Shown here: in pieces, positions 1-64,000 of the stretch | How the letters are laid out: every line of letters starts with the position of its first letter | Numbering within the stretch: the stretch's first letter is position 1 | Virus record (IMG/VR): IMGVR_UViG_3300014208_000030 | Span: 104,076-168,075 of that record | Length of the DNA: 64,000 nt | Origin: a virus | Taxonomy: Duplodnaviria; Heunggongvirae; Uroviricota; Caudoviricetes | Strand: one strand, 5' to 3' | Made by a program: the position numbers and the translations under genes | Notes under the pieces: generated by a model | The model's input: the letters and a program-made list of their open reading frames with translations, nothing else | Databases searched by the model: none | What the model was told of the DNA's origin: nothing

Positions 1-178
1 GGAAATTGATACAAATCAATGAGTTATGTAAAGAGCATCATAAGCCTATAAGAATCAATAACTTACAGGCACGGCAATAAATGCGCATAAAATCAGATAC
101 TTACAAGGCGCAAAATTACTGGCTACCAGCATAACACAAAAACCAGAAAAGCAAGCATTTTTATTTCAAAATAAAAAA

Positions 179-208
179 TTGACAATTAATAAAAAAGCCT
201 GATATGCT
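179..208 (+). promoter_or_regulatory. sigma70-like early promoter (TTGACA-18nt-TATGCT)
   Basis: TTGACA 179-184, 18-nt spacer, TATGCT 203-208; followed by leader aggaaccgcagaaATG similar to the conserved early-cassette leader. Confidence 0.45.
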
Positions 209-247
209 TTACCCAGACCAAAAAACAAATTAATAGGAACCGCAGAA

Positions 248-370
248 ATGAAAAACTCAAAAGTCAAGCTTATTAACAAGCAAGAAAAAATTGTTTCTTA
301 TATAGATATCAAGAATCTACCTAGACAAAAGATGATAGAGTTTTTAAGCTTGGGATATAGATTCGAATAA
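248..370 (+). CDS. small hypothetical early protein (40 aa; not in the supplied track, below its size cut-off)
   Basis: ATG 248 preceded by aggaacc SD-like leader; open to TAA 368-370; sits behind a sigma70-like promoter. Confidence 0.35.
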   Translation: MKNSKVKLINKQEKIVSYIDIKNLPRQKMIEFLSLGYRFE

Positions 371-390
371 TTCTTATTTTAAAATAAGAA

Positions 391-428
391 TTGACTTCAA
401 CGGGTTCACTTTGATATATTGAACCCGT
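391..428 (+). promoter_or_regulatory. early promoter cassette (PeSL-like): TTGACT-18-TATATT with 9-bp inverted repeat flanking the -10
   Basis: TTGACT 391-396, TATATT 415-420; acgggttca (400-408) / tgaacccgt (420-428) inverted repeat; conserved leader accaaaaaccac...aaaagg..ATG. Confidence 0.65.
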
Positions 429-468
429 ACCAAAAACCACTAATTAAACCACGTTAAAAGGGACCGTC

Positions 469-660
469 ATGCAAAACGAATATACACAATCCGAATTACT
501 GGCCTTATGGGATGCTTTAGGGGATATAGCTATTGATGATGATGAATGTATTGAAAGTGATTTTATTCATTTTGAGGCTGGTACTGATAGGTATATTATA
601 TGGCATTGGTTCGATGAAAAATATTCGTTAGGTGTTGCTCACTTACAAGGCTTATTTTAA
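469..660 (+). CDS. hypothetical early protein (63 aa)
   Basis: ORF directly downstream of early promoter cassette with SD aaaaggg 8 nt before ATG. Confidence 0.5.
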   Translation: MQNEYTQSELLALWDALGDIAIDDDECIESDFIHFEAGTDRYIIWHWFDEKYSLGVAHLQGLF

Positions 661-668
661 AATAAGAA

Positions 669-696
669 TTGACGCGGCCTAAAAATTCATTATTAT
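669..696 (+). promoter_or_regulatory. early promoter, variant cassette (TTGACG-16-TATTAT) with gcggc/gccgc inverted repeat
   Basis: TTGACG 669-674, TATTAT 691-696; preceded by palindromic ttattttaaaataaga; leader aaaaggaaaattaaccATG. Confidence 0.55.
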
Positions 697-737
697 AGCC
701 GCTCACCACAAAACAAAATTTAAAAGGAAAATTAACC

Positions 738-1247
738 ATGTCAAACATTACTTTTTATTCATTATCCGACTATAACAACGGCGCACTAATTCCATTTACT
801 ATTGAGCTTGACAACATATCAGAGGATGAGTTCAACATTGAAATACAAGAAAATCTAAAGAGAATAACCGAGGAAAAGCACGACGGTGAAGTAAGAGAAG
901 AATTAATTGTATGTGATTATGAGGATATCCCAGAACAGTATGTGAACGAATGGTCACTATCTAGTGAATTTTTTGAATATCAAAGATTAATACAAGATGA
1001 ACAGTTAGAGCCAGAAATGGTGCAAGCTGGCCTATATCTTGGAATACCAATCGAATCAATACAAGATTCATATCAAGGGCAGTTTGATAATGACAAAGAT
1101 TTTGCCTATGACGTGGCTGATTCTATGGGCGCGATAAATGAGAATGCTTCTTGGCCTAATGATTGTATAGACTGGAAAAGCGCTGCACGCGAATTAATGT
1201 GTGACTTCAATGAACACAACGGTTATTATTTTTCTAATAATTATTAA
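738..1247 (+). CDS. hypothetical acidic early protein (169 aa)
   Basis: ORF with SD aaaagga upstream; acidic composition. Confidence 0.55.
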   Translation: MSNITFYSLSDYNNGALIPFTIELDNISEDEFNIEIQENLKRITEEKHDGEVREELIVCDYEDIPEQYVNEWSLSSEFFEYQRLIQDEQLEPEMVQAGLYLGIPIESIQDSYQGQFDNDKDFAYDVADSMGAINENASWPNDCIDWKSAARELMCDFNEHNGYYFSNNY

Positions 1248-1250
1248 TAA

Positions 1251-1279
1251 TTGACACGGCTATAAAAATTCATTATAAT
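1251..1279 (+). promoter_or_regulatory. early promoter, variant cassette (TTGACA-17-TATAAT)
   Basis: TTGACA 1251-1256, TATAAT 1274-1279; near-identical to the 669 cassette incl. hairpin cggctat/ataggccg around -10 and leader aaaaggaaaattgaccATG. Confidence 0.6.
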
Positions 1280-1315
1280 AGGCCGCTTACAAACAATAAT
1301 AATTTAAAAGGAAAA

Positions 1316-1993
1316 TTGACCATGCTACGCTATCATTTAACGCCGTTTTCTGCGAATGCCAAAACGGGCCATATGCCCGTATCAACCTCAAGCGCGTTAA
1401 CGTGCCCACAAGCATGCCCACTAAAAGACAAGGGATGCTATGCAAAGTCTGGGCCGCTTGCTTTACACTGGCAAAAAGTTACCAATGGGGATCGCGGCTT
1501 AACTTTCGATGATTTTTGTACACTGATAAAAAAATTGGCGCGTGGTTCAATCTGGCGTCACAATCAAGCGGGGGACCTATCGGGTTCAAATGATATAATT
1601 GATACTAAAAAACTGGAACAATTAACCCAAGCCAATAAAGGCAAAAAAGGCTTTACATATACACATTATCCAATGAATTGTGAAAACAATATTAATGCGG
1701 TTAAGAATGCCAATAAAAACGGCTTTACAATCAATTTATCAGCCAATAACATTAAAGAAGCTGATACACTGAAAGCCTTGAATATTGCGCCGATTGTCAC
1801 TATCATGCCAATGGATGCAAAAAAAGTGAGCTATACGCCGCAAGGCAATAAAATTGTAATATGCCCAGCTCAAACAAGCGATAAAACCACGTGCAGTAAA
1901 TGCCAATTATGTCAAGTATCAGACCGCGCCTATATAATAGGCTTTTTGGCGCACGGATCAGCAAAAAAACACGTTAACAGTATAGCGGCCTAA
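1316..1993 (+). CDS. hypothetical Cys-rich early protein (225 aa)
   Basis: ORF behind promoter cassette; multiple Cys pairs (CPQACP...C, CSKCQLC). Confidence 0.55.
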   Translation: MTMLRYHLTPFSANAKTGHMPVSTSSALTCPQACPLKDKGCYAKSGPLALHWQKVTNGDRGLTFDDFCTLIKKLARGSIWRHNQAGDLSGSNDIIDTKKLEQLTQANKGKKGFTYTHYPMNCENNINAVKNANKNGFTINLSANNIKEADTLKALNIAPIVTIMPMDAKKVSYTPQGNKIVICPAQTSDKTTCSKCQLCQVSDRAYIIGFLAHGSAKKHVNSIAA

Positions 1994-2002
1994 AATAAAA
2001 GC

Positions 2003-2032
2003 TTGACTTCAACGGTTCTAGTTTGATAGACT
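2003..2032 (+). promoter_or_regulatory. early promoter cassette (PeSL-like), stem variant acggttctagt/actagaaccgt
   Basis: TTGACT 2003-2008; -10 TAGACT 2027-2032 inside hairpin; stem sequence differs from copy at 391 but complementarity is preserved. Confidence 0.6.
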
Positions 2033-2083
2033 AGAACCGTACCAAAAAACCACTTTAACCACGCTTTAAAAGGAACCGCGAAA

Positions 2084-2728
2084 ATGAAAACTCAAAAAGC
2101 CAAAAAAATCACTTTAGCCACTGTTAAAAGCTTTATCCGTAAAAATCAAGGTAAATTGTTTATAAAGACACAATCAAGCTTTTCAGGATATACGGATTGT
2201 GTTGAACAAATAGCGGGCGCAAAATTTGAACCCGCCGTTTTAACATCCGATAATATACAGCATACTATTGGTATTTCCGGCGCGTGGTTCGTGGGTTCGA
2301 GTCGTGATTATTTCAGACCGTTTGAAGACTCATTATATACTGGTATAGAAGTCGTTAATTCTTGCGGCTGTTTTACAATTGCCATTGAAAAGAACCAAAA
2401 AGAGAAGCCTTTTATTAGTTTCTATAGCAATGGAAATGTTATCTATTTTGGCACTAACGATAATAGAACAGGTTCGGAACCATTGACGGAACCATTCAAC
2501 ACGCATATAGAGAAAATAATAAAATCACTTGGGTTAGAAAATCCAGAGGTTGAAGTATTAAACAGACCTTTAATAGATAAAGGCTCAATTGCTGATATCT
2601 ATAACGTGAAACAATCAATTTTAGAGTTTCTCGCAGTCAATCGCATAAAAGACAAAGATAAAAAGAATATAATTGCCGATATTGAGCGCATAGTATATGC
2701 GGCGGTACAGAATGCAAAACAAAAATAA
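2084..2728 (+). CDS. hypothetical early protein (214 aa)
   Basis: ORF behind promoter cassette with conserved leader/SD. Confidence 0.55.
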   Translation: MKTQKAKKITLATVKSFIRKNQGKLFIKTQSSFSGYTDCVEQIAGAKFEPAVLTSDNIQHTIGISGAWFVGSSRDYFRPFEDSLYTGIEVVNSCGCFTIAIEKNQKEKPFISFYSNGNVIYFGTNDNRTGSEPLTEPFNTHIEKIIKSLGLENPEVEVLNRPLIDKGSIADIYNVKQSILEFLAVNRIKDKDKKNIIADIERIVYAAVQNAKQK

Positions 2729-2737
2729 AATAAAAGC

Positions 2738-2766
2738 TTGACTTTTACGGTTCTAGTTTGATATAT
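2738..2766 (+). promoter_or_regulatory. early promoter cassette (PeSL-like)
   Basis: TTGACT 2738-2743, TATATT 2761-2766; hairpin acggttctagt/tagaaccgt. Confidence 0.6.
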
Positions 2767-2816
2767 TAGAACCGTACCAAAAACCACAATCAACCACGTT
2801 AAAAGGAACCGCAAAA

Positions 2817-3011
2817 ATGAAAAACTTAAAATTGATTGAAAACTTTGTTAATGGCAATATCAGCGACGCGAAAAAAGCCGCAAAACGTGTAACCTTTGAA
2901 GCCTTAAAAGAATCATTTACAGAATATGGATTTTCAGATAATAAGGCTCAAGCATCAATGATGTTTTTGAAAAATAAAGGCTCTTTTCAGGATGCTTGCG
3001 ACGCTGAATAA
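2817..3011 (+). CDS. hypothetical early protein (64 aa)
   Basis: ORF behind promoter cassette. Confidence 0.5.
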   Translation: MKNLKLIENFVNGNISDAKKAAKRVTFEALKESFTEYGFSDNKAQASMMFLKNKGSFQDACDAE

Positions 3012-3017
3012 AAAGAC

Positions 3018-3047
3018 TTGACTTCAACGGGTTCACTTTGATATATT
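3018..3047 (+). promoter_or_regulatory. early promoter cassette (PeSL-like)
   Basis: TTGACT 3018-3023, TATATT 3042-3047, hairpin identical to copy at 391. Confidence 0.65.
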
Positions 3048-3094
3048 GAACCCGTACCAAAAAACCACAATCAACCACGTTAAAAGGAACCGTC

Positions 3095-3697
3095 ATGCCT
3101 AGAACAATTACTGAAACTTTTCAAGTTTTCACCATAGCCGAATTATCCGAATCAGCCAAGCAAAAAGCCTATGAAGAATTTTTAGAAAATTGCCTTTTTG
3201 AAGACTGGGCAGAATTCATTATTGCCGACGCCAAAACAATCGGCGCGTTAATCGGCATTAACATAGATAAAGTTTATTTTTCTGGGTTCTCTTCTCAAGG
3301 GGATGGTGCCTGTTTTGAAGGCTCTTATGAGTATAAAAAAGGCTGGAAAAAAGCGCTTAAAGAATACGCGCCAAATTGTAAAGAAGTTCTAGAAATTGCC
3401 CAAGGCTTGCAAGCTTTACAGTCAACAAATTTCTATAAATTGTCGGCTCAAGTAGTTCAGAGCGGCCACTATAACCATTCAGGATGTACAAGTATTGAAG
3501 TAACAGAGAAAGAAACCGGCTATTCTATAGGGGATGATATAGAAGAAGAAATGAAAAGCCTTTTACGTGATTTTATGGATTGGATATATAAGAGCCTTGA
3601 AACTGAATATGAGTATCAGACAAGTGAAAAAGCCTTTTTAGATGATGCCGAAGCAAACGAAAGAGAATACTACGAAAACGGCACCATGTATTTTTAA
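3095..3697 (+). CDS. hypothetical early protein (200 aa)
   Basis: ORF behind promoter cassette. Confidence 0.55.
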   Translation: MPRTITETFQVFTIAELSESAKQKAYEEFLENCLFEDWAEFIIADAKTIGALIGINIDKVYFSGFSSQGDGACFEGSYEYKKGWKKALKEYAPNCKEVLEIAQGLQALQSTNFYKLSAQVVQSGHYNHSGCTSIEVTEKETGYSIGDDIEEEMKSLLRDFMDWIYKSLETEYEYQTSEKAFLDDAEANEREYYENGTMYF

Positions 3698-3703
3698 AAA
3701 AGC

Positions 3704-3733
3704 TTGACTTCAACGGGTTCAGTTTGATGTATT
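3704..3733 (+). promoter_or_regulatory. early promoter cassette (PeSL-like)
   Basis: TTGACT 3704-3709; -10 TGTATT 3728-3733; hairpin acgggttcag/tagaacccgt. Confidence 0.55.
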
Positions 3734-3773
3734 AGAACCCGTACCAAAAACCACGTTAAAAGGAACCGCGAAA

Positions 3774-3980
3774 ATGAATCATTTAAACTATACTGATAAA
3801 GACAATAATAACTTTGTTCTAGTCTTTCATCCTTATGTAAAAGGAAATAGCGCGTGTGCTGGTTGTGCGTTTAAATTCGCTAATAGTTCAGCATGTCAAG
3901 CAGCAAAAACCTGCACGCCGAAAGACAATGACGGGAACCGATTAGTATCGGCAGGTTATGTGTGGAAGCTGGTAGATTAA
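3774..3980 (+). CDS. hypothetical early protein (68 aa, Cys-containing)
   Basis: ORF behind promoter cassette. Confidence 0.5.
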   Translation: MNHLNYTDKDNNNFVLVFHPYVKGNSACAGCAFKFANSSACQAAKTCTPKDNDGNRLVSAGYVWKLVD

Positions 3981-4067
3981 CCCATAAAAATGCATTCTAA
4001 GGCACGAAAACAAAAAACTGATACAATCATAAGCCTAACACCATAAACCACGCATAAAGGAACGAAA

Positions 4068-4277
4068 ATGACCGTTATCTATCAAACTGAAGTGATTAAA
4101 CAGGGAAATGATTTAATCCAAGTGAAAGTCAATTATCAAAAAATTTATTCAGAGTACCAATGCAAAGTCTATGTGAATGGATTAGTGAGAACCCAAGCAA
4201 CATATTATACGCCGGATGAAACCGACGCATTGAGCACGGCAAAAAGAATGCTCTTTGATTATAATCCAGAAAAATAA
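4068..4277 (+). CDS. hypothetical early protein (69 aa)
   Basis: ORF with SD aaagga; only partial cassette upstream. Confidence 0.45.
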   Translation: MTVIYQTEVIKQGNDLIQVKVNYQKIYSEYQCKVYVNGLVRTQATYYTPDETDALSTAKRMLFDYNPEK

Positions 4278-4281
4278 AAGC

Positions 4282-4311
4282 TTGACTTTCGTTAAGGCTC
4301 TTTGATACACT
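4282..4311 (+). promoter_or_regulatory. early promoter cassette (divergent copy)
   Basis: TTGACT 4282-4287, TACACT 4306-4311; conserved leader accaaaaaaccac...aaaggaaccgcgaaaATG. Confidence 0.5.
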
Positions 4312-4352
4312 AGACCCGTACCAAAAAACCACAACCAAAAGGAACCGCGAAA

Positions 4353-4772
4353 ATGTCAAACATAACCATAAGTCTAGCCAGTTTAGTTAAGAACAATAAA
4401 GGATTATTCAAAAGTGAAAAGCAAGCTACGTTCCTATTAAGCATGTGTGATTCTAACCATGAATACTACGCACAGAATTTAGCCGGTAGTACACTTGTCT
4501 ACTTGCTAGATGATAAAGGCATCCTCAAGGTTACTAAAATTACACCTAAAAACAATACAGTGACTTTTGACCGTAACATAAACCCTAATATTGAGATAGG
4601 TAAGAAGTTAAAACGATTAATTAATGCCATTAAGAAAAGTATTGATGAAAGAGAAGCGCAAAAAGATAGCTATAATACGCCAGAACTGTTAGAATTATAT
4701 AATAATTGTGCGGCAATTGAAGCCAAGAACCTTGCAAGCTACGAACAACAATTAAATGAGTTAGAGTTATGA
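4353..4772 (+). CDS. hypothetical early protein (139 aa)
   Basis: ORF behind promoter cassette. Confidence 0.55.
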   Translation: MSNITISLASLVKNNKGLFKSEKQATFLLSMCDSNHEYYAQNLAGSTLVYLLDDKGILKVTKITPKNNTVTFDRNINPNIEIGKKLKRLINAIKKSIDEREAQKDSYNTPELLELYNNCAAIEAKNLASYEQQLNELEL

Positions 4773-4961
4773 TTAGTTATGCATACTGCATTGTTATCCG
4801 CCCTGTTAGACGTTATGAATCTAATCCCAGGGGTACAATATATCACCGATATGCAACATTAGAGCAAGCTAAACAGGACGCCAAAGAGTTAAGCGCTAAT
4901 GATCGCCTAAATGATTACTGGGCAATGTCTGTTAGTGAATTTTAAAAAGGAACCACAAAAA

Positions 4962-5441
4962 ATGAAAATCATACATAATAAATTGTGCTCTTTCGTACAA
5001 GGCAAACCAAGCGAGTCACGCAAAATTAATGAGTGGTGCGCCAATATGAAAAAATTGAATAACGATTTTATGATAATGGTAGATGATAGCGATGATCAGG
5101 AAATAAGCTTGACAATCATAATCAGCCACACTACACAAAAAGAAAGAAGCGAATATGCAGCTAGAGCTAAAGCAATGTTAAAGGAACTCACAAATAAACA
5201 AGAAAAAGAAACCATCAAGCAGATAGAAGAAAGAATTAAAAGTATAAAGTCTATCGCAATACGTACACTAGCATTAACGTTATTAGAAGAAAATAATCTT
5301 GTCGGATTAACATACTATGTGTTAGGCGTATTCAATACCATGTCTAGCCGCAATATTGATGAGTTAACCCTTAATGCAATCATTAAGCTAATGAAAACAC
5401 TAGAGCCATCTAGTACCATATTAAAAAAGCTGAAAACTTGA
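4962..5441 (+). CDS. hypothetical protein (159 aa; start moved to ATG 4962)
   Basis: Internal ATG preceded by aaaaggaaccacaaaaa SD/leader matching other early genes; track start 4911 lacks RBS. Confidence 0.5.
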   Translation: MKIIHNKLCSFVQGKPSESRKINEWCANMKKLNNDFMIMVDDSDDQEISLTIIISHTTQKERSEYAARAKAMLKELTNKQEKETIKQIEERIKSIKSIAIRTLALTLLEENNLVGLTYYVLGVFNTMSSRNIDELTLNAIIKLMKTLEPSSTILKKLKT

Positions 5442-5632
5442 GAATCTAACAGGCAAAAAATGCCTTACATGCCACGTATATTCTCAAGGTATATGATGGC
5501 ATGGCTTTTCTGAATACGTGGCATAGTGAGCCTTATATGATGTTACCAAATAGCATAAAAATGGATGTTATAATATAACATTGCAAAAATTCTGCTATGG
5601 TGTAAAAGTAGGGTTTCTGGCCTTTTATGAAC

Positions 5633-5672
5633 ATATGCCCGTATATGCCCGTATATGCCCGTATATGCCCGT
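5633..5672. repeat. tandem 10-bp repeat ATATGCCCGT x4, followed by atgccc/gggcat hairpin
   Basis: four perfect head-to-tail copies read directly. Confidence 0.9.
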
Positions 5673-5833
5673 AAGGGCATGCTTGCGCCCACGCACATTC
5701 CCAAGGTTTTGTCAACATTTTCCCAAAAACCCGCCAACATTTTCCCAAAATCTACCAATTTTCCACCAAAATCCACTCCAAAGAACCCTCAAAACACATT
5801 TCTAACCATTTGTCAAGGAGTTTTCCCAAAAAC

Positions 5834-5912
5834 CCACTTTTCATAAGTCTTTGATTCTGTTCAACAAAAGTAACTTTTTACCTAATAGGTTTTTTGAAAT
5901 ATTAGCTTGACA
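5834..5912. repeat. ~78-bp direct repeat copy 1 (ccacttttcataagt...cctaataggttttttga)
   Basis: near-identical second copy at 6103-6180. Confidence 0.85.
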
Positions 5913-6102
5913 AAAGCGCGGGAATATGCCTCAAAAACTACCTGTTTGCCATATGTGACACATTATTTTTGCTAAAAGCTTGACAATTGTCTCAAAATCT
6001 GCCTAAGAACCAATTTTTGCATCGCGTGTGTAGTTCTTGAGCATGTTTTTGGTTGTTTGTCAAGCATATTAGCAAGAAATATGGCCTAGGTTACCAAAAA
6101 AG

Positions 6103-6180
6103 CCACTTTTCATAAGTGATTGATTATAAACGATAAAAGTTACTTTTTACCTAATAGGTTTTTTGATATTTTGCTTGTCT
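6103..6180. repeat. ~78-bp direct repeat copy 2
   Basis: matches 5834-5912 with a few substitutions. Confidence 0.85.
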
Positions 6181-6227
6181 TATTTGTAGTTTTGTGTTAT
6201 ACTATTCTGTTAACAAATTTCTAAAAT

Positions 6228-6608
6228 ATGGGAGTATCAATGGCTAAACAAGATTATACAAAATCAAGATGTTACATAGACGGGAGAAGCAACCACAAAA
6301 ATTATGCCATATACATATCAATGATAGCAAGGTGCTACAACAAAGACTGCAAACAATACAAGAACTATGGATGGCGTGGGATAAGGATATGTGACAGCTG
6401 GTTAAATGATTTTTGGGAGTTTGTCAAGGATATGGGAGAAAAGCCATACAAAATGACCTTAGATAGAATAGATAACGATGGCAATTACTGCCCAAGCAAT
6501 TGCAAATGGAGTACACAAAAGGAGCAAGCAAACAACACGAGAACGACTAGCAAAACGAGTGCAAGAAACAGATATAGGCGGCTATTCCCGCAAGTTAAGT
6601 TCAAATGA
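6228..6608 (+). CDS. small basic protein with HNH_3-type homing-endonuclease-associated motif (LDRIDNDGNYCPSNCKWST); catalytic His pair not evident
   Basis: Motif YKNYGWRGI..C..W....F...MG.......LDRIDNDGNY.P.NC.W.T..EQ is common in free-standing phage HNH-family genes; embedded in repeat-rich non-coding DNA. Confidence 0.5.
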   Translation: MGVSMAKQDYTKSRCYIDGRSNHKNYAIYISMIARCYNKDCKQYKNYGWRGIRICDSWLNDFWEFVKDMGEKPYKMTLDRIDNDGNYCPSNCKWSTQKEQANNTRTTSKTSARNRYRRLFPQVKFK

Positions 6609-6609
6609 A

Positions 6610-6870
6610 ATATTAGCTTGACAACCTACTGGCAATATGCTTGCCAGTGATTATTAAGAAAATGCTTGACAAATAGCTTGGGAAATGCTTGAGAATCTGT
6701 TTAGACTAGGCGGGATGCTTGGCAGGTGTTTAGCAAAAAGCTTGCCAAAATGATTTGTCAAGTAATATTTTGAAGCAGGTTGATGCATAGTTTTTATTGT
6801 TTGTCAAGTAGTTTTCGCTTGGGTTATTTGCGGGGAGTGGTTCGAAAAAGCTTGACAAAGTGAGAAAAAA
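6610..6870. repeat. cluster of ~12 GCTTGnnA (mostly GCTTGACA) motifs in both orientations
   Basis: gcttgaca/gcttgcca/gcttggga/gcttgaga/tgtcaagt copies counted by eye in a 260-bp non-coding stretch; more copies at 5906, 5980, 6055. Confidence 0.7.
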
Positions 6871-7037
6871 CAGTATAGGGAGCTTGGATGGAGCGCGTCA
6901 GCGCGAGCCCTAGCTCACGCCAGTCTATCTGTTTGAAAAATTTTTCCGACCAAATATTCTGGCACCAAAAACCATTCCTGTAAAGTCACTTCCAAAATTT
7001 TTTTCTCCAGGATATTCCATACCAAATTTTCAACCCT

Positions 7038-8849
7038 TCAGTATCCCACAGCCTCTTCAAAAGTGCAACCAAAATTATTCCATGACTGTATCTCCAATCG
7101 CATGGTATCCAGCCGCTCAAAATTTGCCATAATATATTCCATATCAGACTCAAAAAATGGTGTAATCTCACCAGTGGTTTCACAGACAGTATATGGCATG
7201 TGATTTCGCTTCTCCCAATTCTTTCCTTTCAATGTCGGGCGAAAATTTGTATAATGATTAAGTGCAAGCACTTGCTCTATAGTCGTCGCGCAAGATACCG
7301 GAAAATAATGATCATAATGCCAGTCTCCTTGATTGTGCCAACCAATACCATCAGTGAATTGACTCTCAATAAACTCATAAAATACTTCCATAGAGCAGCC
7401 CAATATGGCTTCCGTCTTTTCTGTTTTTGGGTGTCCCGTTCGTCTGATACCGGAACTTATTAGTGATCGAACTCGTGTGGTGAACATAGCAACCGGATCA
7501 GATCGTCGTCGCTGGCGCTCTCTAGCATACTTGCGTTTCCTTGCTTCTGGTGATAGGTTTTTATTATTTTCTCTGGCAGTTTCCTTAGCCTCCTGTCGCT
7601 TCTTATCGGCATGCTCGGCGAGTTCATCTGGAGTCATTCCGAGTAGTGGGTTTCTGCAAATTGGACATTTGCCTCCGGCAATATGTGATGCTGGCATCTG
7701 CTCGAACTCTCCATGTACTTTACATACGATAATGACTTTAGCTGTCGCTTTGATTACCACAGACTTCGAGTAGTCATATAACTCTCCATGTTGTGCTGTG
7801 GCTCGCTTGATGAACTCGCCTTGGCTCATCGTCCGTGATGCTAGGGCACACTTTGGGCAGTTTGATCCGGATGAGTGTGCGGAAGCGGTTTGGTTAAACT
7901 CACCGTGTATTTTGCATATGATGGTAATCTGCTGCCCAATAGCTACGTAATCTACTTTTGAGTAATCGTACCGATCGCCATGCGTCAGTTGCGATCGCCT
8001 AATAAACTCTTCACATGCTATTGTCTGTAGCGACATTGAGCAAGCCGCACAACCCTTACCTCGGATATGCGCATTTGCTCGTTGACTGAACTCACCATGA
8101 TCCGGACAAATTATTATTACGTTGGCCTGAGTGTGTTTGTAGTCTACTTTAGAATAATCATATCGGTCGCCGTGCACCTCCTTTGAGCGTGCAATGAAAT
8201 CTTCGTGTGAGAGTTTATTTGGCGGCTCGATCCCAGCGCCGATCCGGCTACCTTCCTTGGCGCACTCGCTACACCCAGCACCTTTGGTGTGGTTTGATGG
8301 TCTCTGCGAAAATACACCATGCGTTTTGCATATGATCTTCACCGGTGTATTGGCATCTACATACACAACATTAGAATAATCGTATCGATCGCCATGCTTT
8401 TTGGTCACTCTCTTAATGAATTCTTCGGTTGATATTGGCTGCACTCTCTTGCAATTTTCTCTTGCGCACTTGCTACACCCAGAACTCTTTATGTGCCCAT
8501 ACATAAGCTGCGAAAAGGCCCCATGCACTTTGCATATAATGGTTACTGGCGTTTTAGCGTCAACGTAATCAACTTGCGAGTAATCGAAGCGATCACCATG
8601 TACGGCAATGGCCTTCTGTACCATAGTTTCCGTCTTCTGCTTCGGTTGTTTCGGCGTGGGTGTCTTCTGTGGCACCTTCGGTACATATCTATAATACCCA
8701 GCAACCTTTTCGCTATTATTTGCGATCCATTCGGTACTATAGGCTTTGGCGCATGTTTTGCACTTATTAGAAATGCCACTTTTCATAGATGGCTGTTTAT
8801 AATACTCACCCAATGACTTCTCAATACCGCATGCTTTACATTTCTTCAT
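7038..8849 (-). CDS. HNH endonuclease with six tandem ~47-aa Cys/His repeat modules (start moved to MKKCKACG)
   Basis: C-terminal DWHYDHYFPVS...NHYTNFRPTLKGKNWEKRNH = HNH motif; six repeats of F..R...HGDRYDYS.V.Y......V.IICK.HG.F.Q....H..G.GC..C. Confidence 0.75.
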   Translation of the reverse strand: MKKCKACGIEKSLGEYYKQPSMKSGISNKCKTCAKAYSTEWIANNSEKVAGYYRYVPKVPQKTPTPKQPKQKTETMVQKAIAVHGDRFDYSQVDYVDAKTPVTIICKVHGAFSQLMYGHIKSSGCSKCARENCKRVQPISTEEFIKRVTKKHGDRYDYSNVVYVDANTPVKIICKTHGVFSQRPSNHTKGAGCSECAKEGSRIGAGIEPPNKLSHEDFIARSKEVHGDRYDYSKVDYKHTQANVIIICPDHGEFSQRANAHIRGKGCAACSMSLQTIACEEFIRRSQLTHGDRYDYSKVDYVAIGQQITIICKIHGEFNQTASAHSSGSNCPKCALASRTMSQGEFIKRATAQHGELYDYSKSVVIKATAKVIIVCKVHGEFEQMPASHIAGGKCPICRNPLLGMTPDELAEHADKKRQEAKETARENNKNLSPEARKRKYARERQRRRSDPVAMFTTRVRSLISSGIRRTGHPKTEKTEAILGCSMEVFYEFIESQFTDGIGWHNQGDWHYDHYFPVSCATTIEQVLALNHYTNFRPTLKGKNWEKRNHMPYTVCETTGEITPFFESDMEYIMANFERLDTMRLEIQSWNNFGCTFEEAVGY

Positions 8850-8891
8850 AATTTCTATTGTTATTTTAAAACAAGACTTCCGCCACATTTA

Positions 8892-9212
8892 CTACATTTC
8901 TTCATAACTTATTCCAAACAACCAAAATGTGAGAAACAGATGTGAGAAACAGATGTGAGAAACACGGGCAAAAATCCGGCAAAGGTTCTCACATCTGTTT
9001 CCATAACTTACTCCTCCGGTTTGACCCCCAACAAGTGCCTCGATATCCAGTTCGATAGTGGCAATGAGGGTGATGGAAAATCCTTCGGCTTGCGCAATCA
9101 GTCCATGCGATTCCATATCATGCAGCAAGTCGCCGTCGAAGGATTCGTAGAACCATTTTTTCATCGCAGCAATCGCCTGATCTTTTGTAATTAATTCAGA
9201 CCCAACGTCCAT
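8892..9212 (-). CDS. hypothetical protein (106 aa); C-terminal part reads through the 13-bp repeat array
   Basis: ORF on the gene-dense - strand; 3' end overlaps iteron-like repeats so the true extent is uncertain. Confidence 0.3.
   Translation of the reverse strand: MDVGSELITKDQAIAAMKKWFYESFDGDLLHDMESHGLIAQAEGFSITLIATIELDIEALVGGQTGGVSYGNRCENLCRIFARVSHICFSHLFLTFWLFGISYEEM
8927..9001. repeat. 13-bp motif ATGTGAGAAACAG x3 direct (8927-8965) plus inverted copy (8987-9001)
   Basis: read directly; located between the HNH gene start and the next - strand gene. Confidence 0.8.
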
Positions 9213-9215
9213 AGA

Positions 9216-9596
9216 TTATTCCAAACCCTCTTCCACAGCACTCTTCTTATGCCACATCAAACCAACATGAGAAACAGGTTCGAAACCAGCTTCGCGCAAC
9301 TCGTTCTCGTCAGATGCATTTGCAAGCAAGTCAGCGAACAGGTTCCCACCCATCGGCTGAATAGAAGCCAACTCAGCCATCATCTTGGGAATATCCACTC
9401 GCCGCAAGTTTGCAACCAGTTCTGCCTCCTTGGAAAATGATGGCGAAGCATAGATTTCATTGAAGTTTTTCATATTCATCTCCTGTTTCAGGTCGTTCCG
9501 GATGCCTTCCCATAGTTTATCCAAGGCGGCTTCGTCGTCATCGTTCAGGTCTTTATTCATAGCTTCATTCCTATTATTTTTTGTTGCGTATTCCAT
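9216..9596 (-). CDS. hypothetical acidic protein (126 aa)
   Basis: ORF, co-directional with neighbours. Confidence 0.5.
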   Translation of the reverse strand: MEYATKNNRNEAMNKDLNDDDEAALDKLWEGIRNDLKQEMNMKNFNEIYASPSFSKEAELVANLRRVDIPKMMAELASIQPMGGNLFADLLANASDENELREAGFEPVSHVGLMWHKKSAVEEGLE

Positions 9597-9757
9597 TTAC
9601 ATATTGCTTTGTGTCTTGTTAAGCATTTTCCCGTGGCCACATGATTTTTATCGCAAATAACTCTATAGAGCATATTAAAATCCCAGTCTATGCAGCTTGC
9701 CCGAGAGCCACATTTGGCGCATTTCTCTATCTCAGGTGTTTTTATTTTTTGATCCAT
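9557..9757 (-). CDS. hypothetical small Cys-rich (Zn-ribbon-like) protein (66 aa)
   Basis: CAKCGS...C...C pattern; overlaps next gene start by 40 nt. Confidence 0.35.
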   Translation of the reverse strand: MDQKIKTPEIEKCAKCGSRASCIDWDFNMLYRVICDKNHVATGKCLTRHKAICKWNTQQKIIGMKL

Positions 9758-9970
9758 ACTGCGCTAGAACTCTACATGGGTTCTTGCTGATGCCCACTCA
9801 ATTTGATCCCCATCACTCATTATTAACTTACCGCTTTCTACTTCTCCCTCAACGTGGTCTACAACTCTAGACAACATTCCTCTGAGAGTATCAATACTAA
9901 GAGACTCCATTTTTATTGTTACGATAACCTTATCTGCTTTCATTTTTAAATTCCTCTTTAGTTTATCTTA

Positions 9971-10783
9971 TTAAATCGCAAATGTCGTTGAGCTAAACCC
10001 AGCCGCATTCTTGTGGCCTCCACCTCCAAACTCCAGCGCTATCTTGGATACATCGAAATCTTCTATAGAGCGCAGAGAGTACAGCCATAAATTACTTGCT
10101 CCATCGAAGCAATAGGTAGCGCCAAATGTCCCAGATTCTTTGGCAAGGACATTGCCAAGTTCAGATGAATATTTTGGCGGAACATTGCAGGCCAGTCCTT
10201 CTATACCGGAAAGAGTTATTTTATGACTGTTCTTGGCAAATCCTTCAATGTCCTGATTGAAAACTTGAAGTAGATCACGCCCTCTATCAGCCAGTTCATT
10301 TGCACCTAATTCACCTAAATTAAAACTCCACGACTCAAACTCCATTGGAATAAATGCTCTCAATGCAGCAGTAAATGCTTTCGTATTATCATGCTTAAAG
10401 AGCCACAAATCACGATCTTGAATAAGCTCAAGACCAACAGGGCAAGGATAGGAGTGAAAATACTCCCAAGCCATTATTGCGCCCGATCTACTCATATCGA
10501 AGATGGCATAATCTAGTCCATCCAAATCTTCCTGAGCAGACTTGTGATGATCCAGAACCAGCAATGACTTAGCACTGGCTTTCATTTCTTCAAGAACGGC
10601 TCTCTTGTAGCTGAAATCGAGTATATATACATCCCTGCCAGTAACAATAGGAGGTGAAATACCATATTGTACGGGAATGTATTCGGCAGAATCACCAAAC
10701 TTTACCCATGCTGCATAGGCGGCTCCAAATCCGTCTAGGCAGTTAGCATGGTATAACACTAAAATATTTTTATTTGCTTTCAT
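9971..10783 (-). CDS. DHH-family phosphoesterase (DHH + DHHA1; NrnA/nanoRNase-like)
   Basis: Motifs HANCLDGFGAA (I), ILDFSY (II), VLDHHK (DHH, III), GGGGHKNAAGF (DHHA1 GGGH); track start is TTG, ATG at 10783. Confidence 0.75.
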   Translation of the reverse strand: MKANKNILVLYHANCLDGFGAAYAAWVKFGDSAEYIPVQYGISPPIVTGRDVYILDFSYKRAVLEEMKASAKSLLVLDHHKSAQEDLDGLDYAIFDMSRSGAIMAWEYFHSYPCPVGLELIQDRDLWLFKHDNTKAFTAALRAFIPMEFESWSFNLGELGANELADRGRDLLQVFNQDIEGFAKNSHKITLSGIEGLACNVPPKYSSELGNVLAKESGTFGATYCFDGASNLWLYSLRSIEDFDVSKIALEFGGGGHKNAAGFSSTTFAI

Positions 10784-10784
10784 T

Positions 10785-11171
10785 TTATTTCTCAATGATC
10801 TTGCGGCCGTGGGTTAAGTTAAAAAATTTTTTGGTTGCTGGTATCCATTCTCGCCAAGTGTCTGCCCAAGGACTTCTTATGGTGAACAGCCACGTCACGC
10901 CGGTAGAATCCACTTTATGAAAATCGGTGCGGCGGGTGATGAACGGGCGAAATGGTTTATATTGCCTTACCTTACCATTAATCATGTGCTCTGTCAAGCT
11001 GCCTTTGATGATGAACGACCAACAATTGAAGGCGTGGGTGTGATAGGCTTGGCGGCTGTTCCCGTCAAACTTGAGCAGGGCAATGGAGAATAAGGATTTA
11101 CTCTCGATGAGCCAATAACCGGTGACGGTGGATTCGGCACCGCCGTCTTTGCCTTTGAATAATAATTTCAT
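10785..11171 (-). CDS. hypothetical protein (start moved to MKLLFKG)
   Basis: ATG 11171 follows the stop of the upstream gene by 1 nt. Confidence 0.45.
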   Translation of the reverse strand: MKLLFKGKDGGAESTVTGYWLIESKSLFSIALLKFDGNSRQAYHTHAFNCWSFIIKGSLTEHMINGKVRQYKPFRPFITRRTDFHKVDSTGVTWLFTIRSPWADTWREWIPATKKFFNLTHGRKIIEK

Positions 11172-11172
11172 G

Positions 11173-11841
11173 CTAGCCCTCGCAGTCTGGGAAGGCACAA
11201 AACGGAAAGCCCATTGTGCATCTACCATCGACCCTGTTGCTGCATGCTTTCTGTTCTGGTGGATCGATCAGCTCAAGTACGTCTAAATTATTGTATCTGG
11301 CAAACTCTGGGAAGATGAAATCCTCCTCGGTATGATTGGAGACAAACCCCATTGTATCGAAGTACGGGTGTTTCACGATCGCATAGAGACCATCGTAAAG
11401 GTAGATGCCAATCGGTGAATCATAGGGTTTAAACTCACGATTAAATCTTCTGGCACCGTCCTCTGTCTCCCGCCCAGCATAGAAATAGATATTGCCATAC
11501 CGGATGTTTGTCCCCCCGCGTCGGGTAACCCGTGCTACATTGTTTCTGGCCCGCTGGATATCCACGATATTACCCACATACACCTTTGGGAGTGTCTTCA
11601 GGATATTGACAACTACCTGATCGAGCTCAGCCTCAGTGTACTTGAAATCAGAGTATTGGATTGGGTATTTTTTGAGCTCAAGCGACATAGAGCCATCCCC
11701 ACCTTGCATCTCAAAAAACCACGCATGCTGGTTTGTATCCGGCAATACGAATGGCTTAAACACATCAGATATTCTCATTCCTCTTTCGGCTCCCAGGTGA
11801 ACTCTTCTTTGGTCATGTATCAGTTCTTTTTCTGCACTCAT
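11173..11841 (-). CDS. hypothetical protein (~222 aa)
   Basis: long ORF; start set to MSAEKEL overlapping upstream stop. Confidence 0.5.
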   Translation of the reverse strand: MSAEKELIHDQRRVHLGAERGMRISDVFKPFVLPDTNQHAWFFEMQGGDGSMSLELKKYPIQYSDFKYTEAELDQVVVNILKTLPKVYVGNIVDIQRARNNVARVTRRGGTNIRYGNIYFYAGRETEDGARRFNREFKPYDSPIGIYLYDGLYAIVKHPYFDTMGFVSNHTEEDFIFPEFARYNNLDVLELIDPPEQKACSNRVDGRCTMGFPFCAFPDCEG

Positions 11842-12227
11842 GCTGTTGGCTCCACATATTTTATGCAATGCTTCCACCCAATTCTTCTCGTCTCATTGTA
11901 GCTTGTTCTGCCATCAGCCCATACCTCCGCCTTTCCTGTCCTGCCCGTTCCGGCAAAGTATGATTTATATTGTCTAGTATCATCCTCCCACACCAGAACT
12001 TTGTCATCGATTTGAAAATCGGCATATGGCGAGACTTCGATTAGGTCATTAGTCGATGCAACTCCGCGCATAGCTTGACCGCCTTCTCCCCATGAAGCCA
12101 GTTGCCAACCAGAAGTTGTTTTGTATGCGCCATGTACAACATTTGTTAATAGCTCGCTTTCATAAACCTCATAAATCTTAACTTCTGTTCCATCAACTAA
12201 CGTGTACTTCTTGTTCTTGTCGATCAT
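11838..12227 (-). CDS. hypothetical protein, member of small paralog family (N-term MIDxNKKYTL, C-term W.HCIKY.E)
   Basis: shares N- and C-terminal blocks with 12511-12903 and C-terminus with 12900-13046. Confidence 0.55.
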   Translation of the reverse strand: MIDKNKKYTLVDGTEVKIYEVYESELLTNVVHGAYKTTSGWQLASWGEGGQAMRGVASTNDLIEVSPYADFQIDDKVLVWEDDTRQYKSYFAGTGRTGKAEVWADGRTSYNETRRIGWKHCIKYVEPTA

Positions 12228-12229
12228 GT

Positions 12230-12514
12230 TTATTCCTGATTGGTTTGTGTTAGTTGATCCTGACGAATATATCCAGATCCACCATTAATTCCGTAACAAT
12301 ATGCATGAGTGTCGTGATCTAATCCAACAACCTGTACGCTAGATCCTTCGGTAATTCTTCTACATATCCCAACTTTAGTAGTATATACGCCCATGTGAAC
12401 AATCTCTTTACCATCTGCATCTATTAGCATATTTGCTCCTGTTTGGTTTAGGTTATGTTGTGGGCTTTTTCGATGGCTCAGTACTTCGTTTATTTCTATT
12501 TCTAGTTTTCTCAT
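12230..12514 (-). CDS. hypothetical protein (~94 aa, start MRKLEIEI)
   Basis: ORF; track start overlaps upstream gene and was trimmed. Confidence 0.45.
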   Translation of the reverse strand: MRKLEIEINEVLSHRKSPQHNLNQTGANMLIDADGKEIVHMGVYTTKVGICRRITEGSSVQVVGLDHDTHAYCYGINGGSGYIRQDQLTQTNQE

Positions 12515-12903
12515 TTTGAGTCCTCTATGTATTTTATGCAATGATCCCAACTATTCTTAACACCATCTTTTGTACTAAATGAGGTTCTCCCATATTCCCA
12601 AGTTTGTGGTCTGCCGTGCTCAGTGACTCCGGCAAAATGCTGCCGGTGCATGCGCTGTGGGAGGTATTCGTCCCACACAATCACTTTGTCGTCGATGACG
12701 AAATCGGCATATGGGCTCACTTCGATCATGTCGAAGTTTGATGTGTCCTTGTTGTTATAAAATGCTCCATCTTCTGCGCAGCATGTTATTGCGCATCTGG
12801 CATTCCTGTGCCTGTATGAGCCAATAACAAACCCATCTAAGATTGCGTGGAGATCAACAGGTATTCCGTTTCTTAGGGTATATTTTTTGTTTAGATCAAT
12901 CAT
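12511..12903 (-). CDS. hypothetical protein, paralog of 11838-12227 (start MIDLNKKYTL)
   Basis: SPYADF.IDDKV.VW and W.HCIKY.E blocks conserved between the paralogs. Confidence 0.55.
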   Translation of the reverse strand: MIDLNKKYTLRNGIPVDLHAILDGFVIGSYRHRNARCAITCCAEDGAFYNNKDTSNFDMIEVSPYADFVIDDKVIVWDEYLPQRMHRQHFAGVTEHGRPQTWEYGRTSFSTKDGVKNSWDHCIKYIEDSK

Positions 12904-13046
12904 GCTTCTGGCTCCACATATTTTTCGCAATGGTTCCAGAGCACTTTATGATTCGCACCATCTCCATCGATACTGAATGATGTGCCTTCGCCCATGTCAA
13001 TTAGTCTCGCAAACTCTCTGAATAAATCACTTCTTTTAATTGTCAT
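12900..13046 (-). CDS. small hypothetical protein (48 aa, below track cut-off) sharing C-terminus ...WNHCEKYVEPEA with the paralog family
   Basis: ATG 13046 preceded by gggaggag SD; stop overlaps next ATG (ATGA). Confidence 0.35.
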   Translation of the reverse strand: MTIKRSDLFREFARLIDMGEGTSFSIDGDGANHKVLWNHCEKYVEPEA

Positions 13047-13081
13047 CGGGTCTCCTCCCGTTGTTTTGTTTTAAAATAAGA

Positions 13082-13456
13082 TTAGGAGCGTAGCCGGTTG
13101 GCCTTTGCTACAGCGGCCTCGATAGCACGGGCGAACTCATATGAGCTGAGCCCCTGCACTGCTAAAATTTCCGACGCGATTTCGCACACTTCGTCTTCGC
13201 TGAGTGGAATCAGTTTTTGTGGTGATGTATAGAGCGGAATTTTATAGCCATCTTTGTGCTCAGGTCTAACAGGGTCAACCCAAACATCTGCTGTTTCATC
13301 ATCAAACCACGCGAATGGGTCAGGTTCTGGTTTCGCCAACTCTGCTCTAATCTCTTCTGCAATATCAATCATTTCGACATGTAGCTCCAGACCATACCCA
13401 AAATATTTTTCTTGGGTATCTAGTACATTCTTTAGTATTTCTCTTTCTTTACTCAT
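13082..13456 (-). CDS. hypothetical protein, copy 2 of tandemly duplicated gene (start MSKEREILK)
   Basis: N-terminus and ~100 nt of upstream DNA near-identical to 13701-14069 copy; shared block IRAELAKPEP. Confidence 0.55.
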   Translation of the reverse strand: MSKEREILKNVLDTQEKYFGYGLELHVEMIDIAEEIRAELAKPEPDPFAWFDDETADVWVDPVRPEHKDGYKIPLYTSPQKLIPLSEDEVCEIASEILAVQGLSSYEFARAIEAAVAKANRLRS

Positions 13457-13585
13457 CTCTTTATCTCCGGTAACGGTAGCCATGCAATAGCTTGAGAAAT
13501 TCCAACAACAGCACCACCTATAGGTGATACGACAGACCACCTTCCAAGTTGATATTCGGCTCTTAAAACATTTCCTGTTGCGCGT

Positions 13586-13786
13586 TTAATTAATATTATC
13601 TTTTCTATCGGCGCTGACTCCATAGGTTGCCACGGTGCAATATCCCACCATTCCTGCCCACTCCACTTGATCCGCTATGGCAATGGTGGGAAATAGATGC
13701 TTATTCAATTCCATGTGCCTTTTCGATAGCTCTTGCAAATAATATTTGTATATTGTCTTTGCTATTAAATTTTGGGATTCCTGCAT
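13586..13786 (-). pseudogene. frameshifted remnant of a duplicated copy of the 3' end of gene 14066-14680
   Basis: nt 13600-13650 match 14225-14285 (ataggttgccacggtgcaatatcccaccattcctgcccactcca) but the reading frame is shifted. Confidence 0.45.
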
Positions 13787-14069
13787 AGATTTTACGTATT
13801 TCGGAATCTGTTAGCGGAATCTGGTTTTGTGGTTCAGCATACAGTCGCACCGTGGTTTCGTCGGCATGCTCCTCATTTATCTGGATGTAGCTGAAGCCTC
13901 CTCGCTTACTTGGATACACATCAAAGTACCCAGACGGTGTTGGTTCTGGTTTTGCTAGCTCTGCTCTGATTTCAGCTAAGTACATCTCAGGAAAATACCA
14001 ATCACCCTCCACCAAATATGTCTCGATGCTGTCCGCTAATCGTTCTAATAATTCTCTTTCTTTGCTCAT
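13701..14069 (-). CDS. hypothetical protein, copy 1 of duplicated gene (start MSKERELLERL)
   Basis: paralog of 13082-13456. Confidence 0.55.
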   Translation of the reverse strand: MSKERELLERLADSIETYLVEGDWYFPEMYLAEIRAELAKPEPTPSGYFDVYPSKRGGFSYIQINEEHADETTVRLYAEPQNQIPLTDSEIRKIYAGIPKFNSKDNIQILFARAIEKAHGIE

Positions 14070-14680
14070 CTCTTTATCTCCGGTAACGGTAGCCACCCAA
14101 TTGGGCTTATGATAATTGTGTTGTCGGGCAGTGCCCAGTGCCCATCCCCAACATTGCGTGCGCCGTGGTAAATATACCCACCCATACTCTTGACCATTAT
14201 AGGTTCCCAATCATCCGGCGCACTATCCATAGGTTGCCACGGTGCAATATCCCACCATTCCTGCCCACTCCACTCTCTCGGCGATGGCGTAAACTCACTA
14301 ATCAACTCATCCAGAATTTGTTCTTTCGATATCAGGTCAGTATGGTCTGTGTTGATTTCTTCCCTGAGTTGCTTGATAGCATCGCTGGCCTCGGTGAGGA
14401 GCCGGTAAAGGCAGTTCTCGCCATGGTAGCGGATATCGGGTGTCTTGGTTAGGCAGGAGCATGCGCCCACCGATGCCAACAATAGTCTAAGTTTTAAGTT
14501 ACTCACTTCGGCATGCTCGCTATTGTGTAGTTCTAGCTCAGGGATTGCCAGCAATTGTGCTATACGATCACTTACTCTGTTCGCCTCGCCCCAGTCCATA
14601 CGCCCAGTCCGCTCGGCTTCTATGAGCTGCCGTGCCTGTTTCAGTAAATCTCTTTCTTCACTCACTTCGGTACTCCCCAT
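14066..14680 (-). CDS. hypothetical protein (~205 aa; start MGSTEVSEERDLL)
   Basis: ORF; its C-terminal coding DNA is partly duplicated at 13586-13680. Confidence 0.5.
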   Translation of the reverse strand: MGSTEVSEERDLLKQARQLIEAERTGRMDWGEANRVSDRIAQLLAIPELELHNSEHAEVSNLKLRLLLASVGACSCLTKTPDIRYHGENCLYRLLTEASDAIKQLREEINTDHTDLISKEQILDELISEFTPSPREWSGQEWWDIAPWQPMDSAPDDWEPIMVKSMGGYIYHGARNVGDGHWALPDNTIIISPIGWLPLPEIKR

Positions 14681-14891
14681 TGCGAAAAATTTGCCAACCA
14701 TATAGGAAGGAATGTATTATATCACCTTCCTCTGGTACTCTTGGTTCATCTGATATGTTTAAAGTATACACCTTCGGCGTGTAATTTGCAATAGGCTGAA
14801 CCCCAAATATTGCATCAGACATACCAGGAAGCCCTTGCATGCCTTTGAATAATGGTACTCGTACTACTGGATATTCCTGATTATTTTGCAT
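14658..14891 (-). CDS. hypothetical protein (77 aa)
   Basis: ORF only. Confidence 0.35.
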   Translation of the reverse strand: MQNNQEYPVVRVPLFKGMQGLPGMSDAIFGVQPIANYTPKVYTLNISDEPRVPEEGDIIHSFLYGWQIFRNGEYRSE

Positions 14892-15099
14892 TCGATTCTT
14901 TCTTTAATAGTTTCCGGTGGGATTTGTATCCACAGTTATCGCACTTTTTGCCAGCATACACCAAATTAGCATCGCAACCACAGCACCAATAGGCACCATG
15001 CTTGACCGGAGTCATTGCGGTCTGCCTATTGGTTTTAGTGAATGGTGTATCTGTTATTGAAGTTGCCATTATATTGATCCAGCGTGACGAATGATACAT
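14881..15099 (-). CDS. hypothetical Zn-ribbon protein (72 aa; CCGC...CDNCG)
   Basis: two Cys pairs. Confidence 0.4.
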   Translation of the reverse strand: MYHSSRWINIMATSITDTPFTKTNRQTAMTPVKHGAYWCCGCDANLVYAGKKCDNCGYKSHRKLLKKESNAK

Positions 15100-15196
15100 A
15101 TCTGTATGGTTATAATCAGAGCAGCAAGATCAAGATTGTACTGATACGACAGAATCCATTCTTCCCATAGGTGATTAAAATTTATTGAGGTTGCCA

Positions 15197-15556
15197 TTAT
15201 GCACCAATAACGCCATGACACATAGCTAGAATAAGCTGTTTTACAAACGCATTAGCTTCTTTGCTATCGTAAGAATTAACACAATCATCTTCGTCAAGTT
15301 CGCCTTTTAAATATCCATGCTTTATTAGCGGAGAAATTAATTCGTAATGCCATCCACTATTCCCAAACGGACGCTTGCCACTAAAGCCATCTTTTTCATA
15401 CCATAGCGTTTCTAGCAAAGATCTTAAGTAATCTCTTACGGTAATGTTGTTACCGGCATCACTATCAAACCGAATATCCAATGCGGATAATAAGCTCTTG
15501 TCCTGTGCCGGTTCAGTGAAGGGAACGTATAAAATACCATCTACTATTATTTCCAT
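15197..15556 (-). CDS. hypothetical protein (119 aa)
   Basis: ORF, overlaps next by 1 nt (operon-like). Confidence 0.5.
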   Translation of the reverse strand: MEIIVDGILYVPFTEPAQDKSLLSALDIRFDSDAGNNITVRDYLRSLLETLWYEKDGFSGKRPFGNSGWHYELISPLIKHGYLKGELDEDDCVNSYDSKEANAFVKQLILAMCHGVIGA

Positions 15557-15801
15557 TATTGTTCGCCTTGTTGCTCCGGAATATTGTTGTTTTTAATTAA
15601 GAGCCCGAATGCGGCCACATTGATGTCTCTCGATACGGTATTCGCCCCATCCATAATCAACCATCGAACTAAGTTTACCAAGTCACGTTTGCTATGTCGC
15701 TCCCCAACCAGTTTCATTGCCATAGAATCAGCATCATATGCCGCATCGCTATCGACCATAGTTGGGTGGCTATTTTCTATTTCTTTTTCGTAGGTCATCA
15801 T
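15556..15801 (-). CDS. hypothetical protein (81 aa)
   Basis: ORF, translationally coupled. Confidence 0.45.
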   Translation of the reverse strand: MMTYEKEIENSHPTMVDSDAAYDADSMAMKLVGERHSKRDLVNLVRWLIMDGANTVSRDINVAAFGLLIKNNNIPEQQGEQ

Positions 15802-16070
15802 TTCACCAAAATCACTTCGAAAAATTCGCGCATAGGGAATTCATAACGCTCAACATCTAAGATTTCGGACAAATATTCGGCAACAGTATCGGTACACAAG
15901 AGATACTTTACATCATCTGAGCTCTCAGATATGTGAAATTGTACTAGATCATATTGATCCGGCGACAGTTCTATAACTACGAATGTGCCATCAGTATAAA
16001 TTTTCATTTCTTTGTTCTCGCTAGTGGATGGTTTCATCATCAAAATCTCTCTTCGCCATAATAACTTCAC
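15798..16070 (-). CDS. hypothetical protein (90 aa)
   Basis: ORF, 4-nt overlap with neighbour. Confidence 0.45.
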   Translation of the reverse strand: MKLLWRREILMMKPSTSENKEMKIYTDGTFVVIELSPDQYDLVQFHISESSDDVKYLLCTDTVAEYLSEILDVERYEFPMREFFEVILVK

Positions 16071-16293
16071 CGGTCAGCTCTTCTTCTGTCCAGCCACACT
16101 CCAGCATGATTCCCAATACGTGCCTGAGCACACTATGGGTACAGACTATAAAATCAAATCCTTCCAGTGAGTTTTCCTCAAGATCAAAAAGGTCATCTAG
16201 TGCTTTTATCGCATGCCTATTGCAGACATCCAAATCTACGTCATATGGCTCGCCGTCATTATCATGCAATATCATAATATTCTTTTCTGTCAT
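16021..16293 (-). CDS. hypothetical acidic protein (90 aa)
   Basis: ORF. Confidence 0.45.
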   Translation of the reverse strand: MTEKNIMILHDNDGEPYDVDLDVCNRHAIKALDDLFDLEENSLEGFDFIVCTHSVLRHVLGIMLECGWTEEELTGEVIMAKRDFDDETIH

Positions 16294-16470
16294 GCTGCTA
16301 CCTCCTTTAAGTGTTTTGTTATTCTTAGCTTTGCAGCCACGATATTCTTAACTTGGTGGACATTATCCCCTATAAACACACGAGTTACTGTCCTAGGAGA
16401 GCCACTCATGCCCAAGTTGATAAAATCTACCTCTATTTTAAAACCTTTGTATTCTCTAACCATATTTTAC

Positions 16471-16740
16471 CTAACTTTTACTGGTGTATTGTTCGAACTC
16501 ACATTTGCCAAGCCTCGATATTACGATGTTTATGCTGTCGGTGAATGTATCGCCAGTTCTGGTATTCTTTAAAGTGACCTTCTGTGCGTATACGTGACCT
16601 CTGCGGCCACCGCTACGAAAAAATGGGGATGTGACTTCTATGATATCCCCAACTTGCAAATTTTTAAATAAATTGAATTTAGAAACACCGATATACGGTG
16701 CTTTTATTATGAGTGTTTGTTCTAAGTTTATTGCAGTCAT
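16471..16740 (-). CDS. hypothetical protein (89 aa)
   Basis: ORF. Confidence 0.45.
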   Translation of the reverse strand: MTAINLEQTLIIKAPYIGVSKFNLFKNLQVGDIIEVTSPFFRSGGRRGHVYAQKVTLKNTRTGDTFTDSINIVISRLGKCEFEQYTSKS

Positions 16741-16807
16741 GGATATACTCCGTCTTAGTGGCGATTAAAGATTAGAGTATATCATGGGGCGTGTTCTGTG
16801 TCAATAC

Positions 16808-17203
16808 TTAAGCATCTGGCAATTCATCCCAAACGGCCAATATGGCTAGTAAGTCCTCTTTTGTATATGCATCTTGCAAATATACCCCATATTGCCCAAG
16901 CTTTGGGCACTTACGGCTTTTCGCGAGCAATTTCCATGCATCTTCTTTGGTGAGTGCTGGGTCTGGTAATAATATAGTCTCATCAGTCTTGCCATAATGT
17001 CCGTCTACAATCCAATCTCTCGCATCAATAAAAGTCGAATTCGTCAGCGTAATTAATTTGCTATCGCCGCTATCGAGAACTATAGAGTAGTGTTCGTCTT
17101 TGACATTTGGTATTGCTTCATATCTTTTTCCGAACGTTAGTTGCGCCTCTCGCCCATGCGGTACCATTGGTGGAGTCACCCATATTGTTTTGTTGTTATT
17201 CAT
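16808..17203 (-). CDS. hypothetical protein (131 aa)
   Basis: ORF. Confidence 0.5.
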   Translation of the reverse strand: MNNNKTIWVTPPMVPHGREAQLTFGKRYEAIPNVKDEHYSIVLDSGDSKLITLTNSTFIDARDWIVDGHYGKTDETILLPDPALTKEDAWKLLAKSRKCPKLGQYGVYLQDAYTKEDLLAILAVWDELPDA

Positions 17204-17426
17204 ACTTATTCTTCTTCGTCCCGCTCAAATTCATCATCAAAAAATCCATCGGAGGAGCCATCGTAAATCTTATTCGCGCAACTTTGCAAGCTACTCTTCA
17301 AGCACTTCACCGGTAACCGCCCAATTCCCAGTAGTCATCTCAATTATATCGGCCGCATCGTTCTGCAGATCAATGGCTAACATTTCTGCTGCAGTTGTGC
17401 AGTCAGGATAACTCTTTGGATTTGCT

Positions 17427-17888
17427 TCATATTCTATGGTGCATGTAACTACTAGTCGCAATTTTGCCATTATCCTTGATCCTCATTGTTGGTGCCAGTA
17501 ACGCTGCCCTGTGCTTCAGTGCATTTTCTTCGGTCAGGTGAATGACTCCAAAATCCAACCACATGTACTCGGCACCAAAGTCCTTCCACTGATATTTTGC
17601 AACCCCAGTATCCATCAATGATGCTACATAATAGGTTTCGCCCAGCTTCAGAGGATTTCTGTGTGGCTCCGGAACTTCTATACCATTGATTGTCACTGTA
17701 TTCATCTTAATCTCAAAATTTCCAAATCCACCTATATCGCTGAATGCCTCACCAGCAAACCCGAATAGTGACTTCACAATAATTATGTTTCCACTTGCAC
17801 CATCATACTTTATTTCTACACCATTAGTCTTGCTCTCCAGCGTGTCGCCATTAAGCAATGCCAGCATAAATTCTTTATGATTTTTCAT
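17427..17888 (-). CDS. hypothetical protein (~153 aa; start MKNHKEF)
   Basis: ORF. Confidence 0.5.
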   Translation of the reverse strand: MKNHKEFMLALLNGDTLESKTNGVEIKYDGASGNIIIVKSLFGFAGEAFSDIGGFGNFEIKMNTVTINGIEVPEPHRNPLKLGETYYVASLMDTGVAKYQWKDFGAEYMWLDFGVIHLTEENALKHRAALLAPTMRIKDNGKIATSSYMHHRI

Positions 17889-17987
17889 ATTAATCCCACG
17901 ATGCTGTAATAATAACAAATTCAACCACAACAAGAAGCCATTCTCCTAGTGCGGCACCACCCCATTTAATCTCTTCCCATATTACCT

Positions 17988-18332
17988 TCATAATTCTGTT
18001 CCTTTAATTTGTCTATACTGCACTTCAGTACCAAAGAATTCATCACACCACATATCCAGTTCTTCTCTAACACTAGTGCTCAGGTGCACTTCGCTAGTAA
18101 TTCTGAACTTTGGCTCGATGCTCTCTATTGCGTCGATCTTTTTTATGAAAATTTTGTTCTTATGGTCTGCTCGGTAGTATTCGGAGCAAAATGGTAGCTC
18201 GTGGCACTCTACACCACTATTGTCGCACTCATCGCTACCAACACACCCAATACATTGCGCATTGGTGCTATCTACAGGTACGTACTGAGTTCCTCTTATT
18301 GTCACGGTACCCATTTCTTTTGTAATATCCAT
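17988..18332 (-). CDS. hypothetical Cys-rich protein (114 aa)
   Basis: ORF; CIGCVGSDECDNSGVECHELPFC. Confidence 0.5.
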   Translation of the reverse strand: MDITKEMGTVTIRGTQYVPVDSTNAQCIGCVGSDECDNSGVECHELPFCSEYYRADHKNKIFIKKIDAIESIEPKFRITSEVHLSTSVREELDMWCDEFFGTEVQYRQIKGTEL

Positions 18333-18391
18333 AATCTTTCTCTCTGTGGTTTGCTTAATGTGCAGAAATTATAGCAGATTAATCGCAAAAG

Positions 18392-18913
18392 TCAATCTTT
18401 AATGTTTGCTGGGCAGCAATTAAATGGGTCGCCAATATCATCTGACCGCCCATCAGACTCAGCAATATCGATAACACCAGCCGATATTAAATGTTGCTCA
18501 AATTCCTTGGTGCTCATTGTATCGGTGGTTGCCTTCGCAATTTCAGCCATCGCATTCATCTGGTTGTGCAAGATTTCCCTAGCCATAACACTTTGATTTT
18601 TGTACGCCGTGCGGTCAAGCCCATTAGCGGCACACCAAACATTATTCATCTGGTGCATAACACCCAGCAAGAAACGGCGCAGATCATTCGGAGTAAGGAT
18701 GTCGCCACAAATCAGGTCTCTACCTTCATGTATGGTTTCTAAGTCAGCAATACATGCATGGATGGTTTCTAGGTTATCATCGGTAAGGTTAAATTCGTTC
18801 ATGTCCGCCAAGATTTTCACTCTATCTTTCATCCCATATCCCATTCGGCAAATGCTGCATTTATTTTGGCCATCAATATCGTTCCGCACGCGGCACCATC
18901 GGTGGTTTCCCAT
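18392..18913 (-). CDS. hypothetical protein (173 aa, start uncertain)
   Basis: ORF. Confidence 0.45.
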   Translation of the reverse strand: MGNHRWCRVRNDIDGQNKCSICRMGYGMKDRVKILADMNEFNLTDDNLETIHACIADLETIHEGRDLICGDILTPNDLRRFLLGVMHQMNNVWCAANGLDRTAYKNQSVMAREILHNQMNAMAEIAKATTDTMSTKEFEQHLISAGVIDIAESDGRSDDIGDPFNCCPANIKD

Positions 18914-19006
18914 AAGCCATCGGGAGACTCGGCCTTCGTCTCATACATTCCACACAAGATATCGTTTATTTCCATTCGGAGGTCTTCTATTAACGGGTTT
19001 GCCATA

Positions 19007-19270
19007 CTAACCTCTCTGATGATCAGGGAAGGAATCCCTAGGAATTGTTAAATAATCTTTCTTAGCTAGTGGTGGCGTTGGGAATGATACGCCAATCTTG
19101 AAATTCGACCCATAACTTTCGTAAAGATTTGTTTCTGTGTTGTACACAGGAGGCACTGAGACGTAAATTGGCTCAAGTGACGACATCTGAATGTGATGCA
19201 ATTCACACAGTGCCTGTAAATCTACCAAAAATCGTTTCTCAACTTCGTTGTGAGTTAGGCATTTAGGCAT
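19007..19270 (-). CDS. hypothetical protein (87 aa)
   Basis: ORF. Confidence 0.4.
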   Translation of the reverse strand: MPKCLTHNEVEKRFLVDLQALCELHHIQMSSLEPIYVSVPPVYNTETNLYESYGSNFKIGVSFPTPPLAKKDYLTIPRDSFPDHQRG

Positions 19271-19360
19271 CTTTCCCCCATTTCGCTAACTTCAATCCAA
19301 ATAAAATTCCGCCAATAAAAATTGCCGATGTATATGAGCAAAATACTATTAGCTCTACCA

Positions 19361-19861
19361 TCATGACGGAAAATCCCCTCGGTCGGTGAGGTGCAAATTG
19401 CGCTTGATCGTCTCTACCTCATATAGGTGAGCTAGCATCATCTGAATACAGTCCGTTGGGGTATTCTTTTTCCAAAGATAGTTACAGTAGAATTCCACAC
19501 CGACAGAATTCTGTACAGCAAGGTAAATCTCAACATCTTTTTTCATAATCGCCTGTATGCAGCCATAGTACATTACCGTATATGTGGTACCATCACCATA
19601 TTCTGCTTCTGATCGTTTACCGGCTGGCATGAATGGGCTATCCTCCGGCTCCGATGTCTCCCCATAATCCTTCGGCCTAAACCCCAATTCTATGAGATAT
19701 TGCACAGTATCTGGGTAAAATTCGGTTACAAAATCAACATCGGTGCCGTCCTCCAGTGGGATCATAACCGGATCGATAGAATTCCAATATCTCGATCCGG
19801 TTAGGTGAAAGCGGCTATCTCCCCATAATTTTGTAACTACATCTCTTTCTTCACTTGTCAT
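19361..19861 (-). CDS. hypothetical protein (166 aa)
   Basis: ORF. Confidence 0.5.
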   Translation of the reverse strand: MTSEERDVVTKLWGDSRFHLTGSRYWNSIDPVMIPLEDGTDVDFVTEFYPDTVQYLIELGFRPKDYGETSEPEDSPFMPAGKRSEAEYGDGTTYTVMYYGCIQAIMKKDVEIYLAVQNSVGVEFYCNYLWKKNTPTDCIQMMLAHLYEVETIKRNLHLTDRGDFPS

Positions 19862-19892
19862 AATAAATTTCTCATTATATAATTGTTAAAGG

Positions 19893-20573
19893 TTAATCCA
19901 AAAATCCTACAGTCGGCGGGATATCATCCGCATATTCTAACTCATCTGACTGCGTAATGTCAATCATTTGTTTCAATTCTTCTGCTGCGATATGTTTCTT
20001 CAGGGCAATTTCTTCCGCTAGCGCTTCATGCTTTGCCTGCATTTTCGCATCATATTCCTCGTATTCATTACCGGACATCTCTTGTAAAATGCCTTTCAAC
20101 TCTTCTGTAAAGTTTTCGGTGTCATGTTCCTGTATATCGACAAACACATCCCAGCTCTGGGCAATATACTTCTGTTTTCGGTACATGACTCGCTTTTCTA
20201 TGCCAATGCGCTTAACAAAGGCTTGACAAATAATTTGCGTAAGGTAGCCGAAGGCACCCGCAGTCTTTTTGCCAGTCCGTTTGGATATGGTGTTTTCATC
20301 GTAATTGTGAAAATAGCGGAAGGCTATTTCGATGCCATCGCTGATCATTTCGTCTTTGAAACTGTAGTTGACAAAGCTTGGCATGTTGGAGGATTTTTGT
20401 GCAATGAGGATGATGCATTCGCCTAGATAGTTCGACATCTGAGGCTTTGGGAGTCCATTAGCCTTACTATCGTTGTATTGGCGCACATACTCCGTTGCTT
20501 CTAGGTTGAGCTTTACTTTGTCTACATAATAACGCTTTTTCTGATCGGTTGGTGTAGTATTGTCCGTCGGCAT
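19893..20573 (-). CDS. 55: late-transcription sigma factor, T4 gp55 homolog
   Basis: Recalled alignment to T4 gp55: LGECIILIAQ...SFKDEMISDGIEIAFRYFHNYDEN...ICQAFVKRIGIEKR vs T4 IGLAIMLIAE...[24 protein letters not shown]...CFNAFVQRIKKERK; RBS gaaggaacag upstream. Confidence 0.7.
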   Translation of the reverse strand: MPTDNTTPTDQKKRYYVDKVKLNLEATEYVRQYNDSKANGLPKPQMSNYLGECIILIAQKSSNMPSFVNYSFKDEMISDGIEIAFRYFHNYDENTISKRTGKKTAGAFGYLTQIICQAFVKRIGIEKRVMYRKQKYIAQSWDVFVDIQEHDTENFTEELKGILQEMSGNEYEEYDAKMQAKHEALAEEIALKKHIAAEELKQMIDITQSDELEYADDIPPTVGFLD

Positions 20574-20589
20574 AGCTGGCTGTTCCTTC

Positions 20590-20640
20590 TTGTTTTAAAA
20601 TAAGAGAGAATTGTGCGCAAGTTTCCTACACGCACAATTC
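20590..20640 (-). terminator. rho-independent terminator (10-bp stem gaattgtgcg/cgcacaattc + U-tract) just upstream of gene 55
   Basis: stem 20608-20617 / 20631-20640, U-run on - strand (ctctcttatttt). Confidence 0.6.
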
Positions 20641-20704
20641 AGAACAACCATTATAACACAATACAAAAAAATGTCAATGATTATTAATCATTTGTCAAGT
20701 CTTT

Positions 20705-20992
20705 TTATGTGTGCATATATAATGAGTCGTAGTCGGCACTGAATACAACACCACAGCGCAGCAGATAGATAACATCATCTTCGGTAGCGACTTCGGCAAA
20801 GTCATCACAGCTGGTTGAGAGATAGATAACATCATGCTCTGCTGCAGTAACCATATCGCCTTTTTCTGGGACTATCTGGTCTAGCTTAATAAACGCACAT
20901 ATATCTGGGCGGTGATGCAGCTTGTCCTCAACTCTATCAAATTCCAGATACTCACTTTCGTGGGTCTCGAATAACGCATATACATCAATCAT
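20705..20992 (-). CDS. hypothetical acidic protein (95 aa)
   Basis: ORF, 4-nt overlap with ligase gene end. Confidence 0.45.
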   Translation of the reverse strand: MIDVYALFETHESEYLEFDRVEDKLHHRPDICAFIKLDQIVPEKGDMVTAAEHDVIYLSTSCDDFAEVATEDDVIYLLRCGVVFSADYDSLYMHT

Positions 20993-22845
20993 TTAATCAT
21001 CTCCAAATATTCATCTTCTGTTAGTACTACCACACCATGTTTTACTGCGGCATTTGTTTTTGCTGCACCTACGTTTGCGCCACAGACCAGATAGTCTGTT
21101 TTACTGCTAACTGAGCTGCCCACATTTGCGCCGAGTGCTTTTGCCTGTCTCGTCATCTCATCACGAGAGCCACGCACCATTGTGCCAGTAAAGCATATGG
21201 ATTTACCGGCTACTGACCCCGATACGACTGTTTCTGATGTGAGTGGCGTTTCCGATAGGTTGAATCCCAGTCTCATCAACCAATCAAACTCTGGCTTGAT
21301 CTTTGCGAGTGAGCTCACCAAATATTCCGCAGTTAACTCAGCGAAGCCATCGATCTTGATGATGTCTTCGACCGTCAATGCAAACACATCTGCGAGTTTG
21401 TGGTGACGTAAAAGCTTTTCGCAGCCACCCTTGCCAATGTTATTCAGAGAAAATGATGCCAAAAACCGCCAGTCTTCAATTTCTCGCAAAATGCTTTGTG
21501 ATAATTCATTAAACAGATTCTCTGACGTCTTCCCACCAAAACCTGCCTCGTCAAAATCATTTACATCCATAGCGTAAATTGATCGTACGGAGTTATATCC
21601 TGCTGAGTTTAGTTGTTCAATTACTTTTGGCCCAAACCCATCGATGTTGCCAAGTGTCTTAAAGAAGAACTCTATGGTGCGCTCTACCTGAGCTGGGCAG
21701 TCAATTGTATTGCTGCAAAAGAGATTATCACCATCTACTTCAGTAGGTGCTCCGCAGCTTGGGCATGCTTCTGGAGGATATACTGCTTCGGCTCCTTTGA
21801 CGACGCCAACAATATAGGGTATTACGAGGCCACTACGACACACTCTGACAATTGCGCCAGCGTCTATCATCTTACTCATAACGTTGCCAAAATTATGCCC
21901 AGTGGCCTTGGAAACTGTTGCACCAGAGATTTCTGTCGGCTCCAGATGCACAACTGGCGTCAGCCTACCAGTTTTTGCCGTTTGCCATATTAAGCCAAGT
22001 ACCGGTATATCAAAAAACTCCTCATTTTTCTTATAGGCAATTTGCCAGCGGTGGTGATGGTTAGTTGCGCCCATTTCTTCTTTAATTGCTGGGTGAACTG
22101 CCTCGATAACAAGACCATCTGTATCGAATTCACAATCGCGCACTACCTCATCCCACATGAGCTCAAGGTCGCGAAGAAGTTCAGTCTTCGTCTTGGTGAA
22201 ACTATGAATTTCTGAGAATGTGCAGAACACGACCGCACCATAGGCCACCGCATTCTTGATGCGCTCATCTAACTCGCCTTCTTTTATAACACCAGCAATG
22301 ATGTTTCTGGTATTTTTGTAGTATGGTGCCAACTCTTCTTCAAAATACTCTTTATTGACAACGATCTCACCGGCACCTTCTCTGCGGATAATTAAGCCGC
22401 GATGGAATGCTCTGGTAATGTCTGTGCCGCGCACACCATTGCCGCGAGTATACAGTGCCTTGCCATCATTATACGCAGCAAATCCGTCGAGCTTTGGCGT
22501 AACGCGAAAAACAACTTCGGACTCACCCATGCGCATCTGGCTGGCGACCGCTAATACATCAGTTGCCCATTTTTCTATTTCGGCAATAGAGTAGGCTTTG
22601 TCTGTAGACAACATCTTCTGTGGCAAGGTTACTGTCTTACCTTCTATTGCCTCTAAGTCAGATTCAACCTCAGACTCGGCGAAGAATTTGTTGTTGGGGA
22701 ATTGCTCTGCGTAAGTGGCTTTCATTGCATCGTATGCTGCATCAGTTACAATAGGATGCCCACCCCTATAGCGTGCATTGAGCTCTCTTGCATAAGCTTC
22801 GGCATCAGCCTCGCTAATATCCACTGCTGTGGTCATTTCAATCAT
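20989..22845 (-). CDS. ligA: NAD+-dependent DNA ligase (LigA family)
   Basis: Adenylation motif VTPKLDGFAAYNDG; C4 zinc finger CPSCGAPTEVDGDNLFCSNTIDCPAQ; C-terminal BRCT (SICFTGTMVRG...LVCGANVGAAK); 618 aa. Confidence 0.9.
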   Translation of the reverse strand: MIEMTTAVDISEADAEAYARELNARYRGGHPIVTDAAYDAMKATYAEQFPNNKFFAESEVESDLEAIEGKTVTLPQKMLSTDKAYSIAEIEKWATDVLAVASQMRMGESEVVFRVTPKLDGFAAYNDGKALYTRGNGVRGTDITRAFHRGLIIRREGAGEIVVNKEYFEEELAPYYKNTRNIIAGVIKEGELDERIKNAVAYGAVVFCTFSEIHSFTKTKTELLRDLELMWDEVVRDCEFDTDGLVIEAVHPAIKEEMGATNHHHRWQIAYKKNEEFFDIPVLGLIWQTAKTGRLTPVVHLEPTEISGATVSKATGHNFGNVMSKMIDAGAIVRVCRSGLVIPYIVGVVKGAEAVYPPEACPSCGAPTEVDGDNLFCSNTIDCPAQVERTIEFFFKTLGNIDGFGPKVIEQLNSAGYNSVRSIYAMDVNDFDEAGFGGKTSENLFNELSQSILREIEDWRFLASFSLNNIGKGGCEKLLRHHKLADVFALTVEDIIKIDGFAELTAEYLVSSLAKIKPEFDWLMRLGFNLSETPLTSETVVSGSVAGKSICFTGTMVRGSRDEMTRQAKALGANVGSSVSSKTDYLVCGANVGAAKTNAAVKHGVVVLTEDEYLEMIK

Positions 22846-22859
22846 AATATATCCCTCTT

Positions 22860-22896
22860 GTTTTAAAATAAGAAGGGTATCGTGACGATACCCTTC
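22860..22896 (-). terminator. rho-independent terminator (11-bp stem gaagggtatcg/cgatacccttc, loop tga, U-tract)
   Basis: perfect hairpin 22872-22896; followed on - strand by cttatttt then the ligase RBS gaggga. Confidence 0.7.
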
Positions 22897-22905
22897 TATG
22901 GTTAC

Positions 22906-23241
22906 TTAGTCACACCCACAGCTACTACTCCCACAATCGCTACTGGATGATGAACTGCAATCACTGCTGCTACCATAATACGATGGTGTATAATCATATG
23001 ATGGTGACTCACTGCGTTTGCTTGGTTCAGCATTGGTAGTGTTGTATGTATCTGGAACATACGTACTGATCGGCACCGGTTTTGGCACATGTCGCGAAGC
23101 GCGACCAACAGCCTGTGGATTTTTACTAGGCGTAGTTGAAGCTTTCGGGACAGCTATCTGTACATTACCACTCCCCAATATACTGACTTGGGTAACCGGT
23201 TTCTTATCGCCAAAAAAGAACGACATAATTCTTTTGAACAT
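22906..23241 (-). CDS. hypothetical Ser/Cys-rich protein (start MFKRIMSFFF)
   Basis: ORF ending just before the terminator hairpin; C-terminal SSSDCSSSSSSDCGSSSCGCD. Confidence 0.4.
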   Translation of the reverse strand: MFKRIMSFFFGDKKPVTQVSILGSGNVQIAVPKASTTPSKNPQAVGRASRHVPKPVPISTYVPDTYNTTNAEPSKRSESPSYDYTPSYYGSSSDCSSSSSSDCGSSSCGCD

Positions 23242-23534
23242 AGATTCTCCTAACAATGGAAGCAATTTGTGTGGGTTCTTTTAATATCCCAAAATAACCA
23301 AAAAAGGTCGATTGACAAAAGATACTGCTGACCAGTATCGTACGAGGCGCATTGGACTATCTGCTATGTCGCAGTCCGCAAGGGTAGCGCGGTGTTTAAG
23401 GTGACCCAAAATAATGGCTCCTTCATCCAAAAACTATTCCCAATATCTTTCTTTAGCGTGTGCCCTCTGTCGTTCAGTACCGCTGCTGTAACTGAAATGA
23501 TAGTATATCAGCTTTACCATATTGTGTCAATGTG

Positions 23535-24557
23535 TTATTTCTCTTTTAGCAAAAATTCGTTGTTAATAATCTTGAAGCTGAACTCACCATCGAGACGCTT
23601 AAGGACAATTCCTTCTCGCACGGGATGGCGCAATGATGCACCCTCAGCAAGTTTCAGGAGCTCATCGATATTATCCGTTGGAAGCACAAACTCATAATCT
23701 AACACCGGAACATGGTGCCCATTGTATCCAAGATCAAATAGGGCATCTAAGACCGCATGGCGCTCCATCGGTGCCAAATACTTTTGCGCATCAATATCCC
23801 AAATTTTGTAGGTGAATAGCGTATGATCTTCCAAATTTTCTCGGTTTGATTGCACACCAATTCCCATCAACTCACTCTGAACAGCAATATTCCTACCAAA
23901 TGCAGTTAGTGCTTGGATTAGGCCAGATGTATGCGCAGCAGTTACAAATGCATTACCTTCCTGCTCAACAACCAGCTCAATATTTCTGCTACAAACACCA
24001 TTAGCACCATCTTTGTGGTATACGGTGCATGAGCTACCATCAAGCTTCAGAGTCATTTCGAAAACATCACCATTGGCAAACGCTTGGGTAATTTCTTTCT
24101 TGATGTTCTGGATGCGCTCTTCGTCAGTCTTCCTGATGAAATACGGAAAATTCCCACGCTGCTTGCCAGCAAGCTGTGCATTAACTGGTGCTTCCCATTT
24201 CATGATGCCAAGCACATCGGTTAGATCATCGCCACCGGCAACTTCCCCAAAATCAAACTGGCTCAGTGGGAATAGCAAGCCCTGGGAAAGCTGTTTCTTA
24301 AGCTTGATGCTTCTCAGCTTCTCACCCTTAACACCAAGATATTCCCTTGGTTCTTTGCCTTTTGACAAGAACGGTGCCATCTCGGTGGGAATCCAGCTGT
24401 CAGGCTCCGCATACACTACTAACTCGCCGACCGCGTATTTCCCAACCGAGTCAATAACCCACCACCCATCTACTCGGTAGGCACATATTCTGTCTGCGCC
24501 ATCAATTGCCTTAATTTCTGCAATGGTTCTTACCGTAACTAATTTTCTATCACTCAT
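23535..24557 (-). CDS. ATP-dependent RNA ligase, Rnl5/DraRnl-like (N-terminal OB-like domain + nucleotidyltransferase)
   Basis: KxDG adenylation motif KLDGSSCTVYHKDG at ~aa 172 after a ~170-aa N-terminal domain, as in Deinococcus/Naegleria Rnl5; 340 aa. Confidence 0.6.
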   Translation of the reverse strand: MSDRKLVTVRTIAEIKAIDGADRICAYRVDGWWVIDSVGKYAVGELVVYAEPDSWIPTEMAPFLSKGKEPREYLGVKGEKLRSIKLKKQLSQGLLFPLSQFDFGEVAGGDDLTDVLGIMKWEAPVNAQLAGKQRGNFPYFIRKTDEERIQNIKKEITQAFANGDVFEMTLKLDGSSCTVYHKDGANGVCSRNIELVVEQEGNAFVTAAHTSGLIQALTAFGRNIAVQSELMGIGVQSNRENLEDHTLFTYKIWDIDAQKYLAPMERHAVLDALFDLGYNGHHVPVLDYEFVLPTDNIDELLKLAEGASLRHPVREGIVLKRLDGEFSFKIINNEFLLKEK

Positions 24558-24571
24558 TAAACCTCCAATTA

Positions 24572-24778
24572 TTATAAAGACCTTCCCAACAACCTAGCCA
24601 AATTAAGCCAGTAATCATATCCCTGTGGAGTATCAGGCCACACAAATGCAAATGCCAGTATGTTTGTCTCTTCGAAAGTAGCAAGTAGCCTTGCATCGCC
24701 ACGCATATACAATGCCGCATAGACATCAAGTTCGGCAACTTGTCCGATCAAGTTTAAATACTGCTCAGATGTGCCCAT
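24572..24778 (-). CDS. hypothetical small protein, tandem paralog (start MGTSEQYLNL)
   Basis: shares ..LIG.VA..DV.AALYMRG....FVW...PQG.DYW with 24765-25007. Confidence 0.4.
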   Translation of the reverse strand: MGTSEQYLNLIGQVAELDVYAALYMRGDARLLATFEETNILAFAFVWPDTPQGYDYWLNLARLLGRSL

Positions 24779-25007
24779 GTTCTCTCCGATATAGTTCTTC
24801 CGAAATGGATTCCCAGTAATCCCGCCCTTGGGGAGCCATATACCATACAAATGCTCCAGCTAAGCAGTCACTATAGCAGAAGCTGATACTGTATCTGCTG
24901 GAATAGGACTCGGCATCGAGTGCCACACCACGCATATATAGAGCCGCCACGACATCAACTTTAGCGACTCGACCAATTAGGTCGTAGTACCCTTCAACAC
25001 CAATCAT
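24765..25007 (-). CDS. hypothetical small protein, tandem paralog
   Basis: paralog of 24572-24778. Confidence 0.4.
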   Translation of the reverse strand: MIGVEGYYDLIGRVAKVDVVAALYMRGVALDAESYSSRYSISFCYSDCLAGAFVWYMAPQGRDYWESISEELYRREHGHI

Positions 25008-25038
25008 ATTTCTCTCTCTTATTTTAGAATAAAAACGG

Positions 25039-25302
25039 CTACCACAAGTCTAGGGTGGTTAGCTCGCGTGGTTGCCAGCGCACCTGACCGGCTCGATAGG
25101 CAATCTCTGCTGCGTCTGCCCGATTAACAAAGACGCCTTCGTTGGTGAGGAATCCCTCAACAGCAGGAGCCGCGTTATCTGCATATATCATTGACCTGAT
25201 AGCAGTGTGTCGTGCCGGTTGTTCTCTGGTTCGTAATACATCATTGGAATCTATGATAGCCGCAGCTACAATAAATGGCTCTACTATTTTTGGTGTAGTC
25301 AT
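25039..25302 (-). CDS. hypothetical protein (87 aa)
   Basis: ORF. Confidence 0.45.
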   Translation of the reverse strand: MTTPKIVEPFIVAAAIIDSNDVLRTREQPARHTAIRSMIYADNAAPAVEGFLTNEGVFVNRADAAEIAYRAGQVRWQPRELTTLDLW

Positions 25303-25535
25303 AGCACTATCTCATCTGCTGTGATGCAATCGTTGTTGAATTGCGAAAGCTCATGGCAATATTTTGCTTTGGTGCGCTTTCTCTCTCGCTTGGCGACAGC
25401 TTTTGCCAATCGTTCTGGATCATCTTTCCAGTCGGATACCGATGGCTCTCCAACAATGGCATCCATACTGATACCCATAGATGCGGAAATTAATGCCATA
25501 GTGGCTACGCTCGGTTTAATGTTTGGTGCATTCAT
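25299..25535 (-). CDS. hypothetical protein (78 aa)
   Basis: ORF, 4-nt overlap. Confidence 0.45.
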   Translation of the reverse strand: MNAPNIKPSVATMALISASMGISMDAIVGEPSVSDWKDDPERLAKAVAKRERKRTKAKYCHELSQFNNDCITADEIVL

Positions 25536-25621
25536 ATATTATGTCCTCTGTATTGTTGTAATCTCTTTAGGTGAAGTCGACATTATACATTATTTCTGGC
25601 TATTGTCAATATTTGCAGAAG

Positions 25622-25629
25622 TATAAATA
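25622..25629 (+). promoter_or_regulatory. T4-type late promoter TATAAATA
   Basis: gTATAAATAaaggatacacaaccaatataaaggactactaaATG; identical cassette upstream of 31766 and 37271. Confidence 0.75.
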
Positions 25630-25661
25630 AAGGATACACAACCAATATAAAGGACTACTAA

Positions 25662-27593
25662 ATGCCTATTTCTGCCCACGAACGCCACCTGATGAACGGT
25701 GGCTTGTTGCGCCCTGTCTCAAAGTCACTTGCAGACACCACAATTCACCCATTCGCAACCCTTGCCGCAAGACCGACTGCGTCGGAATTCGGAGTTGGTC
25801 ATGCGAGTATTGTTACAGCAACATACCGCATCAACTGTTCATCGGATGGCGTTAGCTGGGATAGTCACGGATCGAGTAGCTCAATTGCGGACAGGCCGAG
25901 TGCTGCTGCGCTTGGGAAAGGGAGTTGGCAGGATGGAGCGAATATTTATAGCTGCGATGGAGTAGGCTATGCATTAGTTGGTAGTGCAGACCCATCTACT
26001 TTTACAAATATTTTAGTAAATGGTGATAGCACATCAGTTAGGAATATTTTGGACGGTTGGTGGAAAACATCGGGCGGAGGAACGATAGCGATCAATGTCA
26101 CGGTAGGTGATATTCAGCAGTCATGTCACGCTGATTTAACGGCTGGCTCAGTAGGATATTTAAACTTCCGTGCATCAGACCAGAGCTACCAGTGGAGAGC
26201 GCCAGGCGATGACAGTTACGGCCCGTGGGTTGCTACTGTGCCAAACACGCGAGTAAGACTGGAGTCATCAAGCGCCAATAAATCGTGTTTTGTGGGTGTT
26301 ACTGGACTATCTGCTATTGACGTAAATGCACAAGCCATCACGATATCTTCAGGTTCTCCAACTATAACTGTGTCGGACGATGGCCTTGAGTCTATTCTAA
26401 GATATTTTAGGATTGACTTATCAAATGTCGCGAAACACGGAGTGGGCGGAACAACTATAGCGACTATGCTGCAATCACTGCCCTATATCAACTTAAATTA
26501 CGGCGGAGCTGGGCTAGATATAACCAGTTTAGGAATAAATGATGGCGCCACGACAACCGACGAAGCAACCACAAAATTAGCGCAGTATGCAGCATATATC
26601 GATTCAAGACTTGCGAATGGCAGGACTATTATATGGGTTGGAGTTAAGGGAAGAACTACGGGGGCAGGTGCTGCATATAACGCTTGGGGGACTACATTCC
26701 TAACTTCCTTCAATCTTGAATTTCAGCGTAGATTACATGGATTATTGCTAGAATACGCAAGAAACTTTCCGAGCACATTTAAGTATGTAAATACACTAAG
26801 TGATTTCATGGATGCGGGGTATTTGGATTTCAGACCTAAGGTATCAACCGATAACTGGGTTACTACAGATACTGTACACCAATCAGCACTCGGAGGACAG
26901 TTGATTGCTATTAATGCAGTAACCACAGCTAAGGACATCATTAAATACGGCGATGATTACTCCGATAATAGTAATAATTTACTCGGCACAATGGGTATTT
27001 ATACTGGCACAACAGCCGTAGTATCGGCGGCATCGGGACAGTCGGGTGTATTGCCAACTGGGATAATCGCCAATCCTGGCGGCTCGATTGATGGGACATG
27101 CGTTTATAGTGTAGTGCAAAGATCAACTAATATTGCCAGTTATGCGGCTATAACCGGGAAGAAACAGTTCAATGCTATAAAAATGGTTATGTCAAATGGA
27201 GTTGCAGCGCCACTTGGATTCTATGGGATAAAGGGAAGCACTGCATCGTGGACAGGTACGCTTATTGGGTTAGCAGCTGGAGATTTAATCAGGGTTGGTG
27301 TTTATCTCGACTCACTAAGCGCTGAAGTTCATGGTATTGCATTTAAGTGGAATTATGTTGGTGTAACTCCGCAAAATAATATATATACTCCAGACCAAGG
27401 TGGACAGACTAACTCACCCGGTATGCTGGCCTTCTCTGATACAAGATTATATGTTAGTCCATGGTTTGCTGTTTCTGCTAATTTTCTAGCAACAAATAGT
27501 TTTTTACCTGATTTTAGAGTATATCCAAAAGCTGGTGCAACTGGGGTAGAGTTAAATATTGGGCCTATGTTTATTGAAAAATACCCCGTATAA
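25662..27593 (+). CDS. receptor-binding / tail-fibre-like protein, paralog 1 (643 aa)
   Basis: N-terminal ~90 aa (MPISAHERHLMNGGLLRPVSKSLADTTIHPF...GKGSWQ) near-identical to two other genes; divergent Gly/Thr/Ser-rich C-terminus; late promoter. Confidence 0.65.
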   Translation: MPISAHERHLMNGGLLRPVSKSLADTTIHPFATLAARPTASEFGVGHASIVTATYRINCSSDGVSWDSHGSSSSIADRPSAAALGKGSWQDGANIYSCDGVGYALVGSADPSTFTNILVNGDSTSVRNILDGWWKTSGGGTIAINVTVGDIQQSCHADLTAGSVGYLNFRASDQSYQWRAPGDDSYGPWVATVPNTRVRLESSSANKSCFVGVTGLSAIDVNAQAITISSGSPTITVSDDGLESILRYFRIDLSNVAKHGVGGTTIATMLQSLPYINLNYGGAGLDITSLGINDGATTTDEATTKLAQYAAYIDSRLANGRTIIWVGVKGRTTGAGAAYNAWGTTFLTSFNLEFQRRLHGLLLEYARNFPSTFKYVNTLSDFMDAGYLDFRPKVSTDNWVTTDTVHQSALGGQLIAINAVTTAKDIIKYGDDYSDNSNNLLGTMGIYTGTTAVVSAASGQSGVLPTGIIANPGGSIDGTCVYSVVQRSTNIASYAAITGKKQFNAIKMVMSNGVAAPLGFYGIKGSTASWTGTLIGLAAGDLIRVGVYLDSLSAEVHGIAFKWNYVGVTPQNNIYTPDQGGQTNSPGMLAFSDTRLYVSPWFAVSANFLATNSFLPDFRVYPKAGATGVELNIGPMFIEKYPV

Positions 27594-27614
27594 GCGCTTA
27601 TGTAATGAAATAAA

Positions 27615-27716
27615 TTGCTGCTAGTCGCCCGATTAGCAGCAAGCTTTCAAACTCGGAAAACCCAGCAAATTCACAGTTCGGCAAGGCTTAGAATTAACAA
27701 CATCCGGAAACAAAGC
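27615..27716. repeat. ~100-bp conserved 3' flank of RBP cassette (hairpin ttgctgcta/tagcagcaa + tttcaaactcggaaaacccagcaaattc...agaattaacaacatccgg), copy 1
   Basis: second copy at 38723-38812 downstream of paralog 3. Confidence 0.8.
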
Positions 27717-27724
27717 TCCCAACA

Positions 27725-30160
27725 CTATTTTAAATTGTAGCTTATGACTTTATAATCGAATTGATCTTTTGCATAATATCCTACTCGTTTCTCGAAATGG
27801 TCTAGGGTATGATTTTTGTAAGATTTATACGACATATCGTCCGCCAAATCGAACAGGTTACAAACATATTTCCCATTCCCCTTTCGCAGACCACGCCCAA
27901 CTGACTGCAAAACTTTTATCTTGCTCTTGTATGGTGATGCAAAAATAATATTGTCAATCCGCTTGATCGAAACACCGGTAGAAAATGTGCCATATGATGC
28001 AACTATCGTACAGTCATCTGTAGTCTCGGCAATCTGCCTAACAGCATCTCTGGACTCAACATCAACCTTGCCATGTATAAAGTGACAGTTACCAGCATCT
28101 TTTAGCAAATTGTAGATAGGCAGACCCTGCTTCCCGACGAATGTGAACAGTATTAGCGTATTACCTTTCAGAGAGTTCGCCAATCCGGCAATGAAGGCAT
28201 TTCTGCGCTCACTGGTGCATAGATAATCCATTTCTTGAGCATACGTAGCCTTGCTCCGAGCCATTGCCTTAGCAACTTCCTCGCGGTGCTTAATCAGGAT
28301 GCAGCTGATCTTCAGATTAGCGGCCTGACCGTTATCAATCAGTTCTCTGGTAGTTATAGTCTTAAATGCTTTCCCAAACAAACCCTCGATGACCAACCGG
28401 TTACATTTGCTGTCCTGCAAACTTCCGGTGAACCCGACTCGATAGGCGACATTGTGAGCCCTCTCCATAATATCGGTAATTGACTTAGATTTTGCAGTGT
28501 GGCAATTGCCTACTACAACAACAAAACCTTTTCTACGGACAATAATATTCCCAGACGGCACAGTAACGCAATGCACATTACCAGAATATTGGACGCGCTC
28601 TTTTTGCATCCCTTGCGTCCCTATGATATTGGTCTTCCGGATATATAATCTATGCACATCGGAAAACTTATCGCTCCTGCTATCTATCTGAATAGTTTTT
28701 CTTGCTATATATCCCGCTAGTACAGCAACGGTCTGATAAAAATCAACCGAGCACTCGGATGTGTTCGAATAGTAGTATCGATTCTCGCTGGATATGCTGC
28801 CATCCCAAATAACCATATACTCTATGATTTCTTTCGCCGTTTCGCTAGATAGTGTTGATACGTCAAAAAATGTAGATACATCCTTTGTCGCATAATCAAT
28901 ATTATATATACTAAACCGACGTTTTTCTTTGGTTTTCCCGTATGCTGGTATACTCTTCAGCTCATTATATGAAAACCCACCCTCAGCCATCAGTGCTAGG
29001 AACTCAGTTATTTTTCTTTCTTTAGAAAACTTAAACTGTAATACTTGTTTTCCGCCATCCCGACCAACAATACATCCGTCTGCTTGGAGTGCAATCATAA
29101 GCTTTTGTTTTGGTGTAAGTGGTCCAGAATCGCCTACGGCAAGCCCAGCCCCATATAGATTACATAAGGCATTAAAATTAACTTCTGCCGCAGTTACTTT
29201 TTTGTCAACATAGCCGTGCTTCTGTGTTCGCCTAATTAGCATATCATGGTTTGGAGTTACTAAAAGGTCTATTCTACTATCACTACTTATATGTACTAGC
29301 TCACCATCATAGTGCTTAGTGATATATCTAAGTGGCTTAACGAATGATATATTACCACAATCGTACTGAGCAACATCCGCAACCTCGCTCAATTCATCGA
29401 ATCGAACAAATCCTCTGTTTGTCAATATTTCTGTATCTGGAGAGAAGCACTCATCCTGAACAATCATATCGAACTGCTCATAATATGAGATTGGCATTTT
29501 TGCCATCGATTGGTAGGTAGTGAAGGTCAGTTGCTTATCGGTCTGCTTCTCCTGCCCAGAGTAGATCATGTGGCTTCTACCCTCAACATCCCATCCGCTT
29601 ACGCTAGAATAGTCAATGAAATCGGACTTCATTTGCGCCACCAGACCGACGGTTGGGAATATCAATAATACACGCTTCACTTCACCGATAGCTATCAGAT
29701 ATCTGATTGTGCTAAAGATAATCAGAGATTTCCCCGACGAAGTGGGGCTCTCGATGGTCGCCCTACGGTTGTCTAGAATATGTTTTATGGCGTCGACTTG
29801 GTAGTCATATACTGTGATAGGGTTTCCGGCAGAGTGCAACCGAAGAACATCGGCAATGTATTTTTCGATGATGGCTCTATCGTTGTCCACGACAGGATGT
29901 ACATCCTCATCATACTCTACTGTATAGCCAGCCTGCGCAGCGAATTCGAGAATGTGATAGAACAGGCCAGCATAAATGTTGCGAGTACCGGCGTTGAGGA
30001 GCCTGATTGTGCCATTCCACAACCCATGCTTATATGCCGGTGTAAACTTTGCACCTTCAACATCAAACGTGAAATGCGCAGCCATTTCGACAATAACACA
30101 TTTCTCGGCATCAATGTGCACATATACTTCGTTAAGTTTTCGAATTCGGATATCAGCCAT
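27725..30160 (-). CDS. uvsW: UvsW-like DExH (SF2) DNA helicase interrupted by an in-frame intein
   Basis: Walker A SPTSSGKS; extein blocks recalled to match T4 UvsW (KCNRLVIEGLFGKAFKTITTRELIDNGQAANLKI, TIVASYGTFSTGVSIKRI, VLQSVGRGLRK); motif II reads IVQDE|C...N|CHTAKS. Confidence 0.9.
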   Translation of the reverse strand: MADIRIRKLNEVYVHIDAEKCVIVEMAAHFTFDVEGAKFTPAYKHGLWNGTIRLLNAGTRNIYAGLFYHILEFAAQAGYTVEYDEDVHPVVDNDRAIIEKYIADVLRLHSAGNPITVYDYQVDAIKHILDNRRATIESPTSSGKSLIIFSTIRYLIAIGEVKRVLLIFPTVGLVAQMKSDFIDYSSVSGWDVEGRSHMIYSGQEKQTDKQLTFTTYQSMAKMPISYYEQFDMIVQDECFSPDTEILTNRGFVRFDELSEVADVAQYDCGNISFVKPLRYITKHYDGELVHISSDSRIDLLVTPNHDMLIRRTQKHGYVDKKVTAAEVNFNALCNLYGAGLAVGDSGPLTPKQKLMIALQADGCIVGRDGGKQVLQFKFSKERKITEFLALMAEGGFSYNELKSIPAYGKTKEKRRFSIYNIDYATKDVSTFFDVSTLSSETAKEIIEYMVIWDGSISSENRYYYSNTSECSVDFYQTVAVLAGYIARKTIQIDSRSDKFSDVHRLYIRKTNIIGTQGMQKERVQYSGNVHCVTVPSGNIIVRRKGFVVVVGNCHTAKSKSITDIMERAHNVAYRVGFTGSLQDSKCNRLVIEGLFGKAFKTITTRELIDNGQAANLKISCILIKHREEVAKAMARSKATYAQEMDYLCTSERRNAFIAGLANSLKGNTLILFTFVGKQGLPIYNLLKDAGNCHFIHGKVDVESRDAVRQIAETTDDCTIVASYGTFSTGVSIKRIDNIIFASPYKSKIKVLQSVGRGLRKGNGKYVCNLFDLADDMSYKSYKNHTLDHFEKRVGYYAKDQFDYKVISYNLK
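28505..29449 (-). mobile_element. intein (~315 aa) with LAGLIDADG-like homing endonuclease domain, inserted in helicase motif II (DE^CH)
   Basis: starts CFSPDTEILTNRGFV, ends ...GFVVVVGN followed by extein Cys; internal LYGAGLAVGDSG LAGLIDADG-like motif; extein junction rebuilds DECH. Confidence 0.8.
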
Positions 30161-30191
30161 AATATAAATAGTCTCTCGGTTTGATTATCTA

Positions 30192-30656
30192 CTATTTATA
30201 CTGGCCTGCTGCCTCATCTATAATAATAACGTGGTTGCTGTGCGAGACTAGCTCATAATTCACATAACCTATTGCGCCGTCGTGGCTGCGAATGGCTGCG
30301 ATCATAGCTTGGTCATTCGGCACTTCGTGCACGCCAACATGACCGGTATATCGAGTGGATACGCTAAGTTCTCGCAAGTACCTATATAAGGTCATACCCA
30401 AAGTACTCGACACAAACAATTTATGTTCTGGTGAATTAAGTGGCTTGGTGTACACAATAATTGCTTGCCCATCATCCCACACGACATCTTGCCGAGTAAA
30501 AATTCGCTGAATATCTACCCTATCCAGAAACATGGTATTATCTGAGTTATATCTGGAGTACATTATCTGCGGCTTGAAAGTTTCCCGTGATGTTAGCGTC
30601 GGTGCAGCTACTAACAACATGATGCAGAATAATGAGATGATCAGGCACTTTTTCAT
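30192..30656 (-). CDS. hypothetical secreted protein (signal peptide MKKCLIISLFCIMLLVAAPT)
   Basis: N-terminal signal sequence; last gene of a late operon. Confidence 0.5.
   Translation of the reverse strand: MKKCLIISLFCIMLLVAAPTLTSRETFKPQIMYSRYNSDNTMFLDRVDIQRIFTRQDVVWDDGQAIIVYTKPLNSPEHKLFVSSTLGMTLYRYLRELSVSTRYTGHVGVHEVPNDQAMIAAIRSHDGAIGYVNYELVSHSNHVIIIDEAAGQYK
30193..30200 (-). promoter_or_regulatory. late promoter TATAAATA upstream of uvsW
   Basis: - strand agTATAAATAgtag ~32 nt before ATG; T4 uvsW is late-transcribed. Confidence 0.6.
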
Positions 30657-30661
30657 TGTGG

Positions 30662-31111
30662 CTATTTATTTACTCGATTGTAAATTTGGTTAATGGAGTT
30701 ATCCAGTTGCTCAACGTGCTGCATGAGCTCTTTAAATGATGATGCAATCTCTACTTTCGTATCTGCGATGCTTTTTTCGGTATCTTTTGTCGCAGTTTTT
30801 TGCGATTCCAAGTCCTTTTTCATCTGGTCTATAATCAACTCGGTACTCACTTTTTGTGTGGCTAACTGATTATTTATGCTAACCCATGCGCCGATCAGTG
30901 AGCCGCTCAGGGTGATGATGACCACCAGACCCGATAATATTTGGGTTATCGTATAGGTTCCGCTATTCTTTGTTGGTGTCGCATCCACTTGCGGTGTCGA
31001 TGAGCTCATATGCAAGGTAGTTAGATGATCTAGTCTGGCTAGCACTACATCGATCAACTCGTCATTGGTGTTAGGATTACAGGCAGAAGGTGGCTGGTGT
31101 CGTCTGGTCAT
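30662..31111 (-). CDS. hypothetical type-II membrane protein with periplasmic coiled coil (spanin/antiholin-like?)
   Basis: single TM ITQILSGLVVIITLSGSLIGAWVSI, then heptad-like polar C-terminus. Confidence 0.45.
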   Translation of the reverse strand: MTRRHQPPSACNPNTNDELIDVVLARLDHLTTLHMSSSTPQVDATPTKNSGTYTITQILSGLVVIITLSGSLIGAWVSINNQLATQKVSTELIIDQMKKDLESQKTATKDTEKSIADTKVEIASSFKELMQHVEQLDNSINQIYNRVNK

Positions 31112-31123
31112 GGTGGATGTCCG

Positions 31124-31657
31124 TTAAATAAACTTGAAATTAGAATACTTGAACACTGCTGTGCAGGTCAGGTAGCTAATATCATTTATGGTGGTTGAAA
31201 ACTTTAACCCCGATAGCTTGACTGGAAACATGTCGACAAAATTTATTGTGTTGTGGTTCAGATTACTGTTATTAGTAAGGATTGCTAATGTGCCGTCGGA
31301 GTAAAGCGAGGAATGGTTTTGTGGATTGTATGAGGCCAGAAGACGATGACTTTCGAGTTGATGGAATTCTGCATACTGATCGAGTGATTCTGGGTGCCCT
31401 ACGCCAACCATCCACGAGAAAATTTCTTTATATGACTTCATATCTTCGTCAACAACGAAATTCAGGACGAATTCGCCGAAATCCAATTTATCACCAAGCA
31501 CCGGTATATCCAGCATGGGTGTATTCTGCGCAGCACTCCCGAATGATACGGATGGTAGCTCAACTTCCTGTGCGAAAAATACCGTCGTAGGGAGTTTCTC
31601 GATAGTTAATTGGAAGCCAGTTGGCGATAGAAAATTGATGTTAGTTGGTGTTGCCAT
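31124..31657 (-). CDS. hypothetical late (probably structural) protein (177 aa)
   Basis: ORF preceded on - strand by cTATATAAATAcaac late promoter (31688-31695). Confidence 0.55.
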   Translation of the reverse strand: MATPTNINFLSPTGFQLTIEKLPTTVFFAQEVELPSVSFGSAAQNTPMLDIPVLGDKLDFGEFVLNFVVDEDMKSYKEIFSWMVGVGHPESLDQYAEFHQLESHRLLASYNPQNHSSLYSDGTLAILTNNSNLNHNTINFVDMFPVKLSGLKFSTTINDISYLTCTAVFKYSNFKFI

Positions 31658-31687
31658 AGGTGATTCCAGTTATTTTTGCTGTTGTTG

Positions 31688-31695
31688 TATTTATA
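31688..31695 (-). promoter_or_regulatory. late promoter TATAAATA (- strand)
   Basis: seen in sequence. Confidence 0.6.
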
Positions 31696-31725
31696 TAGAT
31701 GGGTTAATTGTAATTTTCTTTAAAG

Positions 31726-31733
31726 TATAAATA
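31726..31733 (+). promoter_or_regulatory. late promoter TATAAATA (RBP cassette copy 2)
   Basis: same 40-nt promoter-leader as at 25622. Confidence 0.75.
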
Positions 31734-31765
31734 AAGGATACACAACCCATATAAAGGACTAATAA

Positions 31766-33324
31766 ATGCCTATTTCTGCCCACGAACGCCACCTGATGAA
31801 CGGTGGCCTGTTGCGCCCTGTCTCAAAGTCACTTGCAGACACCACAATTCACCCATTCGCAACCCTTGCCGCAAGACCGACTGCGTCGGAATTCGGAGTT
31901 GGTCATGCGAGTATTGTTACTGCAACATACCGCATCAACTGTTCATCAGATGGCGTTAGCTGGGATAGTCACGGATCGAGTGATTCAATTGCAGATAGGC
32001 CAAGTGCTGCTGCGCTTGGGAAAGGGAGTTGGCAGGTAGGTGATTTATTATACCATTCCGCTGGCGCATCATGGAAAACAGAAAAACTAGCAAAAAGAAC
32101 AAATGTATTAACCCGTTGCCCTACTGGAACTACACAAAACTACACTGGTAAAGGTGGTTTCACATTTAATATTCAGGCTGAGTTGGCTGGCGTTCCAATG
32201 GCGGTGCGTATTGCCATTCCAAATCACACAGCGGGAACACCAACTATTGCTGGTAGTTTTGGTTTTGATACTGCTATGGGTGATATTAATTCTGTGCAAT
32301 CGCGGGGGGCAATGTAGCTACATGGTATCCACTGACATTTGGTGGTGCTGCTTCTGGGACACATGCTGCAAGAGTTAGTGCTACCGAACCATCGTGGTTA
32401 TGGTCTGATTTAATTCCTTGCTCTGCATTACCTCGCGTGGACAGTGAAAGTGGGGCAATTATTCATACTAGGCTTATACAAGGCACAGCTGGTGGTGATG
32501 CCACTTCGTGGTCTGCAATGTGGGCACCTCACGCACTTGTTGCAGATATTATTAAGCATCAATGGAGGGGATGTGCTTCTGCTGCTGCTGTTGACTATGC
32601 AACAACTAACCAAGCAGCTTTTACTACAGGCTCAAACTCTGGAACGGCTAATACAACACACTTACCCTGTATGATTCAATATGTTTCGCTCACACAAGGG
32701 CAGACATTATTAACAATTGGTGATTCCATAACTGCTGGGTTAAATACAGGTACGGGTGGAGCCGCAGCAAATGGTTATGGGTGGACGGCTAAGTTACGTG
32801 ATCTATTATCTACTCCAGAAGTTCCAGTTGAATTATGTAATCTTGGGTATTCTGGGGCAACTATGGCTATGATAACTGGAATATACACTAGAAATGCTAG
32901 TGAACTAAAGAATTGCTTATTACTACATACTATGTATACACCAAATAGTATAGATGTAGTATTGGCCAAAAAAGAGCTAGTAAAATCATTAGCCATTATG
33001 GATAGTATGGGTCATGTTCCTATTTACTGGACAGGGTTGCCTAGAAATGCAACTGTAGCTGGTGGAGGTTTAGGTGGTACTAGTGCAGCTAATCTAGGCG
33101 CGTATGAGGCACAACGAGTAGAATATAATATAGAAATTTTAAGTGCTAATGAAAATGTACTGGATTTATCATCGGCTGTATCTGGCTCAGTTGTTGCTAG
33201 TGGTACAGCGGCAGGCCAAATGGAATATGCGATAGGAAATAGTGATGATGGATTACATCCTAATAATACAGCGCATGATGATATTGCCAATTACGCATAC
33301 CCGTACTTACTTAACAGAATATAA
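31766..33324 (+). CDS. receptor-binding/tail-fibre paralog 2 with C-terminal SGNH/GDSL esterase domain, split by a frameshift in a G6 tract (parts 31766-32317 and 32290-33324)
   Basis: N-terminal 183 aa identical family domain ends at TAG 32315; frame +1 is open from 32290 and encodes LLTIGDSITAGL (GDSL motif) to 33324; adding one G at 32304-32309 (cgcGGGGGGc) fuses the two. Confidence 0.6.
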
Positions 33325-33387
33325 TTCGAATAGTGGCGGCGTCATTAGGCCAAGGGCATTACCAGCAACAGTATTATCATTTGCCAC

Positions 33388-33416
33388 TTGACAAACAACC
33401 ACCAAGGTGGTATACT
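33388..33416 (+). promoter_or_regulatory. strong sigma70 promoter TTGACA-17-TATACT
   Basis: perfect -35, 17-nt spacer, TATACT; points into a 730-bp region with no ORF. Confidence 0.6.
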
Positions 33417-33599
33417 AGTCAATTAATCGCATCAGCTGACAGGAAGTTAGCGAAAGCGTCTGGAGAATTCACTCCGGCAAAGAGCGCACCTCTATCATAG
33501 CCTAGTATGGCAGTTAGAGTCACCAACGATGAAGCTATATGCCTCTGTAGTGTTGAGCATGCACCCCGTGGAATCTTTTGATTCATTATTGAGTTCGGC

Positions 33600-34147
33600 A
33601 ATAATGTTAATTCCCAAATAACCGTTCATGATGCACCCTAGAGGTGCAGCCAGTTGCAGTTAGTGATTCCGTTTTGCAACTGGTGCCGCTATGATACCAG
33701 CAAACAGATGTAAAGGCAACCGCATAGCCATGCCTACCTCATTATATGGGGTTTTCTCGGAATATCTTACGACAGTCTTTTCTGTAATAAGATTTTGTCT
33801 GCAAGGCAAAATCTTTCTCTTGTCTTTTTAAAATCTTTTATAAAAGCTTTTTTAAAAAATATCTTTATGGCCTTCGGCGGTGCTACGCACCAGTACCTTA
33901 ATGGCTTTTATAAAAATAGCTTTTCTTATTTAAACAACATTGAACCGCGCGAAGCGCCGCCGTAGGCGTTTCTATAATAACTTTTTATAAAAGATTTTAT
34001 ATTAACTGCTATAACAGTGGTTATAGAAAGCCTCCGGCGGTGCTGCGCACCAGTCATAATATGTTGTTATTTAAAAATAATACATGAACCACACGAAGCG
34101 AAGCGACGTAGGAGCTTCCTATAACCACTGCTATAAAAGCTTTTATA
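33600..34147 (+). ncRNA. candidate structured non-coding RNA region: two tandem ~130-nt repeat units (33870-33990, 34000-34140) plus upstream hairpins
   Basis: units share cggcggtgct[ag]cgcaccagt...tgaacc..gaagcg..cgtagg...ataaaag.tttt; internal inverted repeats ccttcggcgg/ccgccgtagg, ggtgc/gcacc; 12-bp imperfect IR gcagccagttgca/tgcaactggtgc at 33640-33690; no ORF >60 aa on +. Confidence 0.35.
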
Positions 34148-34155
34148 TATAAATA
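34148..34155 (+). promoter_or_regulatory. late promoter TATAAATA
   Basis: tatTATAAATAaaggatacagaaccaatataaagggctataaaATG. Confidence 0.7.
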
Positions 34156-34187
34156 AAGGATACAGAACCAATATAAAGGGCTATAAA

Positions 34188-34565
34188 ATGTCACAAAAAG
34201 AGTATCCAGTATCAAGCACTTCTCTAAGCGGTGGGACTATACCGGCTGTTGTTATTATGCAGCTAGATGGTGACGGAAATCCTCAGCCAGCCGCTATTGG
34301 GGCATCGGTCACATCAACGCCATATACATTAATAGCAACAACACTAATAATAGCTGTAGGTACAAAAAACCCGCCATTCACGGTGACATTAAAATCGGCA
34401 GATGCAACTAGAAAGATTGAATTTTCTACGGATGGCGGCACTGAATATTTTATACCGGCAATCGATATAACAAGCGCAACCATGCTAATCACTTATGCAT
34501 CGGCACCAATTACCCATATAAAAGTAACTGGTCTTATTAATGATACCCTGATAATAGTTGGTTAA
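34188..34565 (+). CDS. hypothetical late/structural protein (125 aa, Thr/Ala/Ile-rich)
   Basis: ORF behind late promoter. Confidence 0.5.
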   Translation: MSQKEYPVSSTSLSGGTIPAVVIMQLDGDGNPQPAAIGASVTSTPYTLIATTLIIAVGTKNPPFTVTLKSADATRKIEFSTDGGTEYFIPAIDITSATMLITYASAPITHIKVTGLINDTLIIVG

Positions 34566-34566
34566 T

Positions 34567-35373
34567 ATGGGATTTCCAGATAGAAGCAAACTAAGACATA
34601 CATTATGGGCAAATAGAGGTCCAGCTGATGCTCAGGGTTCACAGATTCTAATTACAGACATTGGAGAATATGGTGCAGTCTATACTAGTAATGGTATTGA
34701 GTGGGCACATAGTGGCGAGATAGAGATTATACAAAAAGCCAAAGGCTGGTTATGCCCATCTCTCGCAGCAGCAAATGCAGCATCATATGCTCAATCTGGT
34801 AATGTAATTACGGTCACATCGACTGGGCATAATATTCCAGATGTTGTTTATAACTCTAAGGATGTTTACCTGAACATGGGCGCAGCGGCTACCGGAGCAA
34901 CTATATCGGCAGGGTGGTTTAGCAACTTTCAATATGTTAGCGCAGATTCATTCACTTGCACATCTACATTGTCTCAAACCAGCACCGGAACGGTCAATAC
35001 CAACACAGCTGAAACTGTTGTTGGCGACTTAAGTGCTACTATTTTAGGTGGATTGCTGGACTTAAATGGGAAATTAAGCTTCTCTTTCTTATCATCAAAT
35101 AATAACAGCGTAAATAACAAAACTGTTAGGTTTAAGTTTGGTACTAATCCTATAAACTATAACAATACGACTGTGCTGTTTAGAAGCTTGAAGTCAGAAC
35201 CAATTAGCAATAGAAACAGTCAGACAAGTCAAGTGCTTGAATATGGTGGTGCCCCATATGTTTATTCAGTAGACACCTCAGCCGATTTTAGCTGTGGATT
35301 TGCTTTATTATGTGATGCCGCAAATAATTATGTAGCTATACATTCCGCCTCTTTTTACATATCGCCGAGTTGA
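34567..35373 (+). CDS. structural (fibre-associated?) protein, paralog of 39550-40290
   Basis: shared blocks ASYAQSGNVITVTSTGHNIP / TLSQTSTGTVNTNTAETVVGDL / SSNNNS.NNKTV; track start is TTG, ATG at 34567. Confidence 0.55.
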   Translation: MGFPDRSKLRHTLWANRGPADAQGSQILITDIGEYGAVYTSNGIEWAHSGEIEIIQKAKGWLCPSLAAANAASYAQSGNVITVTSTGHNIPDVVYNSKDVYLNMGAAATGATISAGWFSNFQYVSADSFTCTSTLSQTSTGTVNTNTAETVVGDLSATILGGLLDLNGKLSFSFLSSNNNSVNNKTVRFKFGTNPINYNNTTVLFRSLKSEPISNRNSQTSQVLEYGGAPYVYSVDTSADFSCGFALLCDAANNYVAIHSASFYISPS

Positions 35374-35389
35374 TATGATGCGCGTAATG

Positions 35390-35397
35390 TATAAATA
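35390..35397 (+). promoter_or_regulatory. late promoter TATAAATA
   Basis: gTATAAATAaaggatatacaacc...ATG. Confidence 0.7.
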
Positions 35398-35425
35398 AAG
35401 GATATACAACCATTCGGGAATACCC

Positions 35426-36307
35426 ATGAAAATAACTTTTAAGCAACTGGTTGAGAGTCACTACGGTGTGCTTACAGAGGAGCTACATCAGGAGCTGAAA
35501 GATGTACTAAATGCACCGGAAACAGATCGTAGCGGTACTTCCGGTAAGCTTTACCAGCGCAAATTGACCAACTTTTCGGCGAAGGTAAAGGATTTATCCA
35601 AGCGTGGCGAAGATACTGGCCTAGAGGGTGGTACACCAAAACGTGGCAGCAGCCGCGCAGTATACTTTCCAACAGAACCAAAACACATCACAATCGATGG
35701 TGCACCAGCACAGCAACATACTGCGGTAAAAGTGGCTTTTGCCGGTGCTCTCGACAAACATACTGGCGACTCACATTTACTAGGTGAGCACCAGAACATA
35801 ATTGAGTCTGATCATTTTACCCGCGACAATCACTCTATGTTGAGGCATACCAATGATCACCATTACGAATATAACCCAGATGGAGTTACTGCTCCAGTAT
35901 TGGACCACCATGAGGACGGGCATTGGCTAGAGATGGCTCATGCCGACAAATTAACCGGTAAGAAATTTACAGAACTGACAAAAACAGAATCTCACCCAAA
36001 AGGTCTGAAGTTTGACCACTTTCATGAGGCGCTGAAAAATGATCATGCTGCTGCACATGGAGAACATAGCGGTACCGATGATCATGATCATTTACGGGAA
36101 CACCCACTATATCAGAACACACAAGACTTCATTTATAACACAGGAAATCATCCTGTTGACTTGAGGTTGCAGAGCATGGGCGTCTGGCGGCATCCGGTGA
36201 CGGGCAAAGAGCATCCTGTTATTCGCGATTATGGCTATAGCAACGATATCGCCAAACTATATTCAAAGGGCGGACAGAACTCAATGAAAGCCAATCGTGG
36301 CTGGTAA
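35426..36307 (+). CDS. hypothetical His-rich late protein (293 aa)
   Basis: ORF behind late promoter; many HH/DH pairs. Confidence 0.5.
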   Translation: MKITFKQLVESHYGVLTEELHQELKDVLNAPETDRSGTSGKLYQRKLTNFSAKVKDLSKRGEDTGLEGGTPKRGSSRAVYFPTEPKHITIDGAPAQQHTAVKVAFAGALDKHTGDSHLLGEHQNIIESDHFTRDNHSMLRHTNDHHYEYNPDGVTAPVLDHHEDGHWLEMAHADKLTGKKFTELTKTESHPKGLKFDHFHEALKNDHAAAHGEHSGTDDHDHLREHPLYQNTQDFIYNTGNHPVDLRLQSMGVWRHPVTGKEHPVIRDYGYSNDIAKLYSKGGQNSMKANRGW

Positions 36308-36340
36308 TTTTGGTCTTAATTTAAAATAAGAGGAGCAGTA

Positions 36341-36790
36341 ATGGAGTATTTAATACCATTAGCATATATAGTATTGGGATTGATTGGTGGAAGTTTCCAC
36401 TACATCAAAAAACGCTATATCGATGAGACGACTCAACAAAGTTTTTGGGCATACCTAAAAAATGATTTCCGCGCAACAAAGAGAGCAACATTCACCATCA
36501 TCACTACCGAAATTGCGCTTGCAGCGGCATCCGGAGGTGTTTTGGGTATGAATGGCATAATTGGTGCGCTGACATTAGGGTACTCTGCAGACAGTGCGAC
36601 GAACATTGCTTCGGATGCAGAATTAGTCGCAGCAGCAAAGGCAGCAGGAGAAATATTCTCAAAACCAGCTGCTCCGGAGTCAGCACAACCAGTTGTTATT
36701 TTAAAACAAGAGCATAAGATAGAGGAAATTGTCAACCATGATAAAAAAACGAGTATTGCTGATTTGCTTTCTGCTGATAAGTCTCTGTAG
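36341..36790 (+). CDS. hypothetical membrane protein (149 aa, two hydrophobic segments)
   Basis: TM-like LIPLAYIVLGLIGGSF and AAASGGVLGMNGIIGALTLGY; RBS aagaggag. Confidence 0.5.
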   Translation: MEYLIPLAYIVLGLIGGSFHYIKKRYIDETTQQSFWAYLKNDFRATKRATFTIITTEIALAAASGGVLGMNGIIGALTLGYSADSATNIASDAELVAAAKAAGEIFSKPAAPESAQPVVILKQEHKIEEIVNHDKKTSIADLLSADKSL

Positions 36791-37040
36791 TTGCGCACCA
36801 GCATTAGTAAATTTTCAAGGTGTTGCCAGACCGGCAGCGAAAGACTGCCCAACCCTAACACCAAAGCCTATCTGCCAAACTGTTACGTGCCCCGCTCTGG
36901 ACATCCCATCACGGGTACCAGATAACGTAGTTATTGAGATTGCTGACGGCAAAATCGTCACACTGAATACCGGTGGCGAGGAACTACTGCGCAATTATAT
37001 GGCAACACGAAAAGCTATTTCAGAGTCGTGGAAAAAGTAA
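36729..37040 (+). CDS. putative lipoprotein overlapping the 3' end of the upstream membrane-protein gene (spanin-like arrangement?)
   Basis: MIKKRVLLICFLLISLCSCAP signal with Cys; 62-nt out-of-frame overlap with 36341-36790. Confidence 0.4.
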   Translation: MSTMIKKRVLLICFLLISLCSCAPALVNFQGVARPAAKDCPTLTPKPICQTVTCPALDIPSRVPDNVVIEIADGKIVTLNTGGEELLRNYMATRKAISESWKK

Positions 37041-37216
37041 TATTTCTGGTAATGTCCCTTTATGGCTGCACTTATACGGCACATGAAGGGAGCCCACCAG
37101 ATTTTTCGTGCTCACCAACGCTGATACCAATGATTGCATCACCACCACAACAACAGCAGAAAATTCCAAAACAGCGACTCGATGGTGTCATTGTTGGAAT
37201 AGACTGCGAATACTAG
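37028..37216 (+). CDS. hypothetical small protein (62 aa)
   Basis: ORF only. Confidence 0.3.
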   Translation: MEKVIFLVMSLYGCTYTAHEGSPPDFSCSPTLIPMIASPPQQQQKIPKQRLDGVIVGIDCEY

Positions 37217-37230
37217 GAATTTTCTAGAAG

Positions 37231-37238
37231 TATAAATA
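37231..37238 (+). promoter_or_regulatory. late promoter TATAAATA (RBP cassette copy 3)
   Basis: same promoter-leader as 25622 and 31726. Confidence 0.75.
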
Positions 37239-37270
37239 AAGGATACACAACCCATATAAAGGACTACTAA

Positions 37271-38653
37271 ATGCCTATTTCTGCACATGAACGCCACCTG
37301 ATGAACGGTGGCCTGTTGCGCCCTGTCTCAAAGACACTGACCGACACCACAATTCATCCCTTCGCATCCCTTGCCGCTAGACCGACTGCGTCGGAATTCG
37401 GAATTGGGCATGCGAGTATTGTTACTGCAACATACAGAATCAATTGTTCATCGGATGGTGTTAGCTGGGATAGTCACGGGTCGAGTGACAGCATTGCAGA
37501 TAGGCCGAGTGCGGCTGCATTGGGGAAAGGGAGTTGGCAGGTTGGCAATTCGGTTGAATATAGTGACGGAGTTGCTTATGTAAATCCAGCAAACACAAAG
37601 CAACCGACCTTAGTATGGGACGCTGCTAAAGCTAAAGCATCTTCTGGGTTTGGAAATGCTAAAGTTTTATTCCTTGGCGATAGCATTACGGCAGGCGCAT
37701 TTGCAACCAACGGAACGAGTTACGCTAATGCAAAAATAAACGCAACGCCAGCACACATAGCAGCAAAAATGGCAGCAAATGGGTTTGCAACATCAAAAAG
37801 CAGCTGGTTTGGCATGCAAAATCAAGGTACTGTTGCTGCCTTAGCTACATACGACCCACGTTTATCTTTCGGGGCAGATTGGGCTTCTATTAATGGCACA
37901 AAGAGCCTTGGCGGAGATCTTGTAGTAAATGCGGCAAGTGCGTCTACAACGGCTCTTTCGTTTACTCCCACCGAAGCATTCGACACTATCGACATATATT
38001 ATGTAAGAAACACCTCGTACGGTAGTTTTACAGTCGATATTGGAGCAGGAGTAATAGCAACTCAGTCAGCAACAGGATCAACAGGAGTACTTGTTTTAAG
38101 TCTTACTGTTGCTAGTGGACTGCATACTGTTAATATTTCTCACGTTGCCGGGACTGGATCTGCAGCAATAGTTGGGATGAGTTGCTATACAAATAACTCA
38201 GAAGTGCAAGTTATAAATGCTGGCTTGCCTGGCGCACTCGCTACCACACTTTTCACTGGTACTGGATTTTCTCCGGAAGCGGCTATTAATACATTAAACC
38301 CTGATTTAACAGTTATAAATCTTACTACTAATGACGCTCAAGCTTTGATAGCTACAGCAACTGCAATGGCAAGCTTGCAAGTAATAATTGATAGATGCTT
38401 ATTATCAGGAGATGTTGTACTGTGCGTCCCTAATCCAGTCAGTTCGAACGTAGCGACAGCAGAAGAATATTATACTGCTATTCGCTTGCTTGGTTCAGAA
38501 AACTCATTAAATGTTTTTGATTACTCTACTGGTCTTGGCGTTGACTGGGCCGTGGTTAACGCCAATGGACTGATGAAAGATGCTTTACATCCAAAACAAG
38601 CAGGTTATAAGGCAATTGCTGATATAGCTGGGAGCTATGGTGTTTTATATTAA
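37271..38653 (+). CDS. receptor-binding/tail-fibre paralog 3 with SGNH/GDSL esterase domain (460 aa)
   Basis: conserved N-terminal 90 aa; KVLFLGDSITAGAF GDSL motif; C-terminal ...DALHP(K) block as in paralog 2. Confidence 0.7.
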   Translation: MPISAHERHLMNGGLLRPVSKTLTDTTIHPFASLAARPTASEFGIGHASIVTATYRINCSSDGVSWDSHGSSDSIADRPSAAALGKGSWQVGNSVEYSDGVAYVNPANTKQPTLVWDAAKAKASSGFGNAKVLFLGDSITAGAFATNGTSYANAKINATPAHIAAKMAANGFATSKSSWFGMQNQGTVAALATYDPRLSFGADWASINGTKSLGGDLVVNAASASTTALSFTPTEAFDTIDIYYVRNTSYGSFTVDIGAGVIATQSATGSTGVLVLSLTVASGLHTVNISHVAGTGSAAIVGMSCYTNNSEVQVINAGLPGALATTLFTGTGFSPEAAINTLNPDLTVINLTTNDAQALIATATAMASLQVIIDRCLLSGDVVLCVPNPVSSNVATAEEYYTAIRLLGSENSLNVFDYSTGLGVDWAVVNANGLMKDALHPKQAGYKAIADIAGSYGVLY

Positions 38654-38722
38654 TAAAATTCATTACTTTGCACGTATTAGAATTAACAATACTAATAGTT
38701 TATAGTTTTAATATCTACATCC

Positions 38723-38812
38723 TTGCTGCCAGTCACCCTCTAGCAGCAATTTCAAACTCGGAAAACCCAGCAAATTCGCATTTGTCCAAGTCTCAGAATT
38801 AACAACATCCGG
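38723..38812. repeat. conserved 3' flank of RBP cassette, copy 2
   Basis: matches 27615-27716. Confidence 0.8.
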
Positions 38813-38828
38813 TCAGGCCGGAACAAAC

Positions 38829-39119
38829 ATGGGAATAATTATGAATTCAGAAAGATTTTGCTATTGGTTACGGGGATTTGCTGAACTATCTCAGGAACGC
38901 CCAACTCCAGAACAGTGGAAATCTATACATGAGCACCTCAACTTAGTTTTTGAAAAGGTAACTCCACCAGCACTAACATCAAAAAAGCTCAGTGATATTT
39001 TTGATCAGCCGAGCTGTGCGCCACCAGTGCACATACCACCGATGCCGAACCCAGAGCCAATATATATACCAAGACCGAACCCAATTCCACCATACACCCA
39101 ACCCACAATCACTTGCTAA
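38829..39119 (+). CDS. hypothetical protein with Pro-rich C-terminus (96 aa)
   Basis: ORF. Confidence 0.45.
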   Translation: MGIIMNSERFCYWLRGFAELSQERPTPEQWKSIHEHLNLVFEKVTPPALTSKKLSDIFDQPSCAPPVHIPPMPNPEPIYIPRPNPIPPYTQPTITC

Positions 39120-39433
39120 AGGACTATATGAACATCAATATCAACATTAAGAAATACGCAATTGAAGCGGCATCAAAACTGCTGATCTCATCACATCTTT
39201 GGAAAACTGTAAAGAAACTCTGTATCGATGCTGCCAATGATGCAAATTTAGACAATGCTGCCAAACAAGCTGCAGTCAAGGCCGACTTGAAGATAATTTT
39301 CTCGGATACTGCATCAATCGTTTTGAATCTGGCTATTGAGCTGGGTGCATTATATGTGAATATCGTATTCCCACAATTCGCCGCCATTGCCAATGCCGCT
39401 GCTGCCGCACTGAAGGATGAGCCAACCAAATAA
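39113..39433 (+). CDS. hypothetical Ala-rich protein (106 aa)
   Basis: ORF; an almost co-extensive - strand ORF exists, + chosen for co-direction. Confidence 0.35.
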   Translation: MLKDYMNININIKKYAIEAASKLLISSHLWKTVKKLCIDAANDANLDNAAKQAAVKADLKIIFSDTASIVLNLAIELGALYVNIVFPQFAAIANAAAAALKDEPTK

Positions 39434-39549
39434 TTTGTCTAAATATAAGGCAATGAGAAATGGATTCCACTAAAGGAATTTGTGTAAATTAGCTTACAGA
39501 TCGCCGGTAGAAATGCCGGTAACCATTATCAAATTAAGGATATCATAAG

Positions 39550-40290
39550 ATGGGCACAAAAGCAAAAAATTCAGCTGTTCGTAACTTCCTGCATGTTGGG
39601 TTGTCATGGGCACAAGCCAGCGAATTGGCAAAATCTCCGTATGTAGAGCTAAAAAATGCTGGCGGCTATATCGTTCCAGCACATCAAGCCGGTAACGCAG
39701 CCACTTGGTCGCAGTCTGGTACTGTTGTTACTGTCACTTCAACAGCACACACAATCCCAGCAACAACATATGATGGCTATAAAGTTTATTTCTCATCTGC
39801 GACAACAACTGGCATGCCACTGGCTGCTGGTCTGTATGAGAATTTTACTCGCACAGGCACAGGCACATACACATTTACAGTACCGGCAACATTGTCGCAA
39901 ACAGCGACTGGAACTGCTACTACAAACACTACGGAAACAGTTATTCCTGACCTGACTGCAGCAATGCCAGCCAATACAATGGGCGTAACCAGCAAGCTGA
40001 AATATACCGTAGCATCGTCAAACAACAACAACGCTGGCACAAAGACTGTGAAGTTGTACGTCAGCACTGCTGTTCTTGGCACCATTACCACAACAACTGC
40101 TATATTCGGTAATATGGTAACAGATTACTGGTTCAATAGAAACAGCTTGGCGAAAAACGTTGTGCAATCTACTGGTGTATCGACAACAATCAATATGGGT
40201 GCTGCCCAGAACATTACGGTATCGGTCACAAACTCAGCTGCCGATCAGTTTGTCGCAGTGGATTCCGTCATAGTTGAATTGTTAGTCTAA
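39550..40290 (+). CDS. structural protein, paralog of 34567-35373 (246 aa)
   Basis: shared sequence blocks (see 34567). Confidence 0.55.
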   Translation: MGTKAKNSAVRNFLHVGLSWAQASELAKSPYVELKNAGGYIVPAHQAGNAATWSQSGTVVTVTSTAHTIPATTYDGYKVYFSSATTTGMPLAAGLYENFTRTGTGTYTFTVPATLSQTATGTATTNTTETVIPDLTAAMPANTMGVTSKLKYTVASSNNNNAGTKTVKLYVSTAVLGTITTTTAIFGNMVTDYWFNRNSLAKNVVQSTGVSTTINMGAAQNITVSVTNSAADQFVAVDSVIVELLV

Positions 40291-40305
40291 TCACTGAATT
40301 TTTTA

Positions 40306-40345
40306 GCAACCAAAAAATGCTGCGCCCCGTAAGGGTGTGGCATTT
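40306..40345 (+). terminator. putative rho-independent terminator
   Basis: imperfect GC-rich hairpin tgcgcccc-gtaa-gggtgtggca followed by TTTTTT. Confidence 0.45.
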
Positions 40346-40365
40346 TTTATATAGGAGAATAAATT

Positions 40366-40908
40366 ATGAGCTCTCGTAGAGTAAAACCGATGGTTCGCCG
40401 CCTAAATGTGGTTTCATCAACATATGCCTCTGGGGTGACAACAGTGGTAGCTGACGCAACGCACTACCTTGTAAGTGGTGATCTGGTCACGTTGCGCCTC
40501 CCAAACAATCCATGCCTGCTGACCGATGTGGCAGTTACGGTAGTTTCGGCAACGAGCTTTTCCGTGCTTACGCCAATGGATTACAGACTAGATGAAAAGG
40601 CCGAGGTTGAGATTAAATATTTCCGTACAGGACTTACCGGTGGAATGCCTTGGATCACGCTGGCAAACGCCACCGGCGCTCCAACAGTATTACAAAGCTG
40701 GGTTAGTGGTTCTGGTGGCGCAAGCTACACCGTCGAGGGGAGTTTGGATAAACTGCACCCTACGCCGGACGCCGGTGGCACAGTGACACATGCTGCTGCC
40801 GATGGGGATACTCAGGCAGTCATAATCGTACCAGCCTGGACATGGGTCAGAATCAATATAATTTCCGTAGGTGCCGGAACCAAACTACATGTGAACGTAG
40901 CATCATAA
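40366..40908 (+). CDS. hypothetical protein (180 aa)
   Basis: ORF, SD aggaga. Confidence 0.5.
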   Translation: MSSRRVKPMVRRLNVVSSTYASGVTTVVADATHYLVSGDLVTLRLPNNPCLLTDVAVTVVSATSFSVLTPMDYRLDEKAEVEIKYFRTGLTGGMPWITLANATGAPTVLQSWVSGSGGASYTVEGSLDKLHPTPDAGGTVTHAAADGDTQAVIIVPAWTWVRINIISVGAGTKLHVNVAS

Positions 40909-41007
40909 ACACCTTGACATACACATCCTAATGTTGTATAGTATGCCTTCATGAAATTGGAGGCATAACATGCAAAACATCAAAACATCACCCCAACCAG
41001 ACTCTTT

Positions 41008-41448
41008 ATGCTGACATTAGCTGAGCTAAAAGCAGAATGGTCAATAGATTGCAATATAAACAAAGATGATATCGGGCTTGAATCTATCAAGACGGCATCT
41101 CTGCACGCCAAATATATCAACGAATGGGCATCGTATAAATCTAGGCAAGTAAAGCTTGCATCAGATTTTGCTGCAATGAGAAAGTTGCGTACAAGATATT
41201 ACCGTGGGGAACTGACTCAGGCCGAACTCATCGAAAATAATTGGGAGCAGTATCAGGGCGTTAAATTGCCAAAGACTGAAACCGAAACGTTTCTGGCTGG
41301 CGATGCCCACCTAATCGATTTAAACAACAAACTGGAATATTGCAGATTAACGATAGGCTATTTGGATCAAGTGCTTAAGCTGATCTATAACCGGTCTTTC
41401 TTAATCCGTGATTATATCGAAGACAGAAAATTTCAAATGGGATATTAA
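41008..41448 (+). CDS. hypothetical protein (146 aa)
   Basis: ORF. Confidence 0.5.
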   Translation: MLTLAELKAEWSIDCNINKDDIGLESIKTASLHAKYINEWASYKSRQVKLASDFAAMRKLRTRYYRGELTQAELIENNWEQYQGVKLPKTETETFLAGDAHLIDLNNKLEYCRLTIGYLDQVLKLIYNRSFLIRDYIEDRKFQMGY

Positions 41449-41634
41449 ATGCACGAAGAATTTGATTTTACTGATGCTGGCTACCGGTCGGCATTTGAAT
41501 GGCTGAGCCAAATTGGTGAAGTTGCTAAAGATACACACAAATACCAAACAATGGATCGCATCCAGCTTATTGTAGAAGCCAATAACATAAAGGCCAGACA
41601 AGTTATTCTGAATGGCTGATTTAAAAATTACCGG

Positions 41635-41662
41635 TTGACATATACGTAAAAGTACGTATAAT
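41635..41662 (+). promoter_or_regulatory. sigma70 promoter TTGACA-16-TATAAT with 8-bp inverted repeat (tatacgta/tacgtata) in the spacer
   Basis: perfect consensus hexamers. Confidence 0.6.
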
Positions 41663-41706
41663 TTACCACTCTAACAACAACAACAAAACGGATAAAATAA
41701 CAACAT

Positions 41707-41964
41707 ATGCCACACGCTAAAAAAAGATTTGAAGTAGAATTACAAATAAATGATCTCTCTACACAACGTGGCGCAATACTGGCGCATGCATCTATGCTGT
41801 ACCGAGAGCTTGACGATGTCTGCGCAGAATATTCGATGCTGATGGAGCGAATGGAAGATTTAGAAGATGCCATCGAGTATTTTGATTTCTGTGCCACCAG
41901 AGCAATGGTTAGCGAAGAAAAACTGATCAGCGGTATCGTAAAGCTTTGCCAAACCGGTAAATAA
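41707..41964 (+). CDS. hypothetical protein (85 aa)
   Basis: ORF downstream of the 41635 promoter. Confidence 0.45.
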   Translation: MPHAKKRFEVELQINDLSTQRGAILAHASMLYRELDDVCAEYSMLMERMEDLEDAIEYFDFCATRAMVSEEKLISGIVKLCQTGK

Positions 41965-42000
41965 GAACCTTTTAATAATGTATACGGTGAGAAAACAATA

Positions 42001-42501
42001 ATGAATAATGAATACACATTTTTTTGGCGAGGCGTGTTCTCGCAGTGGAGCCCATCAAGATTCGTCTTTGAGGCGAAAGAATTTAACTGCGCCGAACAGG
42101 CAATGATGTACCATAAGGCAGTACTCTTTGGTGACTTCAATACTGCTGGCAAAATCATGGCAACACCATCCCCAAAAGACCAACAGGCACTTGGCCGCGA
42201 AGTAGCCAATTTCTGCCAAGCTACTTGGAATGCATTTGCCAGACAGCTAGTTGTCGACATCAGCGTTGCCAAATTTTCACAGAACAAAGGCTTGTGGGAA
42301 ATACTGGATGCTACCGGTAACACCACCTTGGTAGAAGCATCTCCAAAAGACAAAATCTGGGGAATTGGGTTGGCAGAAGAAGTTGCGAAGAAAACTCCTG
42401 CAGATCAGTGGGTCGGTACTAACTGGCTTGGTCTGGCGTTGACGGAAGCTAGAGAGATCATTCGCGAAAACAATTCGCAACAAAGCGATGGTATGAGCTA
42501 A
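42001..42501 (+). CDS. NADAR-domain (YbiA/DUF1768) protein
   Basis: FFWRGVFSQWSPS.F.......F...EQAMMYHKA.LFGD......I......P...K.LGREV..F....W.......V.......KF.QN..LWE.L..TG...LVEASP.D.IWGIGL matches the NADAR signature. Confidence 0.7.
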   Translation: MNNEYTFFWRGVFSQWSPSRFVFEAKEFNCAEQAMMYHKAVLFGDFNTAGKIMATPSPKDQQALGREVANFCQATWNAFARQLVVDISVAKFSQNKGLWEILDATGNTTLVEASPKDKIWGIGLAEEVAKKTPADQWVGTNWLGLALTEAREIIRENNSQQSDGMS

Positions 42502-43439
42502 TGGCGGATATCCATTACGGACGAAAACGTAAGGGCATGGTGAGAGAGCTTAATAGCAAGCTCTCTGCTTGGATCGATACTATCGATGATGAGGATGTCG
42601 TAGCTGCTGTTAAGCGTGATACTATCGTTACCGGTGGTTCCATCGCATCAATGTTGCTTGGCGAACCTATCAACGATTTTGATATCTATTTTCGCACTAA
42701 AGAGACAACATTGTTAGTTGCTCATTATTATGTCCGAAAATTCAATGATGCAATAGCGGAGAAGGCTGTGGTAATGCATAAGCCTTATGTTACCGAAAAA
42801 CCTATTATCAACTGCAAGGGTGTCGAGGAAGATCGGGTACTGATCTATATCAAGTCCGCTGGTGTTGCTGCCGAAGAGCAAAATACATACCAGTATTTTG
42901 AGATGCAGCCAAAGGAAATGGCAGAGGAATTTGCCAAATCGTTGGAAGAAAATAAAGCATCTGGTAAGGCACCATATCGCCCAGTGTTTCTGTCGGCTAA
43001 TGCAATAACATTGAGCAATGATGTTCAGCTAATTATCCGATTCTTTGGCGAGCCAGATAAGATTCATGATAACTTTGACTTCATGCATGCAATGTCCTAT
43101 TACGATTACGCTGCGCGAAACTTAGTGTTGCCAGCATCTGCATTAGAATGTTTGCTATCGCGCACTCTGGTATATGCTGGGTCACTATATCCAATGTGCT
43201 CAATATTCCGAATGAGGAAGTTTCTCGACCGAGGGTGGCGAATTAGTGCTGGTGAAATATTGAAGATCATGTGGCAAATCTCTGAACTTGATTTAAAAGA
43301 TCAAGCTGTTCTCCATGAACAGCTCACCGGTGTCGACGCAGCATACATGCACGAATTGCTCGATGCACTGAAGGATGTTGATGCAGATAAAATAAACTCT
43401 ACCTACGTGGCAGAGATAATTGACCGTATATTTAATTGA
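42501..43439 (+). CDS. Pol-beta superfamily nucleotidyltransferase-domain protein (312 aa)
   Basis: TGGSIASMLLGEPINDFDIYF = [GS]-x10-D-x-D NTase motif; no further assignment possible by eye. Confidence 0.5.
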   Translation: MADIHYGRKRKGMVRELNSKLSAWIDTIDDEDVVAAVKRDTIVTGGSIASMLLGEPINDFDIYFRTKETTLLVAHYYVRKFNDAIAEKAVVMHKPYVTEKPIINCKGVEEDRVLIYIKSAGVAAEEQNTYQYFEMQPKEMAEEFAKSLEENKASGKAPYRPVFLSANAITLSNDVQLIIRFFGEPDKIHDNFDFMHAMSYYDYAARNLVLPASALECLLSRTLVYAGSLYPMCSIFRMRKFLDRGWRISAGEILKIMWQISELDLKDQAVLHEQLTGVDAAYMHELLDALKDVDADKINSTYVAEIIDRIFN

Positions 43440-43446
43440 GGGGAAT

Positions 43447-43620
43447 ATGAAGATTTATTTCAAGTTTATTGGTCTGCTGTTGTTTTTGTTCGTCGATTGC
43501 GGCCTACTTATGCCATATCTATTCTCTCAGGAATCTGATATGGCGGTGATGCTTGGGGTGGTAGTTGCTATAGTCAACCCAGTAATTGTTTATTTGTATA
43601 TTAAATGGAGTCTTAAGTGA
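43447..43620 (+). CDS. small two-TM membrane protein (57 aa; start moved to MKIYFKF)
   Basis: SD gagggg before ATG 43447; overlaps SPFH gene start. Confidence 0.4.
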   Translation: MKIYFKFIGLLLFLFVDCGLLMPYLFSQESDMAVMLGVVVAIVNPVIVYLYIKWSLK

Positions 43621-44468
43621 AAAAAATATTATTAGTGATTATGGTAACGTTTCTGGCAGCATGCTCTTATGTAGAACCAGGATACGTCGGCATTAAAGTA
43701 AACAAATTGGGTGGCGACAAGGGCGTCAATTCTCAAGAGTTGGGCGTAGGCAGATATTGGATTGGTATGAACGAAGAGCTGTACACATTCCCAACATTTT
43801 CACAGAGTCAGATGTGGACTAAGGCTAAGACAGACGGCTCACCCAATGACGATTCATTCACATTTCAGACGAGAGAAGGCTTAAGCGTTAATGCTGATCT
43901 TGGTATCACATATGCAATTGATCCATCTAAGGTAACCGTTATCTTCCAGAAATATCGGAAAGGTATCGATGAAATTACCCATGTATACTTACGCAATATG
44001 GTTCGGGATGCTATTGTTACCGAGGCATCCAGCAGACCGATTGAGAGTGTGTATGGTGCCGGTAAAGCTGAGCTGATCGAATCAGTCCAGCGCCGAGTTG
44101 TCGCCGAAACACAATCTATCGGAATCATCATTGAGAAGATTTATCTCGTGGGTGATCTTAGACTTCCCGATGTAGTTACTGACGCTATCAATGCTAAGAT
44201 TGGCGCAACCCAGAAAGCAGCCCAGCGCGAAAACGAGGTTGCTCAATCTAGAGCCGAGGCAGAAAAGAAAATTGCAGAAGCCAAAGGTGAGGCAGACTCT
44301 AAACTCTTAGTGGCCGAAGCAGAAGCCAAAGCGATTAAGATCAAGGGTGATGCATTAAGCCAAAATCCTAAACTTGTAGAGCTCAGTGCTGTCGAAAAGT
44401 GGAATGGTGTATTACCAACATATATGATGGGGAACTCAACTCCTTTCGTAAATATCAAGCAGCAGTAA
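43617..44468 (+). CDS. SPFH/band-7 (stomatin/prohibitin-like) domain lipoprotein (GTG start)
   Basis: signal + lipobox LAACS; SPFH core YVGIKVNKLGG...; C-terminal Ala/Glu/Lys coiled coil. Confidence 0.65.
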   Translation: MKKILLVIMVTFLAACSYVEPGYVGIKVNKLGGDKGVNSQELGVGRYWIGMNEELYTFPTFSQSQMWTKAKTDGSPNDDSFTFQTREGLSVNADLGITYAIDPSKVTVIFQKYRKGIDEITHVYLRNMVRDAIVTEASSRPIESVYGAGKAELIESVQRRVVAETQSIGIIIEKIYLVGDLRLPDVVTDAINAKIGATQKAAQRENEVAQSRAEAEKKIAEAKGEADSKLLVAEAEAKAIKIKGDALSQNPKLVELSAVEKWNGVLPTYMMGNSTPFVNIKQQ

Positions 44469-44478
44469 CCAACCAAAA

Positions 44479-44505
44479 AGAGCCCGTTACGGGCTCTTTT
44501 CTTTT
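44479..44505 (+). terminator. rho-independent terminator (8-bp stem agagcccg/cgggctct, loop tta, U-tract)
   Basis: perfect hairpin followed by ttttctttt. Confidence 0.8.
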
Positions 44506-44521
44506 ATCCAAGAGGCATACA

Positions 44522-45070
44522 TTGAGAATTACAACAATATTAATTGCAATTTATTTTGCCATTATCAGTTCATGTGGTATTGTACAGGCAAATACAGATC
44601 GCCCACAGATGCATCCAGTAAATGCGGCAATTGACGGTACCAAACACGGAGCGCGAAACCCAGCAGTAACACAGGCAAATATAGATAGAACTATATGCAT
44701 ACCAAACTGGAGCGATTCGGTCAGGCCACCAACCAGCTACACAAATGGCCTAAAGCGCAAAGAGATGCTGTCTCTTAATATTGATTGGGATAGTCGGAAA
44801 CTATTTGAAGAAGATCACTGGATTTCTATTGGCATTGGCGGCGACCCAGCCGACCCACACAATTTAGTCCTGATGTCCTTTCTTGGCGCATGCAATGCCC
44901 ACAACAAAGACAGCCTAGAAGGAACTTTACATCGCATGGTATGCGCCAAACCGAAACCAAAGATTACTCTTGCTCAAGCACAGTACGAGATGAAAGCGGA
45001 TTGGGTGGCCTCATATAATTTGCATGTGGCCTCAGCAAAGTACCATAGACCAAAACTGGTTTGTAAATAA
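44522..45070 (+). CDS. putative lipoprotein (TTG start; signal ...IAIYFAIISSCG)
   Basis: SD aagagg 7 nt before TTG 44522; track start 44399 would run through the terminator. Confidence 0.4.
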   Translation: MRITTILIAIYFAIISSCGIVQANTDRPQMHPVNAAIDGTKHGARNPAVTQANIDRTICIPNWSDSVRPPTSYTNGLKRKEMLSLNIDWDSRKLFEEDHWISIGIGGDPADPHNLVLMSFLGACNAHNKDSLEGTLHRMVCAKPKPKITLAQAQYEMKADWVASYNLHVASAKYHRPKLVCK

Positions 45071-45072
45071 CT

Positions 45073-45687
45073 ATGCGAAAAGAATCGAGTAACCACATAT
45101 CGCCAATTCAAGGGTATAAACTCGACAAATCCATAAAGCTTATGTTTTGCTCCCCCAAATATAACATGTTCAAAAATGGACTTGTTAAGATCAAGGGAGA
45201 TACCTTTGACAAGCGCAAAGATGCCAAAGTTTATGCAGTAGTTACTACCAAACTTGCTGGCAAGGAGGTTCTCTATTATTTTCTTGGGAATACTCTTGCC
45301 GGTAACTATGGGAGCATATTCAATTTTGGCTACGAAGGCACCCAAATCTACAAAGACTATACGCGTAAACTCGCGTCAATCAGCCATATATTCTACGATG
45401 AACTGACGACCATCTCGTATGAGATTGACCACATCGAGCAGTTATATATCCCAGCCGGTGGAAGACCGCCACCCATTGTGCAGTTTCTCCTTGGAGGGCT
45501 CTTGTCTATCGAGACAGTAATGCTTATCCACCTGCATTGCCGCGATCTGTTTGCAATACCTTATTCGGATTATATCTGGGATCAGAAAAAAGAGCTGATC
45601 GAGAAATATACATGGTTCTTTATCAACAATTATATCAAATACAATGAAGCCAATATTTCGAAGCAATATGCCAAGATATTTTCTTGA
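45073..45687 (+). CDS. hypothetical protein (204 aa)
   Basis: ORF. Confidence 0.45.
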   Translation: MRKESSNHISPIQGYKLDKSIKLMFCSPKYNMFKNGLVKIKGDTFDKRKDAKVYAVVTTKLAGKEVLYYFLGNTLAGNYGSIFNFGYEGTQIYKDYTRKLASISHIFYDELTTISYEIDHIEQLYIPAGGRPPPIVQFLLGGLLSIETVMLIHLHCRDLFAIPYSDYIWDQKKELIEKYTWFFINNYIKYNEANISKQYAKIFS

Positions 45688-45741
45688 CAAAACATGACTT
45701 TACCTATACAATAATCAAATCATTCACTTAGGAGAAAATGG

Positions 45742-45960
45742 TTGAATACAGTAATAATGCAAGAAAAAGATATACCGCCATTGTTTATGGCAGCAGGAGA
45801 CAAAATAGTGGTCAGTCACACCGATGGCAGTGGCGAAACTACACAACTTATCGAGGCAACAATCGAAGAAGATTGTTTGTTTGATACCGTAAAGATAGTT
45901 AAATTTGAGGATGAGTTTGGACTTAAGTTTGGATATGCTGGAGTCATCGGTAAGAAATAA
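45742..45960 (+). CDS. hypothetical protein (72 aa)
   Basis: ORF, SD aggaga. Confidence 0.4.
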   Translation: MNTVIMQEKDIPPLFMAAGDKIVVSHTDGSGETTQLIEATIEEDCLFDTVKIVKFEDEFGLKFGYAGVIGKK

Positions 45961-45980
45961 TTTTAACAAGAGAATAGGAC

Positions 45981-46208
45981 ATGAGCAATATTAGTCGGAG
46001 AGATTGGCTGGTGCTGGAGCATGGCACCTTAGTTACTGTAAATACAAATGGTTATATTGCCTGTTGTGGTGACGTTAAACCATTTATTGGTACGCGGTGC
46101 CGGTTCGATAAGGTAACAAAAGCTGGTTTGGTAAGTATTTACATCGATGGTGATGTGAGAAAGAAAATAAGTGTTGCGAAAAGCAATGTTAATTTAATAA
46201 TGCAATAA
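45981..46208 (+). CDS. hypothetical protein (75 aa)
   Basis: ORF. Confidence 0.4.
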   Translation: MSNISRRDWLVLEHGTLVTVNTNGYIACCGDVKPFIGTRCRFDKVTKAGLVSIYIDGDVRKKISVAKSNVNLIMQ

Positions 46209-46223
46209 GGTGAAATTAAAATA

Positions 46224-46580
46224 ATGGAAACCACACAAGAAAAAACATTTGAGATACTGGATGTTGGTAATTCTCAGCACAGGCTTACTATTACGCCAAG
46301 CAGAATTACTATTAAATTCAAAAAAGATACACTGCGCGAAGAACGAGACGAAGTCATCAGTTTCTTTATCGCAGTCTCACAGGATGAAGATATGCAAAAC
46401 TGTGAGTGCTCATTCCGAGGTTCGGCGACAGTAACCGGTACCGGTAAGCTGCATATTATTATGCACGATGGTAGTCATGGTCGCAGTACGATGAACTATC
46501 ACTATTACTATGATAATGTTAATAAAAAATTAGACGATAGTCTGTTATTTAAAAATAAGAAAGCGAGGATTGCAGCATGA
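46224..46580 (+). CDS. hypothetical protein (118 aa)
   Basis: ORF, 4-nt overlap with next gene. Confidence 0.45.
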   Translation: METTQEKTFEILDVGNSQHRLTITPSRITIKFKKDTLREERDEVISFFIAVSQDEDMQNCECSFRGSATVTGTGKLHIIMHDGSHGRSTMNYHYYYDNVNKKLDDSLLFKNKKARIAA

Positions 46581-47848
46581 TTACAATTAATTACCCTACC
46601 AACAGTGACTTAGGCACCGATGAAGTAGTAACATTCCACACATTTTCTGGTGGCGAAGAGCACGTTAACTTGAAGCGCAGAGAGTTCGACACAGAACCAA
46701 CTATCATCATTATTGCTCAGATACTAAATTCTGCAGATGTAATGCGCCTCCTACTAACAACAGATGCGCTACGTCGCCTATACACCAACGATATTGCTCT
46801 GGTTATGCCATATCTGCCATATGCCCGTCAGGATAGAGCCTGTGTTGAAGGAGATGCGTTCAGTTTGCAAGTATTTGCTAAACTGATTAATGCACAAGAT
46901 TATGATCAGGTGACCGTAGTAGATGCTCATAGTAGTGTTGCTGGCGATCTGTTCCGCAACTTCAATAGTATCCCGCAGGCGTCAGTGCTAGCAAATGTGC
47001 GTATTGGAATTGATGAGCGCATTGCCTTTATTGTTGCGCCCGATGCTGGTGCTGCCAAAAAGGCGGTTGATTGGCAGACACAGTGGAACAATATCCCATC
47101 AAATTATGCACCAACATTCTTCCTACAAGCAACCAAGAAACGGGACGAAACTGGAAACATAGTGGCGACAGAACTTAATGGTGTTAGCGAAGGCGCACTG
47201 AATGGTGCAACATGCCTGATTGTCGATGACATAATTGACGGCGGTCGCACCTACATTGAGCTGGCTAAAGTTTTGAAATGGGCGGGTGCCGGTAATATCT
47301 ACCTATATGCAACGCATGGCATTTTTAGCCGAGGCATCCAAGTACTCCTAGATGCCGGTATTACGAAAGTATTCACTACCGACTCATTCCCAGAAAAGGA
47401 TGATGGGCGAGTTATTGTTAAACGATTTTCAACTGAGAGAAGTAACTATATTATGCAATCAACAAAGAAAAAAGTATTTCTGGGTGGTACCTGTAATGGC
47501 AGCACATGGCGAGATACACTGATCCCACTACTCAATATCGATTTCTTCAATCCGGTCGTTGCCGATTGGACAGAGGCAGCTTACGAAGAAGAGCTCAAAC
47601 AAAGGGAAGAGTGTGACTTCTGTCTATATGTAATCACGGCAGAATCGAGCAGCATATATTCCATTGCCGAAGTAGTTGATGGCAGCAATAAACGCCCAAC
47701 AAAGACGGTATTCTGCTTTCTTGAAGATATGTATACCGACCACGAAGTTAGCGCACTTGGTAGAGTTGCTAAGATGGTAGCAGAAAATGGCGGACAGTCT
47801 TTCAATACATTAGGTAGTGTCGCAAGATACTTAAACGGAGCAGCGTAA
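46577..47848 (+). CDS. ribose-phosphate pyrophosphokinase (Prs)-like protein with extra C-terminal Rossmann-like domain; candidate ADPR-pyrophosphate synthetase (Adps)
   Basis: Prs motifs LVMPYLPYARQDR and CLIVDDIIDGGRT; 423 aa, C-terminal ~120 aa (VFLGGTCNGSTW...) unlike canonical Prs. Confidence 0.7.
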   Translation: MITINYPTNSDLGTDEVVTFHTFSGGEEHVNLKRREFDTEPTIIIIAQILNSADVMRLLLTTDALRRLYTNDIALVMPYLPYARQDRACVEGDAFSLQVFAKLINAQDYDQVTVVDAHSSVAGDLFRNFNSIPQASVLANVRIGIDERIAFIVAPDAGAAKKAVDWQTQWNNIPSNYAPTFFLQATKKRDETGNIVATELNGVSEGALNGATCLIVDDIIDGGRTYIELAKVLKWAGAGNIYLYATHGIFSRGIQVLLDAGITKVFTTDSFPEKDDGRVIVKRFSTERSNYIMQSTKKKVFLGGTCNGSTWRDTLIPLLNIDFFNPVVADWTEAAYEEELKQREECDFCLYVITAESSSIYSIAEVVDGSNKRPTKTVFCFLEDMYTDHEVSALGRVAKMVAENGGQSFNTLGSVARYLNGAA

Positions 47849-47850
47849 TC

Positions 47851-49653
47851 ATGCAATCAACAGCAATAAACCAAAAAGACGGCTATAAAATTGGTCACAA
47901 ACCATTTTACCCAGACCTGACAGAAGAAATTTATGGCAATCTTACTGCACGGTCGGGTCGACTGTCAAATATCAAGGGCACCAAAGGCGTCTATTTTGTC
48001 GGTTTACAGGCTCTATTAGCCGAATATTTTGTCAAAGAATGGAATGAAACATTTTTCCAGCGACCAAAAGAAGAAGTACTCGAAAAATATCAACGTCGGG
48101 TATCGAATTTCTTTGGGTATGAGATCGATATTTCGCACATTGCCGCACTACATGATTTGGGTTTCTTGCCAATACAGGTGAAGGCGATCCCAGAAGGCTC
48201 TTTCGTTCCATATGGTGTCCCAATGGTCACCTACAAAAACACGGTCAAGAACTTTGGCTGGGTTGCGCAGATGTGTGAAACCGTATTGTCATCAGAAACA
48301 TGGCAGGGGATCACATCGGCAACGACCTATATGGAGTTCAAAAAACTCTTTACCAAATTTGCCCTGAAAACAGGCACCCATTTGGCGTTTGTCCCGTACC
48401 AAGGTCATGACTTCAGTTTCCGAGGAATGGCTGGCAGACACGCTGCAGCGAAGTCTGGTTATGCAATATTAGCCTGTGGTAGCTTCGGAACCGATTGTTT
48501 ACCGGCAATTGACTTGGCGGAAGACTATTATTATGCAGATGTTACAAAAGAGATTGTCGGGCTGTCAATTACGGGAACTGAACACTCGGTAGCATCGGCA
48601 AACATCATCACTATTGAGGAGGCTTTCCGCAAAACTGGTGAGTGGGGTGGGCTTAGGTTTGAAGACCTTATTGATGATAGTTCGGATACAGATTATAAAA
48701 ACATCGCCGAAACAGCATTTATCCATCGTGTCATATCACAGGTTGCCCCAAGCGGCAAGGTAGCGTTAGTGTGTGACACATATAATTTTTGGAACGTAGT
48801 GACAAACAGCTTGCCAATACTCAAGGGAGAAATTATGGCAAGAGATGGTCAGGTGGTTATTCGCCCGGATTCTGGCGACCCAGTTCGCATGATCTGCGGT
48901 GGCGATTACGAAGTTATACGCCATGCTGATAATATAGAACAAGCAAAGCGGTATGCCTTAGATTCATTGGAAGAGTATGTTCGTGAAGATGCCGGTCATG
49001 GCGAATGTGGAATGATAGATTACGGTGACATCTTCAACTGGAATGGAAAATACTACCGAGCTGAGGCCGAATTTGAGTGGAACCGGTACGGCAAACAGTA
49101 CTACTTCATTGACGGCAGCAAGTTGCTATCATTTGAAGAAGTTGAGCTAAGTGCTGACCAGAAAGGTCTGATCGAATGTTTGTGGGAAACTTTTGGCGGC
49201 ACATTGACCGAAACAGGCCACAGAATGCTCGATTCACATATAGGTGCTATCTACGGTGATTCAATCACATATGAACGCGCCACTGAGATTCTGACGCGAC
49301 TAGAGGCCAAAAACTTTGCCAGTGGTAACATAGTTCTAGGCTTGGGCTCCTATTTGTTTCAGCTAGTGACGCGGGACACGCACGGTATGGCAATTAAAGG
49401 CACCCACATTGTAGTGGATGGCAAAGACGTACCGATTTTCAAAGACCCAATCACTGATGACGGTACTAAAAAGTCCGCAAAAGGATATATGGTCGTGGAG
49501 ACCGATGAGAATGGCGAATATTGCATGCGCGACATGGTATCCAGAAAAGAAGAGAAATATGGTGCATTACGAGTTGTATTCCGTGATGGCATACTGTATA
49601 ATGAAACAACCTTAGCAGAAACAAGAAAATTAACCGAGTTGAAACTATCATGA
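47851..49653 (+). CDS. nicotinamide phosphoribosyltransferase (Nampt/NadV)-like protein; candidate Namat
   Basis: N-terminal DGYKIGHKPFYP resembles the Nampt DSYK.tHy block; length 600 aa; immediately follows the Prs-like gene with 2-nt spacing. Confidence 0.65.
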   Translation: MQSTAINQKDGYKIGHKPFYPDLTEEIYGNLTARSGRLSNIKGTKGVYFVGLQALLAEYFVKEWNETFFQRPKEEVLEKYQRRVSNFFGYEIDISHIAALHDLGFLPIQVKAIPEGSFVPYGVPMVTYKNTVKNFGWVAQMCETVLSSETWQGITSATTYMEFKKLFTKFALKTGTHLAFVPYQGHDFSFRGMAGRHAAAKSGYAILACGSFGTDCLPAIDLAEDYYYADVTKEIVGLSITGTEHSVASANIITIEEAFRKTGEWGGLRFEDLIDDSSDTDYKNIAETAFIHRVISQVAPSGKVALVCDTYNFWNVVTNSLPILKGEIMARDGQVVIRPDSGDPVRMICGGDYEVIRHADNIEQAKRYALDSLEEYVREDAGHGECGMIDYGDIFNWNGKYYRAEAEFEWNRYGKQYYFIDGSKLLSFEEVELSADQKGLIECLWETFGGTLTETGHRMLDSHIGAIYGDSITYERATEILTRLEAKNFASGNIVLGLGSYLFQLVTRDTHGMAIKGTHIVVDGKDVPIFKDPITDDGTKKSAKGYMVVETDENGEYCMRDMVSRKEEKYGALRVVFRDGILYNETTLAETRKLTELKLS

Positions 49654-49812
49654 TTATATTCGTAAGTATATCGACAGCTATTTTCTTTCTTCTTGCCATC
49701 ATGCTGCCTACTGGGAGTAGTATGGTGAATGTTGTGTGGAAGGTTATCTTTTCCGTATTGGCTGTATCTGGAGTGTTCCTGCTCGGTACATATTTTGGCT
49801 ACATTATCAAGG

Positions 49813-49820
49813 TATAAATA
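49813..49820 (+). promoter_or_regulatory. late promoter TATAAATA
   Basis: ggTATAAATAaaaATGgaagatATG. Confidence 0.6.
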
Positions 49821-49832
49821 AAAATGGAAGAT

Positions 49833-50066
49833 ATGTACTTGAACGAGCTAATCAAATATATTGACGATACAACAGTATTCGTTGGGGCTGGTAAAAAACA
49901 CAAAATTAAAAACATAACCAGAGAGCTCTATGTTTATTGCGGGACACTTAAGATCGATGGCTTGCTTGGAACTTATGTCATTTTTGATGATCTACCTTGT
50001 GGCATCTATCGTGGTGAGAACTGGATCATCGGCAGTATTAGTTCCATTATTAGTATAAATAAATAA
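49833..50066 (+). CDS. hypothetical late protein (77 aa; second ATG used)
   Basis: first ATG lies 3 nt after TATAAATA and would precede the transcript 5' end; ATG 49833 has SD ggaaga. Confidence 0.4.
   Translation: MYLNELIKYIDDTTVFVGAGKKHKIKNITRELYVYCGTLKIDGLLGTYVIFDDLPCGIYRGENWIIGSISSIISINK
50054..50061 (+). promoter_or_regulatory. late promoter TATAAATA
   Basis: tagTATAAATAaataaATGagagaagtgATG. Confidence 0.6.
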
Positions 50067-50078
50067 ATGAGAGAAGTG

Positions 50079-50303
50079 ATGACAAAGAAAGAAAGCTATG
50101 CTATATTGGTCGAGCAGATTAATGCTAAGTACCATTATACATGGACAGATATTTTTTACAGCAGGGAGGAATTTGATGATGTTATTGAAATCCTCGGTAT
50201 CCATGATATTGGCGATGAGTGGCATGAGTTCGGATACACACTTATTGAGGTGACCGATAATGAGGGCAGAGTTGGCTGTGCAGCCATCACTTCAAGTTTC
50301 TGA
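50079..50303 (+). CDS. hypothetical late protein (74 aa; start MTKKESYAIL)
   Basis: second ATG with SD gagaag, same reasoning as 49833. Confidence 0.45.
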   Translation: MTKKESYAILVEQINAKYHYTWTDIFYSREEFDDVIEILGIHDIGDEWHEFGYTLIEVTDNEGRVGCAAITSSF

Positions 50304-50312
50304 AAATAAAGC

Positions 50313-50340
50313 TTGACACATTTTAAAAATGCTGTATACT
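50313..50340 (+). promoter_or_regulatory. sigma70 promoter aaagcTTGACA-16-TATACT
   Basis: consensus hexamers; upstream of tRNA cluster. Confidence 0.6.
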
Positions 50341-50470
50341 GTATCACAAGTTAAGCAGTAAGGCGGTAAAGAAGTAAATCAGTATAGTTGTTCCTTTGTG
50401 GTGGTTTCTAGGATGCTGGGAAAGGTTTTGTGGTTATTACCTACTCAGTGATCCTAGCTTTTTTGGTGGG

Positions 50471-50515
50471 GTACCGTTGGTTGTGGTGATTATTGGTACC
50501 CCACTCTTTTTTAAA
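50471..50515 (+). terminator. hairpin (8-bp stem ggggtacc/ggtacccc, 19-nt loop) followed by ctctttttt
   Basis: seen in sequence; loop large so terminator call is tentative. Confidence 0.4.
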
Positions 50516-50606
50516 TTTGTCTAAATGGTTATAACGGGGTACTCATTATATGCCGATTTTGGTTCGATTCCAAATACGACAAATTTAAAAAAGATTAAAG
50601 AATAAT

Positions 50607-50680
50607 GCGGGTATAGCAAAACGGTTATGCAACTGGCTTCCACCCAGTTCACGGGAGTTCGACCCTCCCTACCCGCTCCA
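50607..50680 (+). tRNA. tRNA-Gly (anticodon TCC)
   Basis: hand-folded cloverleaf: acceptor gcgggta/tacccgc, anticodon stem actgg/ccagt loop cTTCCAc, T-arm gggag-ttcgacc-ctccc, 3' CCA encoded. Confidence 0.8.
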
Positions 50681-50702
50681 AATAACATAGGGAAGCATAA
50701 TA

Positions 50703-50936
50703 ATGGCAGTAGAAGTGAGAGTATTTGAACCTGATCCGGCACACATCTGCATTAGGAATGCTGGGAAGTGGTCACTGAGTATGAATCCAAATATGTTTGG
50801 TCGCGTAACTCATATTAGATATTTGAATGAGTTTGAGTGTGACCTCATCAATGGAGCAATAAAAGCCGCGCAGCGTGCAATGGATATAGCATCTGGAGTA
50901 CCTTCTGAAGCTGATCCTAACCGGATAGATAATTAA
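50703..50936 (+). CDS. hypothetical small protein between tRNA genes (77 aa)
   Basis: ORF only. Confidence 0.3.
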   Translation: MAVEVRVFEPDPAHICIRNAGKWSLSMNPNMFGRVTHIRYLNEFECDLINGAIKAAQRAMDIASGVPSEADPNRIDN

Positions 50937-50945
50937 AAAGTTTTT

Positions 50946-51021
50946 GCGCCAGTAGCTCAATGGTAGAGCGTTCCCCTCATAAGGGATTGGTTTTTGGTTC
51001 GAATCCAAACTCGGCGCACCA
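50946..51021 (+). tRNA. tRNA-Met/Ile2-like (anticodon CAT), acceptor stem with one bulged C
   Basis: D-arm gctc-aatggta-gagc, anticodon loop cuCAUaa, T-arm tttgg-ttcgaat-ccaaa, CCA encoded; acceptor gcgccag pairs with ct(c)ggcgc only if one C is bulged. Confidence 0.55.
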
Positions 51022-51027
51022 AATAAT

Positions 51028-51101
51028 AAGTCATTAGCTCAACGATAGAGCGGCTAGGTGCACTAGTAGATGGTGGGTTTAACTCCCATCATGGCTTGCC
51101 A
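51028..51101 (+). tRNA. tRNA-like element (anticodon arm unresolved)
   Basis: acceptor aagtcat/atggctt + g + CCA, D-arm gctc-aacgata-gagc, T-arm-like gtggg-tttaact-cccat; central region ctaggtgcactag is palindromic and gives no canonical 7-nt loop. Confidence 0.35.
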
Positions 51102-51426
51102 AATTAAGACTAAGTAGAAGCCTTTCCCTACGCACTAAGGAGAGGCAACAAATAATACGATTAGCTTGTCAGACTTAGAACTGTATATTCAACTCTCGAA
51201 CATGGTTGCTTCTAGTCGTATTTTTTGTTAGTGAATGCGTAGGCTGATACGCTGAGATTTGTCTCTCGTCGCAATCCATTTAATTGTGGCTCTAGCAACA
51301 GACATTAACTGAAATGATAAGCATGGGATCAGTACATGCCACCAACTTCAAATACCGTAAGAGGATAGTATTGTGTCTAAATTTAAAATAAGAGGACGGT
51401 GCAATTTTCATTAGTATATTTAACTA

Positions 51427-51960
51427 ATGGAGGTAGCAATGTTAATCGTAACACAAAGAAGCTTCACAACAAAGCACGATCAGGTTATTGGGTATTTTCA
51501 GGACATTCGTGCCATCTACGACCACTTTAGTGGTTTGTTTGGCAAATATGGTTTAGAGAACAGATTCTCCCATAACCAATTTGAGGTCGTAGTAACCGGT
51601 AGATACTGGTTATCTTGGCGAGAAGATATTACCGGCACCGAGCATGCAATGGTTATTACTAACCGGCAGGGTATCCGGTATAGCAAAGAGTTTGTTGCTG
51701 GGATATTTGCAAAGTACCGTAAAACGAAGTTCCAGTGGGGCTGGATACGTGGTACGAAAAGAAATTACCGGTGCTGCTATCGTAGTATAAGAACAACCCA
51801 AGAAATAAGACTTTCAGTGGGTGTTCTGAAAGAAGAAGGTGAACCAGTTTGGCGAACATCTAGAAATTATCATAACTTACCCAACAAATGGGATGAGATA
51901 CAGCATTTGGATGTTTGCAACCGGAACTGGAAGCGGTTTAGAAAAACACAATATAAATAG
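51427..51960 (+). CDS. hypothetical protein (177 aa)
   Basis: ORF; SD ggagg. Confidence 0.45.
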   Translation: MEVAMLIVTQRSFTTKHDQVIGYFQDIRAIYDHFSGLFGKYGLENRFSHNQFEVVVTGRYWLSWREDITGTEHAMVITNRQGIRYSKEFVAGIFAKYRKTKFQWGWIRGTKRNYRCCYRSIRTTQEIRLSVGVLKEEGEPVWRTSRNYHNLPNKWDEIQHLDVCNRNWKRFRKTQYK

Positions 51961-51979
51961 TATATAATGAGGCAGTGAA

Positions 51980-52168
51980 ATGAAAACCCTTTTCGTATGG
52001 ATGAAGTATTCTTGGCAAATCGTGGGACAATCCCTCGCAACTAAGAAGCATCGCAGACCAATAGTAAATGAGGCAGGATTCGTGGCACCGATTATCGTAC
52101 CACTTGGGTATATTGGTGTTATTTTGCAGATAGTTGTTGCGGCATATGTATTAAAAGTTATTTTTTGA
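51980..52168 (+). CDS. hypothetical small membrane protein (62 aa)
   Basis: hydrophobic C-terminus. Confidence 0.35.
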   Translation: MKTLFVWMKYSWQIVGQSLATKKHRRPIVNEAGFVAPIIVPLGYIGVILQIVVAAYVLKVIF

Positions 52169-52177
52169 AAATAAAGC

Positions 52178-52205
52178 TTGACAAGATGTAAAAAGTGTGT
52201 ATAAT
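52178..52205 (+). promoter_or_regulatory. sigma70 promoter aaagcTTGACA-16-TATAAT
   Basis: perfect hexamers upstream of tRNA-Ser. Confidence 0.65.
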
Positions 52206-52283
52206 GGTTGAATAGTTTGCATCACATATAAAGACGGCAATCTTTGTGGTGCGAGCCTTAGTTAAAAAATGATTTGATACGTG

Positions 52284-52291
52284 TATAAATA
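52284..52291 (+). promoter_or_regulatory. late promoter TATAAATA upstream of tRNA-Ser
   Basis: gtgTATAAATAaaag 12 nt before tRNA 5' end. Confidence 0.5.
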
Positions 52292-52302
52292 AAAGTAGAT
52301 AT

Positions 52303-52392
52303 GGAAATGTGGCAGAGCGGTTTATTGCACTGGTCTTGAAAACCAGCGGGGCTTAATCGCCTCCCAGAGTTCGAATCTCTGCGTTTCCGCCA
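52303..52392 (+). tRNA. tRNA-Ser (anticodon TGA), long variable arm
   Basis: acceptor ggaaatg/cgtttcc, anticodon stem ctggt/accag loop cuUGAaa, variable arm, T-arm cagag-ttcgaat-ctctg, CCA; similar in layout to E. coli tRNA-Ser. Confidence 0.8.
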
Positions 52393-52450
52393 TACAATGG
52401 CACGGTTTGTCAGTTTCTAGGTCTAAAAATGAGAAACTTCCACGAATAAT

Positions 52451-52525
52451 TGCGGTGTACATCAGAGGTAGATGAACTGGCTCATAACCAGAAAGACGGG
52501 AGTTCGAGTCTCTCCACCGCTACCA
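52451..52525 (+). tRNA. tRNA (anticodon CAT; Met or Ile-lysidine), U1-U72 mismatch
   Basis: acceptor tgcggtg/caccgct, D-arm catc-agaggta-gatg, anticodon loop cuCAUaa, T-arm gggag-ttcgagt-ctctc, CCA encoded. Confidence 0.6.
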
Positions 52526-52544
52526 GTTTTAAAGTAGTAAATTT

Positions 52545-52621
52545 CGGAATGTATTTCAGTCTGGTAGAATGAACCGTTTGGGGCGGTTCGGTCGTGGGTT
52601 CAAATCCCTCCATTCCGACCA
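52545..52621 (+). tRNA. tRNA-Pro (anticodon TGG)
   Basis: acceptor cggaatg/cattccg perfect, anticodon stem aaccg/cggtt loop uuUGGgg (G37), T-arm gtggg-ttcaaat-ccctc, CCA. Confidence 0.75.
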
Positions 52622-52639
52622 AACAAGGGATATCACGCT

Positions 52640-52735
52640 TAGTTACGTGCCATTTGGCATCGCGCACCCAGATATCCCACCAAATAAGTGTTATCACGCC
52701 TATTGCCAAATGGCTCGCGCACCATGATAGCACGA
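52640..52735. repeat. two ~35-bp direct repeats each containing palindrome tgccatttggca / tgccaaatggc + cgcgcac
   Basis: gatatcacgcttagttacgtgccatttggcatcgcgcaccc vs gttatcacgcctattgccaaatggctcgcgcacc. Confidence 0.6.
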
Positions 52736-53042
52736 TTAACACCAGCCATTACTCTTGGGCGTTATAATTAAGAGAGGTCTTAAGCTCATACCAGAATGAG
52801 AATTGGTACATATCGCATACCAGACAAACATCCGTGTAGAGGAGAGGTTACAAAATCGATATCGTGCCTGTATGTGTACGTAAACATCCCACTGGCTAGC
52901 AAATAGGGCTCTTGGGTGAAGCATACTAGACGGAGAATAAACAGCCTAGATGGGGGAGCGTTGGTGACGTTTAGCCCATCACTCTTATTTTAAAATAAGA
53001 GATAAATATAGCAAAATGAGTGAAGTATTTTCTCCAGCTAAG

Positions 53043-53114
53043 GCACAAGGTGTGCCGCCATCCTGTTAAGATGTGTGAGTTTGGTCCGATTCCAAAAGCT
53101 GGAGAAAATACTTT
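53043..53114 (+). tRNA. tRNA-Asn-like (anticodon GTT) embedded in a 16-bp extended inverted repeat; no CCA
   Basis: acceptor tccagct/agctgga, D-arm ggca-caaggtg-tgcc, anticodon loop cuGUUaa, T-arm tttgg-tccgatt-ccaaa; flanks gaagtattttctccagc / gctggagaaaatactt extend pairing. Confidence 0.5.
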
Positions 53115-53126
53115 ATATACAAAGAG

Positions 53127-54002
53127 TTACGGGTTAATATAATTCTCAACGAGTTTCACTAATTCTGAGTACTCGATACTAGATATTGTTTTCTTTTTAT
53201 TATTTTCTGTGTGCTGCATCAATTCACAATTTAGTGGGTGTGTGATATAAAATGCATCATAGTTATATTTTAGTGCATCATGCACGGATACTCTATGGTC
53301 TCTCGATATCCCATCTGGGTTCCACTTTTGGCCTTTGAAATTATTCGGCGAGAACCACCCGAATTTATCTATTAAGGTCAGATCGAACAGGTCTGGATAG
53401 TGGTACACATTGAATGTAAACTTATATCGTTGCTTTTCTGCTGGTGAATATATGGTAACGCACTTTGTACAGTATTTCGTCGCCCTCCTTTGGGATATGA
53501 TAATGCCACAGTGCTGACATTTGCACATATATAACTTAGAAAATACACCAGATGCGGTTTTGTTAGTTTCTCGGTTTCGTACTGGACTGCGGCGTTGCGC
53601 TACTCGCTTACGTACAGGCTTTGGTAATTTAGCTTTGCGTTCTGGCTTGCTCTTGATTTTGTGTGCAGATTTATGATAGGCCGATACGCTTTTAGATACT
53701 TTATCCTTGTGGGCATCAGTAATAACATAGCCATGTTTTATTCTGTCGGTATTATTAAATGTAGCTGCACATGATGCATTACAAAATTTTCGATTAGAAT
53801 CTAATGGCATATTACAATGAATGCAGTATTTAATATTAGATTGAAATCTAGGAAGCCGATCGACCGATATCTCTTTCTTAGTAATAATACAGCAGCATCT
53901 TAGTTGTGGAAGTTTACCAGCTGATATGCCGTGAATACGAGAATGCCCATTAAGAGAGCGAATTGATGGAAATATTTTACTACAGTGTTCGCATTTGAAC
54001 AT
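53127..54002 (-). CDS. HNH endonuclease with N-terminal C2H2 zinc finger (homing-endonuclease-like) in the tRNA region
   Basis: FKCEHCSKIFPSIRSLNGHSRIH = C2H2; C-terminal GISRDHRVSVHDA...HPLNCELMQHTENNKK = HNH; basic KxK-rich linker. Confidence 0.7.
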   Translation of the reverse strand: MFKCEHCSKIFPSIRSLNGHSRIHGISAGKLPQLRCCCIITKKEISVDRLPRFQSNIKYCIHCNMPLDSNRKFCNASCAATFNNTDRIKHGYVITDAHKDKVSKSVSAYHKSAHKIKSKPERKAKLPKPVRKRVAQRRSPVRNRETNKTASGVFSKLYMCKCQHCGIIISQRRATKYCTKCVTIYSPAEKQRYKFTFNVYHYPDLFDLTLIDKFGWFSPNNFKGQKWNPDGISRDHRVSVHDALKYNYDAFYITHPLNCELMQHTENNKKKTISSIEYSELVKLVENYINP

Positions 54003-54108
54003 TGGATACCCGATATAAATAATATTGTGTAGGACAGTTCAGTTACCCGATACTGAATTGATTAATATTGGTCGTATTAATCTAACTGCATATATTTATA
54101 TAAATATG

Positions 54109-54137
54109 TTGACAATATATCGAATATGGTATATACT
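54109..54137 (+). promoter_or_regulatory. sigma70 promoter TTGACA-17-TATACT (overlapping TATAAATA boxes on both strands at 54095-54106)
   Basis: seen in sequence. Confidence 0.55.
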
Positions 54138-54203
54138 CTTAAAAGTTAACAATATACCGGACAAGCATGCGAAAGCTGCTCAAATCGTTCCGGTTTTTAT
54201 TAT

Positions 54204-54284
54204 TGTCATGTAGCTCAGTGGTAGAGCAGTGGCGTAGTCGCACTACGCTTCCGTACGGTGGGTCAACACCACCCATGACAGCCC
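54204..54284 (+). tRNA. tRNA-like element (perfect acceptor stem tgtcatg/catgaca, canonical D-arm), anticodon arm atypical
   Basis: D-arm gctc-agtggta-gagc; T-arm ggtgg-gtcaaca-ccacc; 29 nt between D- and T-arms form gcgtag-tcgca-ctacgc hairpin; anticodon not assignable by hand. Confidence 0.4.
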
Positions 54285-54300
54285 AATTTAGCGAAATAAC

Positions 54301-54373
54301 AATTGCATGTCGGACGCAAGAACCGTATATTCAATTTTCAAATATGATTGCATCAGTTGTTATTTCGGTAAAT
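54301..54373 (+). ncRNA. candidate stable RNA: 11-bp inverted repeat cgaaataacaa/ttgttatttcg enclosing ~50 nt
   Basis: between two tRNA genes, as for T4 small stable RNAs in its tRNA cluster. Confidence 0.25.
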
Positions 54374-54431
54374 CGCCACGCAAGTGGTCTTACAGATAGT
54401 GGATATCCAAGATGAACCCACTTAAAACAAT

Positions 54432-54506
54432 TCTTGGAATTGCTGGTGAAGCATAAGTGGCGATGCACATGACTTGTAATCATGAGAACGCGGGTCGGAA
54501 CCGCGC
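54432..54506 (+). tRNA. tRNA-Thr (anticodon TGT)
   Basis: acceptor gctggtg/caccagc, D-arm gcat-aagtggcg-atgc, anticodon stem catga/tcatg loop cuUGUaa, T-arm cgcgg-gtcggaa-ccgcg, CCA. Confidence 0.8.
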
Positions 54507-54580
54507 ACCAGCTCCAACCTTTAAATGTGTCTTAAATCATGTTTTAAATCAAACTTAAATCAAAACGGAATCAAAATTAT
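54507..54580 (+). promoter_or_regulatory. AU-rich repetitive leader of gene 32 (UUAAAUC(A) x4): candidate gp32 translational autoregulation site
   Basis: ctttaaatg / cttaaatca / tttaaatca / cttaaatca repeats between tRNA-Thr and ATG 54581. Confidence 0.45.
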
Positions 54581-55606
54581 ATGACAGGATCAGCATCATC
54601 TTTTCAAGCATTAAGAAATCGCGCATTAACATCTCCATTGTCTGGCGCAAAGACTCTCAGTGACCAATCCGGCGAATCTACTACCAAAAATTACGACGAC
54701 GAACGGTATTGGAAACTAGCTCGCAGTGCGGATGGCAACGGTGCCGCAGTAATTCGTTTTCTTGATGTTGGCGAAAAAGACTCTGGTGACAAAAACAATC
54801 TTCCATTTGTTAAAATCTATGATCACGCTTTCGCTGTTCTTGGCGGCAAAGTAGTACCGGCAAAAACAGCTGGCGCAAAATGGTACATCGAGAAATCATT
54901 GTCAACATTTGGCTTTGCAGAACAGGATATCGTAGGCATCAAGAATTCTGAGTTGTGGAACAGTGGCCTTGAATCGGACAAAGAGATTGCCCGTTCACGC
55001 AAACGTCGACTGAGATTCACATCAAACATTTTGGTCATCAACGATCCAGCAAATCCAGAAAACAACGGCAAATGCTTCCTGTTCGAGTACGGCAAACAAA
55101 TTGCCGACATGATCGACGAAGTGAAATGCCCAGCAGAAGACCCACTGGCTCTTGAGCCTGTTGTTGGATATGATCCATTCTGTTTCTGGAAAGGTGCAAA
55201 CTTTACGCTTAAAATCCGTAACAAAGAAGGCACCGGCAAGGACGTCTACCCATCATACGACAAGTCTGCATTCCAAGCACCCACCCCATTATTCGGCGGT
55301 GATGATGCAAAGATTGAGGCATTATGGAGCGAGTTATATTCTCTACAAGAATTACTCGACCGGAAGCATTTCAAGACTCAAGAGGAATTGAAAAAGCGCT
55401 TCGAGTACGTATATGGAATTACATCTGCTGCTCCGGCAGAAGCACCGGCTCCGACACAGGAAGCTGCTGACGAAGATGTACCGATGTTTGCCGACAAGAC
55501 TGCACCAAAGCCAAAGAAAGAAGAAGCTGCAGCACCGTTTAGTCTCGATGACGATGACGATGACCTGAAGTTTTTCGCTGACTTAGCTGGCGGTTCTGAC
55601 GAGTAA
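54581..55606 (+). CDS. 32: single-stranded DNA-binding protein gp32
   Basis: Recalled alignment to T4 gp32: WKLARSADGNGAAVIRFL vs WKLKLDNAGNGQAVIRFL; ILVINDPANPENNGKCFLFEYGKQI vs [25 protein letters not shown]; acidic C-terminal tail DDDDDDL. Confidence 0.9.
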   Translation: MTGSASSFQALRNRALTSPLSGAKTLSDQSGESTTKNYDDERYWKLARSADGNGAAVIRFLDVGEKDSGDKNNLPFVKIYDHAFAVLGGKVVPAKTAGAKWYIEKSLSTFGFAEQDIVGIKNSELWNSGLESDKEIARSRKRRLRFTSNILVINDPANPENNGKCFLFEYGKQIADMIDEVKCPAEDPLALEPVVGYDPFCFWKGANFTLKIRNKEGTGKDVYPSYDKSAFQAPTPLFGGDDAKIEALWSELYSLQELLDRKHFKTQEELKKRFEYVYGITSAAPAEAPAPTQEAADEDVPMFADKTAPKPKKEEAAAPFSLDDDDDDLKFFADLAGGSDE

Positions 55607-55677
55607 AACTTCTTTTGTATAAATAGAAGTAGGATATAGGAATTGGAACAAGGAAGTTCCGTAACATGGAAGTTAAA

Positions 55678-55712
55678 AGCCTCACAATTAAAAACTGTGA
55701 GGCTTTTTTTTG
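55678..55712. terminator. bidirectional rho-independent terminator (9-bp stem agcctcaca/tgtgaggct, T8 / A-rich)
   Basis: between convergent genes 32 and 55714-57633. Confidence 0.8.
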
Positions 55713-55713
55713 A

Positions 55714-57633
55714 CTAATTTATGACGAACCCTTGGCCGATCATTGTGCTTGATAGGCTAAGTCTGCGCAGGAACTCTGCTGTGGTATCCGGATTCCGTGT
55801 TGATAGCCGTATACCAGAATCGCCTCCACCGGCCTGAATGTTGTTGGTTGTGCTAGATGACTGAACAACAGTTGCTGCATCATCTTGTTTCTTCTCTCTC
55901 AATGTGCGCACTTCCTCATTTCTTTCTTGTGATGCTTCCAGCTGTCTGGTCATAGGTGTTACACCAGTTTTGGCAACCTTGAGCTTGGTCTGTCGCGCAA
56001 TATCAATATCATGCTTAATGAGCCATGCATCTGCACCAATAGAGGCTGCTGTGCCAATACCAGGTACTGTAGAAGCCAAACCAGAACCAACCTCTGCGGC
56101 AGCACCTTTATAGTCGCCGTGCATGGCTCTGTTTATGCCAAAACCAATACCGGCAGCCGCCCCAATAAACGGCACCTTCTTGAGTATGGATTTGCCTAAT
56201 GTTTTGGCAATACCTTTCGAACCAGCCTTTGCGCCAACTTTGGCGGCAATTTTGGATGCTGCACCTTTTGTCACATCCTTTGCAGTATCGGCAGCAGCGC
56301 CAACATAGGGCGCAGCTTTCTTCATTGCTGTGCCAACAGAGGCAACAAGCACTTTAGAAGATGCTGCCGCGGCCTTGGCTACAGGCAGTAGTGCATTCCG
56401 CGCCTTTGCCGTAGCCTGTGCGCCAGCGTTGATTAGTGCCATCGCCTTCGGTGATTTGGCGACAAACGATTTTAGTTTTGCAACATCCCGAGGAACCTGA
56501 TTCTTCAATGCAGCAGTAACAATTTGACCAGCGGCCTTGGCCTTAGCAATATCCCTCGGAACCTGTGCTCGCAAGGCCTTTCCGACAATACCAGAGCCAG
56601 CCTTAACTGCTTTTGCTGCAGCCGCAAGCATTGGTCTAGTCTTTGCCGCAACAACCTTACCAATAGACTTGGCAACGAGTGCACTTTTGGCAGCAGTTAC
56701 TGCAGCCTTTGCTTGGGTTGCCTTGGCACCGGCAGCAACCACCGGCTTCACTTTAGACACAACCTTGGCAGCTTCCTTGACAACTGTTTTGCCCACATCG
56801 GCGGCTTTGGCGCCAGCACCTTTTAGGAAGTCCATTGCGCCAACAGCCAGCTTAGACATCCCAGTGCCCAATGTAGTTGCCACAGATTTGCCGATATTCA
56901 AAATAACCGATGCAATACCACCCAATAGTTTTGTTGCGCCACTAACAAGACCAACAACAGCTAATTTTCCTACTGTCAGAATAGCGCCAGCAACACCACC
57001 CAGTATCGACTTGGTAGCACCAACAACTGAGGCAACCAACCCACCAACCAGTGCTCCGGCAGTAACGCCAAGCAATCCTGTTGCCAGATGCTTTGCCAAG
57101 TCTGATGTGAACCCTTTGCCGCTAGCCATTGATCTTGATGATCGCTTGCGAGTAGGTGCATTAACTCCTTGTTTAAGTGCAAGTTTTTTAAGCAACCTGA
57201 CGACTTCGGATTGCCATGCTGCAGTAGATGAGAGATGTCTCTGGGAGACAATCTTCTCTTTTGAGTCACCAGCAACCGCCAACATCGGGGATGCCTTTGG
57301 TACTGCTGTGGTACCAACTGGTTTTGTCGCTTTGTCCAGTTTCTTCGCAATAGACTTCAAATGCTTCTCTGAGTGTATCGCAATCCCCTTTACGATGGAT
57401 TGGATAGTTTTCAGTGAAGCATTCATCTCGCGCAGATTTTTGTTATCTGTACTTCCGGAGCTCTTTCCTTCTGGCTTTTCTTTGGCGGCAGATTCCTCCG
57501 TAGCCGCGCCACGCGCCAGCCGCTGCTGTACCTGATGGGCAAGATATTCAGAACGAGATTTGAATTCGTTTTCGCGAACTCCCTCGTTTATAGTTTTCAT
57601 TTTGCCCGATGCGGCACTCAGCCCTTCTGCCAT
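55714..57633 (-). CDS. Ala/Lys/Gly-rich low-complexity protein with Gly-zipper hydrophobic core (tape-measure / gp29-like?)
   Basis: 639 aa; repeats AAKAVKAGSGIVGKALRAQVPRDIAKAKAAGQIVTAALKNQVPRDVAKLK; hydrophobic GLLGVTAGALVGGLVASVVGA...; assignment to gp29 is tentative. Confidence 0.45.
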   Translation of the reverse strand: MAEGLSAASGKMKTINEGVRENEFKSRSEYLAHQVQQRLARGAATEESAAKEKPEGKSSGSTDNKNLREMNASLKTIQSIVKGIAIHSEKHLKSIAKKLDKATKPVGTTAVPKASPMLAVAGDSKEKIVSQRHLSSTAAWQSEVVRLLKKLALKQGVNAPTRKRSSRSMASGKGFTSDLAKHLATGLLGVTAGALVGGLVASVVGATKSILGGVAGAILTVGKLAVVGLVSGATKLLGGIASVILNIGKSVATTLGTGMSKLAVGAMDFLKGAGAKAADVGKTVVKEAAKVVSKVKPVVAAGAKATQAKAAVTAAKSALVAKSIGKVVAAKTRPMLAAAAKAVKAGSGIVGKALRAQVPRDIAKAKAAGQIVTAALKNQVPRDVAKLKSFVAKSPKAMALINAGAQATAKARNALLPVAKAAAASSKVLVASVGTAMKKAAPYVGAAADTAKDVTKGAASKIAAKVGAKAGSKGIAKTLGKSILKKVPFIGAAAGIGFGINRAMHGDYKGAAAEVGSGLASTVPGIGTAASIGADAWLIKHDIDIARQTKLKVAKTGVTPMTRQLEASQERNEEVRTLREKKQDDAATVVQSSSTTNNIQAGGGDSGIRLSTRNPDTTAEFLRRLSLSSTMIGQGFVIN

Positions 57634-57840
57634 GTCAATTCCTTAGTTATAAATTAGATTGTTGCCGTCATTGCTCATTTCGTCTATTGTCCTGCTCAAT
57701 GTGTTCTATTAGGAGAGCGACATATACATCTCTCTCCCAAGGTGCGAGATTTTCTATCGCATCCAGATTCCAGCCATGTGCATGCATTAAGTTAAAATTT
57801 AATTTGTAAAAATTAGATAGACTGTTATAACTTAATGCTA

Positions 57841-58560
57841 CTAAAAAAGTTCCTGTATTCCTTTTACGAGGTACTTGTTCTCATGTTGGCAATGTGGGCA
57901 TGTAAACTCGATGGTTTCGCTGATAGTTGGCATCTCGGTAAAGAACTCCTTGATATCACCCAGTTGCTTACCGGTAAGGCTATCGAAGAAGTCATAGATT
58001 TCTTCCTTGGTCTGGTCTTTCAGGTAATAGACACCATCTTCGTCATAGATGTATTCGGCATGCATCGCAATAGCATCATAGATAGCATTCGCCTCAGCGG
58101 TACCATCTGCATCCTCAATGACTGCGACGTAGTCGTAGGTACCAATAGTTGGGTATGTCAGCTTGATACCAATCGTATCGGAAAACTTCACCACATCGGC
58201 ACCCTTAACAACAACAGGTACGGCAATGTCATAGATGTTGGTTTTGTAGGCAATCTCTTCTTGGCAGTTTTCGCACATCACATCCAGATTAAGGATTTCG
58301 CCGACAGATTTTGCGATTATATTTAAAAATAAGAACTCAACATCATATATGGGTGCTGTCTCAGCATTGACCGTGCCTTCTGTGCAGTTTGCGATGATCT
58401 GCTTCAGCGACATGTTAATCTGGGCTGGGTCTTCCGACTGCATTGCCAGCAACAATATTTTCTCTTCCTTGCCCAGAAATCCTCTGTATGTTGCCATTTT
58501 GCCGGTAGACGGCAGGGCAATTTCATATAAAGGAACTGCGACGCGGGGTAATTTGCTCAT
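57841..58560 (-). CDS. hypothetical virion/assembly protein (239 aa) with C-terminal CPHCQHEN Zn motif
   Basis: ORF in the baseplate/head-completion cluster. Confidence 0.45.
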   Translation of the reverse strand: MSKLPRVAVPLYEIALPSTGKMATYRGFLGKEEKILLLAMQSEDPAQINMSLKQIIANCTEGTVNAETAPIYDVEFLFLNIIAKSVGEILNLDVMCENCQEEIAYKTNIYDIAVPVVVKGADVVKFSDTIGIKLTYPTIGTYDYVAVIEDADGTAEANAIYDAIAMHAEYIYDEDGVYYLKDQTKEEIYDFFDSLTGKQLGDIKEFFTEMPTISETIEFTCPHCQHENKYLVKGIQELF

Positions 58561-58598
58561 AATATTTCTCTCTGTTAATAATATTAATATTTAGTCGA

Positions 58599-59336
58599 TT
58601 ATTGTGCGTTTTTATTTGATATGGCGCCCAGGACAACAGGCAAAACCTTGTTGATTGCGCCCATAGTCTCGCTTGAAAGAATATCACCCAAAAGGTTGTC
58701 TTGGCCTTCTGCCGAGTACTGGAAGTCGAGTCTATGCCAGAAACGGTAGGTGAATGATACCGGCAACCTATGCGCAGTTGAGCCATGATAGGAGAGCTGC
58801 AGAGGATAGGTAGAATTCGGGAAACATTCCAGCACCTGAATGCCATAGGTTTCTATATCATTCCGGTCAAGCTGGAATATAGATATTGATGTAGAATATT
58901 GGTCTCTAAAATTTACGGCACCGGTATGTGGATTAATAATGGATGCGGCCCAGTCATCAAAGAATTTTTTTGCCGTCATCTCTTGCTCCAACAAGAAGAA
59001 CAGGAACAGTTCTCCAAATTGGACGCGTGTTGGCGCATTGACTTTGGCACCAGTTATATAGGTGCTCTTGACTTCAAATTTAGATGATGGGAATTCCGCA
59101 GATTCGCACAATAGCGACAGGGTTTTACCATACCCAGAATAGGCATTGCGCAAGGATATCGGAATCTTTATATCCACTCGGTAGCGATTATGAGTCGCAA
59201 CGCTGTGCTCTTTTATGTGGGCAATGAAATCGCTCAATCCTTGGCGTTTCGGTTTATTATCTTCCCCAAATGAGAATAGTACTTTGTTATCTAGTTTTAC
59301 TTGCATTATGCTCCATGCCCCATCGAATCTGACCAA
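58599..59336 (-). CDS. hypothetical structural protein (245 aa)
   Basis: ORF. Confidence 0.45.
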   Translation of the reverse strand: MVRFDGAWSIMQVKLDNKVLFSFGEDNKPKRQGLSDFIAHIKEHSVATHNRYRVDIKIPISLRNAYSGYGKTLSLLCESAEFPSSKFEVKSTYITGAKVNAPTRVQFGELFLFFLLEQEMTAKKFFDDWAASIINPHTGAVNFRDQYSTSISIFQLDRNDIETYGIQVLECFPNSTYPLQLSYHGSTAHRLPVSFTYRFWHRLDFQYSAEGQDNLLGDILSSETMGAINKVLPVVLGAISNKNAQ

Positions 59337-59923
59337 ACTTTGCTTGCAGAGAAGCCACGACCTTTCGATCTGAAATCCTGAACCGGTAACATAACACTCA
59401 GTAGCCAGTCGGAAGGATGAATTTTTAGAAACGTACCACCATTAAGCGGCATCACATGCCCATAGAGGTATTTGTGAATCGTCGGCTTCAGCAATGTAAA
59501 CTGAGCCGCACCTTTCAGTGATTGATAATCCATAGACAGTTTAGTGTCCTTGCTGAGCCTCCTAGCGGTCGATATCTCATCATTGCGCATAAGTTCCTTG
59601 AGTAATGCCCAACGTGCCTCTGGTGGCAGATAATGGAGGTTAAAACCGGTATATGAAGTGTTATCCCAACCAAATGGAAGCACGATTGGAAATGCATCCC
59701 AGTATGGGAGAGTATCCTTGAATTTTGCGTCATATACGAACATGTACATCGAACCAATCTCCAGCCTTGGTGTGATCATGCTCTTGTACTGAGTCAGTTT
59801 ATTCTTGGTTAACAGACCACGGCTTTTGACAATATTGATCTGATCTTTATACCACTGCATGCTTCTGATACGGCTCCCAGCGTTATTACTGATCTCCGTA
59901 AATATGTCTATCCGTTTAGTCAT
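59306..59923 (-). CDS. hypothetical structural protein (205 aa), possibly gp2/gp3-family
   Basis: position between gp4-like and other late genes mirrors T4 3-2-4 order; sequence evidence weak. Confidence 0.4.
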   Translation of the reverse strand: MTKRIDIFTEISNNAGSRIRSMQWYKDQINIVKSRGLLTKNKLTQYKSMITPRLEIGSMYMFVYDAKFKDTLPYWDAFPIVLPFGWDNTSYTGFNLHYLPPEARWALLKELMRNDEISTARRLSKDTKLSMDYQSLKGAAQFTLLKPTIHKYLYGHVMPLNGGTFLKIHPSDWLLSVMLPVQDFRSKGRGFSASKVWSDSMGHGA

Positions 59924-60357
59924 ATTATTTTTAGTCCTAGGGCTCTTAGTTCGTGTTCAGTCCAAATTTCAAATATCATGCCATTCTTTGCGCATAGTTC
60001 TCTGGCAGCAGCCCATTTGGATGTGTTCTTGATATATGCAAAACACTCGTTCACATATCGTTTAGTTTTTCGTTTCGGCACCTTTGGCTCACTACATTGG
60101 CGTTTTGGTTTCACTTCTACCAACATTTTGTGCCCAGTTCGCCAGAGGATATAGAAATCGACTAGGTATCTGTGTTCTCTCCCATCGGTGCCGCAGACAT
60201 ATTTGATCGGTACTTCAGATGCCCATTGAGTGACTGCAGCATTGCTGTCTAGCCAGCGCATCAATTGCCTTTCCCATAATGATAAAAATCTGATCTTATC
60301 CGGATTACCAAGATATTTCGAGAGGTTTCTCGGATAAAATTTTCCCTTATATGCCAT
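59920..60357 (-). CDS. 4: head completion protein gp4-like (145 aa)
   Basis: size, position divergent from gp53-gp5 cluster, and blocks SLWERQLM / VEVKP / IWTEHEL resemble T4 gp4 family as recalled. Confidence 0.5.
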   Translation of the reverse strand: MAYKGKFYPRNLSKYLGNPDKIRFLSLWERQLMRWLDSNAAVTQWASEVPIKYVCGTDGREHRYLVDFYILWRTGHKMLVEVKPKRQCSEPKVPKRKTKRYVNECFAYIKNTSKWAAARELCAKNGMIFEIWTEHELRALGLKII

Positions 60358-60365
60358 TAGATGAG

Positions 60366-60398
60366 TATAAATATAGAAAAGTAATACTACTATTTATA
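60366..60398. promoter_or_regulatory. divergent pair of late promoters: TATAAATA 60366-60373 (+) and TATAAATA on - strand 60391-60398
   Basis: both boxes within the 53-bp gap between gene 4-like (-) and 60411 (+). Confidence 0.65.
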
Positions 60399-60410
60399 TA
60401 GGGATAGGCA

Positions 60411-61517
60411 ATGGCGGGAAATCTGGGAAATACCATACTGGACGCGGTAACTGGTCGTGGCAGTAATGATGCGGTTGGCGTTTTGGTATATCCACCGCGC
60501 CTCAATGAAAGCAATCAGGTAAACACCATCCACTTCTATATTAATGGCATCGAGGATGTTGGTTTTGAGGCTGGCAACACAGGCTCCCAGCGCATGGCAA
60601 CAAAAGGTGCCGCTATAGCCAAGCGGACAATGGGCGGTGCACGGGAACTTACCGATGATGTGCATGATTCACTTAGCAGCCTGAGCGGCAGTAGCTTAGG
60701 TGCCGCAACCAATAAATTCTTTGGTGCTGTTGGAGATTCATTTAGCGGACTGGGTAGTGCCGCTACTGGGGCTGCGCATGCCATCGGCGATGATGTGACT
60801 TCATTTATGGAGAATGCTGGCAGCGCAGCAAACTTAAAGAATAAAGTTACCAGATTAAAGACCCATATTGTCTTACCTATGCCAGAGCATGGTGTGTCGG
60901 CAAAATATGGGATCAGCTATGATAGCACAGACATGGGATTGTTGGGTGCACTGGGTAATGCCGTAGCATCAGGCCAGAGTGTATCTGACTTTGCCAAGAA
61001 CAGTACAAGTGCACTTACCCGTGCTGCACTGGGCGGTGTTACCGAATTTGTTGGCGACAGGCATATTGGTGGGGTGAAGGCTGTTGGTGATCCGAATGGT
61101 TTCTTGAATGCTACTACCAGACAGACACTGAATCCACGCAAAGAGCAGTTGTTTACAGGTGTTGATTACCGACAGTTCTCGTACGAGTTCACAATGACTC
61201 CGGCCACGCCGGAAGAGTGTGTAACGGTGCGAAACATCATCTACACATTCAAGAAACATGCCCATCCCAGTTTGGAACTTAACGGCTTCTATTACAAATA
61301 CCCGAGTGAATTCCAAATTGAATATAACTTCGAGGGAAGTAAGAATCCGTGGCTGAACAATATCTCACCATGTGCACTGACGCACATTCATGTCAGCTAT
61401 GGTCACGGTGGGTGGTCAACGCTGGTCAACGGCTCGCCCACTGTTATCAGTCTCCGGCTACACTTCTTAGAGCTGCAACCACTAACGCGTCAGTTGGTAG
61501 AGCAAAACAAATATTAA
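60411..61517 (+). CDS. baseplate / tail-tube-associated structural protein (368 aa; gp48/gp54-like?)
   Basis: late promoter; Gly/Ala/Ser-rich N-half, beta-rich C-half; located upstream of gp53-gp27-gp5. Confidence 0.45.
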   Translation: MAGNLGNTILDAVTGRGSNDAVGVLVYPPRLNESNQVNTIHFYINGIEDVGFEAGNTGSQRMATKGAAIAKRTMGGARELTDDVHDSLSSLSGSSLGAATNKFFGAVGDSFSGLGSAATGAAHAIGDDVTSFMENAGSAANLKNKVTRLKTHIVLPMPEHGVSAKYGISYDSTDMGLLGALGNAVASGQSVSDFAKNSTSALTRAALGGVTEFVGDRHIGGVKAVGDPNGFLNATTRQTLNPRKEQLFTGVDYRQFSYEFTMTPATPEECVTVRNIIYTFKKHAHPSLELNGFYYKYPSEFQIEYNFEGSKNPWLNNISPCALTHIHVSYGHGGWSTLVNGSPTVISLRLHFLELQPLTRQLVEQNKY

Positions 61518-61526
61518 GGAAGAATA

Positions 61527-62096
61527 ATGTCAGAGTATTTTCAAAAGTTTCCGCTGGTCAAATATAACTTCGCAATAGCGGGCGAGGCAACGAGAGAGTA
61601 TCTAGTTACGGATATACTCCGACGCGTCAAGATATCCAATATGGACATCAGGGCGGCAGGTGCATTTGACATATATACAATAACAGAGGGAGATACTCCG
61701 GAGATAGTGTCGGACAAATATTACGGCACACCCTATTACCATTGGTTAATCCTTATGGTTAATGATGTTATCTATGGGCTGGATGGATTCCCGAAGGCAC
61801 AGTATGACCTTGAGCAGTATTGCATAGCCAAGTATGGCGAAATCGGTATGTATGGCACCCACCACTACGAAGATGCAGCTGGCAGTCAGGTTAATGCAAT
61901 TGTGGTTGGTGAGAGCCTCAATGTATTTGATCCGGTAACGATGACTTGGGTGCTGTCGCCAATCAGCACATATACTAATGTGAGTAACTATGAATATGAA
62001 GAACATTTGAATGAGAACAAGCGCATGATATATTTACTGAAGCCCGTGTTTGTTTCGGCTGTTGTTGACGAAGTATCAAGGCTAATGGCACTATAA
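61527..62096 (+). CDS. 53: baseplate wedge protein gp53
   Basis: GTPYYHWLILMVNDVIYGLDGFPKAQ vs T4 gp53 GNPQLYWVLLMCNDNYDPYYGWITSQ (recalled). Confidence 0.65.
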   Translation: MSEYFQKFPLVKYNFAIAGEATREYLVTDILRRVKISNMDIRAAGAFDIYTITEGDTPEIVSDKYYGTPYYHWLILMVNDVIYGLDGFPKAQYDLEQYCIAKYGEIGMYGTHHYEDAAGSQVNAIVVGESLNVFDPVTMTWVLSPISTYTNVSNYEYEEHLNENKRMIYLLKPVFVSAVVDEVSRLMAL

Positions 62097-63385
62097 TGGA
62101 AACCTTAGAGTTTGTAGGTCAGGTATTATTCAAGAAAGTAGTAATAACATCTGCTATCACCGATTTGTCTATAGATATTACCAGTATGATATTGGAGATG
62201 AATATCTATGAGGATTTGTTTTCGAATTATATGACCGGTACTATTACGGTATCGGATAGTATCGATTTAATAAACTATGTTCCTCTAGTTGGCGAAGAGA
62301 AATTAGAAATAGAATATAAGACACCCACTATGTCGGATGGTATTGGTCTGGTTAACAACAGGTTTTATATCCATAAAATATCAGACCGGATGCTCACCAA
62401 AGAAAATGCCCAAGTCTATATCATTCACTTTATGGCAGAAGAGGCATTTTCTGATTTGCATATGCGAATTGGGAAAGCATATAAAGGCCAGTATTCTGAG
62501 ATTGTTAAGAGACTGTTTTCCGAAGAGGATGCGCTCGGTGCTGCTGAGGATGTTATTAAAAAGTTTCGCGTAGAAGCAACATCCAATGCATTCAAGTTTG
62601 TAGTACCTGGGTGGTCACCACTGAAATGTATTAACTGGGTGGCATCGCGAAGCATATCGAATAAGTATAAGACAGCAAATTATGTGTTCTATCAGGATAC
62701 CCTTAAATATAATTTTGTCTCTCTCGATAGCCTGATGGATCAGGAGCCCTATATTACCTATATCAACAAAACGGTAAATACTCGCACCCTAGAAAATTCG
62801 GCAGACCTTAAGGGTGTTGCTGGGCTCCCATCGAAATACAGTATAGTCCGCAAAGCATCCGATGATGTATTGTTTGATACTGCAGACAGAATGATAAATG
62901 GTATGTATGCCGGTAAGATGATCAGTTATGATATTGTTGGCAAAAAAGTCAATATACAGTCATTTGACTATACTACTGAATTCGAAAAGACAAAACATTT
63001 AAACCCATACCCAGTAAATTCACCAAAATTTTTGCGAAACCCAAATAGCTTCGTCACCTATTATCCGACGCATTATTATATGCATGATGAATTTGATACC
63101 GATGATCCGGCAGCATGGGTACTACAAAGACGATCGCTGATGCAGCAATTAGACACCTATAAGGCAGAGATTGTGGTACCTGGGAGAACAGATATTCACG
63201 TAGGTCAAGTAATAACATATGAGTTCAATACTGTTCGTAGCCATAGCAATGATGAAGAGGCGGTAGAGACATTACATAAAGGTAATTATCTCATCACCGC
63301 AATAAATCATAGGTTCAGTGCCGGTGAGCATGAAATGTTACTAAGTATAGCTAAAGACTCAATTATAACCAAGTTAGGTAGATAA
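62096..63385 (+). CDS. 27: baseplate hub protein gp27
   Basis: YVFYQDTLKYNFVSLDSLMDQEPY vs T4 gp27 [25 protein letters not shown] (recalled); 429 aa; immediately upstream of gp5. Confidence 0.65.
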   Translation: METLEFVGQVLFKKVVITSAITDLSIDITSMILEMNIYEDLFSNYMTGTITVSDSIDLINYVPLVGEEKLEIEYKTPTMSDGIGLVNNRFYIHKISDRMLTKENAQVYIIHFMAEEAFSDLHMRIGKAYKGQYSEIVKRLFSEEDALGAAEDVIKKFRVEATSNAFKFVVPGWSPLKCINWVASRSISNKYKTANYVFYQDTLKYNFVSLDSLMDQEPYITYINKTVNTRTLENSADLKGVAGLPSKYSIVRKASDDVLFDTADRMINGMYAGKMISYDIVGKKVNIQSFDYTTEFEKTKHLNPYPVNSPKFLRNPNSFVTYYPTHYYMHDEFDTDDPAAWVLQRRSLMQQLDTYKAEIVVPGRTDIHVGQVITYEFNTVRSHSNDEEAVETLHKGNYLITAINHRFSAGEHEMLLSIAKDSIITKLGR

Positions 63386-63387
63386 AC

Positions 63388-64000
63388 ATGGCGGCAGCGA
63401 ATATATACATAGGCGTAGTTGAAGACAGGCACGACCCATTGATGCTAGGGAGGGTCAGAGTCAGGGTTATTGGCATCCATACAGATGACAAAACTACACT
63501 GCCAACTACAGATTTGCCGTGGGCGACAGTTATGGGTACCGTTACCAGTGCGGCACTATCTGGGGTCGGCGTTTCCCCGACCGGCATATTAGCTGGATCG
63601 TGGTGCGTAATCACGTTCCTGGATGGAAATTCATGTCAGATGCCGCTGATTCTCGGCACCTTCGGTGGTATTCCACAAGGTGGTGCCGCCCAAGACGCCA
63701 TAGGCGACACTACACCACAACCATTTTATAAGATCGGCGATAATGACTCTCCACTACCATCTACACCAGAGGAAGTCGCCAAATCAATACCACAAGATCA
63801 GGGTGGCGGTCAGATACCAGCAGTTCCGGATACCGACGCAGCAAAGGCAATTGGTCCGCTCGATGAGGACGATTACCTGAAATTAAGGGAAGCAATTGCC
63901 GCCCATGAGTCTAAGGGCAGTGGCGATTATCATGCGCTGAACAGGCTCGGCTACATCGGCAGATATCAGTTTGGCGCACCTGCGCTAGCCGATCAGGGAT
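63388..64000 (+). CDS. 5: baseplate central spike gp5-like, N-terminal OB domain + lytic transglycosylase/lysozyme-like domain (partial, runs off window)
   Basis: VGVVEDRHDPLMLGRVRVRVIGIHT OB-domain signature; ...HESKGSGDYHALNRLGYIGRYQFG resembles SLT ES...GxxGxxQ; frame open to window end. Confidence 0.65.
   Translation, partial: MAAANIYIGVVEDRHDPLMLGRVRVRVIGIHTDDKTTLPTTDLPWATVMGTVTSAALSGVGVSPTGILAGSWCVITFLDGNSCQMPLILGTFGGIPQGGAAQDAIGDTTPQPFYKIGDNDSPLPSTPEEVAKSIPQDQGGGQIPAVPDTDAAKAIGPLDEDDYLKLREAIAAHESKGSGDYHALNRLGYIGRYQFGAPALADQG

What the first reader, a model, noticed from the sequence alone, without database searches (positions are those of the whole stretch)
7038..8849. Three HNH-family endonuclease genes, one with six tandem Cys/His DNA-binding repeats and one fused to a C2H2 zinc finger
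7038-8849 encodes six copies of a ~47-aa HGDRYDYS...CxxHGxFxQ...GxGCxxC module before an HNH domain. 53127-54002 joins a eukaryote-style C2H2 finger (FKCEHCSKIF...HSRIH) to HNH and sits inside the tRNA cluster, a classic homing-endonuclease niche (T4 segB occupies the same niche). 6228-6608 is a minimal HNH_3-motif protein. The repeat-array architecture suggests modular, programmable DNA recognition.
Basis: partly seen in the sequence, partly recalled or inferred. Interest (0 to 1): 0.55.

Follow-up and report, generated by a model that had tools for sequence, protein, structure and literature searches.

The report
Three phage homing-endonuclease-type nuclease genes
Three selfish-looking nuclease genes sit in a T4-like phage genome: one joins a five-unit zinc-finger array to an HNH cutting domain, and another belongs to an unnamed family that nearly always lies flush against tRNA genes; both are new variants of known kinds, not a new principle.

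Summary
Gene 7038-8888 (minus strand, 616 aa; 603 aa from 8849) has five HGDxYDYS...CxxH...CxxC modules, not six. Their period is 64-74 aa, and they are preceded by a CxxC..CxxC ribbon. The modules are Pfam DUF723/DUF4379 treble-clef zinc fingers. Such arrays were already described as "beads-on-a-string" DNA-binding arrays of phage T5orf172 homing endonucleases (PMC10448857).

No HNH model in Pfam or NCBIfam matches the C-terminus. It does belong to a family of over 23,000 representatives with an invariant WHxDH...N...N..K motif, and its structure model matches HNH domains. The array appears to be inserted into an ordinary ribbon+HNH protein. I did not find that combination in 270 relatives.

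Gene 53127-54002 has a classical C2H2 finger, two more zinc modules and an HNH-like end. In 47 of 66 loci, members of its family end within -100..+40 nt of a tRNA gene. Related jumbo phages show the slot filled, filled by a different HNH gene, or empty.

Gene 6228-6608 is an HNH_3-like core with Arg in place of the catalytic His.

All three are best read as free-standing homing-endonuclease genes. Nuclease activity and homing are untested.

The parts
7038..8888 (-). P1: ribbon + five DUF723-type zinc modules + HNH nuclease gene. It is 616 aa from the first ATG. The alternative start at 8849 (Met14, MKKCKACG) gives 603 aa.
   Evidence: ORF. The exact protein is present in public assemblies on 168-kb contigs. 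Domain evidence is given in the rows below.
8751..8840 (-). P1 N-terminal CxxC-x22-CxxC zinc ribbon (aa 17-46).
   Evidence: It matches the N-terminal part of the HNH-family profile (A1 HMM against aa 1-84, E 7.5e-12) and PHROG endonuclease VII / Lar-like N-termini. Relatives carry 1-6 such ribbons.
7647..8636 (-). P1 array of five DUF723/DUF4379 treble-clef zinc modules. Window coordinates are 8457-8636, 8253-8432, 8031-8210, 7839-8018 and 7647-7826. Each unit has the invariant pattern HG-x3-DYS...I-x-C-x2-HG-x-F-x-Q-x4-H-x5-C-x2-C.
   Evidence: Pfam DUF723 scores 31.8 bits against a cutoff of 20.9. The consensus of 1036 units from 120 proteins is.
7404..7646 (-). P1 basic helical linker (aa 415-495). 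It is shared with the HNH family.
   Evidence: Alignment A1. The AF2 model shows helices at fragment residues 8-43.
7194..7403 (-). P1 HNH (beta-beta-alpha-metal) core, aa 496-565. Key residues are W523, H524, D526, H527, P530, H545, N548, P551, N557 and K560.
7041..7193 (-). P1 C-terminal extension (aa 566-616). It is shared only with the closest HNH relatives, such as P0121 and P0123.
8903..9014 (-). Hairpin block just upstream of P1. A 16-nt perfect inverted repeat has its 3' arm tripled as 13-nt tandem copies. The block is bracketed by the 13-nt direct repeat GGA(G/A)TAAGTTATG. It may be a remodelled gene junction or a regulatory element.
   Evidence: RNA fold -34 kcal/mol, z -4.0. It is absent elsewhere in the window and in IMG/VR. 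Its function is unknown.
53127..54002 (-). P2: gene of 291 aa encoding a C2H2 finger, two further zinc modules and an HNH-like nuclease. It is antisense to the surrounding tRNA genes.
   Evidence: ORF. There are 122 homologues, most of them full-length. The AF2 model has pLDDT 90.6.
53931..53999 (-). P2 classical C2H2 finger (aa 2-24; C4, C7, F11, L17, H20, H24).
   Evidence: Conserved in A2. The family profile hits classical fingers in the PDB. The AF2 model shows a beta-beta-alpha unit. Foldseek matches BCL11A, Zif268 and CTCF fingers (E 0.012, prob 0.94). The Pfam C2H2 models score below their cutoffs.
53448..53831 (-). P2 second zinc module (C60, C63, C74, C78), a disordered basic linker, and a third zinc module (C162, C165, C178, C181).
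53130..53435 (-). P2 HNH-like C-terminal domain (aa 190-291). Key residues are R234, D235, H236...H255, P256, L257, N258...N267, N268 and K270.
53032..53105 (+). tRNA-Asn(GUU)-like gene whose 3' end faces the 3' end of P2, 21 nt away.
   Evidence: ARAGORN. Rfam does not recognise it. In eight P2-linked copies the anticodon loop CTGTTAA is invariant, and all 9 predicted pairs of the anticodon and T stems show compensatory changes.
6228..6608 (+). P3: bare HNH_3-like core protein of 126 aa, with motif [27 protein letters not shown] at 6456-6536. It is convergent with P1.
   Evidence: PHROG HNH families, E 7e-39. There are 134 homologues. D79, Y87, N91, W94 and Q100 are invariant and R80 is nearly invariant. 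No Pfam HNH hit occurs in P3 or in 40 relatives, whose partner domains are HTH, NUMOD-like and AP2.

Best explanation
The three genes are free-standing homing-endonuclease-type genes, that is, selfish site-specific DNases, carried by an uncultured T4-like myovirus.

P1
- It is an ordinary phage 'zinc-ribbon + HNH' nuclease. A five-unit array of DUF723-type treble-clef zinc modules sits in the linker between ribbon and nuclease.
- Proposed mechanism (inferred): the ribbon and the five diverged modules each contact a few base pairs. Together they read a long asymmetric site.
- The tethered HNH domain (D526/H527 as general base, N548 structural, N557 metal ligand) then nicks or cuts nearby. Repair from a co-infecting genome that carries the gene copies the gene and its flanks.

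P2
- It works the same way, with a C2H2 finger plus two further zinc modules as the reading head.
- Its family specialises in sites at the ends of tRNA genes in phage tRNA arrays.

P3
- It is a minimal core of a widespread Arg-for-His HNH_3-like family and has no DNA-binding partner domain.
- It is probably inactive on its own, or a remnant.

What is shown: domain identities, conservation of active-site residues, the family-wide link to tRNA genes, and presence/absence at one syntenic site. What is inferred: DNA binding by the modules, cleavage, and homing.
For: P1 repeats
- Pfam DUF723 scores above its cutoff, and DUF4379 ('probable treble clef zinc finger') scores just below.
- Five HMM-defined units are present.
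- More than 7,388 array proteins exist.
- In the 120 best of these, arrays of 5-14 units are fused to three different nuclease types: 43 DUF559-like PD-(D/E)xK, 28 Vsr-like and 26 GIY-YIG/T5orf172-like. This is the signature of a portable targeting module.
- The literature reports that T5orf172 homing endonucleases carry repeated CapR/DUF723/DUF4379 zinc fingers (PMC10448857).
- The related CapR domain binds a specific DNA site in EMSA, and Cys-to-Ser mutants lose that binding (PMC8096241).

P1 nuclease
- The C-terminal domain belongs to a family of 23,645 representatives.
- The invariant residues W, D-H, P, N, P, N, K are all kept in P1.
- Both the N-terminal ribbon and the C-terminal domain match the same family profile, E 7.5e-12 and 7.7e-62. 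PHROG_1035 also matches both. The array is therefore an insertion.

P2
- The family conserves a C2H2 finger and D-H...H..N...N..K.
- 64 of 66 distinct loci have tRNA genes within 3-4 kb. In 47 of 66 a tRNA gene starts within -100..+40 nt of the stop codon, against 16.5% for random positions in the same loci.
- Rfam confirms 11 of 20 checked neighbouring tRNAs.
- At one syntenic slot beside tRNA-Met, Cronobacter phage GAP32 has a P2-family gene, Pectobacterium phage CBB has an unrelated HNH_3 gene, and Serratia phage BF has an empty 183-nt spacer.
- Precedent: T4 SegB, a GIY-YIG enzyme in the tRNA cluster, recognises the tRNA T-psi-C motif and homes (PMC2330249). segB homologues are enriched near tRNA genes (PMC13096335).

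P3
- PHROG HNH labels apply.
- Relatives pair this core with HTH, NUMOD-like and AP2 DNA-binding domains.
Against: - No nuclease or DNA-binding assay exists for any of the three proteins or for their close relatives.
- No Pfam or NCBIfam HNH model matches any of them.
- Profile-profile comparison of the three families with one another is not significant.
- No close relative of this phage was found, so no allele lacking P1, P2 or P3 could be examined. The searches were megablast, IMG/VR and exact-protein look-up.
- P1 has the same GC and GC3 content as the genome and sits in an operon-like string of genes. It could therefore be long resident or domesticated.
- P3 lacks the catalytic His family-wide.
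- DUF723 itself has never been shown to bind DNA; only the related CapR domain has.
- The tRNA-Asn beside P2 in this window fails Rfam.
Confidence: 0.6

Rival explanations
1. P1 is a domesticated DNA-binding or exclusion factor, not a mobile element. In this reading the array targets a sequence in a competitor phage, a satellite or the host. The protein would act as a repressor, like CapR, or as an anti-competitor nuclease, like ICP1 Odn, with no homing.
For: - CapR and Odn are documented domestications of the same domain repertoire (PMC8096241 and PMC10448857).
- P1 has genome-typical composition.
- It is tightly linked to upstream genes, with 3 nt between the stop of one and the start of the next.
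- It is present in every assembly of this phage that was found.
Against: - All HNH catalytic residues are retained, which argues against a pure repressor role.
- The architecture is that of homing endonucleases.
- P1 sits next to a second homing-endonuclease-like gene (P3) at a strand-switch point.
- There is no evidence of a satellite or a competitor target.
Confidence: 0.2
2. The P2 family serves tRNA biology, not its own spread. It might process or protect tRNA genes or transcripts, or it might drive amplification and shuffling of tRNA arrays as an anti-defence function, as shown for SegB.
For: - The ORF end lies flush against or overlaps a tRNA gene in 47 of 66 loci.
- Subfamilies track particular isoacceptors: Asn, Met, Cys, His and Gly.
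- SegB amplifies tRNA-Tyr to escape Septu (PMC13096335).
- C2H2 and treble-clef modules can bind RNA (general knowledge).
Against: - The gene is antisense to the tRNAs in 26 of 47 abutting loci and sense in 21, so there is no fixed transcriptional relation.
- Presence, replacement and absence at one syntenic slot in GAP32, CBB and BF is typical of selfish insertion.
- An amplification role would be an addition to homing, as it is for SegB, not an alternative to it.
Confidence: 0.15
3. One or more of the three genes are decaying remnants with no activity. This applies to P3 above all. Such selfish nuclease genes degenerate after they become fixed.
For: - P3 is a bare 126-aa core. Many relatives carry an extra N-terminal Cys-rich domain and/or a C-terminal HTH.
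- Arg replaces the catalytic His.
- The 5' junction of P1 is remodelled, with a duplicated start motif and a hairpin insertion.
Against: - P1 and P2 are full-length, with every family-invariant residue intact.
- In P3's family the Arg and a Gln are themselves conserved family-wide. This implies selection on a variant site, not decay.
Confidence: 0.25

Closest known systems
T5orf172 (GIY-YIG-like) homing endonucleases with repeated CapR/DUF723/DUF4379 zinc-finger arrays, from Vibrio phage ICP1, VpaJT-like phages, T5-like phages and others (Barth et al. 2023, PMC10448857)
   Same: - They use the same repeat family, Pfam DUF723/DUF4379.
- They have the same 'beads on a string' tandem arrangement fused to a nuclease domain.
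- They carry the same proposed role in modular target recognition and domain shuffling.
   Different: - P1's nuclease is an HNH domain, not T5orf172.
- P1's array is internal, lying between an N-terminal ribbon and the nuclease. In the 120 best homologues it is N-terminal.
- None of those 120 array proteins has P1's HNH type, and none of the 150 best HNH relatives has the array.
Widespread phage 'CxxC-ribbon + HNH' proteins (PHROG_1035, labelled endonuclease VII; more than 23,000 cluster representatives)
   Same: P1's N-terminal ribbon, basic linker, HNH core and invariant WHxDH...N...N..K motif all align with this family.
   Different: - Family members are about 190-280 aa and multiply the ribbon (1-6 copies) to extend their reach.
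- P1 carries five DUF723 modules for the same purpose.
T4 SegB, a GIY-YIG homing endonuclease in the tRNA cluster (PMC2330249; PMC13096335)
   Same: - Like P2, it is a free-standing nuclease gene embedded in a phage tRNA array.
- Its family is statistically enriched next to tRNA genes.
- SegB's site includes the conserved T-psi-C motif of tRNA genes.
   Different: - P2 has an HNH-like nuclease domain and C2H2/treble-clef reading modules, with no GIY-YIG domain.
- P2-family ORFs end flush against or inside the neighbouring tRNA gene.
- P2's target is unknown.
Engineered zinc-finger nucleases (C2H2 array + FokI) and classical C2H2 arrays such as Zif268
   Same: P2 pairs a textbook C-x2-C-x3-F-x5-L-x2-H-x3-H finger with a nuclease domain. 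The model of its N-terminal 90 residues superposes weakly on three-finger arrays bound to DNA.
   Different: - Only one module of P2 has C2H2 ligands; the others are Cys4 or lack ligands.
- The nuclease is HNH-like.
- The protein is natural and phage-encoded.
- There is no evidence for triplet-code recognition.
IPA-HNH and HNH_3 homing endonucleases (I-HmuI-like; PF13392)
   Same: - P3 matches PHROG families labelled HNH.
- Like IPA-HNH, P3 is invisible to the Pfam HNH_3 model.
- Its relatives pair the core with AP2, NUMOD-like and HTH domains.
   Different: - P3's family has D-R where HNH_3 has D-H.
- By my own recalled alignment to I-HmuI, which was not tested here, it has Gln where the metal-binding Asn would be.
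- P3 has no DNA-binding partner domain.

Membership tests
HNH / beta-beta-alpha-metal nuclease superfamily (P1 C-terminus) | Beta-hairpin plus helix (beta-beta-alpha-Me) fold | tested here: met
HNH / beta-beta-alpha-metal nuclease superfamily (P1 C-terminus) | Catalytic His at the end of strand 1 (D-H), Asn before strand 2, and Asn/His in the helix | tested here: met
   D526, H527, N548 and N557 are invariant in 42 family members and are present in P1.
HNH / beta-beta-alpha-metal nuclease superfamily (P1 C-terminus) | Match to a curated HNH sequence model (Pfam/NCBIfam) | tested here: not met
   P1 gives no hit even at E<=10. Only 2 of 42 relatives reach PF01844 (E 0.001) and 1 reaches HNH_4.
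HNH / beta-beta-alpha-metal nuclease superfamily (P1 C-terminus) | Divalent-metal-dependent DNA cleavage | not testable with these tools
   This needs purified protein.
DUF723/DUF4379 treble-clef zinc-finger modules of homing endonucleases (P1 repeats) | Pfam DUF723 match above the gathering score | tested here: met
   31.8 bits against a cutoff of 20.9. DUF4379 scores 23.6 against 24.5, just below its cutoff.
DUF723/DUF4379 treble-clef zinc-finger modules of homing endonucleases (P1 repeats) | C-x2-H ... C-x2-C ligand set conserved in every unit | tested here: met
   All five units keep it. It is also kept in the consensus of 1036 units.
DUF723/DUF4379 treble-clef zinc-finger modules of homing endonucleases (P1 repeats) | Sequence-specific DNA binding | not testable with these tools
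   This has been shown only for the related CapR domain (PMC8096241).
Free-standing homing endonuclease gene | Site-specific nuclease domain joined to a separate DNA-binding region, encoded outside an intron or intein | tested here: met
   P1 and P2 architectures. Rfam finds no group I intron in the window.
Free-standing homing endonuclease gene | Presence/absence polymorphism at the same site among related genomes | tested here: inconclusive
   No close relatives of this phage were found, so the test could not be made for P1, P2 or P3 themselves. The feature is met for a P2-family member in the GAP32, CBB and BF comparison.
Free-standing homing endonuclease gene | Cleavage of the allele lacking the gene, and biased inheritance in crosses | not testable with these tools
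   This needs experiments.
Classical C2H2 zinc finger (P2 N-terminus) | Pattern (F/Y)-x-C-x2-C-x3-F-x5-L-x2-H-x3-H with a beta-beta-alpha fold | tested here: met
   The sequence is FKCEHCSKIFPSIRSLNGHSRIH. C4 and C7 are invariant and H20 and H24 nearly invariant. The family profile hits PDB fingers. The model and the Foldseek matches agree.
Classical C2H2 zinc finger (P2 N-terminus) | Pfam zf-C2H2 model above the gathering score | tested here: not met
   The best score is 20.2 bits against 27 (PF13894), and 16.3 against 25.2 (PF00096). Some relatives carry a precomputed PF13912 annotation.
HNH superfamily (P2 C-terminus) | Beta-beta-alpha fold with D-H ... N ... N | tested here: inconclusive
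HNH_3 (PF13392) (P3) | Match to the Pfam HNH_3 model | tested here: not met
   No HNH-type Pfam hit occurs at E<=1 in P3 or in 40 relatives.
HNH_3 (PF13392) (P3) | Catalytic His in the D-H dyad | tested here: not met
   The motif is LDRIDN, with D79 invariant and R80 nearly invariant across 40 relatives.
SegB-like tRNA-cluster homing endonucleases (P2, functional analogy only) | GIY-YIG catalytic domain | tested here: not met
   Neither Pfam nor PHROGs gives a GIY-YIG hit. The C-terminus is HNH-like.
SegB-like tRNA-cluster homing endonucleases (P2, functional analogy only) | Gene embedded in, and statistically linked to, phage tRNA arrays | tested here: met
   Family data: 64 of 66 loci have tRNAs, and 47 of 66 abut one against a 16.5% control.

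The most novel reading that the evidence does not exclude
The P2 family may be a natural class of 'zinc-finger nucleases' (C2H2 plus treble-clef modules joined to an HNH-like domain). Its members would home to the ends of particular tRNA genes. Subfamilies would have re-targeted to different isoacceptors (Asn, Met, Cys, His, Gly), making them drivers of tRNA-array shuffling among jumbo and T4-like phages. P1 would show the same logic from the other side: whole zinc-module arrays are swapped between unrelated nuclease chassis (PD-(D/E)xK, GIY-YIG and now HNH). The arrays would then be a portable, evolvable targeting cassette.
Probability: 0.35. Interest if true: 0.65.

Novelty: new variant of a known kind. 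Interest (0 to 1): 0.45.

Why it matters
Homing endonucleases shape phage genome mosaicism. They are also a source of long-site DNA-targeting tools.

P1 suggests that the DUF723 zinc-module array is a cassette that moves between unrelated nuclease chassis, which supports its role as the specificity element.

The P2 family has been annotated only as 'hypothetical protein' in cultured jumbo phages (GAP32, Serratia BF, Erwinia phages, Lak phages). Here it gains a testable function and a defined set of candidate targets, the ends of tRNA genes.

Phage tRNA genes counter host anticodon nucleases, and SegB was recently shown to amplify them (PMC13096335). A second, HNH-type nuclease family tied to tRNA arrays bears on how phages gain, lose and amplify tRNA genes.

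Tried and rejected
- Megablast of both regions against 50,697 phage records gave no match.
- The search for alleles lacking the genes failed. IMG/VR relatives of the neighbouring DHH phosphoesterase and gp32 genes are at most 50% identical. Exact-protein look-up returned only near-identical contigs that carry the same genes.
- Sequence searches of the PDB gave nothing useful. P1 gave only a spurious low-complexity hit. The A1 profile matched only coiled-coil noise. A3 gave nothing.
- hhalign between the three nuclease families, both full-length and trimmed, was not significant. I therefore did not claim that they are demonstrably homologous to one another.
- My first regular expression for the repeats was too strict and missed most units. 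I replaced it with an HMM.
I clustered the C-terminal tails locally instead.
- I considered and rejected TALE-like near-identical repeats (units are only 35-57% identical), recent DNA duplication, a foreign base composition for P1, and group I intron hosting.
- Promoter and terminator scans near P1 and P2 were not above shuffled expectation.
- The hairpin upstream of P1 has no copy in IMG/VR.
Full report
**Setting.** The window comes from an uncultured T4-like myovirus.
- It encodes a gp32-type single-strand DNA-binding protein, whose best matches are cyanomyovirus and Xanthomonas phage proteins at about 45% identity.
- It also encodes a UvsW helicase, an NAD-dependent ligase, NAMPT and a PRPP-synthetase-like protein.
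- The exact proteins occur on contigs of about 168 kb in public metagenomes.
- No phage record is similar at the DNA level.

**P1, the repeats (7038-8888, minus strand).** The ORF is real.
- It holds five HG[DE]x[FY]DYS...C-x2-HG-x-F-x-Q...H...C-x2-C units, not six. They start at aa 97, 165, 239, 303 and 367.
- An HMM delimits them as aa 85-144, 153-212, 227-286, 291-350 and 355-414, each with E 1e-24 to 1e-30.
- The period is 64-74 aa.
- The units are 35-57% identical in protein and there is no DNA-level tandem repeat. The array is therefore old and its units have diverged, as in zinc-finger proteins. TALE repeats, by contrast, are near-identical.
- Pfam places the units in DUF723 (above cutoff) and DUF4379, described as a 'probable treble clef zinc finger' (just below cutoff).

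**What such arrays are.** More than 7,388 proteins share the array, and it occurs in 723 phage records.
- In the 120 best hits, arrays of 5-14 units begin at the N-terminus and end in a C-terminal domain of about 110-170 aa.
- That domain falls into unrelated nuclease types: 43 DUF559-like PD-(D/E)xK, 28 Vsr-like and 26 GIY-YIG/T5orf172-like.
- An array that rides on interchangeable nucleases behaves as a targeting module.
- This conclusion is already published. Barth et al. (PMC10448857) report that 87% of T5orf172 homing endonucleases carry one or more CapR, DUF723 or DUF4379 zinc fingers. They describe these as 'beads on a string' whose combination gives specificity, and which recombine between genes.
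- Direct evidence for DNA binding exists only for the related CapR domain. It binds a specific site in EMSA, and binding is lost in Cys-to-Ser mutants (PMC8096241).
- Across 1036 units the scaffold positions are nearly invariant. Variable positions cluster in the hairpin after DYS and in the F-x-Q-x-P-x-x-HL-x-G segment. These are candidate contact residues, by inference only.

**P1, the nuclease.** No Pfam or NCBIfam HNH model matches, even at E<=10.
- The last 177 aa nevertheless find 23,645 cluster representatives at E<=1e-3.
- Typical members are 190-280 aa, with an N-terminal CxxC..CxxC ribbon, a basic helical linker and this C-terminal domain.
- The invariant columns W, D-H, P, N, P, N, K are all present in P1: W523, D526, H527, P530, N548, P551, N557 and K560.
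- AlphaFold gives a confident model (pLDDT 91.2) with a strand-helix-strand-helix core.
- I take the HNH fold and an intact active site as supported. Activity is untested.

**P1, the architecture.**
- P1's first 84 aa and its last 202 aa both match the same family profile, with E 7.5e-12 and 7.7e-62. PHROG_1035 also matches both ends.
- P1 is therefore a standard ribbon+HNH protein with the five-unit array placed in its linker.
- None of the 150 best HNH relatives has a DUF723 unit. They multiply the ribbon to extend their reach.
- None of the other 119 best array proteins has this HNH domain.
- The combination and the internal position are therefore unusual, but they fit the domain shuffling already described for these genes.
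- Caveat: PHROG_559, labelled 'HNH endonuclease', matches the repeats. Arrays joined to some other HNH type probably exist.

**P1, context.**
- P1 is the last gene of a minus-strand string. Its ATG lies 3 nt after the preceding stop codon.
- It is convergent with P3, at the point where the plus-strand and minus-strand gene blocks meet.
- Its GC and GC3 content match the rest of the genome.
- No relative lacking the gene could be found, so homing is inferred from architecture only.

**The junction upstream of P1.**
- It contains a 16-nt perfect inverted repeat whose 3' arm is tripled as 13-nt tandem copies. The RNA fold is -34 kcal/mol, z = -4.0.
- The block is bracketed by the 13-nt direct repeat GGA(G/A)TAAGTTATG.
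- The start motif ATGAAGAAATGTA (MKKC) occurs twice, 56 nt apart.
- This looks like a remodelled junction, and it makes Met14 (8849) a credible true start. I cannot explain it further.

**P2, the protein (53127-54002, minus strand).** There are 122 homologues, most of them full-length.
- They conserve a textbook C2H2 finger. C4 and C7 are invariant, and F11, L17, H20 and H24 are conserved in at least 90% of sequences.
- They also conserve a Cys4 module (C60, C63, C74, C78), a third zinc module (C162, C165, C178, with Cys or His at 181) and a C-terminal R-D-H...H-P-L-N-C-E...N-N-x-K block.
- One public gene call starts at a later Met and drops the finger (P0271, 227 aa).
- The family profile hits classical DNA-binding fingers in the PDB.
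- The model (pLDDT 90.6) has a beta-beta-alpha finger. Its N-terminal 90 residues superpose weakly on three-finger arrays (Foldseek E 0.012, prob 0.94).

**P2, the C-terminus.**
- The conserved spacing DH-x18-H-x2-N-x8-N-x2-K parallels P1's DH-x17-H-x2-N-x8-N-x2-K.
- The model has the same strand-helix-strand-helix order.
- hhalign against the P1 family is not significant.
- I rate 'HNH-like nuclease' as likely, not shown.

**P2, the tRNA link.**
- In the window, P2 is antisense to the tRNAs. Its stop codon lies 21 nt from the 3' end of an ARAGORN tRNA-Asn(GTT).
- Every homologue locus fetched first showed the same convergent tRNA-Asn.
- I then examined 66 distinct loci: IMG/VR hits, the earlier loci and the window. 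Of these, 64 have tRNA genes within 3-4 kb.
- In 47 loci a tRNA gene starts within -100..+40 nt of the ORF's stop codon, and in 33 it overlaps the ORF end. Random positions in the same loci give 16.5%.
- The closest relatives (at least 42% identity) sit beside tRNA-Asn in 8 of 14 loci. More distant groups sit beside tRNA-Cys (same strand), Met, Gly and His.
- Rfam confirms 11 of the 20 neighbouring tRNAs that I checked.

**The tRNA-Asn beside P2.**
- The window copy and five of its seven relatives checked fall below Rfam's threshold.
- The eight copies nevertheless share an invariant CTGTTAA anticodon loop. All nine predicted pairs of the anticodon and T stems show compensatory changes.
- It is therefore a real but atypical tRNA-like gene.

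**P2 family, evidence of mobility.**
- In Cronobacter phage GAP32 the family member GAP32_407 is annotated as a hypothetical protein. It is the only antisense gene in its region and overlaps tRNA-Met by 23 nt.
- In the sister phage CBB, the same slot between the GAP32_408 homologue and tRNA-Met holds an unrelated, sense-strand HNH_3 gene.
- In Serratia phage BF the slot is an empty 183-nt spacer. The flank on the GAP32_408 side is conserved at 73-83% identity.
- Occupied, differently occupied and empty states of one site are the classical signature of free-standing homing endonuclease genes. Barth et al. describe the same interchangeability.

**Closest functional precedent for P2.**
- T4 SegB is a GIY-YIG enzyme in the tRNA cluster. 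Its 27-bp site contains the T-psi-C motif of tRNA genes, and it is inherited at nearly 100% in crosses (PMC2330249).
- segB homologues are enriched near tRNA genes and can amplify them to escape host defence (PMC13096335).
- A search for papers holding all four terms C2H2, 'HNH endonuclease', bacteriophage and 'tRNA genes' returned none. This shows only that nothing was found.

**P3 (6228-6608, plus strand).**
- P3 matches PHROG families labelled HNH endonuclease with E as low as 7e-39.
- No Pfam HNH model matches P3 or any of 40 relatives at E<=1. An A3 profile search of the PDB also finds nothing.
- The family motif is [19 protein letters not shown]-x3-Q. D79, Y87, N91, W94 and Q100 are invariant and R80 is nearly invariant. 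Arg therefore stands where HNH_3 has its catalytic His.
- From my recollection of I-HmuI, which was not tested here, Q100 would replace the metal-binding Asn.
- Relatives add an N-terminal Cys-rich domain and C-terminal HTH, NUMOD-like or AP2 domains. Those are the usual DNA-binding partners of homing endonucleases.
- P3 is the bare core. It resembles the 'too divergent for Pfam' IPA-HNH class of Barth et al., but I did not test membership.
- The conserved Arg and Gln suggest a selected variant site, not decay. Whether it cuts DNA is unknown.

**Verdict.**
- The finding is real but miscounted, and its central idea, modular recognition by the zinc-module array, is already in the literature.
- New here for P1: the array is inserted inside a ribbon+HNH chassis, a fourth nuclease type for this cassette.
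- New here for P2: an unnamed C2H2 + HNH-like family lies flush against tRNA genes across dozens of phages, with presence/absence at a syntenic site.
- Both are variants of known kinds. Nuclease activity, DNA binding, targets and homing all remain to be shown.

Noticed in passing
window 27725-30160 (-), insert at about 28502-29449: The UvsW-type helicase (811 aa) is interrupted inside motif II. The sequence ...IVQDE|CFSPDTEILT... resumes at ...VVVGN|CHTAKS. The insert is about 316 aa and looks like an intein. It matches PHROGs that carry intein-bearing RNR and ThyA proteins. Pfam sees helicase domains only on either side of it (aa 116-238 and 538-761).
   Followed up: partly
window 8903-9014 (-), just upstream of P1: A 16-nt perfect inverted repeat has its 3' arm present as three tandem 13-nt copies (RNA hairpin -34 kcal/mol, z -4.0). 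The block is bracketed by the 13-nt direct repeat GGA(G/A)TAAGTTATG. P1's start motif ATGAAGAAATGTA is duplicated 56 nt apart. It looks like a remodelled gene junction or a small inserted element. There is no other copy in the window or in IMG/VR.
   Followed up: partly
window 53032-53105, 54203-54285, 54442-54513, 51029-51097: ARAGORN and Rfam disagree. Rfam does not recognise ARAGORN's tRNA-Asn(gtt) or its 83-nt tRNA-Ala(cgc), even at E<=1. Rfam finds a good tRNA at 54442-54513 (46 bits, anticodon probably UGU) that ARAGORN missed, and a weak one at 51029-51097 (26 bits).
   Followed up: partly
L005 4876-4967, L007 4820-4901, L010 4780-4872, L015 3817-3899: Several of the tRNA-Asn(GUU) genes next to P2 homologues are 82-93 nt long and have an extra arm. 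That is unusual for an Asn tRNA. The anticodon and T arms covary cleanly across the eight copies.
   Followed up: partly
L087 (GAP32) 2207-3062; L095 (CBB) 1803-2310; L096 (Serratia BF) 1583-1840: The same slot beside tRNA-Met holds a P2-family gene in GAP32, an unrelated HNH_3 gene in CBB, and nothing in BF. The tRNA-Met genes themselves also differ strongly between the three phages.
   Followed up: yes
window 53127-54002: One public gene call for P2 (JGI, 227 aa) starts at an internal Met and omits the C2H2 finger. Homologues show that the finger belongs to the protein.
   Followed up: yes
window 5442-6227: This is a 786-bp AT-rich stretch (35% GC) with no ORF over 77 aa, lying between the plus-strand gene block and P3. 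Rfam finds nothing there.
   Followed up: partly
L030 426-613: Rfam calls a group I intron (58 bits) about 2.4 kb from a P2-family gene in an IMG/VR contig.
   Followed up: no
L005 2258-3496: An IS605 OrfB/TnpB-type gene lies directly upstream of a P2 homologue, inside a tRNA array of a 305-kb contig.
   Followed up: no
window 46577-49653 and 20989-22845: The phage carries NAD-salvage genes (a PRPP-synthetase-like gene and nicotinamide phosphoribosyltransferase) together with an NAD-dependent DNA ligase.
   Followed up: no
P0269 (from; sequence): One HNH-family relative of P1 carries four copies of the G-x-FG-x-L-x-V...W-x-C-x-C-x-CG module. The same module forms the N-terminus of many P3 relatives. 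This is another case of reading modules shared between nuclease families.
   Followed up: no

Follow-up and report, generated by a model that had tools for sequence, protein, structure and literature searches.

Three late genes of a T4-like groundwater phage share a promoter and N-terminal module ahead of unrelated, apparently exchanged bodies of predicted esterase type

How does one phage genome come to carry three late genes that begin alike and then diverge? In the 64,000-nucleotide stretch of phage DNA analysed here (the window), c1 (25662..27593, 643 aa), c2 (31766..33324) and c3 (37271..38653, 460 aa), all on the plus strand, are late genes with a common promoter and first 91 codons and with unrelated bodies, and only these three carry this N-terminal anchor module in the window. 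The source is a distant T4-like myovirus from groundwater adjoining a landfill, its type being evident from homologues of gp3, UvsW, and gp32 in the window; the JGI contigs all come from samples taken in 2016 and 2017 at a single groundwater well, GW1. No canonical tail-fibre module surrounds the three genes in the phage genome.

The three-copy repeat is real and far beyond chance. A repeat search of the window returned a direct repeat at 25619-25918, 31723-32022 (96%) and 37228-37527 (90%), and alignment placed its start 3 nt 5' of the late promoter motif TATAAATA and its end at about codon 91-92, past which ungapped identity among the three genes drops to 20-40%, i.e., to background; the same promoter, leader and some 90 codons followed by divergence, as first read from the sequence, were thus confirmed. 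The 5' unit of about 315 nt consists of TATAAATA, a 32-nt leader and the 91 codons (25662-25934 in c1), with 90-96% identity among its three copies. Its promoter and conserved leader lie on the plus strand at 25619..25661 (TATAAATA at 25622-25629), 31723..31765 (TATAAATA at 31726-31733) and 37228..37270 (TATAAATA at 37231-37238). By analogy with T4, TATAAATA, which occurs 20 times in the window against 5.4 expected, would be a T4-type late promoter. Promoter and leader are not specific to the three genes but common to five late genes: the 22-nt promoter/leader core TATAAATAAAGGATACACAACC has five matches in the window against none expected, a fourth, 84% identical copy (34148..34187, plus strand) precedes an unrelated 125-aa gene (34188-34565), and a partial fifth (35390..35411, plus strand) precedes a 293-aa gene (35426-36307) conserved in a sister phage.

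Since the source is a metagenome, such repeats could in principle reflect chimeric joins at repeated sequence, and the JGI contig of the same phage does begin within c1, at window position 26973. That break, however, falls outside any arm, and the arms are 90-96% and not 100% identical and can therefore be assembled through. Over 21,353 nt, which take in both 3' elements and two of the three gene copies, a separately recorded contig of the same phage differs from the window by a single nucleotide, and the sister phage and three further contigs have the same architecture, which makes an artefact extremely improbable. The frame of c2 is broken in the window by a run of six G (32304..32309, plus strand), the sole run of at least six G in the 64 kb, which is G7 in the otherwise identical JGI contig. 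Here the gene reads from 31766 to 32317 (183 aa) and then in another frame from 32302 to 33324, while the second assembly of the same phage (L002), with G7, has an intact gene of 519 aa. The gene at 31766, intact in that second assembly, comprises only 183 codons here; an assembly error may account for the G6/G7 difference.

The sequence-only reading found esterase motifs in two of the proteins, which holds for Pfam significance (c2 and c3), but the SGNH blocks (GDS, G, GxND-like, DxxH) are present in canonical order in all three. In c2 and c3 the C-terminal carbohydrate O-acyl esterase of SGNH type is established from sequence, and c1 probably has one too; the domain is compact in c2 and split, with an insert, in c1 and c3. 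Behind its arm (codons 1-91), c2 has a middle domain of about 220 aa and then the compact SGNH domain; the repaired 519-aa protein carries the blocks GDS 319, GYSG 361, PNS 392, and DGLH 495. The c2 gene product matches PF00657 (GDSL) at 27.9 bits (cut-off 23.6) and has a tail fibre match in PHROG. The c3 protein matches PF13472 (GDSL) at 50.8 bits (cut-off 32.9). Its AF2 model, predicted as a monomer on an alignment of only 14 sequences (pLDDT 80.8), starts with the arm, of which residues 1-27 are of low confidence and residues 28-100 form two beta-hairpin repeats, and places a beta-sandwich of about 180 aa between block I (GDS 136) and block II (GLPG 318), followed by TND 352 and DALH 437; the monomer model contains no trimeric shaft or beta-helix. 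According to this model, c3 is an SGNH fold with an inserted, Ape1-like beta-sandwich: the best Foldseek matches are the Ape1 O-acetylesterases 4k3u and 8gkd (target-normalised TM 0.72), at only 15% sequence identity, and the best BFVD matches are phage hydrolases, minor tail and tail fibre proteins. The c1 protein has no match in Pfam and PHROG and its AF2 model reaches pLDDT 35, and hhalign aligned it with the c3 family over blocks II-III only (E 3e-4, probability 39%). Its blocks (GDS 121, GVGG 262, GIND 291, DTVH 403), followed by a C-terminal extension of about 240 aa, suggest that the body is probably a split SGNH esterase, and its 75% identical homologue P0001 matches phrog_6102 "lipase" at 1e-7.

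The surroundings of the three genes are in part core genome. The UvsW helicase gene (27725..30160, minus strand), a core gene between c1 and c2 and outside the cassettes, has an intein inserted in motif II (DE|CH), its Pfam domains UvsW_N, ResIII, and Helicase_C being split by about 430 residues; UvsW of the sister phage has 494 aa. The homologue of T4 gp3, the tail completion or tube terminator protein (31124..31657, minus strand; phrog_45 at 7e-30, about 40% identical to cyanophage gp3), is encoded by a core late gene whose transcription runs away from c2. A 268-aa late protein (34567..35373, plus strand), with a 35% identical paralogue at 39550-40290, may be a partner or adaptor; its 65% identical homologue lies directly upstream of a c1-like gene in a phage with a P22-type portal (L003).

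The sister T4-like phage, from the same well, also has three anchor-sharing genes, with other enzymes and at other sites: P0008 (SGNH), P0038 (SASA; phrog_4201 tail fibre at 1e-62) and a 660-aa gene, one of the three on the opposite strand. Around the conserved UvsW-gp3 block, the intergenic sites that hold cassettes differ between the two phages. Compared with the sister, c3 is a clean 1.6-kb insertion between conserved neighbours, and the slot of c2, between gp3 and an RNA-like region, is empty, in line with the cassette boundaries originally proposed.

Beyond these two phages, the N-terminal module is represented by 59 clusters among 1.84 billion proteins, within the first ~200 residues in nearly all representatives, and the C-termini that follow include 21 GDSL and four CE4 domains, plus SASA, GH43 and pectate-lyase-like domains. 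These comparisons support a separable unit joined to many different carbohydrate-active C-termini. Close copies of its N-terminal peptide of about 30 residues were found only in this phage, the sister and a MAG contig (L016), while P0004 (L008) resembles it more weakly; searches of Pfam, PHROGs and the PDB gave no match to the small anchor domain, in which a beta-hairpin repeat with the motif RPxAxxFGxG...SDGxxW occurs twice in tandem. Over residues 75-643, c1 matches P0001 at 75% identity; P0001 belongs to a phage from the same sample whose portal is of P22 type. The anchor of P0001 is a different one, which recurs in P0063 (78% over 78 residues), and behind it stand a c1-like body in P0001 and a c3-like body in P0063. 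The c3 protein is 44% identical to P0003, which sits behind Mu-type baseplate genes in L004; the neighbouring L4_652 has the same first 130 residues, so the architecture is repeated there, both genes lying a few genes downstream of the baseplate genes. Sequence comparison therefore supports exchange of enzymatic bodies between phage lineages, and identities between lineages of 44-75% in protein and 70-89% in DNA imply that the exchanges are historical.

Two duplications within one lineage, with the N-terminus held by docking selection and the C-termini diverging without any exchange, would be the conventional explanation. The four SGNH blocks in all three bodies leave room for a very distant common catalytic origin, and the mostly synonymous arm differences (7/9, 20/26 and 20/24 differing codons in the three arm comparisons) are what purifying selection would produce. 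Yet the 90-96% identity of leader and synonymous sites gives way to background identity at the very next codons, a step that gradual divergence would not leave; c2 differs from c1 and c3 in domain architecture, c1-like and c3-like bodies stand behind another anchor in another lineage, and c3 is a clean indel and c2 absent from its slot in the sister. Largely refuted already by the matrix of anchors against enzymes, ordinary paralogy is quite unlikely.

The same 3' flank with a hairpin, reported after c1 and c3, is real: the 63 nt behind the hairpin are 89% identical between 27645-27707 and 38750-38812. The first copy (27615..27707, plus strand) begins with the hairpin TTGCTGCTA-loop-TAGCAGCAA at 27615-27642, continues with TTCAAACTCGGAAAACCCAGCAAATTC...CTTAGAATTAACAACATCCGG, and is an orphan on which the next gene, UvsW, converges; the second (38723..38812, plus strand; hairpin at about 38723-38749) extends into the ribosome-binding region of a 96-aa gene at 38829. 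The inventory of two copies was incomplete, as a partial third copy of the distal sub-repeat (AAATTC...TTAGAATTAACAA, 38656..38689, plus strand) directly follows the c3 stop codon. The element is absent after c2, and no covariation was found in its hairpin. In addition to c1 and c3, it follows P0003 (L004), a 611-aa gene of L008, and P0028, a CE4 deacetylase of L014. These last three genes encode unrelated enzymes, and none of their contigs is T4-like: one is from a Mu-like phage, one from another myovirus, and one, of 76 kb, is untyped. In all three, small membrane-protein genes come after the cassette. The flank of P0008 in the sister phage holds truncated remnants of the donor's downstream small membrane-protein gene. 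On these comparisons, the 3' arm looks more like donor flanking DNA carried in than a designed arm.

What the three proteins do is a further question. They could be late lysis or entry accessory enzymes, e.g., peptidoglycan de-O-acetylases that sensitise the cell wall to the phage muramidase, with a targeting or regulatory N-terminus. The closest solved fold to c3, Ape1, is a peptidoglycan O-acetylesterase, matched with the beta-sandwich insert included, membrane-protein genes follow the cassettes in L004, L008, and L014, and L008 encodes a glucosaminidase endolysin 3 kb downstream. The identity to Ape1 is just 15%, however, and by eye the N-termini of c1, c2, and c3 have no signal peptide; GH43, pectate-lyase-like, CE4, and sialate-esterase domains in the family point to exopolysaccharide substrates, the neighbours in PHROG and BFVD carry tail fibre or minor tail annotations, and the anchor-sharing genes of L004 lie close downstream of Mu-type baseplate genes. 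We regard a lysis or entry role as unlikely.

We consider it fairly probable that the three genes are late cassettes for virion-borne proteins with a shared anchor and exchanged SGNH esterase bodies. The N-terminal peptide of about 30 residues would dock on the virion and place the esterases on the particle, most likely on the tail, where they would remove acyl groups from different host surface polysaccharides at adsorption. Three specificities might be carried at once, or two when the G run of c2 is out of frame. Attachment to the virion, a receptor-binding role and simultaneous display of several esterases on one phage are predicted, entirely from the late promoters, the tail fibre neighbours in PHROG and BFVD, and the tail-gene context in relatives. 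In the comparisons, late promoter, leader, gene and 3' flank behave as one insertable unit, and bodies are swapped behind the anchor at a junction in or just past the coding stretch DRPSAAxxGxGxWQ. The 3' element would be a donor intergenic region, made up of a hairpin and the 5' UTR of a small membrane-protein gene, that came in together with the cassette; once in two copies, this element could act as a second homology arm. Likeness of the arms within the genome may stem from selection for a common docking partner together with duplication or gene conversion. The sequence-only reading of a built-in module-swapping architecture is thus partly supported: exchange of bodies and cassettes, a separable N-terminal module and a 5' coding junction agree with our comparisons, but promoter/leader specificity and a designed 3' arm do not, and "built-in" implies design where a flank co-imported from donor phages is the better reading.

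Modular receptor-binding proteins of tailed phages, in which a conserved N-terminal anchor precedes a horizontally exchanged enzymatic domain, are known from depolymerases of Klebsiella phages (Latka et al. 2019, PMC6872550; 2021, PMC8262889), O-antigen tailspikes in E. coli (PMC10408124), and Ackermannviridae multi-tailspike complexes (bioRxiv 10.1101/2024.03.21.586117). As here, a single genome has several paralogues with a common N-terminal structural part and differing carbohydrate-active C-terminal domains, the enzymatic part crosses phage morphotypes, and a conserved linker marks the junction. In contrast, the present anchor has no Pfam, PHROG or PDB match and is not T7 gp17-like, T4 gp10-like or XD-type, the genes are scattered late-promoter cassettes around UvsW-gp3 and not a tail-fibre operon, the enzymes are esterases and not beta-helix depolymerases, and attachment is predicted. 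In SGNH deacetylase tail proteins, to whose superfamily c2 and c3 belong, the SGNH domain of a structural protein deacetylates surface polysaccharide without cleavage. Coliphage G7C gp63.1 is one of them. Others are found in Acinetobacter phage Aristophanes (PMC8471582) and Pectobacterium phage Possum (PMC9569702), whereas here three different predicted esterases occur in one T4-like genome, and c3 has the Ape1-type arrangement with inserted beta-sandwich.

The PeSL elements (promoter-early stem-loops) of T4-type phages combine promoter and terminator in a short non-coding cassette and bring about modular shuffling (Arbiol et al. 2010, PMC2839356; Comeau et al. 2014, PMC4122927). They likewise place short conserved regulatory sequences around variable genes, at indel boundaries between sister T4-like phages, and offer homology for exchange between otherwise unrelated sequences; unlike them, the 5' arm joins a late promoter to coding sequence, the 3' element has a hairpin but no recognisable promoter and is shared with non-T4 phages, and the cargo is large late genes instead of small early ORFs. 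PeSL-like early promoter/stem-loop repeats also occur at window positions 379-4342. In the shuffling of T4-type gp37/gp38 adhesins and tail-fibre tips (Trojet et al. 2011, PMC3157838), and in the host-recognition modules common to distantly related families of Alteromonas phages (PMC10579305), specificity domains are also swapped by recombination at short conserved coding motifs, and one module recurs in unrelated phage backbones of a single habitat; the junction there is at His-boxes or glycine-rich motifs and not at DRPSAAxxGxGxWQ, the protein family is another, and the domains are purely binding and not enzymatic. Exchange of such bodies or cassettes between phage lineages is a known route to changed hosts.

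Three late genes of this phage, c1 (25662-27593, 643 aa), c2 (starting at 31766) and c3 (37271-38653, 460 aa), have identical late-type promoters, and their products combine one common N-terminal module with different esterases of the SGNH type. Their 5' parts form a three-copy direct repeat (25619-25918; 31723-32022, 96% identical; 37228-37527, 90% identical), in which alignment places the start of the shared unit 3 nt 5' of TATAAATA; a conserved 32-nt leader then separates TATAAATA from the ATG, and codons 1-91 are shared. These data bear out the sequence-only reading, which had described a shared promoter/leader and N-terminal arm followed by complete divergence after about 90 codons: past the arm end, ungapped identity per 10-nt block drops from 80-100% to 20-40%, and no BLAST similarity among the three proteins was found past residue 95. 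Over 276 nt of the arm, c1 and c2 differ at 12 positions, c1 and c3 at 32, and c2 and c3 at 29, with synonymous changes in 7 of 9, 20 of 26 and 20 of 24 differing codons, respectively. The motif TATAAATA, enriched in the window (20 sites against 5.4 expected), is a putative late promoter by analogy with T4. The 22-nt core TATAAATAAAGGATACACAACC is present in five copies, with none expected, and the two additional copies precede unrelated genes at 34188 and 35426, thus the promoter/leader is common to five late genes and the coding arm to three. The earlier description of one promoter/leader at c1-c3 was therefore accurate but too narrow, while the N-terminal module is carried by these three genes only within the window. 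Just 5' of the 34148 late promoter, two tandem AT-rich units of about 130 nt were seen by eye at 33860-34130, each with the GC-rich boxes GGCCTTCGGCGGTGCTACGCACCAG, then GAACCGCGCGAAGCGCCGCCGTAGGCG.

The homologue of the tail-completion protein gp3 (about 40% identity to the cyanophage protein), intein-interrupted UvsW, gp32, NAD-dependent DNA ligase, RNA ligase, NAD-salvage enzymes and tRNA cluster together indicate a distant T4-like myovirus. A nucleotide search against 50,697 phage records gave no near match, and the distant search returned only UvsW matches to cyanophages; tblastn of c1 against the phage records found none, and look-up of the 460-aa c3 variant P0067 returned no record. Matching JGI contigs derive from samples 3300037810 (2017) and 3300014208 (2016) from one well, GW1, of a municipal-landfill metagenome study, where we read GW as groundwater well. 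The gene for UvsW (27725-30160, minus strand, 811 aa) contains an intein of about 317 residues inside helicase motif II (junctions MIVQDE / CFSPDTEIL...VVVVGN / CHTAKS). Across 46577-49653 and 50607-54513, an NAD-salvage pair, comprising a ribose-phosphate pyrophosphokinase/nucleoside deoxyribosyltransferase-like fusion and a NAPRTase/NAMPT-like enzyme, is followed by a cluster of 7 or 8 tRNA genes.

It is very unlikely that the repeats are an assembly artefact, since the arms are not identical and the JGI contig L002 agrees with the window over 21,353 matched nucleotides with one single difference, which lies in the G run of c2. The c2 frame in the window ends at 32317 after 183 codons and a second frame is open at 32302-33324; the break site is a run of six G at 32304-32309, the only run of at least six G in the 64-kb window, and one added G yields a 519-aa protein. 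L002 has seven G and an intact 519-aa c2 equal to the repaired window sequence. Of the three paralogues, c1 and c3 are intact but c2 as assembled in the window is not, the G6 frameshift leaving only 183 codons. A programmed -1 frameshift at the run was dropped as an explanation because the G7 allele is already in frame. In a poly-G switch, the length of a G tract within a gene varies within populations and switches the reading frame; Sorensen et al. are said to have described such hypermutable switches in receptor-binding genes of Campylobacter phages in 2021. The G6/G7 difference, known from two assemblies and from a tract shorter than those of the Campylobacter phages, could reflect either population heterogeneity, i.e., a phase-variable switch, or an assembly error.

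SGNH enzymes are recognized by block I (GDS with the nucleophile Ser), block II (Gly), block III (GxND with Asn) and block V (DxxH with Asp and His). The four blocks occur in canonical order in c2 (GDS 319, GYSG 361, PNS 392, DGLH 495), in c3 (GDS 136, GLPG 318, TND 352, DALH 437) and, as a pattern match only, in c1 (GDS 121, GG 262, GIND 291, DTVH 403). Significant matches to curated GDSL/SGNH profiles were obtained for c2, whose C-terminal part matches PF00657 at 27.9 bits (cut-off 23.6), and for c3, which matches PF13472 at 50.8 bits (cut-off 32.9); both also match the PHROG families "tail fiber" and "tail protein". The earlier count of two genes with GDSL/SGNH motifs thus agrees with the Pfam results but omits the ordered blocks of one further gene. 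That gene, c1, has no Pfam match even at E<=1, and hhalign against the c3 family aligns only blocks II-III (E 3e-4, probability 39%, a weak match). P0001, a relative 75% identical to c1, matches the PHROG "lipase" family at 1e-7, and we regard c1 as a probable esterase. The domain layouts differ: c2 has a middle domain of about 220 aa followed by a compact SGNH domain, c1 and c3 have an insert of 140-180 aa separating blocks I and II, and c1 has an additional C-terminal extension of about 240 aa.

Structure prediction of the C-terminal parts, proposed earlier as a check, was informative for c3 but not for c1, whose AlphaFold model from a 4-sequence alignment reached a pLDDT of only 35. The c3 model (mean pLDDT 80.8) has an SGNH fold with an inserted beta-sandwich from about residue 105 and superposes on the SGNH esterases 4k3u, 8gkd and 4rsh. 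Among solved structures, it is best matched by those of the O-acetylesterase Ape1, 4k3u and 8gkd (Foldseek E 4e-15; target-normalised TM 0.72 and 0.68, respectively), with which it shares the beta-sandwich interrupting the SGNH domain between blocks I and II, at a c3-Ape1 sequence identity of 15%. The insert resembles CBM35 and CBM6 structures, and among viral proteins the model best matches phage hydrolases together with minor tail and tail fibre proteins. A relative 34% identical to the c3 esterase, found in the high-GC IMG/VR phage contig L001 (9800-11110), lies between the genes for the scaffold and the major capsid protein, where a tail enzyme would not usually be expected; having no arm, it was set aside as evidence on the cassette.

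The N-terminal module is modelled in c3 as two beta-hairpin units (residues 28-100, pLDDT 77-85), each bearing the motif (A/D)RPxAxxFGxG...SDGxxW, preceded by residues 1-27, which are of low confidence save for a short helix. Searches of Pfam, PHROGs and PDB sequences, the last by profile, gave no match to the module. A word-indexed protein search with the 92-aa arm alone also returned nothing, and the family emerged only from a full HMMER scan of 1.84 billion representatives, in which the module was found in 59 proteins of 70-952 residues, in nearly all of them inside the first 200 residues or so. Two scans of GTDB representative genomes found no arm, and so gave no prophage or host clue; the IMG/VR scan with the arm returned solely contig L014, and an exact-pattern scan of IMG/VR for the leader returned none. 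The first 30 or so residues (MPISAHERHLMNGGLLRPVSK...) have close counterparts only in the T4-like sister phage from the same well and in the MAG contig L016, with a weak likeness by eye in P0004 of contig L008, and the leading peptides in other lineages differ from the c1-c3 anchor. The module does not correspond to the recognized anchor types (T7 gp17-like, T4 gp10-like, XD and similar) and is a separate module not described before.

The C-terminal partners in the module family include 21 GDSL enzymes, 4 CE4 polysaccharide deacetylases, a sialate O-acetylesterase, one GH43 domain and one pectate-lyase-like domain. This range of polysaccharide-active partners, together with the tail-gene context, makes a role in lysis or cell-wall deacetylation less likely, although the Ape1-like fold and the membrane-protein and endolysin genes nearby in relatives would fit such a role. 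Ape1-type enzymes are periplasmic and act on O-acetylated peptidoglycan; no signal peptide is visible in the c3 sequence. Attachment of the esterases to the tail or baseplate of the virion is suggested by the late promoters, the tail-fibre neighbours in PHROG and BFVD and the position of relatives behind Mu-type baseplate genes. The N-terminal 30 or so residues would dock the proteins at a common virion site and the hairpin domain would serve as a linker, whose coding sequence may be the usual recombination junction. During adsorption, the esterases may strip acyl groups from different surface polysaccharides, so that the phage would carry two or three specificities.

In the comparison with the sister phage, c1-c3 do not behave as plain vertical orthologs. 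The sister phage (contig Ga0376277_0000679, 169.5 kb, here L007), from the same sample, has core genes 67-75% identical at the DNA level and three anchor genes too, yet these are different genes at different places: P0008 (615 aa, SGNH), which is encoded on the opposite strand in the interval from UvsW to the gp3 block, P0038 (666 aa, SASA, matching the tail fibre family phrog_4201 at 1e-62) after a conserved RNA-like region, and a 660-aa gene (L007:12966-14948) after a 293-aa gene. The arms are more alike within a genome than between genomes, with 71-76% DNA identity among those of the sister phage and 40-48% protein identity between the sister and window arms. When the two genomes are compared, the c3 unit, promoter and 3' element included (about 37222-38825), is a clean insertion in the window; it falls exactly between a conserved small ORF, at its stop codon, and a conserved 96-aa gene, at its start, and it is edged by the promoter/leader at one end and by the 3' element at the opposite end. 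The c2 gene occupies a slot bounded by the gp3 promoter and by the sigma-70 promoter belonging to the RNA-like region, and in this slot the sister phage has no gene and only an orphan TATAAATA.

Several further features accompany these loci. The UvsW of the sister phage is 494 aa long, without the intein, and a gene for a GIY-YIG homing endonuclease adjoins it. The late-type promoter GATAAATA preceding its 293-aa gene (L007:12006-12039) is enclosed in the loop between two inverted-repeat arms (GGTGTTTCTTG-GATAAATA-CAAGAAACACC), of which the right one is the conserved late leader. The RNA-like region after c2 (33388-33825) contains no genes, begins with a near-consensus sigma-70 promoter (33388-33416; TTGACA, 17 nt, TATACT with TG), carries a terminator-like hairpin at 33789-33815 and is 71% conserved in the sister phage (L007:9406-9909). 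With a folding z-score of -1.85, it may encode a phage RNA of about 400 nt; Rfam searches of the window and of 33300-34200 gave only tRNAs and sub-threshold noise.

The enzyme bodies recur behind other anchors. Residues 75-643 of c1 are 75% identical to P0001 (70.7% at the DNA level), whose gene adjoins a P22-type portal gene on a contig from the same sample; the homology starts at ADRPSAA, and P0001 differs over its initial 45 residues. P0063 is 78% identical to P0001 over the first 78 residues, but its remainder is a c3-like esterase with 44% identity to c3, thus two anchors are paired with the same two enzyme bodies. P0003, encoded downstream of Mu-type baseplate genes (gp44-48 equivalents), is 44% identical to residues 33-459 of c3, and the first 130 residues of its upstream neighbour L4_652 are 62% identical before the sequences diverge. 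P0004 (L008) and P0065 (L016) join the arm to yet another C-terminus. A 268-aa late protein of the window (34567-35373), which has a 246-aa paralogue at 39550-40290 (35% identical), is 65% identical to the product of the gene directly upstream of P0001 (L003:4594-5439), and it may travel together with the c1-like gene, perhaps as an adaptor or partner.

Simple duplication and divergence of the three genes is contradicted by the step-like boundary, the differences in domain layout, the anchor-by-enzyme matrix and the sister-phage indels. The module is a portable unit, and the comparisons show that phages of a shared habitat have exchanged whole cassettes as well as enzyme bodies. The conserved N-terminal part with a variable, horizontally transferred enzymatic part is the arrangement known from receptor-binding proteins (PMC6872550). 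The module-swapping architecture proposed by the sequence-only reading is thus upheld in part, in the portability of the anchor and the movement of bodies and cassettes. As the arms are direct repeats flanking the essential UvsW and gp3 genes, a single crossover between them would be lethal, and useful exchange would therefore proceed by gene conversion or by recombination between co-infecting genomes.

The common 3' flank with a hairpin behind paralogues 1 and 3 was found as previously described. The hairpin (TTGCTGCTA-loop-TAGCAGCAA) lies at 27615-27642 and about 38723-38749, and the 63 nt after it are 89% identical (27645-27707 and 38750-38812); nothing resembling it was found downstream of c2, and an extra partial copy of the distal 34 nt lies directly behind the c3 stop codon. 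The hairpin with TTCAAACTCGGAAA... (in some copies up to CAGAATTAACAACATCCGG) follows five genes for unrelated enzymes, i.e., c1, c3, P0003 of the Mu-like contig L004 (89% identical, 56 nt), a 611-aa gene of L008 (about 100 nt) and P0028, a CE4 deacetylase with the arm from L014, another myovirus contig. In the three contigs L004, L008 and L014 the element continues into a ribosome-binding site that belongs to a small gene; the products from L004 and L008 are 47% identical and by eye resemble small membrane proteins, and that of L014 starts similarly (MDKLL...). The c3 copy in the window leads into the unrelated 96-aa gene, and the copy behind c1 is an orphan that faces the UvsW gene at its end. 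Behind P0008, the sister phage has no hairpin and two truncated remnants of the small gene (MDKLLGAYIW..., MGKLLAAIDALNAGKSLANVAVWKK...). We read the 3' element as the intergenic region of the donor, co-imported with the cassette.

The stem is conserved in all five copies, without compensatory changes, and is followed by 2-3 T; an RNA hairpin, a weak terminator and a protein site are all candidate roles. A sigma-70 promoter within the element was discarded, as just 13 nt separate the best hexamers and a consensus scan found none. An exact-pattern scan of IMG/VR for the element gave no match, and five of the six loci from a metagenome scan are chance matches in unrelated high-GC contigs. The contig with the fullest copy, L008 (Ga0376277_0001985, 76 kb, which also carries P0004), encodes giant proteins of >3,500 and 2,067 aa with LPD and GGDEF domains, ParA, Rep3/TrfA-like replication proteins and an endolysin, and could represent a phage-plasmid or some other unusual phage.

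In T4-type phages, boundaries of indels are marked, and shuffling is mediated, by short regulatory repeats called PeSLs (promoter-early stem-loops), defined as composite early sigma-70-type promoters overlapping a stem-loop terminator and repeated between ORFs of hyperplastic regions (PMC2839356, PMC4122927). Like them, the cassette elements coincide with indel boundaries, as in the clean insertion of c3 and the absence of c2 from the sister slot. They fall outside the definition: the 5' arm contains the late promoter TATAAATA and the 3' element contains no promoter, so the likeness is a functional resemblance and not membership. Elsewhere in the window, at 379-4342, six copies of an intergenic repeat of about 73 nt between small early ORFs share the PeSL layout of T4-type phages, with TTGACT, a stem-loop (ACGGGTTCA...TGAACCCGT) over a GATATAT-type -10, CCAAAAACCAC and a conserved ribosome-binding site (AAAAGGAACCG) in this order. 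It seems improbable to us that the promoter-anchor junction and the 3' hairpin constitute a dedicated cross-lineage cassette system with exchange at defined DNA sites and a poly-G on/off switch, by which enzyme genes may be inserted and swapped among the T4-like, Mu-like and podovirus-like phages in a single host community. If true, such a system would be the counterpart for late host-recognition enzymes of what PeSLs are for early genes.

The coupling of an N-terminal anchor to an enzymatic domain acquired by horizontal transfer, in several proteins per phage, is well described (PMC6872550, PMC8262889, PMC10408124), and SGNH deacetylases on phage tails are already known (PMC8471582, PMC9569702). 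The principle is established, and what is gained is a clean natural example rather than a new concept. New are the anchor module, the fact that a T4-like phage uses it for three esterases in separate late cassettes around a core replication and tail block, the non-coding 3' element common to the window and non-T4 phage contigs and, possibly, the G-run switch in c2. The conserved junction motif DRPSAAxxGxGxWQ and the 3' element provide defined cut-and-paste places for the engineering of specificity and could be used to mine metagenomes for host-recognition enzymes. The host range of tailed phages is set largely by exchangeable receptor-binding modules, and most worked examples are cultured phages of a few pathogens. 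Here, one groundwater community provides direct comparative evidence that the same enzyme bodies circulate among phages of different architecture and that late-promoter cassettes, as a whole, insert at different sites in sister genomes.
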